Shown piece by piece: positions 1-55,339 of a DNA stretch of 55,339 nucleotides. The notes below the pieces were generated by a model. It did no database searches. It saw only the letters and a list, made by a program, of their open reading frames with translations, and was not told the origin of the DNA. How positions within the stretch are numbered: the first letter of the stretch is position 1; each line of letters begins with the position of its first letter. The DNA is taken from IMG/VR virus record IMGVR_UViG_3300024261_000039, positions 1 through 55,339 of that record; one strand, given 5' to 3'. A program made the position numbers and the translations under genes. Origin of the DNA: a virus (lineage: Duplodnaviria; Caudoviricetes).

Positions 1-1
1 G

Positions 2-1036
2 CAGATTTCTGAGTTAACTGCTAGTATTAATACTCAGCAGGGTCTATATGATCAAGGTGTCATTGACCTAGAGACCGCAAACAATAACATCTCTAATTTA
101 GATTCTGAGATCAAGTACCTTGAGGGTAAGTTGTACATTTACTCTGATGACCCCTACTCTACCGACCCTATACAGGATGCTATAAAAGACGGAACTTATT
201 TACCTATCGAAGATATAAACGATATGGGTGAGTACGTCGGCAGTGACCCGAAGTTTTTAAGCAATGATTTAAGTACGGTCTATAACGTAGAGGGTTTTAA
301 CCCAAGTGGTCTGAACTCAGACGGGAAATCTCAAGAGGATTTAGATGCCGTATCGGTTGCTAAGAAGTTAGCAACCCAAAACGATGAGTTATCGGCTGAA
401 CTAACTAATGTGAAAACTGGGAATTATTACGGTAGTGCTGGTTTTAACATACTTGGGTACGATATTAGGGGGTATGATAGGGATCACCTAGACACAGCTG
501 GTAACTACGATCCAGAGGCTAGAACTGATGTAGATGAACTGGTGTCTTCCGATAAGTTAGGAGAGATTGCCCCAATAACCAAAGGTCTCCCAGCGATCAA
601 CACAGGTGAGAATGAGTCCACAGGCGATGGGTTCTTCTATAACCGAGGAACTGGAGTTCACAATGATCAGTTCTGGGTTGGTGGTTCGCACATTGCAAGT
701 GATGTAAACACCCCAGATTACAACCCATCAGTCTCTGGTTTTAATTTTAACGAGGATGCGCCTGAGATGATTGCCAACACTACCTCTCCACGGTACAACG
801 CTGACCCATACGCCACGCTTGGCACGAACACAGATGCTTTCAAAGTTGATAAAATAAGTAGATACCAGCCTACTAAAACAGCGACTACTCCAACGGCAAC
901 GAGTAACTTTTCAGGCACAACATTTAATGCTGGTAATAGTGCTGGTCGTTATAACATTGACGCAACAAAAGCCGCAACTGCTGGAGTAAAAGCTGAACAA
1001 CGAAACGGACAGTTTGACTTTGACGAAGCTATCTAG
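2..1036 (+). CDS. C-terminal part of the giant acidic virion/ejection protein that begins at 50579
   Basis: Frame open from nt 2 (QISELTASINTQ...). It shares the repeats DPY.TDPIQDAI..GTY.P.EDI...GEY.GSDP.F and YN..GFNPSGLNS.GKSQEDL with the 50579 ORF. Confidence 0.85.
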   Translation, partial: QISELTASINTQQGLYDQGVIDLETANNNISNLDSEIKYLEGKLYIYSDDPYSTDPIQDAIKDGTYLPIEDINDMGEYVGSDPKFLSNDLSTVYNVEGFNPSGLNSDGKSQEDLDAVSVAKKLATQNDELSAELTNVKTGNYYGSAGFNILGYDIRGYDRDHLDTAGNYDPEARTDVDELVSSDKLGEIAPITKGLPAINTGENESTGDGFFYNRGTGVHNDQFWVGGSHIASDVNTPDYNPSVSGFNFNEDAPEMIANTTSPRYNADPYATLGTNTDAFKVDKISRYQPTKTATTPTATSNFSGTTFNAGNSAGRYNIDATKAATAGVKAEQRNGQFDFDEAI

Positions 1037-1451
1037 ACCAGCAACCTTAAAAGACTTATCAGCCATAGTAACCCTAGCACTAACCGAGGCTGAGAAGTTT
1101 CCTGTCAGACCAGACAAGAAGAAGATTAAGCAGTTAGTTACGGAGTCAATCTCCACGAAGTCAAACTTCTGTTGGGTCTCTGAGGAAGAGGGTAAGGTGA
1201 CAGGTGCTTTGGTGGCTATCTCCCATCAAGGTCTTTGGTTTGAGCGAAAACATTTATCAATTTTATTATTAACCACCACGACAAAAGGCGCGGGAATCTC
1301 GATGCTGAGAGAGATGCTTGCGTGGGTGAAATCAAGTGGGGCGATTAAGGTAGTCACGACTGACTTCATTGTCCCTCCACGCATGGCAGTTTTATTAACA
1401 CGACTTGGGCTAAGTCCCACAACCACACATACATTTTTTAAAGGACAGTAA
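1014..1451 (+). CDS. GNAT-fold acetyltransferase-like virion assembly protein
   Basis: RPATLKDL start, WVSEEEGKVTGAL beta strands and a KGAGISML motif-A-like segment; position among internal virion genes as for T7 gp13/P22 gp14-type genes. Confidence 0.65.
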   Translation: MTLTKLSRPATLKDLSAIVTLALTEAEKFPVRPDKKKIKQLVTESISTKSNFCWVSEEEGKVTGALVAISHQGLWFERKHLSILLLTTTTKGAGISMLREMLAWVKSSGAIKVVTTDFIVPPRMAVLLTRLGLSPTTTHTFFKGQ

Positions 1452-1453
1452 TC

Positions 1454-2440
1454 ATGGGATTTTTCGGCAAGTTATGGAAAGGGGTTAAGAACATCTTTTC
1501 TGGGATCGGCAACTTTGTAAAGTCTGCCGTCAGCGGCAAGAACTGGTGGAAGACTGCCATCGTTGGGGCAACAGCCTATTTTGGTGGCGCGGCTCTGGGG
1601 TATTGGAAGTCTCCAGTAGTCTCCAGCATCAACGGTGCTTGGGCTGGAGACATACAGGACGGTGGTGGCCGTAAGGGTGGTTGGTTTGGTGAGATGTTTG
1701 GGGCTAACAGAAATGACACTAGGGCAGAGACTTTTGGTTTGGGTGAGGATGAACCCCCAATGGCAGAAGAGTGGTTGGGAGGGTCTGGGGCCACAGCACC
1801 TTCCCCATCAATAGGCAACCCTAGTGGGGGGCTGATGGAGTATAACGCAGACAACTACAGAGACATAAACGGTAATTATGATGATATGCCTCCAGTTCCG
1901 AGGGGATCGTCTGCTTTCGCTGGGCAGATAGGTGATCGGGTCAATGACCCTGCATCTGGTGGAGCTAAGACCTTTGCACTAGGTGAAAGAAAACCTCTTC
2001 TTGGGGCAGAGAAAACGCCACTGGTCAACCTAGCCACTGGTGCGCCACCGCCCCCAAACCAAAGTTCAGAAGGTCTCTTATCTTCCGCATGGGAAACCAC
2101 GAAAGGGGCCGCTGGGGCCGTGTCTGATTGGACGGCAAAACACGACAGAGTAGCGGCAGTTGGGCTGTCGGCATTAGGTGGCGCGTTTGAAGATAAGCAA
2201 CAAGATGCTTACGAGACCGCACAAGGAACTTTACAGGCAAATCAAGACATGAACAAGATTGGGGGAGTTCCTAAAGGAAGTCGCTTTGGCGCAAAGGCCA
2301 CAGCATCCGCGAGACAAACAAAACCTTCCTCCGAGGCTGAGATGGAGAAGTTGCGGCAGAGTATGACACCACAACAATGGGCTGAGTACGTGAAGCAAAT
2401 GGAACTGGAAGGACAAAAGACTCCTTCAAGAGTAGTTTAA
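1454..2440 (+). CDS. Putative internal virion/ejection protein
   Basis: Amphipathic Gly-rich N-terminus (MGFFGKLWKGVKNIF...AIVGATAYFGGAALG), low-complexity body, RBS AAGGA, module context. Confidence 0.55.
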   Translation: MGFFGKLWKGVKNIFSGIGNFVKSAVSGKNWWKTAIVGATAYFGGAALGYWKSPVVSSINGAWAGDIQDGGGRKGGWFGEMFGANRNDTRAETFGLGEDEPPMAEEWLGGSGATAPSPSIGNPSGGLMEYNADNYRDINGNYDDMPPVPRGSSAFAGQIGDRVNDPASGGAKTFALGERKPLLGAEKTPLVNLATGAPPPPNQSSEGLLSSAWETTKGAAGAVSDWTAKHDRVAAVGLSALGGAFEDKQQDAYETAQGTLQANQDMNKIGGVPKGSRFGAKATASARQTKPSSEAEMEKLRQSMTPQQWAEYVKQMELEGQKTPSRVV

Positions 2441-2453
2441 CAAGGAGACTAAG

Positions 2454-3032
2454 ATGCCAGAAGTAAATGGAAAGCAATTCCCGTATGACAAGCAAGGACT
2501 TATCGCGGCAGAACAAGAACGTCAGGGATCACCTCAACCTCCTCAACAAGGGGGTGGCGGGTTAGAGCAGTATGTTGAGTTAGCCAAGCAGTTACTCCAG
2601 ACCCCAGAGGTCTCTCAAAGTCTGTTGAAACTGGGGGGTAACAACTCAGACTCTGTTGAGGGTATGGCGGATATGATTAGCATGACTGTCATTAAGGTTG
2701 ATGAGAAGACAGGGGATGCTATCCCAGAAGAGATGATCTTACCACTCACAGAACAAGTAGTCATTATTATTGAGGGTATGATTGCTCAAGCATCTGGCAA
2801 ACCTATCCCTGAGAAAGCGGTCATCAAAGCAAGTCAAATGGCGGTGGCAAAGTTGATGGAACATTACGGTGTTAGTGAAGAGCATATTGCTAATGCACTT
2901 CAAGGTGAAGACCCTGAGAAAGTACGTGCTGTCAAAGACGAGACTGAGAAATCCATGGCCTCAAAACCTCAAGGTCAACCACCTCAAGGTCAACCACCTC
3001 AAGGTCAACCACCTCAAGGAGTTCGGAGATGA
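2454..3032 (+). CDS. Hypothetical virion-module protein with C-terminal (PQGQP)n repeat
   Basis: RBS AAGGAG; 15-nt tandem repeat cctcaaggtcaacca near 2967-3019. Confidence 0.7.
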   Translation: MPEVNGKQFPYDKQGLIAAEQERQGSPQPPQQGGGGLEQYVELAKQLLQTPEVSQSLLKLGGNNSDSVEGMADMISMTVIKVDEKTGDAIPEEMILPLTEQVVIIIEGMIAQASGKPIPEKAVIKASQMAVAKLMEHYGVSEEHIANALQGEDPEKVRAVKDETEKSMASKPQGQPPQGQPPQGQPPQGVRR

Positions 3033-3697
3033 GTTGGCGAGGCGCGGTAAAAGCAGGGACAGATACTGCGGTAGACATCCTCAAAGAGGATGCGAAGGCT
3101 ACCCGTGCCGCAGAGTTGTACCAAACCAAGCGTCAGAACTCTATGACAGACGCTATGGAAACCTTCAAGCAGAAGGCAAAGTTTACAGCAGATGCCGCAA
3201 CGGGAGTACTTGACTCTAACTACGGGTACAAAAACCTCAAGGAGTTCGACACTCAGATAAACGCTCAGGCTAAGGCGGCCATAGGTCAGGCGGCTGTGGG
3301 GGGATATGGCAAGATAAAAGATAAAGATGTGGCAAAGAATGCGTGGGATAAGTCTGCCCATGCGGCAGAACTGTCTAAGGTCTACAAGGCGGCTTACTCC
3401 AACGGTATGAAGAATCTTACCCTACCTACGCTTAGTAATAAGATGCTTGAGGAGGTGAGGACTAATTATGAACGTAAGATGAAGAATAAATGGGTGACGG
3501 ATATTCTGAAGGAGTACAAAGACCCAACCCTAGAAGGTCTGCGGGGCAACATTCCTATGGAGTGGGTAAGCGGCAAGATTGCCTTACAGCAAAGGATAGA
3601 CGGTATTATCTCAGGCACTGCAACCCTTGGGCAGAAGCAAGCGCAGATTCGCAATATAAAAGACCGCTGGGAATCTGGTACAAAAACAAGCTGGTAA
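3029..3697 (+). CDS. Hypothetical, probable internal virion protein
   Basis: ATGA overlap with the upstream gene; helical Ala/Lys-rich sequence. Confidence 0.65.
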   Translation: MSWRGAVKAGTDTAVDILKEDAKATRAAELYQTKRQNSMTDAMETFKQKAKFTADAATGVLDSNYGYKNLKEFDTQINAQAKAAIGQAAVGGYGKIKDKDVAKNAWDKSAHAAELSKVYKAAYSNGMKNLTLPTLSNKMLEEVRTNYERKMKNKWVTDILKEYKDPTLEGLRGNIPMEWVSGKIALQQRIDGIISGTATLGQKQAQIRNIKDRWESGTKTSW

Positions 3698-3724
3698 CAA
3701 CACTAAATATGTATTGGAGTTTAT

Positions 3725-6700
3725 ATGGAAAGTAAATTCGGCAATCAACAGGAAGTTGATTTTGATGCCATGTTATCAGACATTGATGCCATGCTTGGGG
3801 AAACCTCAGAACCTTCTACAGTAGAGGCGTCTGGTGGTACAGTTGATTTTGATACCATGCTGTCGGACATTGACGCCATGCTTGCTGAACCTACAACAGC
3901 CACATCTATTGAGCCAAGGACTGAAGATCGAACATGGGTGGGGGACATGATTGACGATAAGTCCTCTGTCTATAACCAGTTCAACGATGCTATCAGTAAC
4001 GACTTCACTAAGCAAATTACGATGGGGGCAAACGCTGGGTTTGAGGGGATGTTGCGTACCGCAGATACCTTATTCAGTGATGGTGTGGACGGGGAGTATA
4101 TAAACAGGCTCAAGCAAAACTCCAGAGACGTAGAAGATAGCCTGTCAGAAGAACAGAAGACTGCAAACCGAAAAGAATTTTTCACAGATAACCCAGACGG
4201 CAGTTGGTCTGTAAACTCCGATGCTTTCCTTGACTTTGACAAAGTGACGGGCGTCATGGCGCAGGGGGTTGGGTCATTGATCCCAACAATGATGGGCGGT
4301 GGGGCCATCAGGGGTGCAGGTGCGATTCAAGTTGGTGGAAAATCTATCAATAAAGGGATTAACTTCTTAGCGGGTAAGGTGGGGGCAACTAAAACACTGA
4401 CCTCCAGACCTAAGCTTAGAGAGTTTTTAAAGAAGGCGGGAAGTAAGGGTCTTGGGTTTGGCGCGTCATCTACATCCATGGTTGTTGGTGGGGTGTCAGG
4501 TGACATACAAGACCATGTTCGATCCATGCCCATTGAGATTCTTAGTAAAGCACCCATCTACCTAGAGAAGAGAGATGAGTTGCTTGATCAGGGAATTCCA
4601 TTAGCAAAAGCAGAAATTCAGGCTAGGGAAGAGGTGGCTTTAGAACTAGGTCACTGGGGTATGGCGAAGTCTGCACCTCTGGCTATGTTGCTAGGGACTT
4701 ATGCTGGACGGTATATAGAGGATGCGTTCACATCTAAGGTGACAGGAGGCTTACTCAAGAAGTCTCTAATAGGTCTGGTTGTAGAGTCAGGTACTGAGGC
4801 TGGGGAGGGGGCGCAAGAGCAACTCGTCAAAAACATACAGACACAGAAAGTTGACCCGTCAGTAAAAACTTGGCAGGGGGTTGGTGAGTCTTCCGTGGCA
4901 GAAGGACTTGGTGGGTTCGGGGTCGCTGGTGGTATGAGTGTCGCTGGTGGTGCAGTAAGAAAGTTAGGAATGAAGGGTGCTGACCTAAGACAACGGGAAG
5001 AGTTGTTATCCCAACAGCTTAACCAAGATGGGTCTACCCGTGTACAAGACCATCTGGATGAGCAACTACGTCAACCGCAAGAGCAAGAACAACAGTCTGA
5101 AGAACAAGTCATCTTCACAGAAGAAGACATGGCTGAACTCCAAAGGCTAGAGGCAATAGTCCTTGAAGAAGAGCGGGCAGAGTTGGCCCTTTCCAGACAT
5201 AGAGAAAGTAAGAGGCGTCAACAAGAAATCCTCAATAGATCAGTATCAAACTTAGGGGGAGAGGTAGTATCCTCCGAGATAGATTCCGCGTACCAACAAG
5301 TAGACACACAGAACCAAGAACAGGTAGAAGCGGCATACGCACAACAAGAAAGACAAGGGGCAGGGTCACCCGATAGTCTAGAAGACCTTAATACTGGGGC
5401 TACCCTAGCTACGACCCTGTCAGATAGGGCTGTAAACAGATTTAATTCTGGGATACAACAAGCTGAAGAACACGCAATAGCGGAAGACGAGAAGTCTGAA
5501 AGACTGTTGTCTGCCATAGCGAAACGTGACGCTATTCTCTCCAAGCACCCTGACTTCCACGGGGAGACCTTAGTATTCCTTGACGAGATTCAAGAGTCTG
5601 TACAAGGTGAGGCGGTAGTCAAGAAGATTGCGGAGAGAGAAATCACAGCACTTAATAATGCTGTTGACTCACTAGAGGCTTTACCTAAGATGACCGAGCA
5701 ACAAGGTCGGTTATACGAGGACGCAGTTGAACTCCTAGACATGGGTGGTATGGGGGTTGACATTGCCAACACATTAACTCAACGCATCCAACGGACGTTG
5801 CCAACAACAGAGACAGTTGTTGAAGAGACTGAGCAGGTTACTGAGCAAGTAGCTGAAACCCCACACGTAGGGAAAGTGACCCGTAGATTTGAGGGAGAGT
5901 CCTCAGACGGAATCCACCCACCTACCGTTTACACTGGGGCGATTGACGGTATAGACGTTGAGATTTACCAAGACGAGTTGTCTGGCGTCTGGGGATATGA
6001 AGACCCTAGCACTGGCAACCTGATTGACCTTTCCGAGAATGAGAAGTACAACTACCCTAAAGAGGCAATCAAGAAACTGACCACCATAGTTGGTGACCCA
6101 ACTGTTGATGTTGATACCCTGCGGAAAGCAGACGTTAAGATTCCAAGTTCTAAAAGCAAGGGATTTGAGGTTGATGAAGACCCTAATGATCTAGACGATC
6201 TCAGTTTTTCCACGGGTGAAGGTCAGGTAAGCGGAGAGACTACGGAGACAATCTCCTCGCTACTTTCCTCAACATATCGTAAGGCTAAGGCATTACTAAA
6301 GAATAAAGAGATTGTCGTAGTGCAGTCTGTCGCTGATCTACCACAGGCTATGCAAGAACGTGGCCGTGCTAATGCAAGTTTGGATGTGACTAAGCGGGTT
6401 GAGGGTTTATATGACCCACAGACCAAGACCACGTTCATCGTTGCGGATCAAGTCAGTAAGGAAACTATCAACAAGGTTTTCCTCCACGAAATGCTACACA
6501 AAGCACTCGCGGAAAACCCAAAACTTAAAGCGAAACTAGAGGGCAACATTGGTGGCCTGAAGAAAGTCTTTGAGCAAGTTGAGTCTGGGGAGTTCTCAGG
6601 AGCAAACAAGAAGATATATGAAGCGGCAATGTCTCGCGTGGATAAAGCCAACACTTCTCCCGAACAGCGGTTTGAAGAATTCCTAGCGTACATCGTGACG

Positions 6701-9700
6701 GAATATAATAACAACCCTAATAGTCTTCCTGAGCATATACAGAAGTTTGTTAAAGACCTGATCGCTCAAGTACGTCAGGCACTTATGGGCATGGGAGTTG
6801 AGTTGAAAAACTTATCCCCTGCTGACTTAAACGCCATGGCTATCGCGGCTATCAAGACACAAGGTGTTGAGACACAAGGCGATGGGGTTCTGGGTAGCAA
6901 CGAGTACCAAGGTAATGACCCGAAAGAGCGGGAAGAGTGGTTGGCATCTGAGGCTAAAGGCTTAGATATGTCTACACCTGCGAGAATGGCACGGGCTATC
7001 AAGATGGGGTACGACATTACCAAGCGTTGGTATCACGGTACTCCTGTTGTGTTTAACACCACTGATCCTAACAATCCCATTGGTATACATACGAAACACA
7101 CTACCGACCTAGCGGGTACTAAGTACACCGCTACTTATACTGAGGCTAGTCACCCCACCAATCCTGCGGGGCTAGAGACCTACGATCAGAATGGGTTAAC
7201 ATTCGCCTCCCCTGACCCAAGGCTTGCTCAAATCTTTGCCAAAGAGGATAGGGAAAACCCAAACATAATTCCTCTGTTCGTTAAGGCAGAGAAAACTTTT
7301 GATGGTAGGGATAAAGCCCAGAGAGAGGAACTATTCGCCCAACTGGTACTCGATCTACATGACACTGACTCTATCCAGTTTGCAAACTTTAAACGTGCTG
7401 GCAGATCAAATGAGCATCGTGGTTTGGGTGATCTTAGTGACAAGCACAACTGGTGGGGTGATGGTAGCCACAATGAGAAACTACAGGAAATCCTTGACGA
7501 TACTAACCACGAAAAGTATGCGTACCTTGTAGGTCGTATAGAGGGCTACCTTAAAAAGCAGATCGCAGGTATCCAAAACGGAGACTTTGTTCAGTTAGAG
7601 CAAGTATCTACCGTGGAGGCACTGAAGGAATTGGGGTATGACTCTCTGTATGTGTCTGAGGAACCAAACGTCAATATAGACCAACACGAATACACCACAG
7701 AGTACAAGAGTTTTGATACTAAAAACGAGGCAGACACATTCCTAGAAGAGCAACTGAAGGTATGGGAAGTCACCAAAGATAACCTAGTAGCTATAGCGGA
7801 TAGCTACAATTATATGTACCCCCACACATCTACTCAAAGTAGGATGGATGAGGCTCTTAGTGAGGCAGAGGAACTTAAACCAATACGTTTAGATAGCGGT
7901 GGGGAGTTTGAAGTCTCTTACCGTAAGAGATTGGAGGCGGAGCGTTCTGACCCACAATCCTCCCGCAACATTGCTGTCTTTGACCCGTCACAACTACGCT
8001 CACCTCATGCGGCTTTTGATACCGAGCGAGCGCAGAGTAATGACTTACTAGCAAGTCAAGCACCTATATCCACCTCAGAGGAATACCGCATGGAGCATAC
8101 CTCTTCAGCTAGGGGGGAGGGCAGATCAGCGGATGACCTGAGTAATGTATACCCTGATGATTTGTATACGCACGGGGTGCAGTATTACGGAACTGGGGAT
8201 GTAGGGGATCAAAATGCCATAGATATTTTGGCAGACTTGAAGGATAACCCTAATGGTATCGTGACAATCTACAGGGCTGTACCTCCTGACGTAGATGAAA
8301 TCAACCACGGGGATTGGGTAACTATAACTGAGAGTTATGCCCAAGAACATGGGGAGCGGCACATGGAACGAGAAGGATTCCATGTCATTAGCGAAGAGGT
8401 CAGAGCAAAAGACATCTTCACTGATGGGGATTCCTTACATGAGTGGGGATATCACCCCGCAACATTTGCCCCTATGGAGTCTGTGAAAGGTGATACAGAG
8501 TCAACGTCAGAGAAGAGTCAAGATGACTTCTTATTCTCTATCGCGCAGACTAACGACCCAGACGCTAATTCCGCAATGGGGAAGATGGGGCCAACCAATA
8601 CTCCAAAGAGTCCTAAAGACAGGTTAGAGAAGACTGCTAAGAACGTCAGAGGTTTCTTTACACGGCAGAATCTTGCTGATCAATACGACTCATTCAGACG
8701 TATAGGTGACAAGAAGACAAGTTGGATGTTGGCGCGGATGAGTAACCTTGGCTCTAACATTGTCGAGGGTGCTATCAAGATCGGGTCTCCTATCTTCCAC
8801 GAAGACGGCAGTGGTGGGATGACCTACAAAGCAGGGTCTAGAAGTCTGACTGACATACTCGCTCCACTACAGGGAGAGATAGATTACTTCTTAGCTTTCC
8901 GTGCTGGACACCGTGCTGAAGATTTTCTTAGGTCGGCAGAGGTTGGGAATGTTCAGGTTAATGACCTGACGTACACTATGAAGTTGGCGAAGAAGCGCAG
9001 AACCGCAATACGAAATGCTATCAAGAACCGAGTTAACCTGACACGGGCAGAGCGTAAATCCCTTATCGCAGAGGAAAAAGAAATAAACGCTCACCTCAAA
9101 GTTAAAAAAGCGGAACTCAAAGTAGCGAGGGAAAAAGCTAAATCAAAAGAGAAGTTATTCACCCCTGCTGAAGTACAGGCACTCAAGAATCTACCTGACA
9201 CATTGGAAGGTGACATAGGCGGTCGGTCAAGACGCGAGGTCTATGAAGAAGTAGCTAAAGAATTCGATGCCATGCATGAGGACTTTGTCCAACTTGGCGT
9301 TGACACAGGGTTGTTCAGTGAGCAACAGGCTCAAGAGTGGAGAGATGGTGGGGTGTACATCCCATTCCACAGGTTGAACGATGATGACGAGCAGACCAGT
9401 ATGCACTCACCGTCTGGGTTAACGAAGTTAACTGAGCAAGATGGGACACATACACTTAAAGGGTCTGAGAAAAATCTCGATGATCTGCTGACCAACGTGC
9501 TTATGAACTGGGCGCACATTACAGATGCGGCACTGCACAATCAAGCCGCAACATCTGTTACCCGCGATCTACATCAAGACGGTGGTATCGCCAAGGCTGA
9601 GATATTCCAAGGCAACAAGACACAATACGAAGAGGCTCAGAAAGACGAGAATAGATACGTGTACTGGGTACGGATGGGGGGTGAAAAGGTCTTAATTGAA

Positions 9701-12196
9701 CTGACTCCAAATCCAGATGACGATACTCAAGACAGTCTAGAAAAGGCTATGTTTGAAGTGGAAATGTTACACCAATCTCTAACAGGAATGGCCCATCTGG
9801 GGTACGCTGATCTCCTCACAAGCGTTGGTGGGGCGGCTAAACAATTACTCTCTAAGGGTGTCACCCTCAACCCAGCATTCAAAATACGAAATGTTATTAG
9901 GGATACCTTGACTGCGGTGGCTGTGGCTCCCATGAATCTCAACATCTTCAAGAATGCTTGGGCTGGGTACATGATTGCGAGAGATGCTGATAGCGAAACC
10001 AGAAAAGAAATGCAGTTTGGTGGAGGGGCTTTCTCCCACGGGTTCACCCGTGGCTCAGATGTGGAGGCTACAAAAGCCCTGATTGCGCGAGGTGTACCAC
10101 AAGAGAATATTCTGGACTCCCCGCAAAAAGTATTCGATAGGTTTAAGCAAGGTGCTGTTAACTTATATGAATGGTATGAGGAAGTGGGGTACAACTTAGA
10201 GAATGCCAACAGAGCCGCACAGTTTAAACAGTCGAAAGATAGGGGTGCTAATGCCTTAGAAAGAAACTTTGAAGCAAGAGATCATTTAGATTTTGGATCG
10301 CACGGTGCTAGTAAATTATTACGAGGCTTGACGCAAACGACAGCATTTTTGAACGCTAGGATACAAGGTCTCGACAAGTTAGCCAGAGCCTCTAGAGATA
10401 AGACTACAATCGAAGGCCGTCAGGTTCTTGACACTCAGCAGAAACAATTTTTTGCAATGGCCTCCGCGTATGTTGGCGTGTCCCTAGCCATGTGGTTCAT
10501 GATGAAAGATGACGAGGAGTACCAAAAACTCACGACTCATGAGAGAGCCACTTACCACGTTTTACGAGTTGGAGACTCTATGGTGTACATACCAAGAGCC
10601 TTTGAACTGGGGGCGGTCGCGGAGAGTGTTGAGCGGTTAACCGAGCAGGTATTCAAAGCACTAGAAGGTGAGGGGTTTGACGCTAAGTTTGTGGGTGAGC
10701 GGTTCTTACACCACCTAACCAGCACATTCAATTTTAATTTACCAACCGCCCTTGTGCCAGTGGTAGAAGTCGGGATTAACAAGAACTTCTTCACGGGTGG
10801 GGTGGTGGATAATACATCAGGGTTACGCGAAGACAGGACTAAGAGTACAACATCTAACTTAGCTAAGGCGGCTAGTTGGTTGTTCTCTCCAACGGGGGCT
10901 TTAGGACTTCCTCAAATGACGCCAATACAAGCAGACCACTTTATCCGTGGTTACACTGCTTGGTTTGGTACTACTGTAGCTGGGGTGGTGGACGCGGCAG
11001 TCAACCCAATGATGGAAGGTGCAGAGCCTGAGCCTTTTGATATACTCGACACTCCTGTTCTTAAAGATTTCATTAAAGAGATTGACGGGAAGTCTAGTAA
11101 CTTCTTTGTTGAGGAGTTCTACAAGCGTAGAGAACCTGCTAGGGAAATTGAAGGATCGCTACGGACAGTCCCAGAAGGTGACACTGAGCGTACAGAGGAG
11201 TTGCGCAAACTCGCAGAAGAGAAGGGGGTTGAGTTGTTCTCTGATGTAGGCAGGTCTATGGGTGAGATCAGAAAGGCTCTGAAAGAAAACAGAGCAGACA
11301 GGACTATCTCAGGAGAAGAAAGAGAGCGGGTACGGAAGGAATTGATTAACGAACGGAATCAAATAGCCAGAGAAATCTTTGAGGAAATTAAAGCGGTAGG
11401 TGAGGAAGACGAGGGGGAGGAAGAGAGTGAGAGCAGTGACTCATCTCTTCTTAACCTCATAGGTATAGGTGACGCCCACGCTGATGAAACGAAGGCCACG
11501 GGGGGTAGTGGTAAGTACATTGACCTGTCTCCAGAACCACTAACCCAAAAAGAACTACATGGTAAGAAAGGTAAAGGTCACGTTTTCTATGGGGCAGACG
11601 CTGTGGCTAAGGTTGAAGAGTTTGAAGGTGAGTTGCCACTAGCGGCCAGACGAGTTGTCGAACTTGAGGGTTTCGTAGATGTTCCTTATAAAGACCAGAA
11701 GGGTGTGGTGACCGCAGGTGTGGGGCAGACGGGAGACTTCATCCATCAGTCTTTTATGGACTCCTTTGAAGACCACGTTGACAGAGCGGAAGACAAAATT
11801 CCAAAGCTTAGAAAACTACCCGAAGCGTTACAAGCTGAACTTATCCAAGCTGAGTATCGGGGTGATCTTGGTCAGAGTCCTACGTTTGTGAAGTTGTTCA
11901 ACAACGGACAGTATAAACAGGCGGCCAAGGAATTCTTAGCCAACGATGAATATAAAGGGTACGTGGACGAGAGAGATAGTGGTGGTAAGACTAGTGGGAT
12001 CATCGCTAGGATGGAGGCCGTAAGCAAAGCTGTTAGTGACTACGCTGATAATAGTGGTAGTACCTATATCGTTAAGAAAGGAGATACCTTATTTAAAGTG
12101 GCTAAGAAATACAACCTATCAGTCCCTGAGTTGAAGAAGATGAACAACATCAAAGACGTATCTAAAATCAGGGTTGGTAAAAAGTTGAAAGTTTAA
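3725..12196 (+). CDS. Giant polyvalent ejection protein: zincin metallopeptidase-like, two ADP-ribosyltransferase-like domains, LPD38-like region, C-terminal lysozyme and LysM
   Basis: FLHEMLH...EEFLAY (~6480-6690); WYHGT...FASPDP...LGYDSL...IAVFDPSQLRS (~7028-8002); VTIYRAVP...GDWVT...EWGY (~8261-8452); ENANR...LDF...FLNARIQG...YIPRAFELG (~10200-10620); LEGFVDVPYKDQKGVVTAGVG (~11663-11725); YIVKKGDTLFKVAKKYNLSVPELKKMN (~12065-12193). Confidence 0.8.
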   Translation: MESKFGNQQEVDFDAMLSDIDAMLGETSEPSTVEASGGTVDFDTMLSDIDAMLAEPTTATSIEPRTEDRTWVGDMIDDKSSVYNQFNDAISNDFTKQITMGANAGFEGMLRTADTLFSDGVDGEYINRLKQNSRDVEDSLSEEQKTANRKEFFTDNPDGSWSVNSDAFLDFDKVTGVMAQGVGSLIPTMMGGGAIRGAGAIQVGGKSINKGINFLAGKVGATKTLTSRPKLREFLKKAGSKGLGFGASSTSMVVGGVSGDIQDHVRSMPIEILSKAPIYLEKRDELLDQGIPLAKAEIQAREEVALELGHWGMAKSAPLAMLLGTYAGRYIEDAFTSKVTGGLLKKSLIGLVVESGTEAGEGAQEQLVKNIQTQKVDPSVKTWQGVGESSVAEGLGGFGVAGGMSVAGGAVRKLGMKGADLRQREELLSQQLNQDGSTRVQDHLDEQLRQPQEQEQQSEEQVIFTEEDMAELQRLEAIVLEEERAELALSRHRESKRRQQEILNRSVSNLGGEVVSSEIDSAYQQVDTQNQEQVEAAYAQQERQGAGSPDSLEDLNTGATLATTLSDRAVNRFNSGIQQAEEHAIAEDEKSERLLSAIAKRDAILSKHPDFHGETLVFLDEIQESVQGEAVVKKIAEREITALNNAVDSLEALPKMTEQQGRLYEDAVELLDMGGMGVDIANTLTQRIQRTLPTTETVVEETEQVTEQVAETPHVGKVTRRFEGESSDGIHPPTVYTGAIDGIDVEIYQDELSGVWGYEDPSTGNLIDLSENEKYNYPKEAIKKLTTIVGDPTVDVDTLRKADVKIPSSKSKGFEVDEDPNDLDDLSFSTGEGQVSGETTETISSLLSSTYRKAKALLKNKEIVVVQSVADLPQAMQERGRANASLDVTKRVEGLYDPQTKTTFIVADQVSKETINKVFLHEMLHKALAENPKLKAKLEGNIGGLKKVFEQVESGEFSGANKKIYEAAMSRVDKANTSPEQRFEEFLAYIVTEYNNNPNSLPEHIQKFVKDLIAQVRQALMGMGVELKNLSPADLNAMAIAAIKTQGVETQGDGVLGSNEYQGNDPKEREEWLASEAKGLDMSTPARMARAIKMGYDITKRWYHGTPVVFNTTDPNNPIGIHTKHTTDLAGTKYTATYTEASHPTNPAGLETYDQNGLTFASPDPRLAQIFAKEDRENPNIIPLFVKAEKTFDGRDKAQREELFAQLVLDLHDTDSIQFANFKRAGRSNEHRGLGDLSDKHNWWGDGSHNEKLQEILDDTNHEKYAYLVGRIEGYLKKQIAGIQNGDFVQLEQVSTVEALKELGYDSLYVSEEPNVNIDQHEYTTEYKSFDTKNEADTFLEEQLKVWEVTKDNLVAIADSYNYMYPHTSTQSRMDEALSEAEELKPIRLDSGGEFEVSYRKRLEAERSDPQSSRNIAVFDPSQLRSPHAAFDTERAQSNDLLASQAPISTSEEYRMEHTSSARGEGRSADDLSNVYPDDLYTHGVQYYGTGDVGDQNAIDILADLKDNPNGIVTIYRAVPPDVDEINHGDWVTITESYAQEHGERHMEREGFHVISEEVRAKDIFTDGDSLHEWGYHPATFAPMESVKGDTESTSEKSQDDFLFSIAQTNDPDANSAMGKMGPTNTPKSPKDRLEKTAKNVRGFFTRQNLADQYDSFRRIGDKKTSWMLARMSNLGSNIVEGAIKIGSPIFHEDGSGGMTYKAGSRSLTDILAPLQGEIDYFLAFRAGHRAEDFLRSAEVGNVQVNDLTYTMKLAKKRRTAIRNAIKNRVNLTRAERKSLIAEEKEINAHLKVKKAELKVAREKAKSKEKLFTPAEVQALKNLPDTLEGDIGGRSRREVYEEVAKEFDAMHEDFVQLGVDTGLFSEQQAQEWRDGGVYIPFHRLNDDDEQTSMHSPSGLTKLTEQDGTHTLKGSEKNLDDLLTNVLMNWAHITDAALHNQAATSVTRDLHQDGGIAKAEIFQGNKTQYEEAQKDENRYVYWVRMGGEKVLIELTPNPDDDTQDSLEKAMFEVEMLHQSLTGMAHLGYADLLTSVGGAAKQLLSKGVTLNPAFKIRNVIRDTLTAVAVAPMNLNIFKNAWAGYMIARDADSETRKEMQFGGGAFSHGFTRGSDVEATKALIARGVPQENILDSPQKVFDRFKQGAVNLYEWYEEVGYNLENANRAAQFKQSKDRGANALERNFEARDHLDFGSHGASKLLRGLTQTTAFLNARIQGLDKLARASRDKTTIEGRQVLDTQQKQFFAMASAYVGVSLAMWFMMKDDEEYQKLTTHERATYHVLRVGDSMVYIPRAFELGAVAESVERLTEQVFKALEGEGFDAKFVGERFLHHLTSTFNFNLPTALVPVVEVGINKNFFTGGVVDNTSGLREDRTKSTTSNLAKAASWLFSPTGALGLPQMTPIQADHFIRGYTAWFGTTVAGVVDAAVNPMMEGAEPEPFDILDTPVLKDFIKEIDGKSSNFFVEEFYKRREPAREIEGSLRTVPEGDTERTEELRKLAEEKGVELFSDVGRSMGEIRKALKENRADRTISGEERERVRKELINERNQIAREIFEEIKAVGEEDEGEEESESSDSSLLNLIGIGDAHADETKATGGSGKYIDLSPEPLTQKELHGKKGKGHVFYGADAVAKVEEFEGELPLAARRVVELEGFVDVPYKDQKGVVTAGVGQTGDFIHQSFMDSFEDHVDRAEDKIPKLRKLPEALQAELIQAEYRGDLGQSPTFVKLFNNGQYKQAAKEFLANDEYKGYVDERDSGGKTSGIIARMEAVSKAVSDYADNSGSTYIVKKGDTLFKVAKKYNLSVPELKKMNNIKDVSKIRVGKKLKV

Positions 12197-12202
12197 TATA
12201 CT
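12174..12202 (+). promoter_or_regulatory. Sigma70-like promoter directly upstream of a structured RNA
   Basis: TTGGTA (12174-79), 17 bp, TATACT (12197-202); predicted +1 at ~12208-12209. Confidence 0.45.
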
Positions 12203-12207
12203 GAAGA

Positions 12208-12270
12208 TGAGAGGCAGAAGGTAGTGCGAAAGCACAAGGGACTCCATCCCTGTTGGCCTTCTGCCTTTCA
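12208..12270 (+). ncRNA. Three-way-junction RNA (c4-antisense-like architecture), or a sib/tI-like element for int
   Basis: 14-bp closing stem 12208-21/12257-70, hairpin GTGC-GAAA-GCAC (GNRA loop), hairpin AGGGA-CTCCA-TCCCT. Confidence 0.5.
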
Positions 12271-12275
12271 CCCTT

Positions 12276-12454
12276 GACAGCATTTAGACAGCACGACTCC
12301 TAAGTTATTGATATATATAAGAGTCATAAGTATCATTGTAAACTTAAATGGTACATATGACTCTTATAAATCAAGGGCTTAGGGTGTGGTAATTCAAACA
12401 TATACGCTCACTATACGCTAGGTATACTCTCCATTCGACAACATTCGGACAGCC
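12276..12454. other. Putative attP site
   Basis: Directly downstream of int. Two inverted WATCAANNNNTTR IHF matches (12301-13, 12369-81) flank a perfect 13-bp inverted repeat (12316-28/12356-68). Paired arm-type repeats GACAGCA (12276, 12287) and GACAACA/GACAGCC (12437, 12448) both have 11-bp spacing. Confidence 0.7.
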
Positions 12455-13611
12455 TCCAATCGCTCCATCATCTTACCACCATTATCCCCCGCCTCTGTAG
12501 GAATAAACTTGCTGTACGTCTTTGCTGTAAATGCCCAATTACTATGACCCATCTGTTGAGATACCCACATAGGATGCTCTCCCGCACTTAGCATTTGGGA
12601 GCAGTAAGTATGTCGCATCTGGTAAGGTCTTCTATAACGAACCCCCGCCTTCTTCAAGATGGTCACCCACCGTCTATACAAATCATTTGAATTCTTCCAA
12701 CGAGTCGGTGCTGTCTTAGTCGCATCCCACCCAGTTGAGCCTATCGGTTCTTGGAAAACTTCCTCTCCCTTTAAATAGGTTAATGCCTTCTGAGACTTCA
12801 AGACTGCGAGAGCAGGGGGCAGTAGTTCAACTGTCCGTGTACCTGCCGATGTCTTCGTGTCCTGTAAGTCTTCAGAGTGGTGGGTCAGAGAATGACAAAC
12901 GTGGACAGTACCCGTGACCAAGTCAACATCACGCCACGAAAGCGCAAACAACTCCGATGGCCTCAAGCCTGTCCAGAACCCAAATTCAATCAAGGCTTTA
13001 ATCTGTCCAGTTGCTGTGTTAACTATGGCGTTGATCTCTGCAATGGAGAATGGGTCGATACTTTCCTTGGTAACTTTCTTTTCAAAGAAACTACGGCCTA
13101 ACTTTCTCCCGTATATCGGGTTGCTAGGAATCACATCGTCATCCACGGCCTCATTCAAAGTCTGCCTCAACACTGTGAGCATGGAGTTTGCTCTGGATCG
13201 GGTTGGGTTAAACGAGCGAATGCACTTCTTGATGTCTGACCACGTTAACTCATGTATCTGAATCTTACCCAACGTGGGTGACAACTCATTGTTGACGATA
13301 CGTGTGTAGTTGTAGACCGTCACGGGCGCGAGGTCTGTCCTCTCCAGAAATCTAGACAGATAGAAATCTAGGACGGAAGTCTTAGTCTCTGCTATGGCGC
13401 GTTTGGAATTAGGAAAGAAGTCTGCATACGCAAACGTCCCTCGCTCAATTGCATCTAACACACTCGCTCTTCTGAGTACTGCTTTCTTGAACCCCGCCTT
13501 GGTTGGTGGGATTGCGAGTCGTTCACGGCAACGCTGACCGTTAAACGTGAACGATATTTCTACTGACGATTCGGACGCCTTACGACATCCTTTGTACTTT
13601 GGCTCACCCAT
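12418..13611 (-). CDS. int: Tyrosine integrase with N-terminal arm-binding domain
   Basis: TGLRPSELFAL, TKT, YQMRHTY, QMGHS and TYSKF catalytic motifs; N-terminal ISFTFNGQRCRERL. Confidence 0.97.
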   Translation of the reverse strand: MGEPKYKGCRKASESSVEISFTFNGQRCRERLAIPPTKAGFKKAVLRRASVLDAIERGTFAYADFFPNSKRAIAETKTSVLDFYLSRFLERTDLAPVTVYNYTRIVNNELSPTLGKIQIHELTWSDIKKCIRSFNPTRSRANSMLTVLRQTLNEAVDDDVIPSNPIYGRKLGRSFFEKKVTKESIDPFSIAEINAIVNTATGQIKALIEFGFWTGLRPSELFALSWRDVDLVTGTVHVCHSLTHHSEDLQDTKTSAGTRTVELLPPALAVLKSQKALTYLKGEEVFQEPIGSTGWDATKTAPTRWKNSNDLYRRWVTILKKAGVRYRRPYQMRHTYCSQMLSAGEHPMWVSQQMGHSNWAFTAKTYSKFIPTEAGDNGGKMMERLEAVRMLSNGEYT

Positions 13612-13760
13612 GCCTCATACCCCTCTATATCAATGTGTACCCGCCCATCAGGTGACTTAACAGTGAACTGCCAAGCACCCGTGGACACCTTTTCTCTGAT
13701 GGCACGTTCTGAATACCCCGTAAGGTCTGCCATCTTCTTGATTAAAACATATCGGGTCAC
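13560..13760 (-). CDS. xis: Excisionase
   Basis: Small basic winged-HTH (YVLIKKMADLTGYSERAIREKV...KSPDGRVHID...YEAWV) overlapping the int start; GTG start at 13760 is inferred. Confidence 0.8.
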   Translation of the reverse strand: MTRYVLIKKMADLTGYSERAIREKVSTGAWQFTVKSPDGRVHIDIEGYEAWVSQSTKDVVRRPNRQ

Positions 13761-13761
13761 G

Positions 13762-14256
13762 TTAACCGTGGAGATAAGCTGAAGAAAATGTGTGGGTTGA
13801 GGGGTTAATGCCCCGCAGTCCACCTGTATTGTTAAAAAGGAGTGGCGGTTCTTCTGACTCTGCCACACCTGCCATTAGAATGTTAATACAATCCATGTAC
13901 ATATCGCGTTTGTTCCATATCCACCCACCCTTCTCATTCTTTTGGTAGTTTGCGAAAGTTGCCCCGCTGATGGACTTCTCTCGCTCTGGCCCATCGTTGG
14001 TGTCAAGGTTGAGGGCATACGTGACAATACCTTCTCCCGTAGCGTTGAACACCATACCGTCCATACAGTCTAGGTGACATCCCGATTCAAACACCACGAC
14101 TTCTCTGCCCCAATAGATGTTCAAATCTCTGATACATCTGGTTAAATATTTCCTGAGAAACCTACACTCCGCATCTTCTGGCAACTTAGCTATCTTTGCC
14201 TCAAGTGTCAGGCCACGAATGCCCCGCACTTTACCTCTCCCTGTTGTGCTACTCAT
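13762..14256 (-). CDS. Hypothetical protein
   Basis: 164-aa ORF translationally coupled in the leftward operon. Confidence 0.65.
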   Translation of the reverse strand: MSSTTGRGKVRGIRGLTLEAKIAKLPEDAECRFLRKYLTRCIRDLNIYWGREVVVFESGCHLDCMDGMVFNATGEGIVTYALNLDTNDGPEREKSISGATFANYQKNEKGGWIWNKRDMYMDCINILMAGVAESEEPPLLFNNTGGLRGINPSTHTFSSAYLHG

Positions 14257-14549
14257 AGGTATAGCATCTCCTTGATATAAGAAACCCTCGCGCCTTGAGC
14301 CTTGGCCTCTTTGCGAATCTCAACCTCAGTCATACGCTGACCACCATGCAGTGCATATGTCGGTTTCCAATCGCCAATCTCAGTCGGTATGAGTGAGTAA
14401 CTAAATCCACTCTGGTGCTTGATCCTCAAACTGGTTACAGGTCTGCGAGTACCTGCTTCATACGATGGGGAGGGCTTGCTCTCATCGTCTTTGTACACGG
14501 GAGTCTTCGGCACTCCTTTCGTTCCCGCCTTGCGTCCCGCCTTAGCCAT
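14253..14549 (-). CDS. Hypothetical basic protein
   Basis: Coupled ORF with RBS GGGGG. Confidence 0.6.
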   Translation of the reverse strand: MAKAGRKAGTKGVPKTPVYKDDESKPSPSYEAGTRRPVTSLRIKHQSGFSYSLIPTEIGDWKPTYALHGGQRMTEVEIRKEAKAQGARVSYIKEMLYL

Positions 14550-14892
14550 TCACAACCCCCGATACTTTAGGTTTAGGGTTCCGCTGAGAGTAGGTGCTAC
14601 TGTGATGTTTCTCACGCTTAGTCAAGTACGCGATCATCCGTAACAAATAGAAACTTCCCTTCAACAGAGAGGACAACCCGCCCTTGCCCCTGTAACGCAA
14701 CACGTACTTGAGAACCTGAGATAAATAGAATGCCTCTTTGCCATCACGGATATCTGCGACAGCAGTCTCAATGATGTCAATCACCTCTAGCCCAGTGTCA
14801 CCAAATTTATAGTGCGATGGGTTATTTACTTCTCGATCTCTAGCCTCGTCCAACAACCGCCCATTGTGTGCGACATGATCTACCTCAGACAT
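14542..14892 (-). CDS. DUF3310 family protein
   Basis: VNNPSHY...EVIDII...F..SQVLKYVLRYRGKGG..L.KG.FYL signature. Confidence 0.85.
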   Translation of the reverse strand: MSEVDHVAHNGRLLDEARDREVNNPSHYKFGDTGLEVIDIIETAVADIRDGKEAFYLSQVLKYVLRYRGKGGLSSLLKGSFYLLRMIAYLTKREKHHSSTYSQRNPKPKVSGVVNG

Positions 14893-15014
14893 TTACAACT
14901 CTCCATAACTAATAATAACTTCCCGAATAAAAAACTTGATACCCCTACAATTGCAATGATGGGGGCAATGAATAATAGGTACACCCCCAACACAACCATG
15001 TATAAGTAACTCAC
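14880..15014 (-). CDS. Small membrane protein (44 aa, not in ORF track)
   Basis: GTG start overlaps the helicase stop; MSYLYMVVLGVYLLFIAPIIAIVGVSSFLFGKLLLV is hydrophobic and fills the operon gap. Confidence 0.5.
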   Translation of the reverse strand: MSYLYMVVLGVYLLFIAPIIAIVGVSSFLFGKLLLVMESCKCLR

Positions 15015-16363
15015 GCTAACCCCTCTAGTAATGACTTCTGCACATCTTGTTTATGCACCAATGCACGGACAACCTTCTCGTCAATAGTGTCAGTAGTGAC
15101 TAGGTGATGTGCAGTCACCGTGCCTGATACCCCTTGTCTGTAGAGTCTCCCAATGGCTTGTTGGAACTGCTCATTACTCCACGTTGGGGAGAAGAAACAC
15201 ATTCGCGTGGCTCCACCTTTCTGAAGGTTGAGTCCGTGGGCCATGGAGCCATAGTGACCGCACAGCACTGGCAACTTAACCTTTGGGTTATTCCACCGAT
15301 CAACAACACCCTCATCTTTTATATGTTCAACCGTGGGGAATCTCGCCTTGATCCGTTCCCAATCTGATTTAAATTCGTAGAAGACTAGTAAGGGTTTGTC
15401 ATCCCCCTCAATCAACTCACCCAAGGCATACAGCTTGGCATCGTGGATGATGTGAGAAAACCCATCCTCGTCATACACAAACCCATTCGCACATTGCCGC
15501 AACTTTCCTGACAACACAGCGGCATTGACAGCAGTGATAGGAGTTTGATTCAGTTCCAGATAAAAATCTCGCTCCAACTCCGTATAAACTTTCTTAGCGT
15601 TGTGGTTCTGAGTAACGCGGATGGTGTTGTGGATCAGGGGCGGGAGGTCTAAGTAATCCTCTGCCGATAATCTCAGCGTGATGTCTGATATAGCTTGGGT
15701 GATGCGCGTCACGGAACCGTCCTTCGGCTCCCATGTATATTCCATGTAGTCGGTAGGGTAGAAGTACCTCTTTTTAAAAATCCTAAACGACTTACCTAAC
15801 CTCTCACCCCCATCGATTAAAAAATATTGGGGCCATAAAGACAGGAGAGTGTCTGCCGATGGTGTGGCTGACATCATGTAAACCCTTTCAACTTTCTTGC
15901 GAATCTTCTTCATGATCTTGACCCGCTTAGAGTTGTGAGTCTTCAAGGCACTGGCCTCGTCACAGATCACAGTGTCGAAAGGAAACTCCTTACCCTCATA
16001 AAATTTGTACAGCCACTCCAACAAGTTATAACTAACCACAACAATCTGCGGTAACTCACCGTTCAAGATATCTGATCGTTGGGTTGGCGTCCCTGTCAGC
16101 ACGGTCATGGTCATATGACGTAAGTGATCCCAACCCTGTAACTCCTGTAGCCACACATCCTTCGCTACCCGTGGGGGAGCAACAACCAAGGTGTTCTTTG
16201 TTCTTCCAAGCACCATGAGGTCAAGGATTAAGGTCAGGGCAGAGACTGTCTTCCCAAGACCACAGTCCTCTGCGACATAGCACCCGCCCTTATCTGATAA
16301 CTCAAGCCCTACCGCCACCACGCGGTTTTGGTAGGGGTGCATTTGATTACGAGTGAGCATCAA
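15011..16363 (-). CDS. SNF2-family helicase
   Basis: DCGLGKT (motif I), CDEAS (II), SATP (III), HGLNLQ (V), QAIGRLYRQG (VI). Confidence 0.93.
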   Translation of the reverse strand: MMLTRNQMHPYQNRVVAVGLELSDKGGCYVAEDCGLGKTVSALTLILDLMVLGRTKNTLVVAPPRVAKDVWLQELQGWDHLRHMTMTVLTGTPTQRSDILNGELPQIVVVSYNLLEWLYKFYEGKEFPFDTVICDEASALKTHNSKRVKIMKKIRKKVERVYMMSATPSADTLLSLWPQYFLIDGGERLGKSFRIFKKRYFYPTDYMEYTWEPKDGSVTRITQAISDITLRLSAEDYLDLPPLIHNTIRVTQNHNAKKVYTELERDFYLELNQTPITAVNAAVLSGKLRQCANGFVYDEDGFSHIIHDAKLYALGELIEGDDKPLLVFYEFKSDWERIKARFPTVEHIKDEGVVDRWNNPKVKLPVLCGHYGSMAHGLNLQKGGATRMCFFSPTWSNEQFQQAIGRLYRQGVSGTVTAHHLVTTDTIDEKVVRALVHKQDVQKSLLEGLA

Positions 16364-16643
16364 GACCTTCGATTGAGATGATGGGCCTTCCCTTCAACAA
16401 GACCTCAGCGTCATTCTCTAACGTGACTAACCTAGCATTGAGATCATCGAGAGCGTGTCTCGTAGATGTCCGTAGGTGTAGGTACTCTTCTGATGGCATC
16501 ACGGTGAGTTGTTCAACCGTGGACACCTCAACTGCCAACTCAGCTACAGTGTTACTGACGCGGTTTATCTCTGACAAACCAAAGGCCGAGAGGCCACACG
16601 CTATCCCAAGTAAGAGGATTAGACACGCTTCAAACCTCGTCAT
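16347..16643 (-). CDS. Hypothetical membrane-anchored coiled-coil protein
   Basis: N-terminal hydrophobic helix; RBS AAGGAG. Confidence 0.6.
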   Translation of the reverse strand: MTRFEACLILLLGIACGLSAFGLSEINRVSNTVAELAVEVSTVEQLTVMPSEEYLHLRTSTRHALDDLNARLVTLENDAEVLLKGRPIISIEGLDAHS

Positions 16644-16772
16644 TGTCTGTCTCCTTACATAATTTTATCAGGTACTCCTCAACCCCCGTGGGTTGTTTTT
16701 CTTCCATATAAACATCACCAATCACAGGTTGTGGGGGCAATACCCACTCGATAATCCTGCACCAAATATTAC

Positions 16773-17048
16773 TCATTTTGCATACTCCTTAATTAAGTTA
16801 TCCACCCCGTCCTTAGAATCAACCACCTTAACCGTCATGCCCAGACACCGCAGTACACGATGCTCATGAGCCTGTAGTTCAGTGGGCTTTTTCCCCAGTG
16901 CCTTAACCTCAACTGCGAGGATGACATTGGGGAAAAGTACTAGTCGATCAGGGACGCCACGGTGCGATGGTGAAGACCATTTATATGATCTTCCACCGTG
17001 GCGTTTAACCTGATCAGCTAGATACTTCTCGATATCCCTTTCACGCAA
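16773..17048 (-). CDS. VRR-NUC domain nuclease
   Basis: ERDIE...GVPDRL...VEVKA...PTELQ motif, next to the SNF2 helicase. Confidence 0.9.
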   Translation of the reverse strand: MRERDIEKYLADQVKRHGGRSYKWSSPSHRGVPDRLVLFPNVILAVEVKALGKKPTELQAHEHRVLRCLGMTVKVVDSKDGVDNLIKEYAK

Positions 17049-17052
17049 AGGG

Positions 17053-17763
17053 TTACTTCGTTCCCGCTAAAAACTCCTGTTCAAGCTTTGCTTTGTTTGG
17101 CGGGATGCCGATCTTCGATTGCTTCACTGCATCTTCATGCGTGTCAAACCAACCTAGTATGTCGAACTGTGGCGCGGCACTCCCTCTTGGATTGTACTTA
17201 TTCGGCATCATGTACGATGTCATGGAGATCATCGGCATCTGATACTTGCCCGTTGATCTGGCATTAGCGATATATGCCTTTGCCATTGAACCCAGTGCGC
17301 GTTTACCACCCACCGTACTGGTAGAGAATTTAAACTTCTCACCGTTACGGGAGTCCTCAGTTGACGGATCGTCAACCAAAGAAAAGGTGACGCCCATGGA
17401 CTCAGTCCACCCATCAGTGTTGCCATCCACGTAGGGATACTCAGGTGCGAGGGTTGCCAAGTCTGATGGAAGAATAAAGTTCTGTGTACCCTTCTCAACG
17501 TCAGAGAAGAGGACAGACAACTCTGCTACTGGGGGTTGCTTAGGCACACTTCCCCAACACAAAAACCCTTTTGCCATTGTGCCTTGGATATCTGCTAAAA
17601 AGATTTCATCAGGCATGATGAGTTCTTCTTCATCTTTCTTGCCGAAAAGAAAATCTCCCCCTGAGAATTTCAAGAAATGGGTACGGTCTTCTGGTGATGA
17701 TGGTGCGTCAAGTGCGTCAAATACTGACGCGCCTTGTGCGGCTATAGTTGCTAATTCGCTCAT
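17053..17763 (-). CDS. Putative ssDNA-binding/recombination protein
   Basis: Sits between the exonuclease and VRR-NUC; FLKF..GDF.FG N-terminus and P.F.I.GW C-terminus recur in such modules. Function is inferred. Confidence 0.45.
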   Translation of the reverse strand: MSELATIAAQGASVFDALDAPSSPEDRTHFLKFSGGDFLFGKKDEEELIMPDEIFLADIQGTMAKGFLCWGSVPKQPPVAELSVLFSDVEKGTQNFILPSDLATLAPEYPYVDGNTDGWTESMGVTFSLVDDPSTEDSRNGEKFKFSTSTVGGKRALGSMAKAYIANARSTGKYQMPMISMTSYMMPNKYNPRGSAAPQFDILGWFDTHEDAVKQSKIGIPPNKAKLEQEFLAGTK

Positions 17764-18782
17764 TTTATTTCCTTGATTTTTAATTGATCTGATGGTTTTC
17801 CAATCGAGTAACAGTCTGATAGGTCGATGCCCTTATCACTCACCAAGTCTTTGTCAAGAGATCGTCTGCCCGCAACTTCATGGTATGTGATTAGGTAATC
17901 GTCTGATGCCCCAGACTTGATACCTTCTGTTCTCATATATGCTTTAATGTCTTCTATGATTTCTCCTTGTTCTCGTTTCTTCGCTTTGATTTCCTTATCA
18001 AGAGTTAACTTGCTCTTGATCAGAGGGTTGATAAAATCTGCTTGGTGATTTGAAAGTCCCGTCTTTGTGGGCATGGAGTCTGAGATGTGCTGACCGCAAC
18101 GCTGTGCGTATGGACACCACTTACAACAGCCTGACAACTTACCTTCGGTTGGCAGGTCTTCAGGTTTCTTTTCAAACGCATCACGCGCACGATTGAGTGC
18201 GTGGGTGAATACCGCTTGATCCCTCTCAACTCTGTGGAGAGTCATCTTTGAGTAGTTAGACGCTTCAACATAGATGATCCACGCCTCATCAATCGACTTG
18301 CCTAGTTGATGATTCGCTAACCCCATCTGTACCTGTACTTGCATCTTATGTGCAGGCTTAGGCAACTCACTTTGATATCGTGGGTCGATTGATTTGATTT
18401 CAAAGATCACCTCGACACGGTTGTTTTCAATGTCGTAGAAAAAGATGAAACCGTCTGGAGTTGCAGATAGGTACTGCCACTGGATCGTGGCCTGACCCTT
18501 CCCCGCATCCGTGAGAACACCTTTTCCACCCAGTGCCTCTTTCACTAAGGCAACAGTCCAATCTTCCATGGTGTTTCCACGCTCTAAGAACCCCCAACCC
18601 TGAACGAAGTCAGGGTCTTCGGGGGTCTTGTGCTTGTGATAACTCAACTGCTTGATGCAACTGAACACTTCAGATGCCCCCACCGTGGAAGATCGATCAT
18701 GCACCTTCCCCTCGTCTGTCACAAAGACTGTCTTGCGAGACGAGGCGGCTGTGTTCATCCACCCTAAGAGGTCATCAAACAT
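17760..18782 (-). CDS. Cas4-like/YqaJ PD-(D/E)XK exonuclease with Fe-S cysteines
   Basis: GASEVFSC, SATPDG, EIKS, QVQVQM, CCKWCPYAQRC. Confidence 0.85.
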   Translation of the reverse strand: MFDDLLGWMNTAASSRKTVFVTDEGKVHDRSSTVGASEVFSCIKQLSYHKHKTPEDPDFVQGWGFLERGNTMEDWTVALVKEALGGKGVLTDAGKGQATIQWQYLSATPDGFIFFYDIENNRVEVIFEIKSIDPRYQSELPKPAHKMQVQVQMGLANHQLGKSIDEAWIIYVEASNYSKMTLHRVERDQAVFTHALNRARDAFEKKPEDLPTEGKLSGCCKWCPYAQRCGQHISDSMPTKTGLSNHQADFINPLIKSKLTLDKEIKAKKREQGEIIEDIKAYMRTEGIKSGASDDYLITYHEVAGRRSLDKDLVSDKGIDLSDCYSIGKPSDQLKIKEIK

Positions 18783-19026
18783 CGGGTGCGTTCTCTCTCT
18801 TTAAGTAAAAGATAGGGTCTTCAGCGAGGTAATCGCTAGTCACCTCAATAGCTATCGTCCTCATGTGTTCGTTTGGCATGGCCTCTAAGGCCGCTGACCA
18901 TCTGACTAAAGCTGACCCAAAACCTTTACGAGTGTTGGCCGCTTTGATTAGGGCGTCCATGGCCTTAAGGACTGGAGTCCAAGCTGACTCAGGGTGAATT
19001 CCAATTGGTAAAATGTCTGCACTCAT
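18775..19026 (-). CDS. Hypothetical protein
   Basis: 83-aa ORF coupled to the exonuclease gene. Confidence 0.6.
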   Translation of the reverse strand: MSADILPIGIHPESAWTPVLKAMDALIKAANTRKGFGSALVRWSAALEAMPNEHMRTIAIEVTSDYLAEDPIFYLKRENAPDV

Positions 19027-19103
19027 GATGATATCCCCACAAATATTCCAATAATAAATAAGTAAATGGCAAAGATTGCCACTGATTCAAGTACGTCTCG
19101 CAT
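19023..19103 (-). CDS. Small membrane peptide (26 aa), first gene of the leftward operon
   Basis: Strong RBS GGGGAGGT; MRDVLESVAIFAIYLFIIGIFVGISS; stop overlaps the next ATG. Confidence 0.55.
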   Translation of the reverse strand: MRDVLESVAIFAIYLFIIGIFVGISS

Positions 19104-19132
19104 TCTACCTCCCCGCTTGTAATGTTGTGGTT

Positions 19133-19161
19133 ATAATAGCAAATGCTTATGGGTTGCACAA
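19133..19161 (-). promoter_or_regulatory. Leftward promoter (PL-like) with operator
   Basis: TTGTGC, 17 bp, TATTAT; contains CATAAGCATTTGCTAT, identical to the cro promoter. Confidence 0.75.
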
Positions 19162-19254
19162 GGAGTGTTTTAAATTTATTACAGACTACTTGCTATTGAT
19201 CTTGGGCGAATTGGTGTGATATGCTGACCGCACAATAAAAAGGGAGAACATGGG

Positions 19255-19491
19255 ATGCTAACGAAGCTGGATGTACTGAATGCGCTTGAGGCGAAAGGAT
19301 ACAAAGGAGTAAAGCTGTATAGAATGGGAGATGGAGACAAAGCGATTTGGGTATTCCAGTACCCGAAGATTCACGTAATGTACGCGAGGGTGCTTACTCC
19401 TTATATAAGTGATCTGACTTTAGAAGTCTGGTTAAACGAGTTTGATATGATGTTGGAAGAAACTTCAATGATGAAGATCGGTGCGCTTTGA
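19255..19491 (+). CDS. Hypothetical protein (moron-like island)
   Basis: RBS AGGGAG; own candidate promoter TTGATC-18-TATGCT (19196-19225). Confidence 0.6.
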   Translation: MLTKLDVLNALEAKGYKGVKLYRMGDGDKAIWVFQYPKIHVMYARVLTPYISDLTLEVWLNEFDMMLEETSMMKIGAL

Positions 19492-19637
19492 AGGGGTGTA
19501 CATTATGCCTCGCCAAGTTTAGTGAAGACGAGGGTTTACTGGAAGGTTATATTGGTATGTTACCCGTGTGCTTTTGTCCAACGTGCCTGTCTGGCTTGTT
19601 GGACATGGCGGATCAGATGAGAGAGGGTGAAGAATAA
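19488..19637 (+). CDS. Small Cys-rich putative zinc-binding protein (not in ORF track)
   Basis: TTG start overlaps the previous stop; MKGCTLC...GYIGMLPVCFCPTCLSGLLDMA. Confidence 0.5.
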   Translation: MKGCTLCLAKFSEDEGLLEGYIGMLPVCFCPTCLSGLLDMADQMREGEE

Positions 19638-19707
19638 CATGGCGAATGTTGGGGGTTTTTCCCCTAACATTTACAAGGTATGTTTAAACGTACGTTTAAA
19701 CGTACGT

Positions 19708-20346
19708 TTACTTCCCCTTAACGAACTGCCGCTGATAGAACATGACTGTTCCAAGAATGTCTTGATCAGTCTTCTGGACTAAAGGGAACTGGATGTTTGA
19801 AGGTTGGAAATACTGAACTCCCCCTTCAGTGACGAGGCGTCTGACCGTGGCTGTTGGGGCATCGGCCTCACGATACACAACAATGTCTCCATTCTCTGGT
19901 CGATGTCGTGGAGATACAGTGATGTACCCACCAACGGGAAGTTCGGGAGACATCACCTCACTTAGAATCTCCAAAGCAAAACAGGTCTTAGCGCAATCCC
20001 ATGCCGCAGGTATCAAGGTGAGTGGCCTGTCCATTCCAAGCGGGGCGTCTTCCCACGAAACCACAGGTATATAATGTTGTGATGCGACAGGGGGAGCATC
20101 TCTGATTGCAGGGTGGTCTTCGGGTAGCGTGGATAACCAACCTTCTGGCAAATTTAACCGCGCCTCAAACTTACTGGCTGATCTCTCGCCCATGTTTCTC
20201 AGTCCATTGACCAACTGGTAGACGTACCCTGTCGATACCCCCATGGCCTTGGCTATCTGTCCTTGACTACCGTACTTGTTAACAACTTCTATGAAGTTCA
20301 ACTTACGAATTTCTGCTACATCTACTGACATTGCTCGTCCCACCAA
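19708..20346 (-). CDS. cI: CI-like repressor (HTH plus degenerate S24 domain)
   Basis: QGQIAKAMGVSTGYVYQL HTH, LNLPEGWL, C-terminal FALEI...P.NGDIVV...QPSNIQFP S24 fold; divergent from cro. Confidence 0.9.
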   Translation of the reverse strand: MVGRAMSVDVAEIRKLNFIEVVNKYGSQGQIAKAMGVSTGYVYQLVNGLRNMGERSASKFEARLNLPEGWLSTLPEDHPAIRDAPPVASQHYIPVVSWEDAPLGMDRPLTLIPAAWDCAKTCFALEILSEVMSPELPVGGYITVSPRHRPENGDIVVYREADAPTATVRRLVTEGGVQYFQPSNIQFPLVQKTDQDILGTVMFYQRQFVKGK

Positions 20347-20508
20347 CCAAGAAAAAAATCTGGATTATATATGAAGTTACGGGGTGTGTCATATAACACA
20401 AGTACAGTCGGGCATATGCCACACCCTGCTATCTATAGCTTATGCTAAGTTATACCCCCCTCAACAACAGCAGTCAACCCTGATTGTGAGATAAATGTGA
20501 CAAATAAC

Positions 20509-20537
20509 TTGTGAGAGTCATAAGCATTTGCTATGAT
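20509..20537 (+). promoter_or_regulatory. Rightward promoter (PR-like) with operator
   Basis: TTGTGA, 17 bp, TATGAT; operator CATAAGCATTTGCTAT at 20519-34. Confidence 0.75.
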
Positions 20538-20543
20538 TAGAGC

Positions 20544-20765
20544 ATGGAATATAAAAAATACTATGCGACCCTCGGCAGGGAGCAGAAGAAACAACTAGCC
20601 GACAAGTTACACACATCCCCTGAATACCTAGCCCAATTGAATAGTGGTATGAGGTACGCAGGTTTGAAAATTGTGCGGGCCATCGAACCCGCCACAGACG
20701 GGGTCGTGGAAATGCATGAACTACCTCTCAAGCCACTACCTTCTTCAATGGTCGTGTCGTTCTAA
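20544..20765 (+). CDS. cro: Cro-like HTH regulator
   Basis: QLADKLHTSPEYLAQL...AIEPATDGVV...EL.P; divergent from cI. Confidence 0.85.
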   Translation: MEYKKYYATLGREQKKQLADKLHTSPEYLAQLNSGMRYAGLKIVRAIEPATDGVVEMHELPLKPLPSSMVVSF

Positions 20766-20790
20766 CTCAAGTGCTGATTGAGTCCCTATA

Positions 20791-20817
20791 AGCCTCCCTT
20801 GCGGAGGCTCTTTTTTT
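20791..20817 (+). terminator. Intrinsic terminator after cro
   Basis: AGCCTCC-CTTGC-GGAGGCT followed by a T-run. Confidence 0.8.
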
Positions 20818-20845
20818 GACGGCATGACTAACGGAGGCGTCATCT

Positions 20846-23215
20846 ATGTCTGAGAATAACGTAGCAGTATTGAACAATCTAGCAAGCCTTGCCCACCAAC
20901 TCGATGATGCTCCTGAGAAAGAGGGTGACTCATTCTTAGTTCATTGTGTTGCCCATGAAGACACGCACCGCAGTCTTCTGCTCAGTGAGGGGGCAACGGG
21001 CAAGACGATTGTGTATTGCAGGGCAGGGTGTACTCAAACTAAGGTAATCGCAGAACTTAGAGACCGTGGATTGTGGAGAGCGTCACCTCGTCCCGTGGTG
21101 GTGTCGGTTCTATACCATTATATAGACGAGTATGGACGAGAGTTCATGACTAAACGCAAGACTCCCAAGACTACGGTGAACGGTAAGAATAACTACGCCA
21201 TTGGCGTAGTGGATGATGGTAAGTTTAAACCCAGTGGTAAGCCAGAAGGTACACCCCCTCTCTATGGGTTGGTCAGTCTTCTTGAGGGGGGAAGGGAGTC
21301 TGAATTTGTTTGTGTCGTGGAAGGTGAGAAGGATGTTGACACGATTGTTGACCGTGGTGGCGTTGCAGTTTGCAACTATGACGGGGCGGGCAAATGGAGC
21401 GATGAGTATACTAATGTCCTGAGAGGCCATCGGGTTCTGATCATCCCTGACAACGACAGAGCAGGTCGAGACCACGCTAACATGGTTGGTAAGAAGTTAG
21501 ATGAGGCGGGTATTGATGTCAAAGTCTGGTATATCGAGGATATCGAAGAGAAGGGTGATGTAACAGATTGGTTTGAGAATCATAGTGGTACTTGGGAAAA
21601 GCTGAGAGAGGCTTATAGACTCTGTAGTTCTTTTGATGCATCGGACGATGGGTCACCGTGGACAGATCGGATGTTGGTCACGGAGCGAGGTGGGTTTGAG
21701 CGTGTGTTGTATAACGTAAAGCTGATGCTTGAGAATTCTCCTAAGACCAAGGGTGTCCTGAAGTATAACGAATTCCAACAGCGGTCTGAGGTAGCGAACT
21801 CTGTGCCATGGAGACGGGCAGATCATGACTTAGCGATCACAGACTACGATACGTTAGAGATGACGTCCTATATGAATGAAGGTGGCCTGATGGTCAGCAA
21901 GGCCATGGTGGATCAGGGTGCTGAAGTCATTTCTAAAAAAAGAGATAACCGCTATGACCCCTTAAAAGACTATTTATCGGTCTTAAATTGGGACGGTGTG
22001 GGTCGTGTCGATAGGTGGCTCAAGGAAATTGGGGCAACGTCTGACGAGGAATATTGCAAGCGTGTCGGTGCGGCATGGTTAATTGCAGGCGTGGCCCGTG
22101 GATTAAACAGTGATGGTGTGAAGGCCGATCAGATGTTAATTCTTGAGGGCGATCAAGGCATCAGGAAATCAACGTGTGCCAAGGCTCTGTGTCCCGTAGA
22201 TGAGTGGTTTACGGACAGCGTTAACACCTTTGAAGACAACGATACGATACTGAAGATGCAGGGCAAATGGATCATCGAGATTCCAGAACTTGCGGCATTT
22301 AGTAAGACTCAAATCAACCAACAGAAAGCATTCCTCAGTCGTACACACGACACAATGCGTCTGGCCTACGCTCGGTTTGATTCGACATTCCCTAGACGCT
22401 GTATTTTTATCGGCTCTCATAACCCTGAAGGTGATGGGGGCTATCTGAATGACTCGTCAGGAAGTCGTAGAGTTCTGCCAGTGAGCATGGGCGGTGACAT
22501 CAACATCGAGTGGTTGGAAAAGAACAGGGATCAGCTATGGGCAGAGGCTTGTGTTCGCTACAAATCAGGAGAGAAATGGTGGTTCGATGCAGACGATGCA
22601 ATCAATCAGCAGGTTCTGGACGAGCAGACTGCGAGGTATAAAGAGCATGAGATCATGGAAGAAGTGAGGCACTTCTTGACACACAGACCTGTGAACATTG
22701 GTGGTGTTATAGAGTGGACGGAACGTGATGAACCTGACTTAGTATTCTTCCCTAAAGTCTTTTGGGAATCTATGTACGGGGAAGATTATGCGACTAAATG
22801 TCCGAAGCATACTAAGGATGGTATGGCTAGGGGGATGCGTATTCGTAAGTGGAAGAAGGGCAAATACTACTGCAAAATCACCAAGACTACGAAGGGTGGG
22901 TGGCGTGAGACTGATGATTCTGAGGGGTTTGAAAATGTAAAAGGTGAGGTTTCCAATAAACCCACAGCAAATGCTAGTGAAAAAGATGGCAAAAACCCTC
23001 ACTCTGCTTTTTCGGAAAATAGGGGTGAGGTCGATTTACCCACAGCAAATGCTAGGGGTGATGGTGGTCGTGGTAGTACACCTCCCCCTAAAGTCGAGGT
23101 GAGGTCGGAGAAAGGTGAGGAAAATGGGGAGGTCGTGGAGTCAGTAATGGCGGGGTCTGTAGAGGTATCTCCCCTTTCTCACCCTACTACTACAAAGAGT
23201 ATATTTGACAGGTAA
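20846..23215 (+). CDS. Primase-helicase (Zn finger + TOPRIM + VapE/VirE P-loop ATPase)
   Basis: CVAHED...CRAGC, VVEGEKDV, PDND..G, KGDVTDW, LEGDQGIRKST, WIIEIPEL, GSRR, RDQLWAEA. Confidence 0.92.
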   Translation: MSENNVAVLNNLASLAHQLDDAPEKEGDSFLVHCVAHEDTHRSLLLSEGATGKTIVYCRAGCTQTKVIAELRDRGLWRASPRPVVVSVLYHYIDEYGREFMTKRKTPKTTVNGKNNYAIGVVDDGKFKPSGKPEGTPPLYGLVSLLEGGRESEFVCVVEGEKDVDTIVDRGGVAVCNYDGAGKWSDEYTNVLRGHRVLIIPDNDRAGRDHANMVGKKLDEAGIDVKVWYIEDIEEKGDVTDWFENHSGTWEKLREAYRLCSSFDASDDGSPWTDRMLVTERGGFERVLYNVKLMLENSPKTKGVLKYNEFQQRSEVANSVPWRRADHDLAITDYDTLEMTSYMNEGGLMVSKAMVDQGAEVISKKRDNRYDPLKDYLSVLNWDGVGRVDRWLKEIGATSDEEYCKRVGAAWLIAGVARGLNSDGVKADQMLILEGDQGIRKSTCAKALCPVDEWFTDSVNTFEDNDTILKMQGKWIIEIPELAAFSKTQINQQKAFLSRTHDTMRLAYARFDSTFPRRCIFIGSHNPEGDGGYLNDSSGSRRVLPVSMGGDINIEWLEKNRDQLWAEACVRYKSGEKWWFDADDAINQQVLDEQTARYKEHEIMEEVRHFLTHRPVNIGGVIEWTERDEPDLVFFPKVFWESMYGEDYATKCPKHTKDGMARGMRIRKWKKGKYYCKITKTTKGGWRETDDSEGFENVKGEVSNKPTANASEKDGKNPHSAFSENRGEVDLPTANARGDGGRGSTPPPKVEVRSEKGEENGEVVESVMAGSVEVSPLSHPTTTKSIFDR

Positions 23216-23323
23216 AGATGACCAATAATAAAAAGCGTAGTATGGAGAAGAGTGTTGCCACTTTTGGAGTGAGAAAGGTGAGGTCTTGGATCGGGTCAAA
23301 AAATGTACCTCCCCTTTCTCACC
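22940..23323. repeat. Iteron-like repeat cluster, putative replication origin
   Basis: ACCCACAGCAAATGCTAG x2 (22960, 23038), GAGAAAGGTGAGG x2 (23108, 23271), CTCCCCTTTCTCACC x2 (23169, 23309), multiple GGTGAGG. Confidence 0.55.
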
Positions 23324-25059
23324 TTGTTTCTGGCGAAACTTTACTTCGGGATTTGGGTGAGTGGATGAGGGGTTTTGAGGGGGTCTTTGGACTCGACCTT
23401 GAGACCACGGATTTGAGTGGTCGATGGGCATCAGGTGGTCGGGTTCGACTGCTTCAGATTTACCGTGGGGATATCGATCAGGGTATTGTTATTGATGTTG
23501 GTGAGTGCGGTCTTGAACCTTTTAAAGAGGTCATGGAAGGTCATGTGTATGTTGCTCACAATGCAGTGTTTGAGCAGACATGGTTCGTAGATGCTGATAT
23601 ACACATAGAAGTTCACGACACAATGCTTGCGTACTCGGCTATGGTGGGTGGTGTCATGAGTTTGAATGATATGAGTAAGCGACTACTCGGTGTCGAACTT
23701 GATAAGTCATTTCAGAAAGGTGGGTGGAGCCGCGAGGAATTATCTGATGGGCAAATTGGTTATGCCTTTACCGATGCATGGGTGGTGTCAGAGATATGGG
23801 ATTTAGTTTCCACGGAGATGGATCAGAAAGATTGTCGGTCAGGATATGAGGTTTTACTCGGTGCTGTACCCATGGTGGTTGAAATGCAACTCCACGGATT
23901 TACTTTCGATGTTGACTCCCACGCCCAGTTCATAGCGAAGTTTCAGAAAGGGTATGAGACTGCTGAATCCTACCTCAGATGGAAGGTCGGTGACGATGTT
24001 GAGAATTGGGGATCGGTGCGTCAGATTGACGTATGGTTTGAGCAGAAATTAGCTGATCTTCCACGGGAAGAAAGACGGAAAGTTTATCGTTGGCCCAAGA
24101 CCCCCAAAGGTATGCGTTCCTATGGCTCAGTGGCCCTCAGTGAGGCGATAAGCAAGGGACTAGTGCCACAGTCTTTGGTCAAGATTTTCAGGGCTTATAC
24201 GGTACGACAGAAGAGGGCAAAAATCATCAGTTCTTTTGGTGAATCTCTGCTTGGAAGAGTATATGACGGCAGGATCAAAGGGAACTTCTCAATCTCACGT
24301 GCCAAGACAGGACGTATGTCTAGCGACAAGCCCAACTTCCAGAACTTTCCTAATGGGAAATTTCGTGATCTGTTTGTTGCATCGAAAGGCCATCAGCTTG
24401 TCATCTGTGACTACTCTCAGATAGAGGTGAGATGCCTTGGTGAGATGGCAGATGAGGATGTGTTCCGTGAAATCTTTAAGTCTGGTGGTGATTTCCATTA
24501 CAACACAGCATCGGCAATGTTTAATAAGAGGGTCGAAAATGTAACGAAAGAGGAAAGGCGTAGTGCAAAGGCGTTATCTTTTGGCATTCAATATGGAATG
24601 GGTTCTGCGTCCATAGCTAGAGCATTGGGTGTTGGTATAACAGAGGCTGAAGAGTACTTACAAGCTTGGCTAGATAAGTACCCAAAGGTAAGAGTATGGC
24701 GAGAGAAGGCCATGACTCTGAACCAGACGGGTCAACCAATCAGGACAGCAGGGGGAAGGTTGATATCTGGTACGTCTAAGTTTGTCCCTGCTCAGTTAGT
24801 GAATTTCCCAGTTCAGGGATCGGCAGGGGATGTGCTTTACAACGCTATGAGACGAGTGATGGTGGACAAAGACGCAGATGTGAAAGCGTTATCTGTTGTC
24901 CACGATGAGATAATTTTAGAGTGTCCCACCGATCAGGTCGAGGACACAAAGAAGATGTTAGAAAGTGCGATGGCACAGGGGTATCTTGATGTATTCCCTG
25001 ACGCTGACATAACGGGCATCGTTGATGCAGAATCTGGTGATAATTGGGGAGCGAAGTAA
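23218..25059 (+). CDS. polA: Family A DNA polymerase with 3'-5' exonuclease
   Basis: DLETT, AHNAVFE, YAFTDA; TGRMSSDKPNFQN, DYSQIEVR, RRSAKALSFGIQYG, VHDEI. Confidence 0.97.
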   Translation: MTNNKKRSMEKSVATFGVRKVRSWIGSKNVPPLSHLVSGETLLRDLGEWMRGFEGVFGLDLETTDLSGRWASGGRVRLLQIYRGDIDQGIVIDVGECGLEPFKEVMEGHVYVAHNAVFEQTWFVDADIHIEVHDTMLAYSAMVGGVMSLNDMSKRLLGVELDKSFQKGGWSREELSDGQIGYAFTDAWVVSEIWDLVSTEMDQKDCRSGYEVLLGAVPMVVEMQLHGFTFDVDSHAQFIAKFQKGYETAESYLRWKVGDDVENWGSVRQIDVWFEQKLADLPREERRKVYRWPKTPKGMRSYGSVALSEAISKGLVPQSLVKIFRAYTVRQKRAKIISSFGESLLGRVYDGRIKGNFSISRAKTGRMSSDKPNFQNFPNGKFRDLFVASKGHQLVICDYSQIEVRCLGEMADEDVFREIFKSGGDFHYNTASAMFNKRVENVTKEERRSAKALSFGIQYGMGSASIARALGVGITEAEEYLQAWLDKYPKVRVWREKAMTLNQTGQPIRTAGGRLISGTSKFVPAQLVNFPVQGSAGDVLYNAMRRVMVDKDADVKALSVVHDEIILECPTDQVEDTKKMLESAMAQGYLDVFPDADITGIVDAESGDNWGAK

Positions 25060-25547
25060 TGAATAATATGGTTGAGAGAGTGGTCGATTGGAACCTTATA
25101 GCAGGTAATTACAGAGGTGATCTTGAACATCCACCGTGGACATCAGTCTGGCGTCAGTACGGGTTACTCCGTGAAGAGTTCAACGAGACAGGTGTCGCAT
25201 TAGACGAGCGTGATATATCAGAGGTTGTAGATGGGGCCGTTGATTGCATGGTCGTGTGTATCGGACTCATGAATAGACTAGGTTTGAGCAAAGACCAAGT
25301 GAACTCCGCCATTGACGAGGTGCTGAGTTCAAATGAAAGTAAATTCACAACAGACAAACGGGTTGCTCTTGAATCTGCTGATCGCTATATCAGGGCAGGG
25401 GTGGCAGTCGAGGTTAGTAAGTCCTCGCCTTATATTCTAAAAGTTTCGGGTGGTTCTAATCCTGAGTATCCCATAGGTAAAATTCTGAAGGTGGATTCTT
25501 ACGTCAAACCTGACCTTGAGTCTGCCCTTAGTGAGGAAAGCTATTGA
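25059..25547 (+). CDS. MazG-like/PRA-PH nucleoside triphosphate pyrophosphohydrolase
   Basis: LREEFNE...EVVDGAVD...V..SNESK...GKILK...Y.KPDL; ATG at 25059 with RBS GGGGAG. Confidence 0.8.
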   Translation: MNNMVERVVDWNLIAGNYRGDLEHPPWTSVWRQYGLLREEFNETGVALDERDISEVVDGAVDCMVVCIGLMNRLGLSKDQVNSAIDEVLSSNESKFTTDKRVALESADRYIRAGVAVEVSKSSPYILKVSGGSNPEYPIGKILKVDSYVKPDLESALSEESY

Positions 25548-25744
25548 GGATCAAGACAGGTGATTACGAGATTAAATTTTACGACAGGTACGGGGCCAAA
25601 GTGAAAACCACACGTAAAGCATCAGCGTCCAGTTACACATCAGCGATTTTGAAAGGTAGAAAATTCATTGGTATCCACGGCCTTAACTCTTTTAGAGTAG
25701 ATCGCCTGATCTATAACTCGTTAGATAAGAGAGGGTTCTTTTGA
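25544..25744 (+). CDS. Hypothetical protein
   Basis: Coupled 66-aa ORF with RBS GAGGA. Confidence 0.5.
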   Translation: MRIKTGDYEIKFYDRYGAKVKTTRKASASSYTSAILKGRKFIGIHGLNSFRVDRLIYNSLDKRGFF

Positions 25745-25865
25745 AAGAGTGGCTGAACAAGTGGATAGGTTGGGGTCGTGATGACCATCGATGTCAGGGG
25801 TTTATCGTCTCCCCACGGGAAGGTATTAAAACTTGCACAACTTGTGGCAAGATGACGCCCCTATC

Positions 25866-26027
25866 TCAAGTGTAATTATCGTAGAGTGCAAGGTACTCAA
25901 GATATTGAAGATACTCGTTTAACTTGTCTTGGTGCAGTCGTTTGAATCCTAAACACCACTCACACTGATATTTGTGGGTAGTGTCACGGGCTAGGCCCGT
26001 GCCTTTGCAGGGTGGGCAGGGCGTCAT
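25866..26027 (-). CDS. Small DnaJ-type zinc-finger-like protein (53 aa, not in ORF track)
   Basis: MTPCPPCKGTG...CEWCLG; ATG overlaps the upstream stop. Confidence 0.55.
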   Translation of the reverse strand: MTPCPPCKGTGLARDTTHKYQCEWCLGFKRLHQDKLNEYLQYLEYLALYDNYT

Positions 26028-26350
26028 CAATGGACTGTCCTGTACGGATTTGAGTTTATAAACTCAAAGTTTACATTCAACTCCTCATCACTAAAGTCAT
26101 ACGCTATCTTCTCGACAAGAGTCTCGACAATCTCTGACCATTGGCCTACATCAGCTTCAGCGGTCAGTAGGCTAAACAATCCACAACCTACCAACACCTC
26201 ACTCAACTTAGACACAGTGACATCATCGTCACCATGCCGTTGCGATAGTAACCTCAACGCTCTGAGAAATGTGTTGACCGCATCTTCCCTGAGTTGAGTG
26301 TCCTTATCTCTAAGGGTATTCAACTCTTCCTGAGTTAATTTTTTATCCAT
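26027..26350 (-). CDS. Hypothetical protein
   Basis: ORF coupled within the leftward early operon (MDKKLTQEE...). Confidence 0.6.
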   Translation of the reverse strand: MDKKLTQEELNTLRDKDTQLREDAVNTFLRALRLLSQRHGDDDVTVSKLSEVLVGCGLFSLLTAEADVGQWSEIVETLVEKIAYDFSDEELNVNFEFINSNPYRTVH

Positions 26351-26567
26351 GGCTAAGTTTACCACCGAACACCCCAGAATAAATGTTGAGAGTGTAGCGA
26401 GGTTCCCGATGGTTCACTATCCTAAACTCTCGTATGTCTGCATCCACAACCCCCCTCAGAAACTTAGTTGCTTTCCGATGACTGTTGAACTCAGCCAACC
26501 CCATCCATCTGTTGCCCACTTTTTCTTCCACGATCAACCATCGCTTAAACGAATGTAGTCTGCTCAT
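26343..26567 (-). CDS. Hypothetical protein
   Basis: Start re-assigned to the ATG after the GGGAGAGTGAG leader. Confidence 0.55.
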   Translation of the reverse strand: MSRLHSFKRWLIVEEKVGNRWMGLAEFNSHRKATKFLRGVVDADIREFRIVNHREPRYTLNIYSGVFGGKLSHG

Positions 26568-26568
26568 C

Positions 26569-26988
26569 TCACTCTCCCTCTGCCAACTCAAAGTTAATCT
26601 CAACACGACCCACGCCCGTGTAGTCCCGATTCGATGATCCATCTAGGGGGTAGCTAATGTCGTAAGTGCCTCCCTGATCACAAGCCAGAACTACAGGTAC
26701 TTCAGGGTCGAACTGTTGTAGTTCTTTGATTAAGTCTTTCACTTTAAAATAGGGGTACGGTGATAAACCTACTAAGCGTCTCACCTCTGCCAATTTGTCA
26801 TCAGGGTAACCCTTAACTTTGGCTAGTAATTTCTCCATACCCTCAACCCCACTACCACAAGCACCACCACTAAGGGTTGCTTCAAAATCCCATCGGGCCA
26901 TTTCCATAACCTCGTTTAGAGGGACTTGCTTGACGTACTCGTCAGCAAAGTCCTTAAAGCATTTATGTGTTCTTTCTTTTTCAGTCAT
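26569..26988 (-). CDS. Hypothetical protein
   Basis: 139 aa; C-terminal KVKDLIKELQQFDPEVPV motif common in small phage proteins. Confidence 0.65.
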   Translation of the reverse strand: MTEKERTHKCFKDFADEYVKQVPLNEVMEMARWDFEATLSGGACGSGVEGMEKLLAKVKGYPDDKLAEVRRLVGLSPYPYFKVKDLIKELQQFDPEVPVVLACDQGGTYDISYPLDGSSNRDYTGVGRVEINFELAEGE

Positions 26989-27596
26989 GACTTAACCCCT
27001 CTCGGTGTAGGTCTTACCTCATTGATATAGTTGCGTAACGCACGTTGTGCGTCCTTAACCCCATACTCAGAGGGGATAGTCTCTCTGAGAATTTCTTGCA
27101 CGATAAATATTTTCATATCTTCATGGTTCTCAGGCCCACCACCCATCACAGGGTAGACAGTACACTCAAGCCAACCGTATATAAAATCCTTCAAAGTTTC
27201 GATGGTATTCTTTTCCCAATTGCAGTCTGACCACATGTCAGACGCCTCGTCTTCAACGTGTTCAAGGGTTTCCCAGAACGTGTGAGGTTCAGTCCATACC
27301 AGTGGAATTTCAGCATCGCTACCCTCCACGATAGATGAGATGCCCACGCCTGTAATTTCAATCTTGCGGCTCGGTGTGAACGACAGGGGGTTGTAGATGC
27401 TATCCCTTCGGGGTAGGTCTTCACCACTAGTCACCCAACTACCCATGTCGTTCAGTTGGAACTGCACGGAGATGTTCACCCCAACACCGGCCTTGTACAC
27501 TGCACGATAGAATTCATAGGGGGATTCGTAATCTTTCATGAGTTCCTTGAAACTACTCACGGGTTTCTCTTCCATTACTCTATTTGTTCTGCTCAT
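26985..27596 (-). CDS. Hypothetical protein
   Basis: Start re-assigned to the ATG after AAAATGGAGAGTAAT. Confidence 0.65.
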   Translation of the reverse strand: MSRTNRVMEEKPVSSFKELMKDYESPYEFYRAVYKAGVGVNISVQFQLNDMGSWVTSGEDLPRRDSIYNPLSFTPSRKIEITGVGISSIVEGSDAEIPLVWTEPHTFWETLEHVEDEASDMWSDCNWEKNTIETLKDFIYGWLECTVYPVMGGGPENHEDMKIFIVQEILRETIPSEYGVKDAQRALRNYINEVRPTPRGVKS

Positions 27597-27684
27597 ATTA
27601 CTCTCCATTTTTGATTGACTCATTGCTATGCCAACTGTCACAGTTGATATAGAAATGAGTGACCCAACACAGGGCCACCAATTC

Positions 27685-27927
27685 TCAGTATTTAAAATCA
27701 ACTTCAATAACTTCGGGGTATTCCTTTTGTATGCAGTCTGCTAGTCTATGCAATGCAGGGTCAGACACATCACCATGAATCTCGGTGACTGTTGCGAAGC
27801 CATTTACGATTTTGCAATTGATAGTCCACGTTAGTGACACCCCCACCAAACCTATGTCAGTAAGTCTCCAGTTCTTAATGGTCTTACTCTTTGGCATATC
27901 GAAAACAATCTTTGCTGTTGTACTCAT
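27685..27927 (-). CDS. Hypothetical protein
   Basis: 80-aa coupled ORF with RBS GGGGTG. Confidence 0.55.
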   Translation of the reverse strand: MSTTAKIVFDMPKSKTIKNWRLTDIGLVGVSLTWTINCKIVNGFATVTEIHGDVSDPALHRLADCIQKEYPEVIEVDFKY

Positions 27928-28139
27928 AACTCACCCCTGATGATTAAAATTTCTCTTATTAATTTATCTAGCTTTTCATTCTGGTCTTTCACAAATTCAT
28001 GTGCGACCTCGACATAAGGACTGTCTAAAAACTTCAAAGCTACCGCTAGTGATTGCCCTTTATCAATCTCCTTCTCAACTTGTCTGCGTTGCTCGACAAG
28101 GGCAGTAACCCTTTCCGTTTTGTATTCAATGACATCCAT
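27924..28139 (-). CDS. Hypothetical coiled-coil protein
   Basis: Start after the AAAATGGAGAGTGAG leader. Confidence 0.6.
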   Translation of the reverse strand: MDVIEYKTERVTALVEQRRQVEKEIDKGQSLAVALKFLDSPYVEVAHEFVKDQNEKLDKLIREILIIRGEL

Positions 28140-28189
28140 CTCACTCTCCATTTTTGTTATAATATATTTGCCTTGTGGATCAGGTAAAA

Positions 28190-28233
28190 CTTGCGGCTAG
28201 GAATTTCTTTTGCGATAGGTTCCTAGCCGCAAA
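28190..28233. terminator. Long hairpin, probable terminator or processing site
   Basis: TTGCGGCTAGGAA...TTCCTAGCCGCAA 13-bp inverted repeat between genes. Confidence 0.6.
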
Positions 28234-28237
28234 CTTT

Positions 28238-29014
28238 TTATGCGGCCTCAAGTTTGTACAATTCTTCATCTAAGATTCTTGTTTGAATCGCTGTACGTTT
28301 AGCAATCAACTGCGGATTACATTCTCGTGCCGTGCGTGAAGGCTTTATCGCTTCGGTGCAACTCTGTTGCAATCGCCACAATGACCATCCGTTTGAAGCG
28401 TGTTCTTTGTACTTTGGTGCATCCCATTGCTGAATCGCACCCCCAAGTTGTGAGGGTGATAATCCACCTGCTCTGAAGATGTTCCCCAAGACGCTTGTGC
28501 CACGGTCTTGACTCAACTCGACATCCTTGTACGCTTTGATGAACTCCACCTGACGTTCCAGAATCTCAGGTACTCGCTCAAAGATTCCATCAATAATTGA
28601 TCCCATTCTTGAATTCAGATGGGTCGTTTGCTTGGTCGAGATGGCATCGCCCAAGTCACCCGAAAAACAGAGATTTGAGCAAACCGTCACTCGGTTACCA
28701 ATGACCAATGACCTCGGTAAAGTTTGATTAGTGCTTGCCCTTAATCCGATGATCGGTGACCACGATTTATCACCATTAGGGTTCGCTAATTTCAACGCAC
28801 CAAAGAACTGACGGTGCTTTTGAGTTGTCACGAATTCACTTTGAGTTACTGTGATTCCGTGCTTGTCAATTCCTTCCATCACCTGTTCAGCAAAGGTGCT
28901 GAACTCAACAGGGTTGTGAACAGTTCCCATCGCAGATACGGATGGGATATTTTTCAAGCCTTCCAATGTGTGATGGACGTTAGCGGCAGATGGATATAAG
29001 AGTGCTGTTGTCAT
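28238..29014 (-). CDS. DUF932/DUF945-like early protein
   Basis: HNPV.F...FFG...IGLRAS.NQ...G.RV.VCSNLCFSG...WSLWRL....TE pattern. Confidence 0.7.
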   Translation of the reverse strand: MTTALLYPSAANVHHTLEGLKNIPSVSAMGTVHNPVEFSTFAEQVMEGIDKHGITVTQSEFVTTQKHRQFFGALKLANPNGDKSWSPIIGLRASTNQTLPRSLVIGNRVTVCSNLCFSGDLGDAISTKQTTHLNSRMGSIIDGIFERVPEILERQVEFIKAYKDVELSQDRGTSVLGNIFRAGGLSPSQLGGAIQQWDAPKYKEHASNGWSLWRLQQSCTEAIKPSRTARECNPQLIAKRTAIQTRILDEELYKLEAA

Positions 29015-29043
29015 TTTATTTCTCCAGTTGTGTTGTTTAAAAT

Positions 29044-29099
29044 TTTTAGCATTTGCTAAAAGTTAAGTTAATCTTATTCCTATGCGTTAGCTATGTCAA
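29044..29099 (-). promoter_or_regulatory. Early sigma70 promoter plus downstream operator
   Basis: TTGACA-17-TAAGAT; near-palindrome TTTTAGCATTTGCTAAAA at 29044-61. Confidence 0.8.
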
Positions 29100-29112
29100 C
29101 AGCTAATGCTAT

Positions 29113-29496
29113 TTATTTTTCAGTATTTTTAATTTTAGGATCATTACTATGGTAGTAACACACCAACGTACCGTTCCATAGTTCATTGTGAGGGGTGACT
29201 TTTCCGCATTGATTACAATGACCTTCGTGAGTCGCTCGGATTTTACTGGCCGCCCAGTAATGGCATTTGAGACACCTTTTTACACCAAAGAGAGATTTCC
29301 ATGGGGTAATCCCCTCGACTCCAAGACTCTCTTTTGAGATTGGATCATTACACTCAGTACAATGTGCTATATCGTGCTTGTCTCTAAGTTCTAGTGAGTG
29401 TTTGCACAATTGATCAAACTCGTTTTTCAGATCGGTTATATCTTCGACGCTGTACAAGTGGATGTTACCCACCCCCTCAAAATTACATTGTTTCAT
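29113..29496 (-). CDS. Cys-rich putative zinc-finger protein
   Basis: CTEC, CLKC and CNQC motifs; start after the AAAATGGAGAGTGAA leader. Confidence 0.6.
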   Translation of the reverse strand: MKQCNFEGVGNIHLYSVEDITDLKNEFDQLCKHSLELRDKHDIAHCTECNDPISKESLGVEGITPWKSLFGVKRCLKCHYWAASKIRATHEGHCNQCGKVTPHNELWNGTLVCYYHSNDPKIKNTEK

Positions 29497-29583
29497 TTCA
29501 CTCTCCATTTTAGTTGCCCTCATTGTTAAGATAACTATCACTAATTACCTTAAAAATGAGAGGGGTTTTCACCCCTCGGTTTT

Positions 29584-29898
29584 TTAAATGAATGGGAAAC
29601 CACCCATTCCCAACGGACTTTGTGACAGTTCCTTTGCCCACTTGACTGATGCATCGTTACGAGCATCGGTATAGTCCTTCATTCCATGTACCTCAATGGT
29701 TTTCAACAATGCCCCCATGAAACATTGCTGTAATGTTGGATGCTGAAAGGTCAATGATTTACCCATCATTTCACCCACCTCAGTGCTGTCACCCATGTTA
29801 ATTTCTTTTATCAACGCATCCATCGCATTTTTAATGCGTTGTTCTTTGTCAGTTTTTGCTATGTGACGGTTTAATGCTATCGCTAATTCATCAGTCAT
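29584..29898 (-). CDS. Hypothetical protein
   Basis: HPTLQQ...DARNDAS...PFI motif; followed by the hairpin GAGGGG-TTTTCA-CCCCTC. Confidence 0.65.
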   Translation of the reverse strand: MTDELAIALNRHIAKTDKEQRIKNAMDALIKEINMGDSTEVGEMMGKSLTFQHPTLQQCFMGALLKTIEVHGMKDYTDARNDASVKWAKELSQSPLGMGGFPFI

Positions 29899-30080
29899 CT
29901 GATACCCCCTTCAACTATGTATAAGTGTGTGCTGTGACAGATAGGGCAGAACACGCCCCGTTCCCCATCCCTGTGTTTGATTCGGGGATTTTCTGCATGA
30001 TCTTTGCCCCGATATTTACACCTCAAACATTCAGATATTTCCCCACCCTTGATAATTTCCCACATTTTTTTAGTCTCCAT
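29895..30080 (-). CDS. Small zinc-ribbon protein
   Basis: CLRC...CPICHS; start after AAAATGGAGAGTAAA. Confidence 0.6.
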   Translation of the reverse strand: METKKMWEIIKGGEISECLRCKYRGKDHAENPRIKHRDGERGVFCPICHSTHLYIVEGGIR

Positions 30081-30094
30081 TTTACTCTCCATTT

Positions 30095-30161
30095 TTGTTA
30101 AAAGTTCCTAGCAATTGCTAAGGCTTAACTAATGCTAAACCTTAGCAAATGATATGTCAAT
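30095..30161 (-). repeat. 67-bp direct repeat copy 1 (promoter + operator)
   Basis: Identical to 30745-30811; minus strand TTGACA-17-TAGCAT and palindrome TAGCAATTGCTA. Confidence 0.95.
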
Positions 30162-30726
30162 GGCTATTGCTATCAATCATAACTTTTGTTGGTCTTTGCA
30201 CTATGGTCTGTTCTGTTCCATCACGTAGGCCATGCTCTTTGACCTTTGCCCAGAAATTAATCGTGTCACCTTTTTCTGCTGACGCCATGGCACCTGATCC
30301 TTTCCAGATAATAACGTCATCGCCTTGTTTCATAATTTTGACGTAGGTTGTGCCATAATCCGTCTCATAATATGCGGTTCCAAAAACAACACACGTGAAT
30401 TGCTCTCGCCCACCCACAACACCAGTATGTCGTGATAGGGCATTTTGTTCTTTAAATTTGGCCTTGCGTTCAGCCTTTTTAGCAATTATTTTTTCAACTG
30501 CTTTTACTTGATTAGCAGTAAGGCCACCGTATTCCAACCATGCTGAATACATTTTATCGACAAAGTTTTGATCTAAAGTAGTTCCATTTTCATTCAAAAA
30601 ATCCACAATTTCTGGGTGTTCTGAATTGAATTTTTTTGATCTGGTTTTACAAGCATTTTCCATTTTATACCGCTCGATGGCAGGGAAATAATTTGCCGCA
30701 CCCACGTGTTCATCGTTATAAGCCAT
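30157..30726 (-). CDS. Hypothetical protein with probable C-terminal OB-fold
   Basis: YGGLTANQV...SRHTGVVGGR...AKVKEH....G..QTIVQRP; flanked by the 67-bp repeats. Confidence 0.65.
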   Translation of the reverse strand: MAYNDEHVGAANYFPAIERYKMENACKTRSKKFNSEHPEIVDFLNENGTTLDQNFVDKMYSAWLEYGGLTANQVKAVEKIIAKKAERKAKFKEQNALSRHTGVVGGREQFTCVVFGTAYYETDYGTTYVKIMKQGDDVIIWKGSGAMASAEKGDTINFWAKVKEHGLRDGTEQTIVQRPTKVMIDSNSH

Positions 30727-30744
30727 AATAATATCTCCACTTAG

Positions 30745-30811
30745 TTGTTAAAAGTTCCTAGCAATTGCTAAGGCTTAACTAATGCTAAACCTTAGCAAAT
30801 GATATGTCAAT
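30745..30811 (-). repeat. 67-bp direct repeat copy 2 (promoter + operator)
   Basis: Identical to 30095-30161. Confidence 0.95.
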
Positions 30812-30820
30812 AGCTAATAG

Positions 30821-31063
30821 CTACGCTTTACACCATACACTTATAATTATTGCGTAAGGGCCATCATTGTCGGTTCTACGCTCCACGTATGCGGCCAACA
30901 TAGTTTCTTTGTCATCTGATAAGTCTCTGACATCGGCCTTATCTATGTGTTTTTGCTCACTACCCAACCATTTATATTTACCACTACAATATTTGCAGGT
31001 GTATGTATTAAAAGGTAATGCTTTAATCATTTTTTTAGCTTGGGATTTTTTGATAAGTTTCAT
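30821..31063 (-). CDS. Hypothetical protein
   Basis: Start after AAAATGGAGTGGTAAAA; CKYC motif. Confidence 0.55.
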   Translation of the reverse strand: MKLIKKSQAKKMIKALPFNTYTCKYCSGKYKWLGSEQKHIDKADVRDLSDDKETMLAAYVERRTDNDGPYAIIISVWCKA

Positions 31064-31156
31064 TTTTACCACTCCATTTTTTGTGATTGTTTTATTTTTA
31101 AATTAACTTTGATAAATTGACTTAAAAATAAACGGGCCATTTCTGGCCCGATGTTT

Positions 31157-32080
31157 TTATGCTATTGCGGCTAATTCTAAAGCTTGTTTTTCAGTCCAGA
31201 AAAAATCTTGATCTTGGGACTTTTCAAGGTTATTTCTATCGCTTTGTTTACCGCCCTTCATACGTAAGAATTTAAGCTTTATAGTATCGGCTGATCTATC
31301 ATCGTGCTTGTCGGCGTCCATAAACTTTGAGCGTATTTGATCGCTTACTTTCCATTCCTTTTTACATTCCTTTGTATTAAGGGCAATAACTACGTGGTGG
31401 CCGTCTTTGATCGCTTTAATGGTTCTATTTCTAACTGTTTCGTTAGCGTTTGAACCACTGAAAACCCTTGTAACATTACTAAGCCCTAATTTTTTGTCTT
31501 TTTCAAAATAGGCTAAACCCTTGGAATATTCGACAAAGGAAATAAAAGAAAACATCTCATAGATACTTTTGAATTGTTTGAATAAATCTTGAGTACCATT
31601 CAAACGAATAATTAATAAATCCTTGTACTTTTGGTGCAAAAAACTTAATTCGTCGGCTATTCTTTGAATAAATGCTTCAAAATGAAATATCATTAAAATT
31701 GTACGTTTTATTTTGGCGTTATCTGCTACCTCCATGCCCAATTGGCCTGACCACGCTAAACAAGTTAAAAAGCACCCGTTTTGTTCTGCCCATGGGCATA
31801 AGGTTTTTTTGCTTACTTTGTTATGCGGTGACAAGAAAAGTACATATTGAATTTTCCCTGTCTCTTTTTTTGTCTTTTCTGTTTTTGCTGATTTACTTAA
31901 CAAAAAATCCATGGGCTTGTTTAAGTAGCCGTAATTGCTTACGCCTTGTGTTTCACTTTTTAGCCACGTTTTAGCGTAGTCCGTCAATTTATTGCTATTT
32001 AATAATGTTTCTAAGGCTAGTGGTTTAAATGTGAAGGGTTTTAATCGCTTAACACCTTGATAATCTTTTTTTAATATCAT
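31157..32080 (-). CDS. Gp88-like (CxxxxxxxCxxxC) Fe-S/radical-SAM-like protein
   Basis: LFLSP...LCPWAEQNGCFLTCL..SG, IRLNGTQDL, EYSK, DADKHDDR, KGG pattern; start after GGAGAC. Confidence 0.7.
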   Translation of the reverse strand: MILKKDYQGVKRLKPFTFKPLALETLLNSNKLTDYAKTWLKSETQGVSNYGYLNKPMDFLLSKSAKTEKTKKETGKIQYVLFLSPHNKVSKKTLCPWAEQNGCFLTCLAWSGQLGMEVADNAKIKRTILMIFHFEAFIQRIADELSFLHQKYKDLLIIRLNGTQDLFKQFKSIYEMFSFISFVEYSKGLAYFEKDKKLGLSNVTRVFSGSNANETVRNRTIKAIKDGHHVVIALNTKECKKEWKVSDQIRSKFMDADKHDDRSADTIKLKFLRMKGGKQSDRNNLEKSQDQDFFWTEKQALELAAIA

Positions 32081-32113
32081 TATTAAAGTCTCCGTTGTGT
32101 TGTTTAAAATCAA

Positions 32114-32166
32114 TTAGCAATTGCTAACTCACCTTTAGATTATCATTTTACTAAGTGATACGTCAA
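32114..32166 (-). promoter_or_regulatory. Early promoter plus operator
   Basis: TTGACG -35 (32161-66) with TAATCT/GATAAT -10 candidates; perfect palindrome TTAGCAATTGCTAA at 32114-27. Confidence 0.65.
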
Positions 32167-32602
32167 TAGCATAAGGCTAAAACATGGCCTTAAAAATCCC
32201 TTATATAAGGTATAAACCTTGATTTCTATACAGTATTCAACCCTTGTTGAATAATTTAAAAATCAAGGACTTATGCTAGAATTGATTTTTAACTGGTAGG
32301 TTATATAGGCCATTATTCATAAAGTTAAAATAATACTATTAGCTTAATCAATAGCTTAGGGTGAATGATGGCAAAATGGTGGCAAACGGGGCGGGATTAA
32401 AAAGGTAAAAAATAAAAAGAGGGGCGGCCGTTTTCAGACCCTAGAGACCCCCTGTGGGGGTCGTGGCCCCCCACCCTCATATACATACAATAATGACGGT
32501 GAATTAGTAGTAAAAATAAAATCGGGATTTTTATATTAAGGGGGTGGGACTCGCGACCCCACCCTTTAACACAGTACGAGGGGTGGCTCATGGAAGGGCC
32601 GT

Positions 32603-33916
32603 ATGAACCAAGTAGAAATACCGTACCACCCAAGACCTCTTCAGAGGCATCTCCACGATAGCGTCCGTAGATGGACAGTAGTTGTAGCCCACAGACGATT
32701 TGGCAAGACATTCTGGGCAATTAATCACCTGCTCCGTGACGCCTTGACGATGCGTAAGAAAAACGTGCGTCTGGCCTACATAGCCCCCACGTACAGACAA
32801 GCCAAGGTGATCGCATGGGACATCTTGAAGAATATGTCCCGTGTCATCCCAGACATATCGATCAACGAAACGGAACTCCGCATAGATTACCCAACTGGGG
32901 CTAGGATTCGGTTATATGGAGCAGGGGATGACCCCGATGCCCTCCGTGGTCAGTACTTCCACGGGGTCGTGATGGACGAGTATGCTCAGATGCCAGCAAA
33001 TCTCTTTGGGGAGATTTTGAGACCCGCCTTATCTGATAAGAAAGGCTATGCCATCTGGATCGGGACGCCCATGGGACAGGACGCTTTCCACGATCTGTAC
33101 CAACAAGCCAAGATCAAAGAAGAGGCAGACCCAAAGTCCCCGTGGATGACCGCTCTCTTCCGCGCCTCTGAGACTAATGTCATCGATTCTGACGAACTCG
33201 CAGACGCTAAAGACATCATGACTGATGCCGAGTTTAATCAGGAGTACGAATGCTCTTTCCAAGCGGCCATCGAGGGCAGTTACTACGGGTCTTTCATGGA
33301 CAGAGCAGAGAACGAGGGCAGGTTAATCTCTGTACCTCATGACCCCATGCTACCTGTCCACACGGCATGGGATTTAGGGATTTCGGATTCCACCTGCATA
33401 CTAATGTATCAGGTTGCTGGGAACGAAATACGCATCATAGATGTGTATGAAATGGACGGGGAGGGGTTAGCGCACTACATCTCATACCTTTCCACGAAAC
33501 CTTACACTTGGGGTAGTCACACAGCCCCCCATGACATACAGGTCAGGGAGTTAGGGACAGGGAGATCGCGTCTGGAACAGGCCGCCTCGCTAGGTATTAA
33601 CTTCCAAATAGCCCCCCAGATTGGCGTCCAAGATGGTATCAACGCAGTGAGAACTATCTTTCCACGTATCTGGATCGACAAGGTGAACTGTAAGTTAGTT
33701 GTCGAGGCTCTTCGGAATTACCGCAGGGAGAAGAACAAGAGGACAGGGGAGTTCAAACCAAGACCACTCCACGATTGGAGTTCTCATATTTGTGACGCTG
33801 TACGCTACATGGCCGTCAATTTCAACGAGCAGTCCAAGCTTATCCACGCAGGTAGGGAGCGGAAGAAGATGTCCCAATCCCAGTGGATGTCTGGTGACTC
33901 TACAGCGGGGGACTAA
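32603..33916 (+). CDS. terL: Terminase large subunit
   Basis: HRRFGKT Walker A, YIAPTYRQAK, LRG...VVMDEYA Walker B, GTPMG, WDLGISD, SHICDAVRY nuclease motifs. Confidence 0.97.
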   Translation: MNQVEIPYHPRPLQRHLHDSVRRWTVVVAHRRFGKTFWAINHLLRDALTMRKKNVRLAYIAPTYRQAKVIAWDILKNMSRVIPDISINETELRIDYPTGARIRLYGAGDDPDALRGQYFHGVVMDEYAQMPANLFGEILRPALSDKKGYAIWIGTPMGQDAFHDLYQQAKIKEEADPKSPWMTALFRASETNVIDSDELADAKDIMTDAEFNQEYECSFQAAIEGSYYGSFMDRAENEGRLISVPHDPMLPVHTAWDLGISDSTCILMYQVAGNEIRIIDVYEMDGEGLAHYISYLSTKPYTWGSHTAPHDIQVRELGTGRSRLEQAASLGINFQIAPQIGVQDGINAVRTIFPRIWIDKVNCKLVVEALRNYRREKNKRTGEFKPRPLHDWSSHICDAVRYMAVNFNEQSKLIHAGRERKKMSQSQWMSGDSTAGD

Positions 33917-34288
33917 ATGGCACGAAGATCATCAATACCTGTGGTCGTGGAAGACCGTATATACGAGTGGGTTAACTGGGAGAGGTCTATGTTGGAAACC
34001 TCTGCAATTGGATACCCCCACGAAACCATGGAGTCCAAGCTATCCCGTGGGGTTGCCACGGAGTCTGGCCCCTCCTCGTCACGAACCCCTGAAGTCTTGG
34101 TGCCACGACACCTCCAAGTCATTGATCACGTAATGACAAGGATGCCACCTAAGTTACAGGACGCCCTTATATCCCACTACTCCTTAGACCCACGGGCCAA
34201 GGTCAGTAAGCACCACCTGACCAAGGCTCAGTATTGGTTATTAGGGGCATTAGAACACGCAGTCACTGATATTAATACCAGAGTGTAA
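33917..34288 (+). CDS. Putative Q-like late antiterminator
   Basis: EDRIYEWVNW...IGYP...IDHVM.RM...L...Y pattern resembles phage Q-type proteins; a promoter-terminator pair lies downstream. Confidence 0.5.
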   Translation: MARRSSIPVVVEDRIYEWVNWERSMLETSAIGYPHETMESKLSRGVATESGPSSSRTPEVLVPRHLQVIDHVMTRMPPKLQDALISHYSLDPRAKVSKHHLTKAQYWLLGALEHAVTDINTRV

Positions 34289-34324
34289 ACTATTAGCTAT
34301 TGTGTAAGCAATAGCTATAATAGT

Positions 34325-34386
34325 AGTGTGGCTAGGTTACAAGCGTATCCGAACCGAGCAATCCCACCCACTGCTCTTGCCACACT
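34325..34386 (+). ncRNA. Three-way-junction structured RNA upstream of the HNH gene
   Basis: AGTGTGGC/GCCACACT closing stem followed by a T-run; inner hairpins GGTTAC/GTATCC and GAGCA/TGCTC with a C-rich loop; TATAAT at 34316-21. Confidence 0.45.
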
Positions 34387-34410
34387 TTTTAACTACCTGT
34401 GCGTGATAAT

Positions 34411-34941
34411 ATGTCAGTTACTTCTCCAAAGAGACTAACCCTAGCCGATGTTTTAGTACTCCCCATCCAGTGGGACGTTGACTTATCAGAATTTGTCTGG
34501 TCTAGGGATGTAGCCAGACGGTGTAAAAGGGGGGATGTGGTTGGTGGTATTTGCACAAAGACGGGTTATCGAAGAATGAAGTACCAAGGTAAATACTACT
34601 ATATCCATAGATTAGCCTACGTGTGGCACACAGGGCAGACCTTGACTCAGTGTATTGACCATATAAACGGTGACCGTAGTGATAACAGACGAGAGAATTT
34701 ACGTCAGGTAACCCACAGGGTCAATAACCAGAATAAGAGAAGGTACACAAACAACACCACGGGCGTCACAGGGGTAAGGATGATGTCCACGGGGAGGTTC
34801 AACTCCTTCATCTGGAAGAATGGAAGAAGATTACACATAGGATGCCACGACACTTTAGTGGAGGCGTCCAGAGCAAGGCGCGGGGCAGAGATAGACTTGG
34901 GTTACCACGCTAATCATGGAAATGTGATGATTCCTACATAA
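34411..34941 (+). CDS. HNH endonuclease with AP2-like C-terminal domain
   Basis: HRLAYV...IDHINGDRSDNRRENLR...N..N, TGVTGV, HIGCHDT...A..AR...NHG. Confidence 0.93.
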   Translation: MSVTSPKRLTLADVLVLPIQWDVDLSEFVWSRDVARRCKRGDVVGGICTKTGYRRMKYQGKYYYIHRLAYVWHTGQTLTQCIDHINGDRSDNRRENLRQVTHRVNNQNKRRYTNNTTGVTGVRMMSTGRFNSFIWKNGRRLHIGCHDTLVEASRARRGAEIDLGYHANHGNVMIPT

Positions 34942-34980
34942 GAGCAATTGCTTGCAATTAATCATTTTTATTGTTATAAT
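34942..34980 (+). promoter_or_regulatory. Late promoter (pR'-like)
   Basis: TTGCAA-17-TATAAT with extended TG; AGCAATTGCT palindrome abuts the -35. Confidence 0.75.
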
Positions 34981-35028
34981 ATTACTCATACTGGTGGTTT
35001 TTAACTCTCCGTTTACCCACTTGTTGTT

Positions 35029-35063
35029 ACCCCCTACCTGCTCCTTCAGATAGGGGGTTTTTT
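35029..35063 (+). terminator. Intrinsic terminator (tR'-like) ahead of terS
   Basis: ACCCCCTA...TAGGGGGT followed by a T-run. Confidence 0.75.
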
Positions 35064-35080
35064 ATACCCAGAGAGAACAT

Positions 35081-35509
35081 ATGACTGACGTTGACCTTGA
35101 AGCAATCGTTGACCTCGACATAGAGACAGACGAGTTACCCGTAGAAATGACGCGGGCAATGACGCCCCGCAAGCCCAAGCGTAAGAAGACCGCTGGGTCT
35201 GGTCGCAAGAAGGGTACTAAGAATAAAGAGAAACAGTTCGGTGAGAGATACATAGCCGATGCCTTAACTACTATGGGGTGTTGTCCTCTCAGGTCTTTAG
35301 TCCGTGTGGGCAGAAAGGCCGAGAAACAAGGGCAGTACTCATCCGCGATCAAGGCGTATAGCGACATTTTAGGTTACATCCAAGCAAAACCCCGCGCACC
35401 TCTTGTGGCGATTGAATCTAAAGGGAACTTAGTATTCAAGTGGCAAGACGAGGCTGAGACTAAAGAAGAGAATTTTATAATAGACCAGACATCTGGTGAC
35501 AGGGAATAG
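35081..35509 (+). CDS. terS: Probable terminase small subunit
   Basis: GSGRKKGTKNK motif, CCPL, YIQAKPR, F.W C-terminus; directly upstream of portal. Confidence 0.7.
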   Translation: MTDVDLEAIVDLDIETDELPVEMTRAMTPRKPKRKKTAGSGRKKGTKNKEKQFGERYIADALTTMGCCPLRSLVRVGRKAEKQGQYSSAIKAYSDILGYIQAKPRAPLVAIESKGNLVFKWQDEAETKEENFIIDQTSGDRE

Positions 35510-35511
35510 TA

Positions 35512-37701
35512 ATGGAAGAAGAGTTGAACCAGATTATAGACGATGAGTTCGATAATCTACCAGACATGGAAGACCTAGAAGACCCTGCGGTGGAGGATAT
35601 TGACGCTCTATTAGACGGTGACCGAGAGATGTCAGAGAGGTTATCCGCGCTAGGTGTCAGCTTGCAGTTGAAGGCCGATGAGTCAGTTGCCCAACGCGCT
35701 GAGATCGAAGGTAACTGGATGGACGATCTCAAGCAGTTCAACGGGGAGTATTCCGATGTTGAGAAGTCCAGACTCAAAGCATCTGGGGGTTCAATGTTGT
35801 TCGCCAACATTACCCGTCCTAAAGTCAACGCGGCTGAGGCGAGAATAAGCGACATCTTATTTCCCACGGACGATAGGAACTGGGACATAAGACCAACCCC
35901 AGTACCTGAGTTACAAGACTTTCAAGAATCTGAAACCCCAGTGGGCATGACGCCAGAGGGCAATGAGGTTCAAGAACGTGACGTTGCCGCAGGTCTTGTT
36001 GAAGAGGCCACCGTCAGAGCAAAGAAGATGAAAGACGAGATGGACGATCAGCTTATCGAGGCTAATTGGTCATCTGTCTGTAGAGAGATTATCCACGATG
36101 CCGTGCTGACGGGAACAGGCATCTTGAAGGGAGTGACTGTCTATGACAGGGTCTCCAAGAGATGGAACTCCATCCAAGACGAGAACGGTAACACCGCTAG
36201 GGTTTTGGAAATGACCATGGATAAGCGACCAACGTGTGAGCGTGTCGATCCATGGGATTTCTTTCCCGATATGTCGGCTAGGAAGATTGATGAGGCTGAA
36301 TTTGTCCTTCAACGTCATGTCATGTCGCGCAAAGACTTACGTGGCCTTGCCAAGCAAGAGGGTTACTTAGCGGGTCAGATCAACGACATCTTGATGGGGG
36401 AGGGTGAAGAGACGCCAACCGCTACACATCTTGAAGAGATGCGGAGCATGGCGGGCATATCACTATCTAAACCAACTCGTTACGAGGTTTGGGAATACCA
36501 CGGTGAACTTGACAAGAAAGACCTTGAGGCTTGTGGTTGTGATGTTGACACGGAAGATGAGTTAGACGTTGTCAGTGGCGTAGTGTGGTTTGTTGACGGT
36601 AAGGTCATTAGAGCAACCGTGAACATCCTAGACACAGAGGATATGCCTTATTCCGTGTTTACATGGGAGCAATCAGGAACGTCCATCTTTGGTATAGGTG
36701 TTCCACGATTAATGAATAACAGTCAGAGGGCAATGAATGCCAGTTGGCGAATGGCAATGGACAACGCGGGACTGTCCACTGCACCACAGATTGTCATCAA
36801 CGAGGGTTCGGTTGAGCCAGTTGATGGGGATTGGGCAATACGCCCAAGAAAGATTTGGAGGGCAAAGGGGTTGACAGCGAATGTTCAACAAGCCTTTGGC
36901 ACGTTTGAGATTAACGGGCATCTACAGGAGTTGCTTGCCTTGTTTAATGTTGCGCGTGAACTAGCCGATGAAGAGGCTGGGTTACCTTCAGTAGCACAGG
37001 GAGAGGCGGGCGCACAGCCTGTCAACACTGCGACAGGGATGTCCATTCTTATGAATTCCGCAAACACTGTTTTGCGGAGAGCAATCAAAGCTTGGGATGA
37101 TGGTATAACCTTACCGTTCATCCAACGCTTATATGATTGGAATATGCAGTTCTCTGAGAACGAAGAGGCCAAGGGGGACATGAAGATTCATGCCCGTGGC
37201 TCTTCTCATCTAATTGTCAAAGAGATGCAAGCACAGAATGCTATGGCGTTGATCAACATAGCTGGAAGTCCTCTGCTCCAACCTCTGACTGACGTACCTG
37301 CACTTTATAGACGGGTAGTTACATCCATGCAGATCGATCCAAACGAAGTGGTCAAGACGGACGCTGAGATTGAGCAAGAAATGCAGATGCAACAGCAGAT
37401 GATGCAACAACAACAGCAACCTCCTGTTGACCCACTAGGGCAAGCACACCTTGAGTTGAAACAGCAACAGATTCAGCAAGATGGTCAGTTGAAGCAAGCC
37501 CAGTTACAACAAGACGGTCAGGTTGCAATGGCTAAGTTACAGCAAGCTGACATGGCGTCACAAAGAGCCTCTGAGGCAAAAGCACTTGGAGAGAATTATC
37601 GTGGTGAAGTTGCAGACAAGAAGATTGGGGTTGACATGATGCGGGAAAATAACCGCAGATTAGAGATGGCAATGAAAGAGAAAATGGGTAGTGGCATCTA
37701 A
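35512..37701 (+). CDS. Portal protein (P22-like, with Gln-rich barrel)
   Basis: 729 aa; NITRPKV, GTGILKG, VDPWDFFPD, EVWEY, FGIGVP, TATGMSILM, Gln-rich C-terminus. Confidence 0.93.
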   Translation: MEEELNQIIDDEFDNLPDMEDLEDPAVEDIDALLDGDREMSERLSALGVSLQLKADESVAQRAEIEGNWMDDLKQFNGEYSDVEKSRLKASGGSMLFANITRPKVNAAEARISDILFPTDDRNWDIRPTPVPELQDFQESETPVGMTPEGNEVQERDVAAGLVEEATVRAKKMKDEMDDQLIEANWSSVCREIIHDAVLTGTGILKGVTVYDRVSKRWNSIQDENGNTARVLEMTMDKRPTCERVDPWDFFPDMSARKIDEAEFVLQRHVMSRKDLRGLAKQEGYLAGQINDILMGEGEETPTATHLEEMRSMAGISLSKPTRYEVWEYHGELDKKDLEACGCDVDTEDELDVVSGVVWFVDGKVIRATVNILDTEDMPYSVFTWEQSGTSIFGIGVPRLMNNSQRAMNASWRMAMDNAGLSTAPQIVINEGSVEPVDGDWAIRPRKIWRAKGLTANVQQAFGTFEINGHLQELLALFNVARELADEEAGLPSVAQGEAGAQPVNTATGMSILMNSANTVLRRAIKAWDDGITLPFIQRLYDWNMQFSENEEAKGDMKIHARGSSHLIVKEMQAQNAMALINIAGSPLLQPLTDVPALYRRVVTSMQIDPNEVVKTDAEIEQEMQMQQQMMQQQQQPPVDPLGQAHLELKQQQIQQDGQLKQAQLQQDGQVAMAKLQQADMASQRASEAKALGENYRGEVADKKIGVDMMRENNRRLEMAMKEKMGSGI

Positions 37702-37916
37702 TGGAGATTGATCCACGGTCACCCACATGGTTTGCAGTCAAGGATTTCTGCATCAAGGAATTAGATACCGCTACTTCTGCTTTAGAGTCGGCATCTATGA
37801 GCCACGAAGAGACTCAGTTTACCCGTGGATATATTAAAGCATTTAGGGAACTTTCAAAACTACCGATGGACTCTCAGTCTGGAATCCGTAGTGTTGGAAG
37901 TGTTGATTATGGATAA
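37701..37916 (+). CDS. Small conserved head-module protein
   Basis: SPTW...TQFTRGYIKAFREL..LP; typical gene between portal and scaffold. Confidence 0.7.
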   Translation: MEIDPRSPTWFAVKDFCIKELDTATSALESASMSHEETQFTRGYIKAFRELSKLPMDSQSGIRSVGSVDYG

Positions 37917-37953
37917 ATAGCCGCTTTAATTAGCCGCTACACAAGGAAGTGTT

Positions 37954-38874
37954 ATGGAACTAAAGGAAGGTCAGGTTGACGAGGCAGAATTAGACGCCAT
38001 TTTTAATGAGGATTCTGAGGATAAAGTTGAGGCTGTCACAGAGGTGACCGCTGAAGCAGAGACTTCGGGGGGTATTGTTGAAGAGGTGGCTACAGAGATT
38101 GTTGCTGATAGTGCCGAGAAAGAAAGTGTTGAGGTTGTTGAAGAAACTCCAGACCCATTAAGTGATTTTGATGCGTTAAAGAAGGAATTCGATAGTCTTA
38201 ATCATAAGTACAAATCGGACGAAGGCAGAGTGTCTGCTCTACAACGTCAAATAAATGAACTTCAGAAAGTTAATAACACGCTGAAGGCGCGTCAGGTTGC
38301 TCCTAGACCTGTTGCCAAACCCTCTCGACTAGACTCTGGAAAGATCGTGGATGATCTTTACTCTGGAGATGAAGAGAAGGCAAAAGCCGCAGTTGAGGCT
38401 CTAGTGAGTCATAGGCCAGCGGCAGTCGGAAATGGAAATGTAGAACAAACTGTAAATAAGATGGTGCAACCCCTTTTTGCGGCTGAAAAAGCCAGAGCCA
38501 AGGCTCAACAAGAACAGGTGTTAGAGTCAACTTATCCAGATTGGAGAGAGCAGGTCAACTCAGAGGAATTCTCTTCTTGGGTTTCTGGTCTTGCCGCACC
38601 TATCCGACAATTAGTTAACTCAGATGATGCACAAGATGCAATACAACTTCTCAAGTACTTTAACAGTACTAAGGGTGTATCTACATCTGTCGGGTCTGGG
38701 AAATCAGAGGTCGAGAAACTCAAGGAAAAACGAGGAAAGCAATTATCAGGGGGAACTGCGCCTTCATCGAAACACAACGCGAGTGTTTCTGGTGGTATGC
38801 CTAGTGATCCAGACGCTCTTTTCGATTACCTTGAACGAAATGACCCTGACTTAAAAACAGCGTATGGACGTTAA
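37954..38874 (+). CDS. Capsid scaffolding protein
   Basis: Acidic N-terminus, coiled coil KSDEGRVSALQRQ, YPDW...SEEFSSW; immediately upstream of the capsid gene. Confidence 0.8.
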   Translation: MELKEGQVDEAELDAIFNEDSEDKVEAVTEVTAEAETSGGIVEEVATEIVADSAEKESVEVVEETPDPLSDFDALKKEFDSLNHKYKSDEGRVSALQRQINELQKVNNTLKARQVAPRPVAKPSRLDSGKIVDDLYSGDEEKAKAAVEALVSHRPAAVGNGNVEQTVNKMVQPLFAAEKARAKAQQEQVLESTYPDWREQVNSEEFSSWVSGLAAPIRQLVNSDDAQDAIQLLKYFNSTKGVSTSVGSGKSEVEKLKEKRGKQLSGGTAPSSKHNASVSGGMPSDPDALFDYLERNDPDLKTAYGR

Positions 38875-38902
38875 TTAATTTTTTGAATAAGGACATTTAA
38901 AA

Positions 38903-39886
38903 ATGGCTAATACTGAATATGGGGATATCACCCCACGTACTGCGGCATTCGCAGAAAGAGAGTTACTGAAGCGGGCATTGCCTCATTTGGTAATTGAGAA
39001 GTTTGGACAGGCGAAACCTATCCCGACTAAATCGTCAAAGACTATTAAGTTTCGTAGATACGATAACTTAGCTTTGGCAACAACAGCATTGACAGAGGGT
39101 GTTACACCTAGTTCTAAGCAACTATCTGCAACTGATGTCACTGCGACATTGGCACAGTATGGTGATCTGGTTACGATCACAGACGTTGTACAGGACACCC
39201 ATGAAGACCCTGTTCTACAGGAGTCAGTTGAGATTTTGGGTGAACAGGCCGCACAAACAATTGAAACTTTACGTTTCAATGTTTTGAAAGCGGGTTCTTC
39301 TGTCCGTTACAACAACGGGTCAGCTAGAAGTTCTGTGAACACTGCTATAACGCTTGAGCAACAACGCAAAGTCACCCGTGACTTGAAACGTCAGAACGCT
39401 CGACCAATCTCTAAGATTGTACGTTCTACGCCAAGCTATGGAACTCAGGCTGTCGCACCTTCTTTTATCGCACTAGTTCATCCTGACATGGAATCAGATA
39501 TCCGAACTATGACAGGGTTTACACCTACTGAGAAGTATGGACAGTTAACCCCGTATGACTCTGAGATCGGCAAGGTCGAAGATGTTCGCTACCTAACCTC
39601 TACCGTGTTTACTCCATGGACAGACGCAGGTGGTGCTAAAGGTACTATGATTTCAACTACGGGTACATCTGCTGATGTTTATCCTGTGTTGTTCTTAGCG
39701 CGTGATGCATACGGCCTGATTCCGCTAAAAGGAAGAAGTTCAATCACCCCATCTGTAGTTAATCCATCACCAAGTGAGTCTGACCCTCTAGGTCAACGTG
39801 GTCACATTGGTTGGAAAAGCTACTCTGCCACTGTTATTTTAAACGATGCCTACATGGTGCGTTTAGAGTGCGGTGTAACTGACTAG
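38903..39886 (+). CDS. Major capsid protein (N4-gp56 family)
   Basis: YGDITPR, KFGQ, FRRY, LTEGVTP, QYGD, EIGKVEDVRY, SDPLGQRG..GWK. Confidence 0.95.
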   Translation: MANTEYGDITPRTAAFAERELLKRALPHLVIEKFGQAKPIPTKSSKTIKFRRYDNLALATTALTEGVTPSSKQLSATDVTATLAQYGDLVTITDVVQDTHEDPVLQESVEILGEQAAQTIETLRFNVLKAGSSVRYNNGSARSSVNTAITLEQQRKVTRDLKRQNARPISKIVRSTPSYGTQAVAPSFIALVHPDMESDIRTMTGFTPTEKYGQLTPYDSEIGKVEDVRYLTSTVFTPWTDAGGAKGTMISTTGTSADVYPVLFLARDAYGLIPLKGRSSITPSVVNPSPSESDPLGQRGHIGWKSYSATVILNDAYMVRLECGVTD

Positions 39887-39909
39887 TAGTCAGTATCAAG
39901 TAGGTATTA

Positions 39910-39936
39910 GAGCCGTCCATAGTGGCGGCTCTTTTA
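39910..39936 (+). terminator. Intrinsic terminator after the capsid gene
   Basis: GAGCCGTC-CATAG-TGGCGGCTC hairpin followed by TTTT. Confidence 0.8.
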
Positions 39937-39966
39937 TTTGTTTATTCATTTTAAGAAAGGATTCTC

Positions 39967-40236
39967 ATGGAAACTAAAAAACCTCTAGTTAAAGAAAGAG
40001 CCGAAAGGTCTAGACGTTCAAAAGTTATTTTTCATAACACACAAGAAGACACAGGGGACGTATTTGCCCAGATTAACGGTGTCGCATACCAGATTCAGCG
40101 GGAGAAGGAAGTGAACCTTCCCAGCGAAGTTCTAGCCACGCTAGACAATTGCATCATAACGAAGTTTGAGCGGGGGGCAGATGGTTCTGAGATTGAACGT
40201 GACATCAAACGCTTTCCATATACAAAGGTAGCTTAA
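39967..40236 (+). CDS. Hypothetical virion-module protein
   Basis: DVFAQINGVAYQIQRE.EV.LP...RFPY; RBS AAAGGA. Confidence 0.7.
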   Translation: METKKPLVKERAERSRRSKVIFHNTQEDTGDVFAQINGVAYQIQREKEVNLPSEVLATLDNCIITKFERGADGSEIERDIKRFPYTKVA

Positions 40237-40896
40237 ATGAATTATCTCACCCTATGTGACACACTCATCAAGGAGGCTGGGCTTGCGGAAGAGGGAATAC
40301 TCTCCGTAACTGGTCAAAAAGGCATTAAGAAAAAGGTAGTGGCATGGGTATCAAACGCATGGGTTGAGATACAAAATAAGCGAGATTGGAACTTCCTCTG
40401 GAGTGAGTCTAGTTTCGCAACTATTGTCGATAAACAATCCTATCACCCTGTTGATGACTTAGCACTAGACCCTGTGCTGAGAAGGTGGAGTCCCTACTCC
40501 TTAATTCACTCCACCCCGACAGGGGATAATAAGTTTTATTTGAAGTATGTCCTCTGGGAGAATTTTGACAATACATTGTCCAGTTCTGGGACACCCACAC
40601 AATTCACAATTCGACCTGACAACAGCATTAAATTTAATAGTGTTCCTGACGTAATTGGGAAAGTGAGTTTCGAGTATACCCGAACCCCACAGGTGTTGAC
40701 TTTAGGTACTGACATTCCAATTTTACCAATTGCACACACGGAAGTAATTTTATATCAAGCCATGTTGTACCTTGCCGCAGAGCAAGATGCTCCAGAATTA
40801 TACCAAGACGCAAGTAGGCAGTTGGCTACGCGGATGGCAGATTTAGCCGCTGAGTCTATGCCAAATCCTTCAGTTGCTAATGTTCCTCTAGCATGA
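40237..40896 (+). CDS. Head-tail adaptor / tail tubular protein A-like
   Basis: MNYLTLC...NAW.EIQ...WNFL...GTP..F...L....DIPILP..H.VI.Y.A; position in the module. Confidence 0.75.
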   Translation: MNYLTLCDTLIKEAGLAEEGILSVTGQKGIKKKVVAWVSNAWVEIQNKRDWNFLWSESSFATIVDKQSYHPVDDLALDPVLRRWSPYSLIHSTPTGDNKFYLKYVLWENFDNTLSSSGTPTQFTIRPDNSIKFNSVPDVIGKVSFEYTRTPQVLTLGTDIPILPIAHTEVILYQAMLYLAAEQDAPELYQDASRQLATRMADLAAESMPNPSVANVPLA

Positions 40897-42365
40897 CCGT
40901 TCGTACTGAGACTTGGGCGTTAAAGGGAGGTTTGGATTTAGAATCTCCCGCGATGTCCATCCCTGCTGGCAGGGCTATCGTTGCTCAGAATTATGAAGCG
41001 GCAATGTCTGGTGGTTACAGGCGCATGGATGGGTACGAACTTTTCGATGGGTCAGCGACACCCTCCGTTGTCTCTGGGTCAGGGGATATTCTGGGTGTTT
41101 GGGAGTATGGTGGGGATGTTTACGCTTTCAGAAACAATACACTAGGAACTGCTTGTGTTATGCACAGGTCAACCTCAACTGGGTGGGTTGTTGTACCCAC
41201 TGGTCTTTTCCCTGTTCCTTCTGGTAAATTTGAATTTGTAAACCACAACTTTGCGGGGTCTTCTTCTACGGAGAAGATGTATGGGGTTGATGGGAAGAAT
41301 AACTGCTTTGAGTGGAATGGTACAGTATTCGCCAACATTTCCACGGGGATGACTACGGACACCCCCACTCATATAGGTGTTCATAAAAATCATTTATTTC
41401 TATCTTTTGAGGGTGGATCAATTCAACATTCTGGTGTTGGCGCACCCGCGTCTTGGACTCTAAATACTGGGGCTGGGGAGATAGGTATTGGTACTGAGAT
41501 TACCAACATTGACTCTATGCGAGGAAATGCCTTAGTCATAACTGGTTCTGACAGAATTAACATCCTGTACGGCACATCTTCTGCGGATTGGGACTTAAAA
41601 TCCTTCTCAACAGAGTTGGGAGTTGTTGCAAACACAACAGAGATTATTGACGCTGGGTTAGTGTGGTTCAACGGTAGAAATGTTACCCACATGAGTACAA
41701 CGCAATCATTTGGTGATTTTAATACCGCCTCTCTTTCCACTCGAGTCACTAAACTATTAAGTGTCCGACTCGATAAAGTTGTCGGGTCATCCGTTAATTA
41801 TAAGAAAAACCAATACCGATTATTTTTCAATGATAAGACAGTTGCCGTTGCGACAATCGTAAACAATAAGTTGTTGGGTTGGACTTCGTGGTTAATTCCT
41901 CATGTTCCGACTGCGGTGTCATCAGGATACATGGGTTGTACTGATGGTTCTGTCATGGCTCTGGACACGGGTACGTCTTTCAATGGTGCGACCATAGACT
42001 CATTTCTCCGTTTGGTGTTTAACTCATTTAAAACACCGCACAGACAGAAGCGATTTAGAAAACTACTTCTTGAAATGGAAGTTGGTAGTCAAGCGACTAT
42101 GCAAATGGTAGCTGATTATGGGTATGGTGTTGAGACCTCCTCGATTTCAGATCCTCTGACGGTTGCTGGTTCTGGGGGGTATTGGGATACCGTAGATTGG
42201 GCAGACTTCAACTGGTCTGCCACGATTGTCTCGCAGATGGAGGCTGTGCTTAATGGCTCTGGGAGAAATATGTCTGCTCTTATTTACCATACAAGTTCTA
42301 GTGATCCTTCCTTCACCGTTCAAGGAATTTCAGTTAATTATTCCATAAGGGGTTTAATTCGATGA
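40893..42365 (+). CDS. Tail nozzle / DNA stabilization protein (P22 gp10 / tubular protein B-like)
   Basis: Beta-rich 490 aa; GGLDL...N......GYRR.DG, HKNHLF, QYRLFF, KRFRK. Confidence 0.75.
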   Translation: MTVRTETWALKGGLDLESPAMSIPAGRAIVAQNYEAAMSGGYRRMDGYELFDGSATPSVVSGSGDILGVWEYGGDVYAFRNNTLGTACVMHRSTSTGWVVVPTGLFPVPSGKFEFVNHNFAGSSSTEKMYGVDGKNNCFEWNGTVFANISTGMTTDTPTHIGVHKNHLFLSFEGGSIQHSGVGAPASWTLNTGAGEIGIGTEITNIDSMRGNALVITGSDRINILYGTSSADWDLKSFSTELGVVANTTEIIDAGLVWFNGRNVTHMSTTQSFGDFNTASLSTRVTKLLSVRLDKVVGSSVNYKKNQYRLFFNDKTVAVATIVNNKLLGWTSWLIPHVPTAVSSGYMGCTDGSVMALDTGTSFNGATIDSFLRLVFNSFKTPHRQKRFRKLLLEMEVGSQATMQMVADYGYGVETSSISDPLTVAGSGGYWDTVDWADFNWSATIVSQMEAVLNGSGRNMSALIYHTSSSDPSFTVQGISVNYSIRGLIR

Positions 42366-45300
42366 GTAATTTTTATACCAAACCAACAGACCTCGTATCG
42401 GGTACTACGGCTAGGGCAAGTGATATAAATGACCGTGTAGATTCTGTTGAGTCTGGGTTTGATAGCGCGGAGTTAGTGACCATACGGTCAATAAAACTCC
42501 CTGTTGGAACGACAGCAGATCAGCTTATCACTGAGTCATCGGCTAATAGAGCAAGTAAAACTATTGGGTTCGATACATCTGGTGACTTGGTTCTTTACTC
42601 ACCGTATAACTGGCAGGGCGATTGGACAACTACCACTGAGTATGCTCTCCACGACACTGTTCGGGATGCCTCCACCAAGAATTTATATTTCTGTATGGTG
42701 GTTCACACCTCTGGTACTTTTGCCACAGACTTAGCGGCAAGTAAGTGGTCATTGGCAATCAATGTAGCTGATGTTGAGACTGCAAAAACTGCGGCAGAAA
42801 CTGCTCAAACAGCGGCAGAACTTGCAGAGACAAACGCAGAAACTGCTCAAACAGCGGCAGAACTTGCAGAGACAAACGCAGAAACTGCTCAAACAGCGGC
42901 AGAACTTGCAGAGACAAACGCCTCAACTTCTGCGTCAACAGCCACTACCCAAGCAACCACAGCCACTACCCAAGCAACAAACGCGGCAACTAGCGCAACT
43001 GCGGCATCGACTTCAGCAACAAATGCGGCAACTAGCGCAACTGCGGCATCGACTTCAGCAACAAATGCGGCAACTTCTGCGTCAACAGCAACTACCCAAG
43101 CAACAAATGCGGCAACTTCTGCGTCAACAGCAACTACCCAAGCAACAAATGCGGCAACTTCAGAGACAAACGCGGCAACTTCAGAGACAAACGCGGCAAC
43201 TTCAGCAACCACAGCTACTACCCAAGCAACAAACGCGGCAACTTCAGCAACCACAGCTACTACCCAAGCAACAAACGCCTCAACTAGCGCAACAAACGCC
43301 TCAACTAGCGCAACAAACGCCTCAACTTCAGAGACAAACGCCTCAACTGCAAAGACAGCGGCAGAAACCGCTCAAACAGCGGCAGAAACCGCAGAGACAA
43401 ATGCGGCAACTAGCGCAACTGCGGCATCGACTTCAGCAACTAACTCAGCAACTAGCGCAACTGCGTCATTAACTGCTCAAACAGCGGCAGAACTTGCAGA
43501 GACAAACGCAGAAACCGCAGAAACAAATGCGGCAACTTCAGCAACCAATGCCAACACAGCTAAATTAGCGGCAGAGGCGGCTCAGACTGCGGCAGAATTA
43601 GCGTCAGATACTTTTGAGGATACTTATCTAGGTGCTAAAGCCTCTAATCCAACTGTTGATAATGACGGTGACGCATTAACCACAGGCGATCTGTATTTCA
43701 ACACCACATCTGATGAGATGAGGGTGTACAACGGTACATCTTGGCAGACTGCCGCAGTATCTACTGCTTCCATGTTAGCACTGACAGGTGGTGCAATGAC
43801 GGGAGCGATAACAACTTCTTCCACGTTTGATGGTCGTGATGTTTCCGTAGATGGGACGAAGTTAGACGGTATAGAGACAAGCGCAACGGCAGACCAGACA
43901 GCAAGTGAAATAAAAACTGCTTATGAATCAAACGCAGATACTAATGAATTTAGCGATACAGAGCAAACTAAGTTAGCAGGCATAGCAACAAACGCAAATA
44001 ATTATTCACTTCCGTCATCGGTTGTCCATGACACTGAAAAAGGAGCATTACACGCAACAGACGCATTAAGAATTTCAGGTCACAGTGTACAATTACACAA
44101 AGGAGATGGTTCTTATGAATCCGTAACTGTACCTGATAATAACACCACTTACTCAAACGCCACTACAAGTTCTAGTGGGTTAATGTCCAATACGGATAAG
44201 AGTAAATTAGATGGTGTAGCAACAAACGCAAATAATTATTCACTGCCGTCATCGGTTGTTCACGACACTGAGAAAGGTGCATTACACGCAACAGACGCAT
44301 TAAGAATTTCTGGGCATACTGTACAGTTATATAAAGGGGATGGTAGTTCAGAATCAGTAACCGTACCTGATAATAACACCACTTACTCAAATGCCACTAC
44401 AAGTTCTAGTGGGCTAATGTCCAATACGGATAAGAGTAAGTTAGATGGTGTAGCAACAAGTGCAAACAACTACACCCACCCCGCTAATAATCATCTACCT
44501 TCAGGTGGTACTGTCGGACAAGTCCTGACGAATGTTTCTTCTGGTAACGGTAGTTGGGCAGACGCATCTGGTGGAGGGGGTATACTTTCTGGTATTGCCG
44601 CTGGTGGCATAACTGCGGGTGATCCAGTAGTTGTTAATGGTGCATCTCCGCAAGGCATCCACCCAGCGGGTACAGTTTCTTCAGCAATACCAACGGTATA
44701 CGCTAGGGATATGATGAGCGTTTTGGATCAGAATATAGACCCCAATTATATGCAATCCCACTACGTCACGTTATGCCCTCAAATAGACGCAGTAACCAAC
44801 CTACCTAATACCGTATTAATAGCCCACGCGGCTAGTAGTTATGGGATTGGTACTAGGTTTGTCGCGCGGGAGGGTGCAACCACTGGCACAGCGCAGGCGG
44901 GTGTTACTTACTCAACTAATGCTATGCTTATTGGGGATATGAAGTTCGTAAATACCAGCAAGTTTCCCAGTGATATTTCCTATTTCTTTTTCGTATATGG
45001 TGACTCTGGTAATAGCAACAAGCTGACGTTGAATTGGGGGAAAGTACAGGAGGTGTCAGGGTCAGGGACTGCTGACGCTATTTCGTTTGGGCAGACACCC
45101 GTTGTCGTAGATTCTACTTCGTTAGGTAATGAGACACGATTCGCTAGACTAATCCCCATGGCAGAACACGAACAGTCAAACGGACAGCCGCTAGTTCAAG
45201 TAGTAATTGCTTATTCGGTCAGTGGTCAAGCAAGATTTGTTAAAGCTGGTTTTTCCCTGTCAAACTACAACGAAATAAGCACCAGTACACAACCCACTAT

Positions 45301-47977
45301 ATCTACCTACTCCACAGGAAGTCATACTTTATACTCCCCCTACTATGGAGACAACTGGAATAGTATGACCTCTGTTGAGGGGGATGCCAGCAAGTTTATA
45401 GTAGGGTATACGGACAGCAGTTATGTATCGCGAGTTGTTTGCGGTTACTTAGGCGCGTCAGGCTCACCTGACCCACAGTCTTCGGTTATAACTATGGGAA
45501 CTCCTACCTTAGTCCAAGACCCAGCACCTTACTCAGGTAGTGCGTACCAATCAATCGCCCCGTCCATATCCAAGTGGCGGAGCGACCCTAATAAATTTCA
45601 CATGGGGTATGGGTCACCGTATCTACATTCTAACGGTAGCACTTACTGGGGTGGTATTAACATAGCTACACTAACTCTGACAGGGGTTTCAACACTAACA
45701 ATTTCTAATATAACTGACCTGTACGTGACACAAGGGACGGCTATTTCCTCTACCTACTCTATAGCAACTTTACCGTTTGATGATGATCGTCTTTTGATAG
45801 AGTACACAACTTCCGCTCACCAATCTTCTGGGTATATATTTCTCTCTCTGAGTGCGGGTGTATACACTGGTGAAACTCCCTATGTTATATCTACAGGATA
45901 CCCCGGTGCTAGATCAAACAATGCCAACGCCCCCCACGTTTTTTTAAAATCCCCAAACCACAGGATCGCTCAAGTGTGGGTTCGGGCAAACAATAGCACA
46001 CACTTCAGACTTCACGGAATGGACGTTGACCATCAACCTCTATCGGATGCTGGGGTCGTTGGTGTAGCGGCAGATACCAAGCTGAATGGGGAAGAGGTAG
46101 ACGTAGTTACTACCTCTGGCGTGGCTAGTGGATTAACTGGATTGGTTGCGGGATCAGATTACTACACCACTTTATCTGGAGTATTGTCAACGTCACCAGA
46201 CCCAGACAAAGAAATGTACACGGGTGTTGCTATGACTGCTACAGATTTGGCAGTCAGGGTTAACGCACCCCTACCAACCACCAATATGGTTAAAGATGTT
46301 GACTCGTCTTCGCTCCCTGTCTTGGGAGGCTCACCGTTATTTATTAACTCTAGCGGTACAGTGTCGGCAGTCGGGCTAACTACGAACACAACTACAAACA
46401 TTACTCAGGACGAGTATGTAGATAATGCGGCTTCAGTCTATAGTGATACGTATGCTCACGGAGCATCGTCTGTTGATGGTACATTTGCTGTGACTGTTAG
46501 TCTTGATAGTACCAACAATTTAATGTTGTATCTTTGGGAAATAGCTGGGGATAACCTCGTATCTCAAGGTTCTGTGGTGTTGGACTCCACTCCAACTACT
46601 AATCAGGTATTCCCAAGTCCAGCTATTTATGAAGATGACCCTACCAACACCTCCATCCAGAAGACCGTTTTAGTTTTGTGGGGTGGGTCTGGGGTTAGCT
46701 ATAAAATGTATGGTATGGCTCTTCGGATAGATACGAGTACCTATACGGTGGATGTTACAGGTGCAAAGACCTACCTAGATGGGGGGAGTTGGCATCGCGG
46801 GGCTTCAAACCTTGAGTTTGCTCCCACTACTGGCTTATTTGTATCCCAGAGTATTAGATACTCTGGTAGTTATCAAGACGCCCATTTAGTATGTGAGGTG
46901 AGTAATCACCAAACACTAGCTTTAACTAAGTTAAGTGTTACAAACTCTCCTGAACCAAGTGTCGATAGTTGGTGGTATACCCACACTCTAAAGTTCCTTC
47001 CTAACGACCCTACTAGATACATAGCATCGTGGAAAGAAATGACGCAAGGGGGTCATGTCCCATCAGTATTCCAACCCACAGCAGTTTGCACAGTAAACCA
47101 CACAACTGGAGTGGTTACTTTCGGGACTCTCTTGCCTATATCTGAGGGGAATACTATCCCACCTCTATCCCCATATAGCCAAACCTTCTTTGAGCATTAT
47201 GCTAAACATCCTCAAATCTCTTTCATCACGGACACTAAGTTCGTTATGACGTACACAGCAACCACAAGTTCTGGAACTCTCTATGGTCAGGTAACAGTTG
47301 TTGTAGGAGAGGTCAGCGGTACGTCTTGGACTTCACTTTCTAGGAAGGTGGTTAATTATATGGATGGTTCAAATACTAGTGTGTACGGCAATAACGCTCA
47401 AAATACTGAACACATGATTAACCCTAACCCTACAACTGACAAAGAACTCCTTGTGTCTTTCTATACCTCCAGTGGTACGTGCTACCACGCTAGACGGGTG
47501 ACTATAGACTCATCAAATAACATTACAACTTACACTGATAATAACGTGGACACCTATAGCGTAGGGGTTGGCGATTGGCACTCTCACGCTGGGTGGAAAA
47601 TGAAAGATACCTATGTAAGTTCTTCCGAGTTAAATTACTGGAGTAGCAAACGCTATGTAAATTCCAGTACGAGCAGATTGGTTTTTCAACAGTATAATCC
47701 TAGTAGTGGGGATTACAAATGGAAATCCTTTCTTTGGGGTGAGCAGACAACTAATCTGACCGCATCCACACCTATAGTTGGTACAGCACTCAAACCTCCA
47801 GTTTCTGGTAGGGTGGAGATACTGACTTCTGGCTCTGAAGACAAGAATCAATCTGGGCTAACTACGGGGTCACTGGTTTACCCAACTGCTACTGGGAGCG
47901 TTTCACACAACAACCCACTTAGTGTTTCATCTTTAGGTCTAGCTACTTCATCAACTTCAATTTTATTAAAAGGTTAA
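42362..47977 (+). CDS. Tail fibre / receptor-binding protein
   Basis: Ala/Thr coiled-coil repeats, YLGAKASNPTVDNDGDAL..GDLYFN, GLMS..DKSKLDGV repeats, beta-rich distal region. Confidence 0.88.
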   Translation: MSNFYTKPTDLVSGTTARASDINDRVDSVESGFDSAELVTIRSIKLPVGTTADQLITESSANRASKTIGFDTSGDLVLYSPYNWQGDWTTTTEYALHDTVRDASTKNLYFCMVVHTSGTFATDLAASKWSLAINVADVETAKTAAETAQTAAELAETNAETAQTAAELAETNAETAQTAAELAETNASTSASTATTQATTATTQATNAATSATAASTSATNAATSATAASTSATNAATSASTATTQATNAATSASTATTQATNAATSETNAATSETNAATSATTATTQATNAATSATTATTQATNASTSATNASTSATNASTSETNASTAKTAAETAQTAAETAETNAATSATAASTSATNSATSATASLTAQTAAELAETNAETAETNAATSATNANTAKLAAEAAQTAAELASDTFEDTYLGAKASNPTVDNDGDALTTGDLYFNTTSDEMRVYNGTSWQTAAVSTASMLALTGGAMTGAITTSSTFDGRDVSVDGTKLDGIETSATADQTASEIKTAYESNADTNEFSDTEQTKLAGIATNANNYSLPSSVVHDTEKGALHATDALRISGHSVQLHKGDGSYESVTVPDNNTTYSNATTSSSGLMSNTDKSKLDGVATNANNYSLPSSVVHDTEKGALHATDALRISGHTVQLYKGDGSSESVTVPDNNTTYSNATTSSSGLMSNTDKSKLDGVATSANNYTHPANNHLPSGGTVGQVLTNVSSGNGSWADASGGGGILSGIAAGGITAGDPVVVNGASPQGIHPAGTVSSAIPTVYARDMMSVLDQNIDPNYMQSHYVTLCPQIDAVTNLPNTVLIAHAASSYGIGTRFVAREGATTGTAQAGVTYSTNAMLIGDMKFVNTSKFPSDISYFFFVYGDSGNSNKLTLNWGKVQEVSGSGTADAISFGQTPVVVDSTSLGNETRFARLIPMAEHEQSNGQPLVQVVIAYSVSGQARFVKAGFSLSNYNEISTSTQPTISTYSTGSHTLYSPYYGDNWNSMTSVEGDASKFIVGYTDSSYVSRVVCGYLGASGSPDPQSSVITMGTPTLVQDPAPYSGSAYQSIAPSISKWRSDPNKFHMGYGSPYLHSNGSTYWGGINIATLTLTGVSTLTISNITDLYVTQGTAISSTYSIATLPFDDDRLLIEYTTSAHQSSGYIFLSLSAGVYTGETPYVISTGYPGARSNNANAPHVFLKSPNHRIAQVWVRANNSTHFRLHGMDVDHQPLSDAGVVGVAADTKLNGEEVDVVTTSGVASGLTGLVAGSDYYTTLSGVLSTSPDPDKEMYTGVAMTATDLAVRVNAPLPTTNMVKDVDSSSLPVLGGSPLFINSSGTVSAVGLTTNTTTNITQDEYVDNAASVYSDTYAHGASSVDGTFAVTVSLDSTNNLMLYLWEIAGDNLVSQGSVVLDSTPTTNQVFPSPAIYEDDPTNTSIQKTVLVLWGGSGVSYKMYGMALRIDTSTYTVDVTGAKTYLDGGSWHRGASNLEFAPTTGLFVSQSIRYSGSYQDAHLVCEVSNHQTLALTKLSVTNSPEPSVDSWWYTHTLKFLPNDPTRYIASWKEMTQGGHVPSVFQPTAVCTVNHTTGVVTFGTLLPISEGNTIPPLSPYSQTFFEHYAKHPQISFITDTKFVMTYTATTSSGTLYGQVTVVVGEVSGTSWTSLSRKVVNYMDGSNTSVYGNNAQNTEHMINPNPTTDKELLVSFYTSSGTCYHARRVTIDSSNNITTYTDNNVDTYSVGVGDWHSHAGWKMKDTYVSSSELNYWSSKRYVNSSTSRLVFQQYNPSSGDYKWKSFLWGEQTTNLTASTPIVGTALKPPVSGRVEILTSGSEDKNQSGLTTGSLVYPTATGSVSHNNPLSVSSLGLATSSTSILLKG
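42775..43600 (+). repeat. Ala/Thr/Ser heptad repeats (21/42-nt units) in the tail fibre
   Basis: Repeated AETAQTAAELAETN and ATSATTATTQATNA units. Confidence 0.9.
43985..44452 (+). repeat. Tandem 234-nt (78-aa) duplication in the tail fibre
   Basis: Units start at 43985 and 44219, with a third partial unit at 44453; near-identical protein with synonymous changes. Confidence 0.92.
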
Positions 47978-47979
47978 CT

Positions 47980-48267
47980 ATGAAAACAATTACGTTTAAC
48001 GACAACAACGAATCTGTCTATCTATTTAGTGATTCGGATGAAGTTATCTCCACCGAGAGCAATATCAAATGCCCTCGCTTTGTAATTGGCGATATGAACG
48101 CCAGCAACGCAACCATCCATGAGAATGTCACCCCCCCAGAAGATTGGCAAGGAGGCAGATACACTTTTGACGGTGTGTCTTGGGTAGCTATAGCGAGTTG
48201 GTCTGACCCAAAACTAGACCAGATAGCCCGTCTTGAAGAAGAGATCGCTAGGCTGAAAGCAGAATAA
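47980..48267 (+). CDS. Putative tail-fibre assembly/accessory protein
   Basis: Directly follows the fibre; ENVTPPEDWQGGRYTFDG..W. Confidence 0.55.
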   Translation: MKTITFNDNNESVYLFSDSDEVISTESNIKCPRFVIGDMNASNATIHENVTPPEDWQGGRYTFDGVSWVAIASWSDPKLDQIARLEEEIARLKAE

Positions 48268-48268
48268 A

Positions 48269-48712
48269 ATGCTGGCTGAACTTGCTATTGCCAATGCCGC
48301 GTTTGAGGTCATAAGAACCGCGGTATCTAACGGTAAGGAGATTTTTGAGTTAGGCGATCACCTAGCTAAGTTCTCAGACGCTGGTCGGGAAATTGACCAC
48401 AAAGCAAAGTTAGCTAAAAAGGGGTCGGAGCAAGAGTCTGACCTAGAAATATTCATGGCGCAAGAAGCCATGAGGAACAAACGAGAACAACTCAAAGAAC
48501 TGATGATACGGACTCGCCATCTCATGTGGGACGACTTCCTCCGGTTCGAAGGACAACAACAGAAAGCACGACTTAAAGCACAGCGTGATGAAGAGCGTCA
48601 GAAAGAAGAACGAACAGATTTCATTATGACTTGTGTTGCTTGGATTGTAGCCTTCTTTATCCTCGCAGGATCACTGGTTGGTGGGCTTAAATTAATTATT
48701 GGGATGAAGTAA
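48269..48712 (+). CDS. Hypothetical protein with C-terminal TM helix
   Basis: MLAELAIANAAF N-terminus, coiled coil, hydrophobic C-terminus. Confidence 0.7.
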   Translation: MLAELAIANAAFEVIRTAVSNGKEIFELGDHLAKFSDAGREIDHKAKLAKKGSEQESDLEIFMAQEAMRNKREQLKELMIRTRHLMWDDFLRFEGQQQKARLKAQRDEERQKEERTDFIMTCVAWIVAFFILAGSLVGGLKLIIGMK

Positions 48713-48903
48713 TGGATGAGAGGTCTTGCAGTCAAATGGAAACCACAATTAAGATTCATAAACATCGAATCGATGAGTTGGAAAAGACTCTTGATGATAT
48801 ACATACCCAACTGACCCACATAAAGGGGTGTGCCTACGGGGCTTGCGGGTACGCACTAGCCTCGCAGTTGGGGTGGTTGGATGCTATTACTCTAGTGAAA
48901 TGA
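48712..48903 (+). CDS. Small coiled-coil + TM protein (XhlA/holin-like)
   Basis: RIDELEKTLDDI followed by a weakly hydrophobic C-terminus. Confidence 0.45.
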   Translation: MDERSCSQMETTIKIHKHRIDELEKTLDDIHTQLTHIKGCAYGACGYALASQLGWLDAITLVK

Positions 48904-49016
48904 AGGATTACTGGGAGATTGTCGTGACTATGTTCTGGATGATCTTCTTAGCGGCTCTTGGGAGTTCTTTAGCGGTGTTTATCTTACAAGAAATCATGGA
49001 GGTGTTTTATGTTTAA
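48900..49016 (+). CDS. Small membrane peptide
   Basis: MKDYWEIVVTMFWMIFLAALGSSLAVFILQEIMEVFYV; coupled on both sides. Confidence 0.5.
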   Translation: MKDYWEIVVTMFWMIFLAALGSSLAVFILQEIMEVFYV

Positions 49017-49377
49017 AGGTACATTGAATATTGAGGCTGTGGCGGGGGAAGATGCGTACATCCTCACATCCCCCATAACGTATTTGACAAATGATGGGGA
49101 TGAGGTGACGATCCCAAAGGGGTTCAAGACTAATTTCGCCTCAGTTCCTAACATAGCCAAGGTCTACGTTGATGACAACAGTCACTTCATCAGACTACCT
49201 TCAGTTGCCCACGATTTCTTATATTCAAAAGAGTCTGCGTATTTAGGGTTTACCCGTAAGCAAGCAGATTTTGTGCTTTTAACAGCAATGCAAGAACAGG
49301 GGATGAGACCGAGTAAGGCTCTCCTTATCTATTATATTTTAAGAGTCTTTGGAGGACGCAACTATGAAAAGCGTTAG
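49009..49377 (+). CDS. DUF1353 family protein
   Basis: IPKGFKTNFASVP...VAHDFLY...RKQADFV...AM...LRVFG. Confidence 0.9.
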   Translation: MFKGTLNIEAVAGEDAYILTSPITYLTNDGDEVTIPKGFKTNFASVPNIAKVYVDDNSHFIRLPSVAHDFLYSKESAYLGFTRKQADFVLLTAMQEQGMRPSKALLIYYILRVFGGRNYEKR

Positions 49378-49588
49378 TTTACTACTGTGCTTGGTTTTTT
49401 TAACGGGGTGTTCTGTCACACAATCTATTGCAGGGAAGGCCGCGAATTTCGCAGTTAGTTCTTATTGCAAAATCCCAAGTGGCACTCTTGGGAGAAAAGG
49501 AATTAGAAAGACTTTTAATGAGGCCACAGCCCCTAACACAGTTTTGATTGAATGTTCCTCAGACAAGGAGACCCAAGGTGGCAACTAG
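49364..49588 (+). CDS. Small lipoprotein
   Basis: MKSVSLLLCLVFLTG-C lipobox; RBS GGAGG. Confidence 0.75.
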   Translation: MKSVSLLLCLVFLTGCSVTQSIAGKAANFAVSSYCKIPSGTLGRKGIRKTFNEATAPNTVLIECSSDKETQGGN

Positions 49589-50561
49589 TACACAGTTAGA
49601 TTACGGGGTCGGCAACAACACTGGCGGCCTGATGAATTATACCCAACCAACAGAGATTAAACCGCTCCCAGCACTTGGGACGTTGCAAACGTCTGGCACA
49701 CAGGCGGCTACAGTTCAAGGTCAGATGGACAACCTGCTGAAGAACGACAGCCCTTTAATGCAGAGAGCAACTACCAGAGCATCCCAAGCGGCAAATAAGC
49801 GGGGGTTATTGAATTCAAGTATGGCAGTCCAATCTGGTCAAGAGGCGGCTTTATCTGCCGCGTTACCCATTGCACAAGCAGACGCGAAGGCATATCAGGC
49901 ACAGGGTCTTGCTAACCAAAATGCCATGAACACGTTTGGTACTGCGACACAGGCCCAAGATTACAAGACTGCCTCAGCAGACCAAGCCTACTCACAGCAA
50001 ATGGGAACGGGCAACTATGCTAACTTAGCTGATGGGGCCACAGCACCAGCCGACCACCTTGGTGGCGGGGGTATTTTACAAACCCAAGCAGATATAGCCA
50101 ATACTGCACGGGATCAGATTTATGAGCAAACTGTAGGTACTGGTGACTACGCATCTCAGGTAGTTGATTCGACAGGTGCGGTCACACAAGCCGCTGGGAA
50201 TATTGGCGGTGGCGGTACAATCACAGCCAAGAACGATGCGTTACTAACTACTCAGGATGACGCGCAACTTCATGACACTGCGATGAAAGGGTTAGATGAA
50301 AATATGCGTGGGAACTTACTGTCCCTTGAGTCAAACTTCAACTCATTAGCACAGACTTCACGATCTGCCTCCACTATCTATTCCTCGTTTCTGACATCTT
50401 TGGTCGCAATACAACAGGATGCCTCTTTAGGCGAAACTGCGAAAACGGAATTGATTGACCAAGTTTGGGGAAAAGCAGAAGACTCCATTGAGGTTCTCAT
50501 GGCATTTGACTCTGCGGCTCTGGGAGTACAACAGCAAGTTTCTGATCTACAACCTGTATAA
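49578..50561 (+). CDS. Internal virion/ejection protein
   Basis: TVQGQM..LL..DSPLMQ.A...ANKRGLLNSSMA...ALPIAQADA; GTG start after AAGGAG is inferred. Confidence 0.65.
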   Translation: MATSTQLDYGVGNNTGGLMNYTQPTEIKPLPALGTLQTSGTQAATVQGQMDNLLKNDSPLMQRATTRASQAANKRGLLNSSMAVQSGQEAALSAALPIAQADAKAYQAQGLANQNAMNTFGTATQAQDYKTASADQAYSQQMGTGNYANLADGATAPADHLGGGGILQTQADIANTARDQIYEQTVGTGDYASQVVDSTGAVTQAAGNIGGGGTITAKNDALLTTQDDAQLHDTAMKGLDENMRGNLLSLESNFNSLAQTSRSASTIYSSFLTSLVAIQQDASLGETAKTELIDQVWGKAEDSIEVLMAFDSAALGVQQQVSDLQPV

Positions 50562-50578
50562 GTTATAAGGGATAGCGT

Positions 50579-53500
50579 ATGTCAATCTGGGATTGGGATT
50601 TGGATTTATCATTCGGATATTCAAGTGATGCCGATACTAACTCTGACACTTCTGATTGGAATTTCACCACCCTCACTGATTCTATTTATGAGGGTGCAAG
50701 TGACATTTACGATTATGTAACACCGTGGGAAAGTTCATACGATAGTCCAGAGTACGTTTATGACCCTTATACCACAGACCCTATACAAGATGCTATAGAC
50801 TCTGGGACATACATTCCTCCAGAAGATATATCCGCAGAGGGTGAATACATAGGTAGTGACCCTGTATTTATGGGTGAGGGGTACACACCGCCAGCGAAAT
50901 TCACGACAGGCATTGAAGGGATGGGGTATACCTTCCCAGAAGAGTACACCCCAGAACACCTAGCGGAGACTAATACCCTATGGAATTTCGACCCTCATGG
51001 GGATGATGTCACTGACTATCTTCTGCTAGATAAGATAAATACTTGGCAAGATGAGGGTAAGACTGCTAAAGAGATACTAGAGATTGCGAATGAGTATTGG
51101 ATTGAGGATGCTCGAATAGCTGATTTGTATGGTATTGAGACGTCTGAACTGGAGTCTTTTATGGACTCCAATGCCAGATTTTGGGAAAACGTAGACAAGG
51201 ATACAGGTCAGGCATTTCTTGGTAGTCAGGGAAATGTAACTTTTTTGAATGGAGTCTTTAAATTAAATTGGGATGACTCACTGTTTACTGGTGTTGATAC
51301 AGATGGAACAGTATATGTAGATGGTAAGTACAGCAACCAAGACAACAACCTCCTATCTGATAGGTGGTATGACATTTCTCAGAAGTTTGCAGGGGTGGAC
51401 ATACTAGCCTCTACTGCTGGGATTATCTACGATTCTGTTAACACCAATCAAAATGTTAATTTTGAATCTCTAGGGGATATTGTAGAGGATAACGATCTTC
51501 TGCGTAGTGTGTTAAACACTTTGCTTACAGCCGAGGCTGGCGTTGGAGTGGCTTTGGATGTAGCATCTATAGGTCTCTCTGGCGAGAAGGTCGCTGGTCA
51601 TTTAGCCGATATAATCTATAATGGTGATGACAATGTTAGAGCCAAGATAGCCGACCACTTAGACAACCTGACTTTGGGTGAGTTTTCAGAAGGTCTTATT
51701 AAGATAATTGATGCTGTGTCTGGAGTTCCATCCATGTCCTTGGCTTTAGATGCCAGTAAGACTGTCTCCAGTATGACTTATTATTGGATAACAGGGGCGC
51801 AGGATGAGGATGAGGGAGGACTTCCAAAGAATCCATTTACGTTTGTTCCTACCACTGTACTAAGCATTGAAGAGTCTAAGCATTTCTCTGAGTCAAATTT
51901 TGGGTTGTTACAGGAAGATGGTAGCACCCGCCCTTTTACACCTATACCAGATGAGCCTCCTATATCTGCTGAGTATGTTCCCGCAGAACCAGTTTATCCC
52001 GACCAACCCGCTATACCCTCTATACCACCTGTCCCAGTTGCGGATAAAACATTTGATGACCTACTCGTTGATTTTGAGTCTGCCCTTGCCGAAAAGGGCT
52101 TAACCGCTACAGACCCTACTGGAACTGCCATAGCGTTCGATAAGGATATTTTGAAAAACATATCCTTATATCAAGGAGCGCAAGCGACATATAAAGGTAA
52201 TGTTTATGATATGGGTATGGGTCAGAACCGTGTTAACGGCAATGTTGTATCTAACTATGTCTCTTCGTATCGTACTGCCGCTGACCCAGACACTTACCAT
52301 AAAACTATACTGAATGTTGGTAAGGTTGCTGGGGAAGTCTTTGGTCAATACTGGAAAGATTTAACAGGTATGGAATTAATGGTCAGTAAGGAAACCACAC
52401 CTGACTATTTTAGCTCTTCAATTTATTCTAACAACAATTATTACTTCACAGATAGTGCTAGGGATGGGTTGTTTGAAAAGTGGGAAGGGTACATAGGTGC
52501 TGGGGTTAATGGGTACACCCACGGCATGACCATGAATTGGGACGCGATTAATGCTGAACAGCAAACTTGGGACTATAATGGATACCCTGCCAGTATAGAT
52601 ACAAAAACTACCGAGTCCGAAGCTGAGTTTACCCAGTTGACAAAGGCGTTTGACGATGCTTTAGAGTATGAAAATAACTACCCTAGCTTGGTGGCGGAGC
52701 ATTCGGTTGCTGTTACTAATATAGACCTTGACTATGATGCATCCATACTTGAGGGAATTGACAATTGGCACTCAGACTCTCTGTACAGGGATTATACAAC
52801 TGAGGTAAGTGTGGCAAATGACCTCAACTCCAATGATATTGGGGTGTCAGAGTCAGCTATACCAGACTACACAACCAATGAGGAAGGTAGATTTGTCCTA
52901 GTACCGCCAATAGAAGGTGAGTCCCAGCCGCCCAACACGCTGATGGCAGTTCATAAAGGGGCTGATGGTAAATATTCTTACTCTTATGAGCCAGACACAC
53001 TTACCTCCCCAGATAGTAAGTGGGAAAGTTCTGACTTCCCTATGCTATCTACGATGGTGGGTGCGGATGTAACTCAGGTTGTTGTGGATGTGGCAAACAA
53101 TATTGCCCATTTAGTAAACTCAGCGGGGGAATTAGCAGGGACACTATTGACCCGTGATATGGGTCAATATTTCAAAGGGTTAGACCAGTATGTGTACCCC
53201 TCAGATATGAATAAAATAGACCCATCCTCTGACTCTATCCTAATGGTTAATTTGGAAGGTGGCGAAGCTACCGCTGATCTAGATCGGTGGAATGTTATTA
53301 TTGATCAGTTGAGTCTTGGGGAGTCAGTTATAGTAACCCCTAAAAGTATAGCGTCTTCCACAGTAGATGCAGAAAATAACGCGGCAACCACAGCCAAGAA
53401 TAACGCTAATGAGATAGTACAGGGTAAGGCACAAGATCGACTGGACGAGGCTATAGCCAAGAGAGAAGAGGATGTAGAGGCTGAGAAAGCCGAATATGAT

Positions 53501-55339
53501 AGGGTTGTAAAATCTGTTGATGAAACAAACGCGAGTAACACAGCGACATATAATAGCCGAAAAGCCGAGGTTGATAGTGCAAACGCGAGTAACACAGCGA
53601 CATACAACGCTGGTAAAGTCGCGGTTGACGCACATAACACTCAACAACAAACAAATCACAATAATAACAAACTCAATTACGATTATTGGTGGCGTGAGTA
53701 CGGCAGTAAATCTGAATATAGCCATATATCCCCGCCACTGCCCATTTCAACCTCTCCCTATCAAAGTTACCCAGCCGCACCTACCACAATAGCGTACCCA
53801 GCCGCACCTACCACAATAGCGTACTCACAAGAAATATTAGACAGGACAGATTCGGATGGCAACTTCAAAACTTCCGTTCCTAACGTCACTACTAACCTGT
53901 CTGCGTACACCTCTGGGGATGAGAAAACAGCGGAGTATATAGCCCAGCACTCTATAGAGATTGATGTAGAAGTGGGCAAAATTTTAGAGAACTCCTCCAG
54001 TGCTGTGTCACCTGATGCGGCTGACTTAGTATCGTCTGAGGCAACTATAAAATTCTTAGAGACTCAACTATCCCATGTGAATAGTGGTGCAACTATCGAA
54101 CAGTCGAAGTCCGAGATAGCTACGCTTGAGAAAGAGTTGAGTTATTTGAAGGGCGGGGAATTATATAAGCATGAGGACATTACCTATACCAAAACCCTAT
54201 TTGACGAAGATTTAAACTCGACCAAAACTACCGAGACTCTGCCAGCTAACCTTTATACTAAAGACGAACTTACAGCTAAGATAGCTGAGATCAACAACAG
54301 TCTTGGCGAGATGGGGTTTACAGACTTAATGAGGAAACTCCAAGACTCCAGAGTAACATCTACTGAGGCTGGGTTTGCACTCGATGGTAAGAATGTCTTT
54401 AATCGGACGGTTGAAGAAGAGAAAACCTACCAAGCTGACAAGTTAGTACAACAACGAGACCAATTTTTCGCTGGGCTAAAAAAAGACGAAGAAATAACCT
54501 CTCTATCTAGAGAGGTAGATTGGCTAGAAGATGACTTAGCTACGTTACCATCGTGGATGGACGGTACTTCATACAGACCAGACCCCTCTAAGCCTGTAAT
54601 CAGTAAATTTCGCATACAAGAAGAAGATAGACTGAGGGAATCTTTGTTAGACCCCGCCCTTACTGCGGAGGAAAGGAAAGCCCTAGAAGATCAGCTAGCT
54701 TGGGTGCAGACTACTACAATAGATAGTAATAGTGATGGGGTTATAGATGCTAGGGATGCACTAGCCATACTGCACTCAATATCCCCTTCATATAGTAGTA
54801 GTCTAACTCCTGAAGAGAGAGCGGAAGTATACAAAGAACTTCTCCGTACACGCGATTTTAACTATGATGGTAGGATTACCATTAACGATGCCCTTACAGC
54901 ACTCAGGCACTCTGCTGGACTAGAGCCTTTAGTATCTGACGATCAGTTATACAACATTAGGGGAGAAAATAAGGCGGGACTCCCACCATTGGCTGGGTCT
55001 CTAGCTGATACTTTATTAAAGAAGAATGAGGAACTAGCCAGTTTACAGGCTACGGTCGAGGCTGGGTTGTCTTCCGATGAAGACCTAGAAAAGATCAAGT
55101 CTCTTACTGCTTCAGTAGAGTACCTTGAGGGTAAGACCTTCAGGAATCCAGACGGTTCTATTCCTGACGCTACTGCTGAAGGTTATGACGCTAGTAAGAC
55201 CTATAACATACATGGCTTTAACCCAAGTGGTCTGAACTCAGAAGGCAAATCTCAAGAAGATTTAAATAAAGAGTCAGCAGACACACAATCAGGGATAATA
55301 AGTAGTGCAGTTTCAACTGCTACTGACCCACTAGACAAG
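50579..55339 (+). CDS. Giant acidic virion/ejection protein with dockerin-like repeat (open at window end; missing from ORF track)
   Basis: ATG at 50579 after TAAGGGA; I found no in-frame stop in 1587 codons (MSIWDWDLDLSFG...TDPLDK); shares repeats with 2-1036. Confidence 0.88.
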   Translation, partial: MSIWDWDLDLSFGYSSDADTNSDTSDWNFTTLTDSIYEGASDIYDYVTPWESSYDSPEYVYDPYTTDPIQDAIDSGTYIPPEDISAEGEYIGSDPVFMGEGYTPPAKFTTGIEGMGYTFPEEYTPEHLAETNTLWNFDPHGDDVTDYLLLDKINTWQDEGKTAKEILEIANEYWIEDARIADLYGIETSELESFMDSNARFWENVDKDTGQAFLGSQGNVTFLNGVFKLNWDDSLFTGVDTDGTVYVDGKYSNQDNNLLSDRWYDISQKFAGVDILASTAGIIYDSVNTNQNVNFESLGDIVEDNDLLRSVLNTLLTAEAGVGVALDVASIGLSGEKVAGHLADIIYNGDDNVRAKIADHLDNLTLGEFSEGLIKIIDAVSGVPSMSLALDASKTVSSMTYYWITGAQDEDEGGLPKNPFTFVPTTVLSIEESKHFSESNFGLLQEDGSTRPFTPIPDEPPISAEYVPAEPVYPDQPAIPSIPPVPVADKTFDDLLVDFESALAEKGLTATDPTGTAIAFDKDILKNISLYQGAQATYKGNVYDMGMGQNRVNGNVVSNYVSSYRTAADPDTYHKTILNVGKVAGEVFGQYWKDLTGMELMVSKETTPDYFSSSIYSNNNYYFTDSARDGLFEKWEGYIGAGVNGYTHGMTMNWDAINAEQQTWDYNGYPASIDTKTTESEAEFTQLTKAFDDALEYENNYPSLVAEHSVAVTNIDLDYDASILEGIDNWHSDSLYRDYTTEVSVANDLNSNDIGVSESAIPDYTTNEEGRFVLVPPIEGESQPPNTLMAVHKGADGKYSYSYEPDTLTSPDSKWESSDFPMLSTMVGADVTQVVVDVANNIAHLVNSAGELAGTLLTRDMGQYFKGLDQYVYPSDMNKIDPSSDSILMVNLEGGEATADLDRWNVIIDQLSLGESVIVTPKSIASSTVDAENNAATTAKNNANEIVQGKAQDRLDEAIAKREEDVEAEKAEYDRVVKSVDETNASNTATYNSRKAEVDSANASNTATYNAGKVAVDAHNTQQQTNHNNNKLNYDYWWREYGSKSEYSHISPPLPISTSPYQSYPAAPTTIAYPAAPTTIAYSQEILDRTDSDGNFKTSVPNVTTNLSAYTSGDEKTAEYIAQHSIEIDVEVGKILENSSSAVSPDAADLVSSEATIKFLETQLSHVNSGATIEQSKSEIATLEKELSYLKGGELYKHEDITYTKTLFDEDLNSTKTTETLPANLYTKDELTAKIAEINNSLGEMGFTDLMRKLQDSRVTSTEAGFALDGKNVFNRTVEEEKTYQADKLVQQRDQFFAGLKKDEEITSLSREVDWLEDDLATLPSWMDGTSYRPDPSKPVISKFRIQEEDRLRESLLDPALTAEERKALEDQLAWVQTTTIDSNSDGVIDARDALAILHSISPSYSSSLTPEERAEVYKELLRTRDFNYDGRITINDALTALRHSAGLEPLVSDDQLYNIRGENKAGLPPLAGSLADTLLKKNEELASLQATVEAGLSSDEDLEKIKSLTASVEYLEGKTFRNPDGSIPDATAEGYDASKTYNIHGFNPSGLNSEGKSQEDLNKESADTQSGIISSAVSTATDPLDK

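Follow-up and report, generated by a model that had tools for sequence, protein, structure and literature searches.

The two ends of a phage contig carry long open frames that stop at the sequence boundary, which raises the question of whether they are halves of one gene, how long that gene is and what its product does. The window, the whole 55,339-nt stretch of DNA analysed, covers the entire assembly, a single contig of 55,339 nt. The first-pass annotation had read a frame from ATG 50579 to the last base and another from nt 2 to a stop at 1036, and had joined the two through a shared G. Translation recovered both frames, the first with 1587 codons and the second with 344; an overlooked in-frame stop was looked for in 50579–55339, and none was found. 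The features at the contig ends are as follows.

50579..55339, + strand: 5′ part of the giant gene (codons 1–1587), without a stop, running off the 3′ end of the contig.
2..1036, + strand: 3′ part of the giant gene (codons 1588–1931, TAG at 1034–1036), 344 codons, open at its 5′ end.
1..1, + strand: G duplicating base 55339, the one base by which the ends of the linearised assembly overlap.

This single G is the sole terminal overlap of the contig. A plain end-to-start join was rejected, as it meets a stop three codons past the junction; the 1-base duplication frameshifts any naive circularisation. Translation of the circularised sequence through the 1-base overlap gives 1931 aa, with the junction reading ...TDPLDKQISELTASINTQQ.... 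In the unitigs of two sequencing runs (X1 and X6), base 55339 is followed by CAGATTTCT; because these letters equal window positions 2–10, the G that opens the contig and the G that closes it are the same base. A protein found on two other contigs (P0002, 1931 aa) is letter-for-letter the same as this join, and one from a further contig (P0001, 1931 aa) differs from it at two residues. The frames, the join and both proteins agree that one gene spans both ends, as had been proposed: the terminal open frames are two halves of one real gene.

At the stop-triplet frequency of the window, the chance of meeting no stop across 1931 codons is ~1.7e-46. Codon-usage log-odds are +0.29 in the frame of the giant gene and −0.20 to −1.18 in the five other frames. 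An RBS-like AAGGGA (50567–50572) lies 6 nt ahead of ATG 50579, which is itself 17 nt past the stop of the upstream gene. That the frame is a chance ORF or an assembly chimera, as the lack of a known family and low-confidence structure models might suggest, can be dismissed given that stop probability, a codon-usage signal confined to this frame and the conservation of position and of N- and C-terminal domains across independent contigs.

The length of the product is a separate matter, as the join falls inside a tandem repeat.

55119..55339, + strand: initial 221 nt of the repeated unit, opening with a 17-nt direct repeat, AGTACCTTGAGGGTAAG (55119–55135).
55134..55339, + strand: multicopy core of the tandem unit, 206 nt, from unitig depth.
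2..130, + strand: remainder of the unit, forming the "long linker" QISELTAS...NLDSEIKYLEGK, closing with the second 17-nt repeat (114–130).

Across the join, the unit measures 333 nt (111 aa) and is bracketed by the 17-nt direct repeats, a 17-mer with two occurrences in the window versus 0 expected. Depth was taken from unitigs of four public runs from four studies (X1, X4, X6 and X7), of which X1 may be the source sample. In all four, the core stands at ~2–5 times the flanking depth (61.2 versus 16.2 in X1, 35.5 versus 13–17.5 in X4, 15.5–21.9 versus 3.3–4.5 in X6 and 12.7 versus 4.85 in X7). Unitigs of X1 and X6 lead from 55339 through a 28-letter linker back to 55119, in X6 as a 279-nt self-overlapping unitig, and loose unitig ends in X1, X4 and X7 carry the same linker ahead of 55119. 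In X1, the unique unitig stops at 55163 and the core unitig begins at 55134; from where these unitigs end, we infer a variant at 55133. The X1 core unitig has 0 differences to the window. A database protein of 2042 aa (P0003) contains one additional 111-aa unit, the copies being identical at 110 of 111 residues, with YLEGE in the extra unit in place of YLEGK.

Because the break falls in a tandem array kept as a single copy, and because P0003 is longer, 1931 aa is a minimum. The contig probably breaks inside a collapsed repeat array, and the full-length protein probably exceeds 1931 residues; from depth, we estimate a product of ~2200 aa in X1. The array seems to consist of a 68-aa core joined by one of two linkers, a "long" one of 43 aa (period 333 nt) or a "short" one of 15 aa (period 249 nt), with ~2–5 cores per natural genome; the contig would then be a circular assembly graph cut within the array, with one unit retained. 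Copy numbers are non-integer (2.7, 1.2) and may mix genotypes, because unitig depth averages strains, and another phage sharing the core could in principle account for its 2–5-fold depth. Of the earlier view of a closed circle encoding exactly 1931 aa, the circle stands insofar as the assembly graph closes on itself, but it is not clean, its ends sitting in the collapsed array; the exact length does not hold, since the 1-base closure under-counts the units seen in the run unitigs and in P0003.

A clean circle with a 1-base overlap, a single unit and exactly 1931 aa would require the surplus depth and the loop unitigs to come from co-occurring genotypes. The single-unit form is indeed found in three of the four database contigs (those of P0001 and P0002), and the depth ratios are non-integer and unequal among runs. 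We nonetheless find this doubtful: all four runs combine surplus depth with linker junctions that re-enter the unit, the identical X1 core is 3.8-fold deeper than a 6.5-kb flank that likewise shows 0 differences to the window, and the break lands within a 333-nt unit that makes up 0.6% of the genome. Collapse of 249–333-nt tandem repeats is common in short-read assemblies. Under the preferred reading of a collapsed array, the record under-reports the gene twice, split by linearisation and shortened by repeat collapse, and gene callers will overlook it although it occupies 10% of the genome. The repeat number of the array is visibly polymorphic in nature.

The 1931-aa protein had been described as very acidic and of no recognisable family, and both descriptions were borne out. 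It has a mass of 211.6 kDa, a pI of 4.18 and a net charge of −195 (D+E 17.0%, K+R 6.9%), and it lacks cysteine. Other structural proteins of the same phage have pI values of 4.54 (portal), 4.69 (fibre) and 4.44 (the protein of the upstream gene, p337), so the acidity of the giant protein is only somewhat beyond theirs. No match exceeded threshold in Pfam or in PHROGs, where either half gave 0 matches, ejection, head, tail and fibre families included; PDB sequences gave E values of 0.17 or worse. No sequence match to the ejection proteins T7 gp14–16, P22 gp7/16/20 or those of N4 was found in PHROGs or the PDB. The Pfam scan detected no LPD or enzymatic domain in the giant protein, whereas large polyvalent proteins combine several such domains in one chain, so it does not class as one of them. 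Two AlphaFold models (mean pLDDT 44 and 30) were unusable for fold comparison, and the only parts with pLDDT ~60–75 are helices. The following regions could be delimited.

50999..51718, + strand: conserved N-terminal domain (~aa 141–380), common to P0004, P0007 and the L005 protein.
53768..53824, + strand: 27-nt exact tandem repeat, 2.1 copies (YPAAPTTIA twice).
54716..54895, + strand: dockerin/EF-hand-like calcium-loop pair (aa 1380–1439), below Pfam thresholds.
443..1033, + strand: conserved C-terminal domain (~aa 1735–1931), 61–90% identical to four relatives.

The N-terminal domain is helix-rich, with Gly/Ala-rich, weakly hydrophobic segments. The C-terminal domain, of ~200 aa, opens with G[FY][ND]xx pentads, ends in ...GQF.FDEAI and has 91 invariant columns over five sequences. 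The calcium-loop pair resembles dockerin type I and EF-hand proteins in its two DxNxDGxI...DA..L loops at dockerin spacing. It differs in remaining under both Pfam thresholds: Dockerin_1 (PF00404) scored 21.4 bits against a cut-off of 22.9 (E 3e-4, aa 1382–1439; 21.1 bits on P0002), and EF-hand_7 (PF13499) scored 19.8 bits against 30. The pair makes up only 60 of the 1931 residues and has no convincing alignment in P0007, P0004 or the L005 protein. Hippocalcin was the best PDB match to the region (E 0.32), and no cohesin family was matched among 18 window proteins in the Pfam scan. Overall, the product would be a modular, highly acidic, cysteine-free protein, rich in coiled coils and repeats, with a conserved helical N-terminal domain and a conserved C-terminal domain.

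Judged by sequence, this protein belongs to a tiny, uncharacterised family, which otherwise comprises P0007 (1628 aa), the L005 protein (1701 aa), P0004 (1108 aa) and the fragments P0005 and P0006. The members share the C-terminal domain (61–90% identity; absent from P0004), the helical N-terminal domain (29–35% identity to P0004), acidity, internal tandem arrays and the absence of cysteine. Their middle regions are unrelated in sequence, each with its own repeats: an acidic array in P0007 (IPDPDID, ~10 times) and, in the L005 protein, an extended run of (GFNEA)n pentads. PHROGs gave 0 matches for P0007 and one weak match, to a family of unknown function, for the L005 protein.

The genes on either side of the giant gene are arranged as follows.

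49548..50561, + strand: p337, upstream gene (337 aa), cysteine-free, homologue of a 519-aa vB_Pun_Y3 protein.
1014..1451, + strand: GNAT-type acetyltransferase gene, its start overlapping the end of the giant gene.
1454..3697, + strand: three small cysteine-free genes (328, 192 and 222 aa), in an order conserved in L004 and L005.
3725..12196, + strand: 2823-aa cysteine-free polyvalent protein (ParB-C, LPD38, lysozyme, LysM), a likely ejection protein.

The giant gene has the setting of a late-operon gene: it lies downstream of the tail genes, including a 1871-aa tail-fibre gene and a DUF1353 chaperone-like gene, and is co-oriented and tightly packed with its neighbours (17-nt gap to p337, overlap with the GNAT gene). 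Among the sites listed, none between the genes resembles a terminator, and the numbers of promoters and terminators did not depart from those expected after shuffling. p337, labelled an ejection protein in the first-pass annotation, had no family match in PHROGs or Pfam. Gene order around the giant gene is kept in both IMG/VR contigs with the C-terminal domain, L004 and L005: a p333/400 gene, the giant acidic gene, a 143-aa acetyltransferase gene with overlapping start, genes of 328/336, 240/191 and 210/230 aa and a polyvalent giant. In L003, P0004 sits between a lysozyme and a protein of more than 3332 aa with weak PHROG matches to "virion structural protein" (E 3e-6 and 3e-5). In vB_Pun_Y3, the closest cultured relative by portal, the 519-aa p337 homologue precedes the acetyltransferase; since the block is present there and the giant gene is missing, the giant gene is dispensable for the basic ejection machinery.

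The block is also marked by its composition. With the GNAT gene excluded, it has 0 cysteines in 5833 residues, and one cysteine in the GNAT gene is its only one; the 29 other ORFs have 97 in 9958 (0.97%). Such an absence has a probability of ~1.6e-25 across the block and of 6e-9 in the giant gene taken by itself, and L003, L004 and L005 repeat the pattern.

Taken as a whole, the explanation that we favour, at somewhat better than even confidence, is one late gene with a collapsed array that encodes a virion-packaged, ejected protein. Judging by position and composition (gene order, tight operon packing and the absence of cysteine common to it and the adjacent polyvalent, ejection-type protein), the product, taken for a second giant virion protein in the first-pass annotation, is probably carried in the virion and co-ejected with DNA. 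It would be packaged together with the products of its block (p337, the giant gene, the GNAT gene, the three small genes and the 2823-aa lysozyme/LysM protein), and may act as an ejection or internal virion protein that exits via the tail when infection begins. A chain free of cysteine would be suited to entering the oxidising periplasm unfolded, and the variable repeats could be an expendable spacer.

Known systems offer partial parallels. According to PMC8954989, ejection-protein genes form small operons and diverge fast, are matched by size and synteny instead of sequence, and have products that must partly unfold for exit; T7 gp14/gp15/gp16 and P22 gp7/gp20/gp16 are there large, fast-diverging proteins, encoded in one small operon of late genes downstream of the tail genes. 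The giant gene likewise belongs to a closely packed block of this kind, but its product is much larger and far more acidic, matches none of them in sequence, has a tandem array of varying copy number and does not occur in vB_Pun_Y3. In the podovirus phi24B, a 2811-aa LPD38 polyvalent protein (gp47) is reported to be in virions by proteomics and is proposed as an ejection protein (10.64898/2026.04.10.717836). The giant protein shares its block and its lack of cysteine with the LPD38 polyvalent protein of the window; it differs from gp47-type proteins in being rich in repeats and coiled coils and in having no string of catalytic modules.

An external role seems unlikely but is the alternative that fares best: a long, calcium-binding, fibre-like adhesin, C-terminally anchored, with the array setting its reach and no ejection. 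The fibre and chaperone-like genes upstream, the coiled-coil stretches (helices alone reach pLDDT ~60–75), the dockerin/EF-hand-like pair and the polymorphic repeat number would all fit. By our own reasoning, a protein with a net charge of −195 seems a poor fit for a place beside packed DNA, a problem that an external site would avoid, and such extreme acidity better fits an exposed marine protein than a DNA-packed interior. Against this, the giant protein has no PHROG tail or fibre match, whereas the true fibre matches 15 families; fibre, nozzle and portal have cysteine (6, 3 and 4 residues), whereas the giant protein is cysteine-free like the polyvalent block. In fibres, conservation usually lies at the N-terminus, which attaches to the virion; here it lies at the C-terminus.

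Improbable by comparison with even this is a factor for anti-defence or host takeover, a giant acidic decoy resembling a DNA mimic, injected with DNA or made after infection. The charge, the acidic arrays of P0007 and the L005 protein, the status of the gene as an accessory insertion relative to vB_Pun_Y3 and its adjacency to polyvalent conflict-type proteins (with an ART-PolyVal domain in L005) speak for it, and the Dar proteins of phage P1 are packaged and injected with DNA. To our knowledge, however, the DNA mimics known so far are small; no similarity to a DNA-mimic family was found in PHROGs, Pfam or PDB sequences, and the late-operon position disfavours an early, post-infection role.

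Returning to the favoured reading of a packaged and ejected product, if the giant protein is virion-borne, it broadens the known range of podovirus-packaged proteins. The block-wide absence of cysteine may offer an easily searched signature by which to recognise ejected proteins. The locus in any case defines a small unannotated family of giant, acidic, cysteine-free proteins with a conserved position in a polyvalent, ejection-type block. As a long shot, marine podovirus capsids might hold a cysteine-free, hyper-acidic protein of the 2000-aa class, coinjected with DNA, whose array, growing and shrinking among co-occurring genotypes (1 to ~5 units, with different arrays in relatives), is a tunable, expendable module, acting either as an anti-defence DNA-mimic decoy or as a length-adjustable part of the trans-envelope conduit; in either role, if true, it would represent an ejected phage protein of a new class, subject to diversifying selection. 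The phage that carries the gene is marine, temperate, short-tailed and distantly related to the HMO-2011 type, and at least part of the gene occurs in 20 of the 21 seawater metagenome runs listed, from 19 studies.

The assembly is a single contig of 55,339 nt, coextensive with the window, and its ends overlap by one base (G) only. Two open frames meet at these ends:

50579..55339, plus strand: 5′ part of the giant gene, 1587 codons, open at the contig end
2..1036, plus strand: 3′ part of the giant gene, open at its 5′ end, 344 codons, then TAG

A plain end-to-start join places a stop three codons past the junction. With one G dropped, the parts form a frame of 1931 codons that reads ...TDPLDKQISELTASINTQQ... 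across the join. P(no stop) for this frame is ~1.7e-46, and log-odds of codon usage, trained on eight confident structural genes, are +0.29 in it and negative in the other five frames. The sequence AAGGGA lies 6 nt before ATG 50579, and the stop of the upstream gene 17 nt before it. The joined frame is not a product of chance; two ORFs listed within it on the minus strand (111 and 133 aa) and one on the plus strand (91 aa) are shadow ORFs.

Among 5.8 billion proteins searched, one cluster with three members was recovered:

P0001, 1931 aa, on a 55,380-nt contig: two substitutions relative to the join
P0002, 1931 aa, on two contigs of up to 55,464 nt: letter-for-letter identical to the join
P0003, 2042 aa, on a 55,823-nt contig: as the join, with a further 111-aa unit

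On the contigs of all three members the gene runs without a break. Logan unitigs from public seawater runs continue past base 55339 with CAGATTTCT, the letters of window 2-10, which makes the first G and the last one the same base. Gene order around the junction is kept in L004 and L005, two loci that carry relatives, which corroborates the wrap. The first-pass annotation had proposed a hidden ORF of ~1930 aa wrapping the window ends, with no in-frame stop between 50579 and 55339. These data uphold a real gene that had been missed, and its 1587 codons are indeed open to the contig end. Its concealment is an artefact of where the record was cut, at a place where the record very probably is also repeat-collapsed.

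The extra unit of P0003 reads TFRNPDGS...TDPLDKQISELT...EIKYLEG, and the two copies in that protein are identical at 110/111 positions (YLEGK to YLEGE). The break of the window falls within this unit, whose 333 nt run over the join; the copies of an exact 17-nt direct repeat (two matches vs zero expected) bracket the unit, one at 55119-55135 and the other at 114-130. Depth data came from unitigs of four runs among the 21 listed, each from a different study; the window may derive from the sample of X1, and runs with small word shares (X15-X21) were left out of the array evidence. Mean k-mer depth in these metagenomes, which may mix genotypes, was higher in the core than in its flank in all four runs:

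Mean k-mer depth of the core (55134-55339) and flank in four public seawater runs
X1: core 61.2, flank 16.2
X4: core 35.5, flank 13-17.5
X6: core 15.5-21.9, flank 3.3-4.5
X7: core 12.7, flank 4.85

X1 and X6 contain a joint of 28 letters that leads from 55339 back to 55119 (in X6 as a self-overlapping 279-nt unitig), and loose ends with the same linker before 55119 occur in X1, X4 and X7. This linker consists of window 2-10 plus 19 letters that match window 95-113 at 18/19 positions; the short linker is therefore the long linker minus 84 nt, which gives a 249-nt (83-aa) unit. The unique unitig of X1 (depth 16.2) stops at 55163 and the core unitig begins at 55134, ends that fit a k-mer branch at variant base 55133 (K or E), a position deduced from those same ends. 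The X1 unitig entering the core from a linker has a depth of 43.8, of which the short-linker joint makes up 19.9. Judged from depth, each X1 genome would hold about 3.7 cores, the extra units being roughly one with the short linker and two with the long one; this suggests some 2200 aa for the giant protein and some 56.2 kb for the genome.

The array of the giant gene is polymorphic. The junction unitigs bear out the predicted closure insofar as window 2-10 follows 55339 with no stop; closure through a single unit is not supported, given the extra core depth and the return linker. We consider it very likely that the array was collapsed in the record at the break of the window, a reading held short of certainty because genotypes may be mixed and all but one of the four database contigs have the 1-unit form. 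An exact 30-mer of the window's end had no match in a viral-contig set from which near-identical records may be missing. Just upstream of the array, 54800-54975 is a local variable patch, with a second haplotype in X4 and X7 that differs by seven linked substitutions over a stretch of about 105 nt (54830-54935); X4 holds both haplotypes, at depths of 11.1 and 6.44.

The giant gene lies among late genes that are all on the plus strand:

32603-33916, plus strand: terminase (PHROG/Pfam)
35512-37701, plus strand: SU10-type portal (PHROG/Pfam)
between portal and major capsid protein, plus strand: scaffold-position gene
38903-39886, plus strand: major capsid protein (PHROG/Pfam)
40237-42365, plus strand: adaptor-like and nozzle-position genes
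42362-47977, plus strand: 1871-aa tail fibre (PHROG/Pfam)
between tail fibre and p337, plus strand: DUF1353 protein
49548-50561, plus strand: p337, the 337-aa gene upstream of the giant gene
1014-1451, plus strand: acetyltransferase (PHROG E 5.6e-8)
1454-3697, plus strand: genes of 328, 192 and 222 aa, between acetyltransferase and polyvalent protein
3725-12196, plus strand: 2823-aa polyvalent protein with ParB-C (phrog_2579), LPD38, phage lysozyme and C-terminal LysM

On the other arm lie genes for an integrase, a repressor, helicases, a primase-helicase, a DNA polymerase and MazG, and together with the late genes this set indicates a complete phage genome. The phage is probably temperate, given a tyrosine-integrase match at 12418-13611 (minus strand, E 3.6e-56) and a repressor-type regulator at 19708-20346 (minus strand). 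A prophage search of 185,579 species genomes with the C-terminal alignment of the giant protein found no copy. The portal shares 38.7% identity with that of Pseudoalteromonas phage vB_Pun_Y3 and about 30% with those of HMO-2011 and the Roseobacter CRP phages. GC content of the window is 45.7%; a tRNA scan of it found none, and promoter and terminator scans gave counts within shuffle expectation.

Relatives of the giant protein are few. Megablast and tblastn with the gene and its protein against 50,697 phage records gave no match, nor did searches of viral contigs with the 1587-aa part or with family alignment A2, or of metagenome contigs with P0003. The family alignments had 2-5 rows, and the viral-contig search with another, A4, returned only the L004 and L005 contigs again (as L006 and L007). 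Exhaustive phmmer with aa 1-1200 against 1.84 billion representatives yielded one protein, P0004 (1108 aa, E 3e-18), 29-35% identical over about aa 141-380 of the giant protein. C-terminal searches added P0007 (1628 aa, 62% identity) and, as short fragments with 72-84% identity, P0005 and P0006. The giant protein belongs to a new, very small family, of which two members lie in their own loci:

L004 1106-5992: P0007
L005 9986-15091: 1701-aa family member

Both loci repeat the order of the window: p333/400, acidic giant gene, 143-aa acetyltransferase with an overlapping TTG start, genes of 328/336, 240/191 and 210/230 aa, and a polyvalent giant, which in L005 has an ART-PolyVal domain. P0004 (locus L003) is flanked on one side by a >3332-aa protein with weak PHROG 'virion structural protein' matches (E 3e-6, 3e-5) and on the other by a 216-aa gene, then a T4-type lysozyme. 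In P0007, the acidic heptad IPDPDID is repeated without change about 10 times just before the conserved C-terminal domain, a run that occupies the place of the 83/111-aa array in the window protein. In the L005 protein, dozens of copies of a pentad (GFNEA/GFNLK) make up a very long array, and there are (VGGKVDA)n heptads and TPDP runs, with Pfam 'Decapeptide' and 'Pentapeptide_4' matches that are both sub-threshold.

Cultured phage vB_Pun_Y3 is a natural 'minus' comparator for the giant gene. At 19497-34412 of its genome, a p337-like gene, an acetyltransferase, three small genes and a 3421-aa polyvalent protein form the same block without the acidic giant gene, which indicates that the giant gene is a lineage-specific addition. 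The acetyltransferase (E 7e-10) directly follows a 519-aa protein. The idea that this 519-aa protein might be a shortened counterpart of the giant protein was dropped: the two show no similarity (best E 0.72), and the 519-aa protein matches p337 instead (E 2e-7).

The 1-unit form of the giant protein has a mass of 211.6 kDa, a pI of 4.18, 17.0% D+E vs 6.9% K+R, and no cysteine, in keeping with its earlier description as very acidic. The earlier statement that it has no recognised family was also confirmed: PHROG gave none, and the sole Pfam match, a dockerin/EF-hand-like pair at aa 1380-1439, is under both cut-offs. A PDB sequence search with the protein had no hit below E 0.17, and PDB searches with the C-terminal profile and four neighbours gave nothing below E 0.1. 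By inspection, the first 100 aa contain 24 D/E and zero K/R, a helical, Gly/Ala-rich region lies around aa 141-400, and coiled-coil stretches begin at about aa 930. YPAAPTTIA is exactly duplicated; further along come the calcium-loop pair, the array and a C-terminal domain that opens with G[FY][ND]xx pentads. AlphaFold models were unusable both for aa 1-1000 (2-row alignment, mean pLDDT 30.3) and for aa 1588-1931 (3-row alignment, mean pLDDT 44.1), and only helices reached a pLDDT of about 60-75. The ESM Atlas gave no usable match for the whole protein; for aa 130-420 its scores did not exceed 0.85, which is chance level.

p337, the giant protein, the three small proteins and the polyvalent protein contain 0 cysteines in 5833 residues, vs 97 in 9958 (0.97%) for the 29 other ORFs of the window. 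For the block as a whole the probability of this absence is ~1.6e-25, and for the giant gene by itself it is 6e-9. Cysteine counts are 6 in the tail fibre, 4 in the portal, 3 in the nozzle and 1 in the acetyltransferase, and the same pattern recurs in L003, L004 and L005. This shared lack suggests a common fate for the proteins of the block. It would fit a route in which they pass unfolded through the tail channel into the oxidising periplasm, and a cysteine-free composition may characterise ejected proteins. Literature searches on ejection and polyvalent proteins brought up no statement tying lack of cysteine to ejection, and the ejection-protein review was indexed there with 0 occurrences of 'cysteine'.

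The giant protein is the product of one gene in a late operon, with a conserved position, a polymorphic array and no known family. Its proposed standing as a second giant virion protein is plausible by analogy: we regard a place in the virion as moderately likely. An internal or ejected location is a tentative possibility, likelier than an external fibre, which seems improbable. The LPD38 polyvalent protein gp47 of phi24B (2811 aa) is reported from virions and has been put forward as an ejection protein (10.64898/2026.04.10.717836); it is alike in kind to the 2823-aa polyvalent protein of the window. Ejection-protein genes are described as clustered, quick to diverge and told by synteny, with products that partially unfold on exit (PMC8954989). 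The ejected giant polymerase of N4 (PMC13434306) and polyvalent proteins (PMC5512222) offer further analogies. Extreme negative charge and the absence of the gene from vB_Pun_Y3 were counted against a virion or ejection role. The Dar proteins of phage P1 offer a further comparison for a virion-borne giant protein.

The 1871-aa tail-fibre protein has many PHROG fibre matches, all within aa ~130-740, and its C-terminal ~1100 aa have no family match. Between terminase and portal lies an HNH endonuclease gene (34399-34941, plus strand; phrog_99, E 4e-48), flanked by two small ORFs with no assigned role. A terminase split by this gene was considered and rejected: the 142-aa ORF after it has no terminase similarity, and the 437-aa terminase, which reaches its C-terminal motif, looks complete.

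Follow-up and report, generated by a model that had tools for sequence, protein, structure and literature searches.

The question raised by this locus is whether a marine phage carries a genuine dockerin-type module inside a very large protein and, if so, what the module does there. Dockerins are plugs that fix enzymes onto cohesin sockets. The window, i.e. the whole 55,339-nt stretch of the IMG/VR virus record analysed here, had been predicted to encode two dockerin-like repeats 44 aa apart, and translation of 54722-54922 (+) gave exactly both: two DxNxDGxIxxxD-AL loop-helix units with a spacing of 44 residues (132 nt), in frame with the open ORF 50579-55339 (+). When all six frames of the window were searched with the strict pattern D.[ND].DG.[IVL]...D[AVILM]L, these two units were the only matches. 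The pattern was not found in any of 200 nucleotide shuffles, and when the residues of the 1587-aa ORF were shuffled 5000 times, a looser loop pattern never occurred two or more times. The parts of the module are as follows.

54665..54721 (+), predicted incoming helix before loop 1 (aa 1363-1381), from the AF2 models (helix 4-22 of the 101-aa piece)
54722..54757 (+), putative Ca2+ loop 1 (aa 1382-1393) with D1, N3, D5, G6, I8, D9 and D12, from translation, pattern and Pfam
54749..54778 (+), predicted helix after loop 1 (aa 1391-1400), from the dockerin-seeded AF2 model (helix 32-41)
54782..54853 (+), 24-residue linker with a Ser-rich stretch and then a helix (aa 1411-1425), from alignment and AF2 model
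54854..54889 (+), putative Ca2+ loop 2 (aa 1426-1437) with D1, N3, D5, G6, I8, T9 and D12, from translation, pattern and Pfam
54881..54913 (+), predicted helix after loop 2 (aa 1435-1445), from the dockerin-seeded AF2 model (helix 76-86)

In both loops Asp or Asn occupies positions 1, 3, 5 and 12, Gly position 6 and a hydrophobic residue position 8, and a helix follows in both AF2 models. Asp at loop position 12 and the DAL..L helix bear out the predicted tandem pair of dockerin-type Ca2+ loops and helices. Like cellulosomal type I dockerins (PF00404; 4dh2_D, 3ul4_B, 2ccl_B), the phage module has two tandem 12-residue Ca2+ loops with helices, with the same residues at these positions (Asp at 12). 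A dockerin is compact, about 60-70 aa, with its loops about 30-36 residues apart. In contrast, the phage loops have a spacing of 44, with an extra helix in the linker and another before loop 1, and the module is internal to a 1931-aa protein in a context that is not cellulosomal. Aligned with 7 marine bacterial dockerins, whose loops have a spacing of 30, its linker is 13 residues longer.

The Pfam cut-offs are 22.9 bits (gathering) for Dockerin_1 (PF00404) and 30 bits for EF-hand_7 (PF13499). Dockerin_1 matched the 117-aa piece at 33.5 bits (E 5e-8), the 67-aa piece at 28.2 bits and the six-frame translation of the record at 25.5 bits, all above the cut-off, and the whole 1587-aa ORF at 21.4 bits, slightly below it. 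EF-hand_7 scored 27.9, 23.3 and 19.8 bits, all below its cut-off. Unbiased searches with the module as query favour EF-hand pairs over dockerins: phmmer against the PDB gave hippocalcin EF3-4 at E 2e-4 versus dockerins at E 0.12, and the sole 3 matches among 1.84 billion representatives were multi-EF-hand proteins (E 2.7e-8). The module had no match in PHROGs and a single row in NCBIfam (E 0.032).

The single-sequence AF2 model had a pLDDT of 58.8; in each loop it already placed a short strand at positions 7-9, between two flanking helices. When an alignment of the 7 marine bacterial dockerins was supplied, the pLDDT was 73.1, and comparison of this dockerin-seeded model with 48,161 PDB chains placed dockerins in all of the top 13 rows (Z 7.8 to 3.9); the next unrelated row had Z 3.4. 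The cellulosomal dockerins named above superposed at Z 6.8-7.8, 4dh2_D with an rmsd of 2.2 A over 65 of 70 residues. Since the alignment was seeded with dockerins, these matches are partly built in. Foldseek gave no match at E<=0.001 for either model, and the low-confidence single-sequence model gave weak EF-hand rows only (E>=0.12). An incoming helix precedes each loop in both models (helices 4-22 and 52-66 in the seeded one). Taking sequence and models together, residues 1382-1448 are very probably a real Ca2+-binding dockerin-type module. On sequence grounds it is a member of the EF-hand clan with dockerin-type chemistry (DxNxDGxIxxxD, Asp 12, DAL..L helix).

The gene containing the module is divided between the two ends of the record.

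50579..55339 (+), first 1587 codons of the 1931-aa gene, 3'-open at the record end, from the match to P0002
2..1036 (+), last 344 codons and stop of the same gene, 5'-open at the record start, from the match to P0002

Protein P0002 (1931 aa, 100% identical) spans the last codon of the window into the ORF at its start; 1587 + 344 = 1931 codons, and base 1 duplicates the final base of the record, which is a circularly permuted genome. The 1931-aa protein is very acidic (pI 4.2), has no Cys and contains internal repeats. Among 5.8 billion proteins, the protein and its module found their own cluster only. The protein matched no PHROG at E<=0.001, no NCBIfam entry and no PDB family, and Pfam gave no family beyond Dockerin_1 and EF-hand_7 of the module; no tail-fibre family or hallmark domain was found in any of these four collections, and what points to a tail fibre is the place of the gene among the tail genes and the internal repeats. 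With the protein or the module as query, tblastn against 50,697 phage records gave no relatives or chance rows only, peptide scans of IMG/VR and the JGI metagenomes found no relatives, and the ESM Atlas gave no usable match. Promoter and terminator scans around the gene stayed at shuffle level.

The gene lies in the late operon of the phage, a marine podovirus that is temperate and has HMO-2011 and vB_Pun_Y3 as relatives. Portal, scaffold, capsid, two tail-tube-like genes, the tail fibre and three small ORFs come before the dockerin-module gene; a GNAT-like IVP-A homologue, three small ORFs and a 2823-aa lysozyme/LysM protein come after it.

42362..47977 (+), 1871-aa tail-fibre gene upstream of the dockerin-module gene, matching phrog_38058 and other tail-fibre families, with 21/42-nt repeats
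48269..48712 (+), 147-aa ORF whose homologues adjoin F-hand-bearing ORFs in 4 of 80 IMG/VR loci
1014..1451 (+), 145-aa ORF at the IVP-A position at the cassette start, homologous to the GNAT acetyltransferase of vB_Pun_Y3
3725..12196 (+), 2823-aa polyvalent protein with LPD38, lysozyme and LysM, from domain and PHROG matches

According to the accessible part of Hardies et al. (PMC4819975), the IVP operon begins with IVP-A, a gene of the acetyltransferase family. The 145-aa ORF matched the GNAT acetyltransferase of Pseudoalteromonas phage vB_Pun_Y3 at E 7e-10; the Y3 ORF matches Acetyltransf_1 at 25.1 bits, and the ORF of the window has no direct Pfam match. The 2823-aa protein is likely to be the large ejected protein closing the IVP cassette. 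The dockerin-module gene ends at 1036 and the IVP-A homologue starts at 1014, which places the gene before the cassette and not within it. Because the gene lies downstream of the tail fibre and upstream of IVP-A, we infer from gene order that the 1931-aa protein is in the virion, most probably as an exposed appendage of the tail. An ejected core protein is less likely, and the label of ejection protein given to it originally is not supported.

Seawater contains about 10 mM Ca2+. Our preferred reading is that the module responds to this Ca2+. The virion would be assembled in the Ca2+-poor cytoplasm with the module empty and loose. After lysis, seawater Ca2+ would fill both loops, and the loaded loops would pair and their helices pack into a compact dockerin-like knot. 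The knot would lock or "arm" that stretch of the tail appendage, and the folded helix face could provide a Ca2+-dependent attachment surface. What has been observed is the motif, the matches to families, the order of the genes, the predicted fold and a natural variation that leaves the Ca ligands intact; that Ca2+ is bound, where the protein sits in the virion, that it is armed and what it might bind are what we infer. We offer the mechanism as a tentative account, slightly less likely than not. If the module only locks the appendage in Ca2+-rich seawater, it would be a case of environment-gated virion arming.

Natural variation was followed by comparing reads from four seawater metagenomes with the dockerin-module gene. 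All 19 differences were nonsynonymous (this gene alone was compared), a pattern that marks the 1931-aa protein as fast-evolving and probably host-facing. Seven of them form a linked group.

54830..54935 (+), cluster of 7 linked nonsynonymous differences forming a second allele, seen in two metagenome runs from different studies

These 7 differences lie around unit 2 and leave positions 1, 3, 5, 6, 8 and 12 unchanged. Of the 19 differences, one falls on loop position 10, a dockerin specificity position. Conservative substitutions (I/V, F/Y, A/V, S/A), which may be almost neutral, make up most of the 7. A diversity-generating retroelement was considered and rejected: the changes are not adenine-specific, and there is no reverse transcriptase among the annotated ORFs.

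Such variation bears on a true dockerin function, in which the module docks on a cohesin-type surface protein of the host, such as a PEP-CTERM-sorted single-cohesin anchor, and serves as a receptor-binding or pre-adsorption device whose specificity unit 2 variation would tune. We consider this unlikely. It agrees with the dockerin-type loops and helix signature, with superposition of the model on dockerins solved in complex with cohesins, and with the wholly nonsynonymous differences, one of them at loop position 10. The internal, helix-flanked position of the module and its long linker speak against it.

The cohesin partner was sought in phage and host genomes. That the phage itself has no obvious cohesin, as originally noted, holds: a six-frame search with PF00963 gave nothing at E<=10, and Pfam found no cohesin in the 28 phage ORFs at E<=0.01. 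A tRNA search of the phage found none. Relatives of the portal (31-49% identity over the best segment) came from 17 gamma-, 7 alpha- and 1 betaproteobacterial records and 1 labelled Saccharibacteria. Five genomes were chosen from 26 with related prophages, and PF00963 was above its cut-off in 3 of these 5, which favours host docking. So does the arrangement in two genomes, G002 and G004, where a secreted nuclease ending in a dockerin is followed by a 172- or 197-aa cohesin protein that has a signal peptide and a PEP-CTERM-like tail; small surface-sorted cohesins are thus present in certain marine gammaproteobacteria. On the other side, cohesins are rare: of 401 genomes sampled from one order, only 4 exceeded the cut-off, and the same 401 genomes held no close relative of the module, giving 3 weak matches (E 0.003-0.005). 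The predicted complex of the module with the mature G002 small cohesin, a stand-in from a genome not known to be the host, and 2 Ca had a score of 0.13 and a mark of 0.34, which speaks neither for nor against docking.

Like these operons and the C. perfringens NagH/NagJ pair (2ozn), the phage module has dockerin-type loops outside cellulose degradation. Such non-cellulosomal pairs are found in bacterial groups with prophages related to the phage, and 2ozn_B matched the model at Z 4.8. However, their dockerins are C-terminal, with a spacing of 30, a terminal Cys pair and an adjoining cohesin gene, and the phage module has none of these four features. Docking on host cohesins would be a new class of phage receptor interaction and would explain why many uncultured phages have the motif in their tail-fibre-like genes. 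The fuller version, in which the dockerin is a receptor-binding plug, the Ca2+-loaded module docking on a host cohesin anchor and unit 2 alleles retuning the fit, is distinctly unlikely; if true, bacterial plug-and-socket display would be a class of receptor that phages exploit, and the many dockerin-type loops that uncultured phages have in tail-fibre-like ORFs would serve the same purpose.

The same loop pattern was found in at least 118 IMG/VR stretches, several of them in tail-fibre-like ORFs. When 27 large IMG/VR ORFs were tested, 7 matched tail or virion PHROGs, and Peptidase_S74 was found in 2, collagen repeats in 2 and Phage-tail_3 in 1. UniProt/BFVD also lists "Dockerin type 1" proteins of uncultured phages (A0A8S5M688, A0A8S5UCJ3, A0A8S5NQH0). 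Like the phage module, these and the IMG/VR ORFs have loop-helix units in phage proteins, several with tail-fibre hallmarks. The difference is that they are mostly single units: 58 of the 65 in-frame IMG/VR matches are single and therefore cannot form a canonical dockerin, which also weighs against host docking. Paired loops had spacings of 34, 39, 42 and 60, and BLASTP among 49 ORFs gave one weak match and otherwise no detectable homology outside the loops. The module is less singular among phages than it first seemed. That no phage dockerin has been characterised stands for the literature searched. In the available text of PMC3558961, gp40 of Vibrio phage VvAW1 is likened to a "dockerin type I cellulosome protein"; Pfam gives a SASA esterase and no Dockerin_1, and gp40 is therefore not a precedent. 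Nor is PMC5967307, in whose available text "dockerin" is a carbohydrate-binding module template. The loops were found in 0 of 28 related phage or prophage loci (L004-L031), the prophage loci having been covered to no more than 10 kb beyond the portal.

We consider it quite improbable that the 1931-aa protein is packed in the head, to stay internal or be ejected, and has a Ca2+ switch by which its module loosens on Ca2+ loss at entry so that the chain threads through the tail. The gene adjoins the IVP cassette of a podovirus, and the protein is large like the T7-type IVP-B, -C and -D, and huge and without Cys like its 2823-aa neighbour. Unlike the IVPs, it is encoded before the IVP-A homologue, outside a cassette whose small and giant members are already complete, and among the PHROGs it matches no IVP family at E<=0.001.

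An assembly plug, with the module fastening the protein to a virion component whose cohesin-like beta-sandwich is unrecognisable by sequence, is very unlikely. Cohesin-dockerin pairs are described as high-affinity assembly devices in the accessible part of PMC12484212, and the gene sits among tail genes; the lack of any cohesin signal in six frames at E<=10 and of loops in the 28 related loci, within the same 10-kb reach of the prophage loci, counts against it.

A canonical EF-hand loop has Glu at position 12. Like hippocalcin/neurocalcin EF3-EF4 (PF13499), the phage module has helix-loop-helix twice with a long linker, whereas both of its loops have Asp 12 and its protein is viral and presumably extracellular, not a cytosolic sensor. 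A generic EF-hand pair unrelated to dockerins, or a decaying functionless remnant, is highly doubtful: EF-hand proteins come first in unbiased searches and EF-hand_7 comes near its cut-off at 27.9 bits, yet Asp replaces Glu in both loops, Dockerin_1 scores higher, the Ca-ligand positions are intact in every metagenome run compared, and the gene recurs in seawater, with at least 58% of its words in 5 runs from 4 studies (a count that leaves out 3 possible sources). The sequencing runs holding the gene are all seawater or marine metagenomes.

The two motif strings of the original prediction, 44 residues apart, were borne out by translation, a strict pattern search and shuffles. They lie at window 54722-54922 on the plus strand, in frame with a long ORF. 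Positions 1, 3, 5, 6, 8 and 12 of both 12-residue loops are Asp, Asn, Asp, Gly, Ile and Asp, and after each loop come Ala-Leu and residues prone to form a helix. The strict loop pattern occurred at two sites in the six frames of the window, both in the module, and at none in 200 shuffles; none of 5000 residue shuffles of the module-bearing ORF had a looser loop pattern two or more times. Judged by sequence, the module is a genuine dockerin-type pair of Ca2+ loops.

The proposed assignment to dockerin and EF-hand profiles held in part. Dockerin_1 scored above its Pfam cut-off (22.9 bits) in a 117-aa module piece (33.5 bits), in a 67-aa piece (28.2 bits) and in the six-frame family search of the whole record (25.5 bits), but below it in the entire 1587-aa ORF (21.4 bits). 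EF-hand_7 stayed below its cut-off of 30 bits throughout (27.9, 23.3 and 19.8 bits for the two pieces and the ORF, respectively). When PDB sequences were searched by phmmer, EF3-EF4 of hippocalcin came top (E 2e-4, 24.9 bits), with dockerins at E 0.12-0.36. A full HMMER search of residues 388-1587 against 1.84 billion representatives gave three proteins at E<=0.001, all multi-EF-hand proteins aligned at residues 1361-1457. These family-independent searches lean towards EF-hand pairs. The two families share one Pfam clan. Like EF-hands, the module has a predicted helix ahead of each loop and a long linker, whereas its loop chemistry, with Asp at position 12 and Asn at 3, and its Asp-Ala-Leu helix start are dockerin-like.

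A single-sequence AlphaFold model of 136 residues was weak (pLDDT 58.8), although each loop had a short strand at positions 7-9 and was flanked by helices; Foldseek returned weak EF-hand rows alone (E>=0.12). A second model was built from an alignment of the module with seven dockerins from marine gammaproteobacterial genomes, relative to which the phage linker has a 13-residue insertion, and reached pLDDT 73.1. Its top eight Foldseek rows were dockerins at probability 0.80-0.98, yet at E 0.14-1.0. In structural alignment against 48,161 chains the top 13 were dockerins (Z 7.8-3.9; 4dh2_D, rmsd 2.2 A over 65 of 70 residues) and the first unrelated rows followed at Z 3.4. Because the alignment was dockerin-seeded, this model shows compatibility of the sequence with a dockerin fold, not an unbiased assignment.

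The window is the entire IMG/VR record (55,339 nt, classed 'linear', 95% complete), and the module-bearing ORF reaches the end of the record without a stop. Across this ORF it is identical to a 1931-aa protein encoded on a 55,380-nt contig, which runs on into a 5'-open ORF at the window start, the two record-end ORFs summing to the full protein (1587 + 344 = 1931 aa). This protein joins both record ends, which shows that the record represents a circular genome in permuted form, with the 1931-aa gene crossing its ends. At the 55339/1 junction, base 1 is a copy of the record's last base. C-terminal repeat copies at 55193-55267 and 272-346 are 85% identical and probably broke the assembly there. 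Copy number of the C-terminal repeat unit varies (55119-55339 and 2-350), and in contigs of two runs 55339 is joined to 55119 again through 28 other nucleotides.

The module occupies residues 1382-1448 of the 1931-aa protein, which has a pI of 4.2 (Asp+Glu 17.1%, Lys+Arg 6.9%) and internal repeats, and contains neither Cys nor a hydrophobic segment. It is an orphan: among 5.8 billion proteins it fell in its own three-sequence cluster alone, one member of which is 111 residues longer (2042 aa).

The phage carries genes for an integrase, a repressor-like protein, a primase-helicase, a family A DNA polymerase, a terminase, an SU10-type portal and a capsid protein. The portal shares 38.7% identity with its counterpart in Pseudoalteromonas phage vB_Pun_Y3, against about 27-35% for the other listed phage portals, HMO-2011-type included. 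Tail-tube-like genes are followed by a 1871-aa tail fibre, three small ORFs, the module-bearing gene and a 145-aa ORF, after which come three ORFs (192-328 aa) and a 2823-aa protein, probably the large ejected one. Individual features are as follows.

Features of the phage genome (window coordinates)
3725-12196: 2823-aa polyvalent protein with LPD38, ParB-C-like PHROG match, lysozyme and LysM, directly ahead of the integrase
30095-30166 and 30745-30816: pair of 72-nt direct repeats with 99% identity
30157-30726, minus strand: 189-aa ORF flanked by these repeats
34399-34941: HNH endonuclease gene, between the terminase and portal genes
42781-43600: about 15 tandem 21/42-nt repeats inside the tail-fibre gene

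The 145-aa ORF had no direct Pfam match and is homologous to the same-place gene of vB_Pun_Y3 (E 7e-10), whose product matches GNAT acetyltransferases. According to Hardies et al. (PMC4819975), an acetyltransferase-family IVP-A opens the internal-virion-protein operon in podoviruses. The IVP-A-type 145-aa ORF would open the cassette here, and thus the module-bearing gene lies just outside it, on the tail-fibre side. The original prediction's label 'ejection protein' is accordingly not supported, and a location in the virion is inferred from this gene order. The bearer is an orphan, fast-changing protein from the tail region of a temperate podovirus of marine origin.

Seawater and marine metagenomes contain the gene, with at least half of its sampled words present in eight runs, three of which may be its source. 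Differences were called from contigs of four of the 21 listed runs (X4, X6, X7, X8), which belong to four studies. All 19 single-letter differences in 50579-55339, affecting 18 codons, were nonsynonymous; with 22% synonymous expected among random changes, the probability of 0 in 19 is about 0.008. Seven formed one allele within 106 nt (Y1418D, F1427Y, I1435V, T1440I, A1446V, V1452I, S1453A), found in two studies and, in one run, alongside the window's allele. Most of its replacements are conservative. Loop positions 1, 3, 5, 6, 8 and 12 are unaltered, as is the whole first loop-helix unit. A second cluster, of six changes, lies within 50939-51004, in the acidic N-terminal part. Read from this single gene, the variation hints at diversifying selection on a host-facing protein but does not prove it.

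We tentatively prefer a mechanism of Ca2+-gated locking, in which Ca2+ would lock an exposed appendage after phage release into seawater and the locked appendage would leave a possible attachment face. Docking of the module on a host cohesin would be the interesting outcome if true, and we consider it unlikely. As originally noted, the phage genome gave no cohesin signal, either by Pfam on ORFs or by a six-frame cohesin profile search. Five genomes (two Rheinheimera, Paraglaciecola, Paraferrimonas, Halomonas) were picked from 26 with related prophages; cohesin (PF00963) was above cut-off in 3/5 and Dockerin_1 in 4/5. In an even sample of the order, cohesin was above cut-off in 4/401 genomes, and the phage module had weak matches in 3/401. 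Bacteria of the right kind thus do carry suitable cohesin sockets, though uncommonly. In two of the five picked genomes, the gene for a dockerin-ended secreted nuclease precedes one for a protein of 172 or 197 aa that combines a signal peptide and a cohesin domain with a PEP-CTERM-like tail.

Two-gene units of nuclease-dockerin and small cohesin in two marine gammaproteobacterial genomes
5898-10859 of locus L045 (genome G002)
5834-8966 of locus L046 (genome G004)

The first product has a lamin-tail domain and Exo_endo_phos, plus Endonuclease I in G002. Both nucleases end in a pair of dockerin-type loops with a spacing of 30 residues; these loops matched Pfam Dockerin_1 in G002 only (20.2 bits, below cut-off). 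A literature search found no paper in which the terms 'PEP-CTERM', 'cohesin' and 'dockerin' all occur.

A degenerate DNA pattern covering the loop and Asp-Ala-Leu matched at least 118 stretches in IMG/VR. Among the 80 loci listed, 65 matches were in frame (3 with an internal stop) and 37 lay in open frames of at least 500 aa; a second loop stood 20-60 residues off in 7 in-frame matches, the other 58 being single. These loci held 49 distinct ORFs of at least 350 aa, 27 of which were scanned against PHROGs and Pfam. PHROG matches were to tail or virion families in 7 and to families of unknown function in 2, the other 18 having none; Pfam gave Dockerin_1 in 5, Peptidase_S74 in 2, collagen in 2 and Phage-tail_3 in 1. 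Homologues of the window's 147-aa ORF were found near loop-bearing ORFs in 4 of the 80 loci listed (adjoining in 3, about 4 kb off in 1), one of which also has a homologue of a tail-tube-like gene. The best structural rows in BFVD included uncultured-phage proteins named 'Dockerin type 1' at ranks 3, 6 and 16, none at E<=0.001. Dockerin domains are mentioned on a putative archaeal-virus contig in one paper (ISME J 2026, PMC13452462), and a literature search found no paper characterising a phage dockerin.

A single loop-helix unit, (L/M)-Q-Y-D-x-N-x-D-G-(R/K)-I-T-S-x-D-A-L, is found repeatedly on many viral contigs, in large ORFs that are mostly orphans. The single-unit ORFs form several unrelated families, the largest cluster holding 10 of the 49 ORFs.

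IMG/VR loci with the single unit
L053, L057, L058, L075, L086, L090, L097, L113, L118, L126 and others
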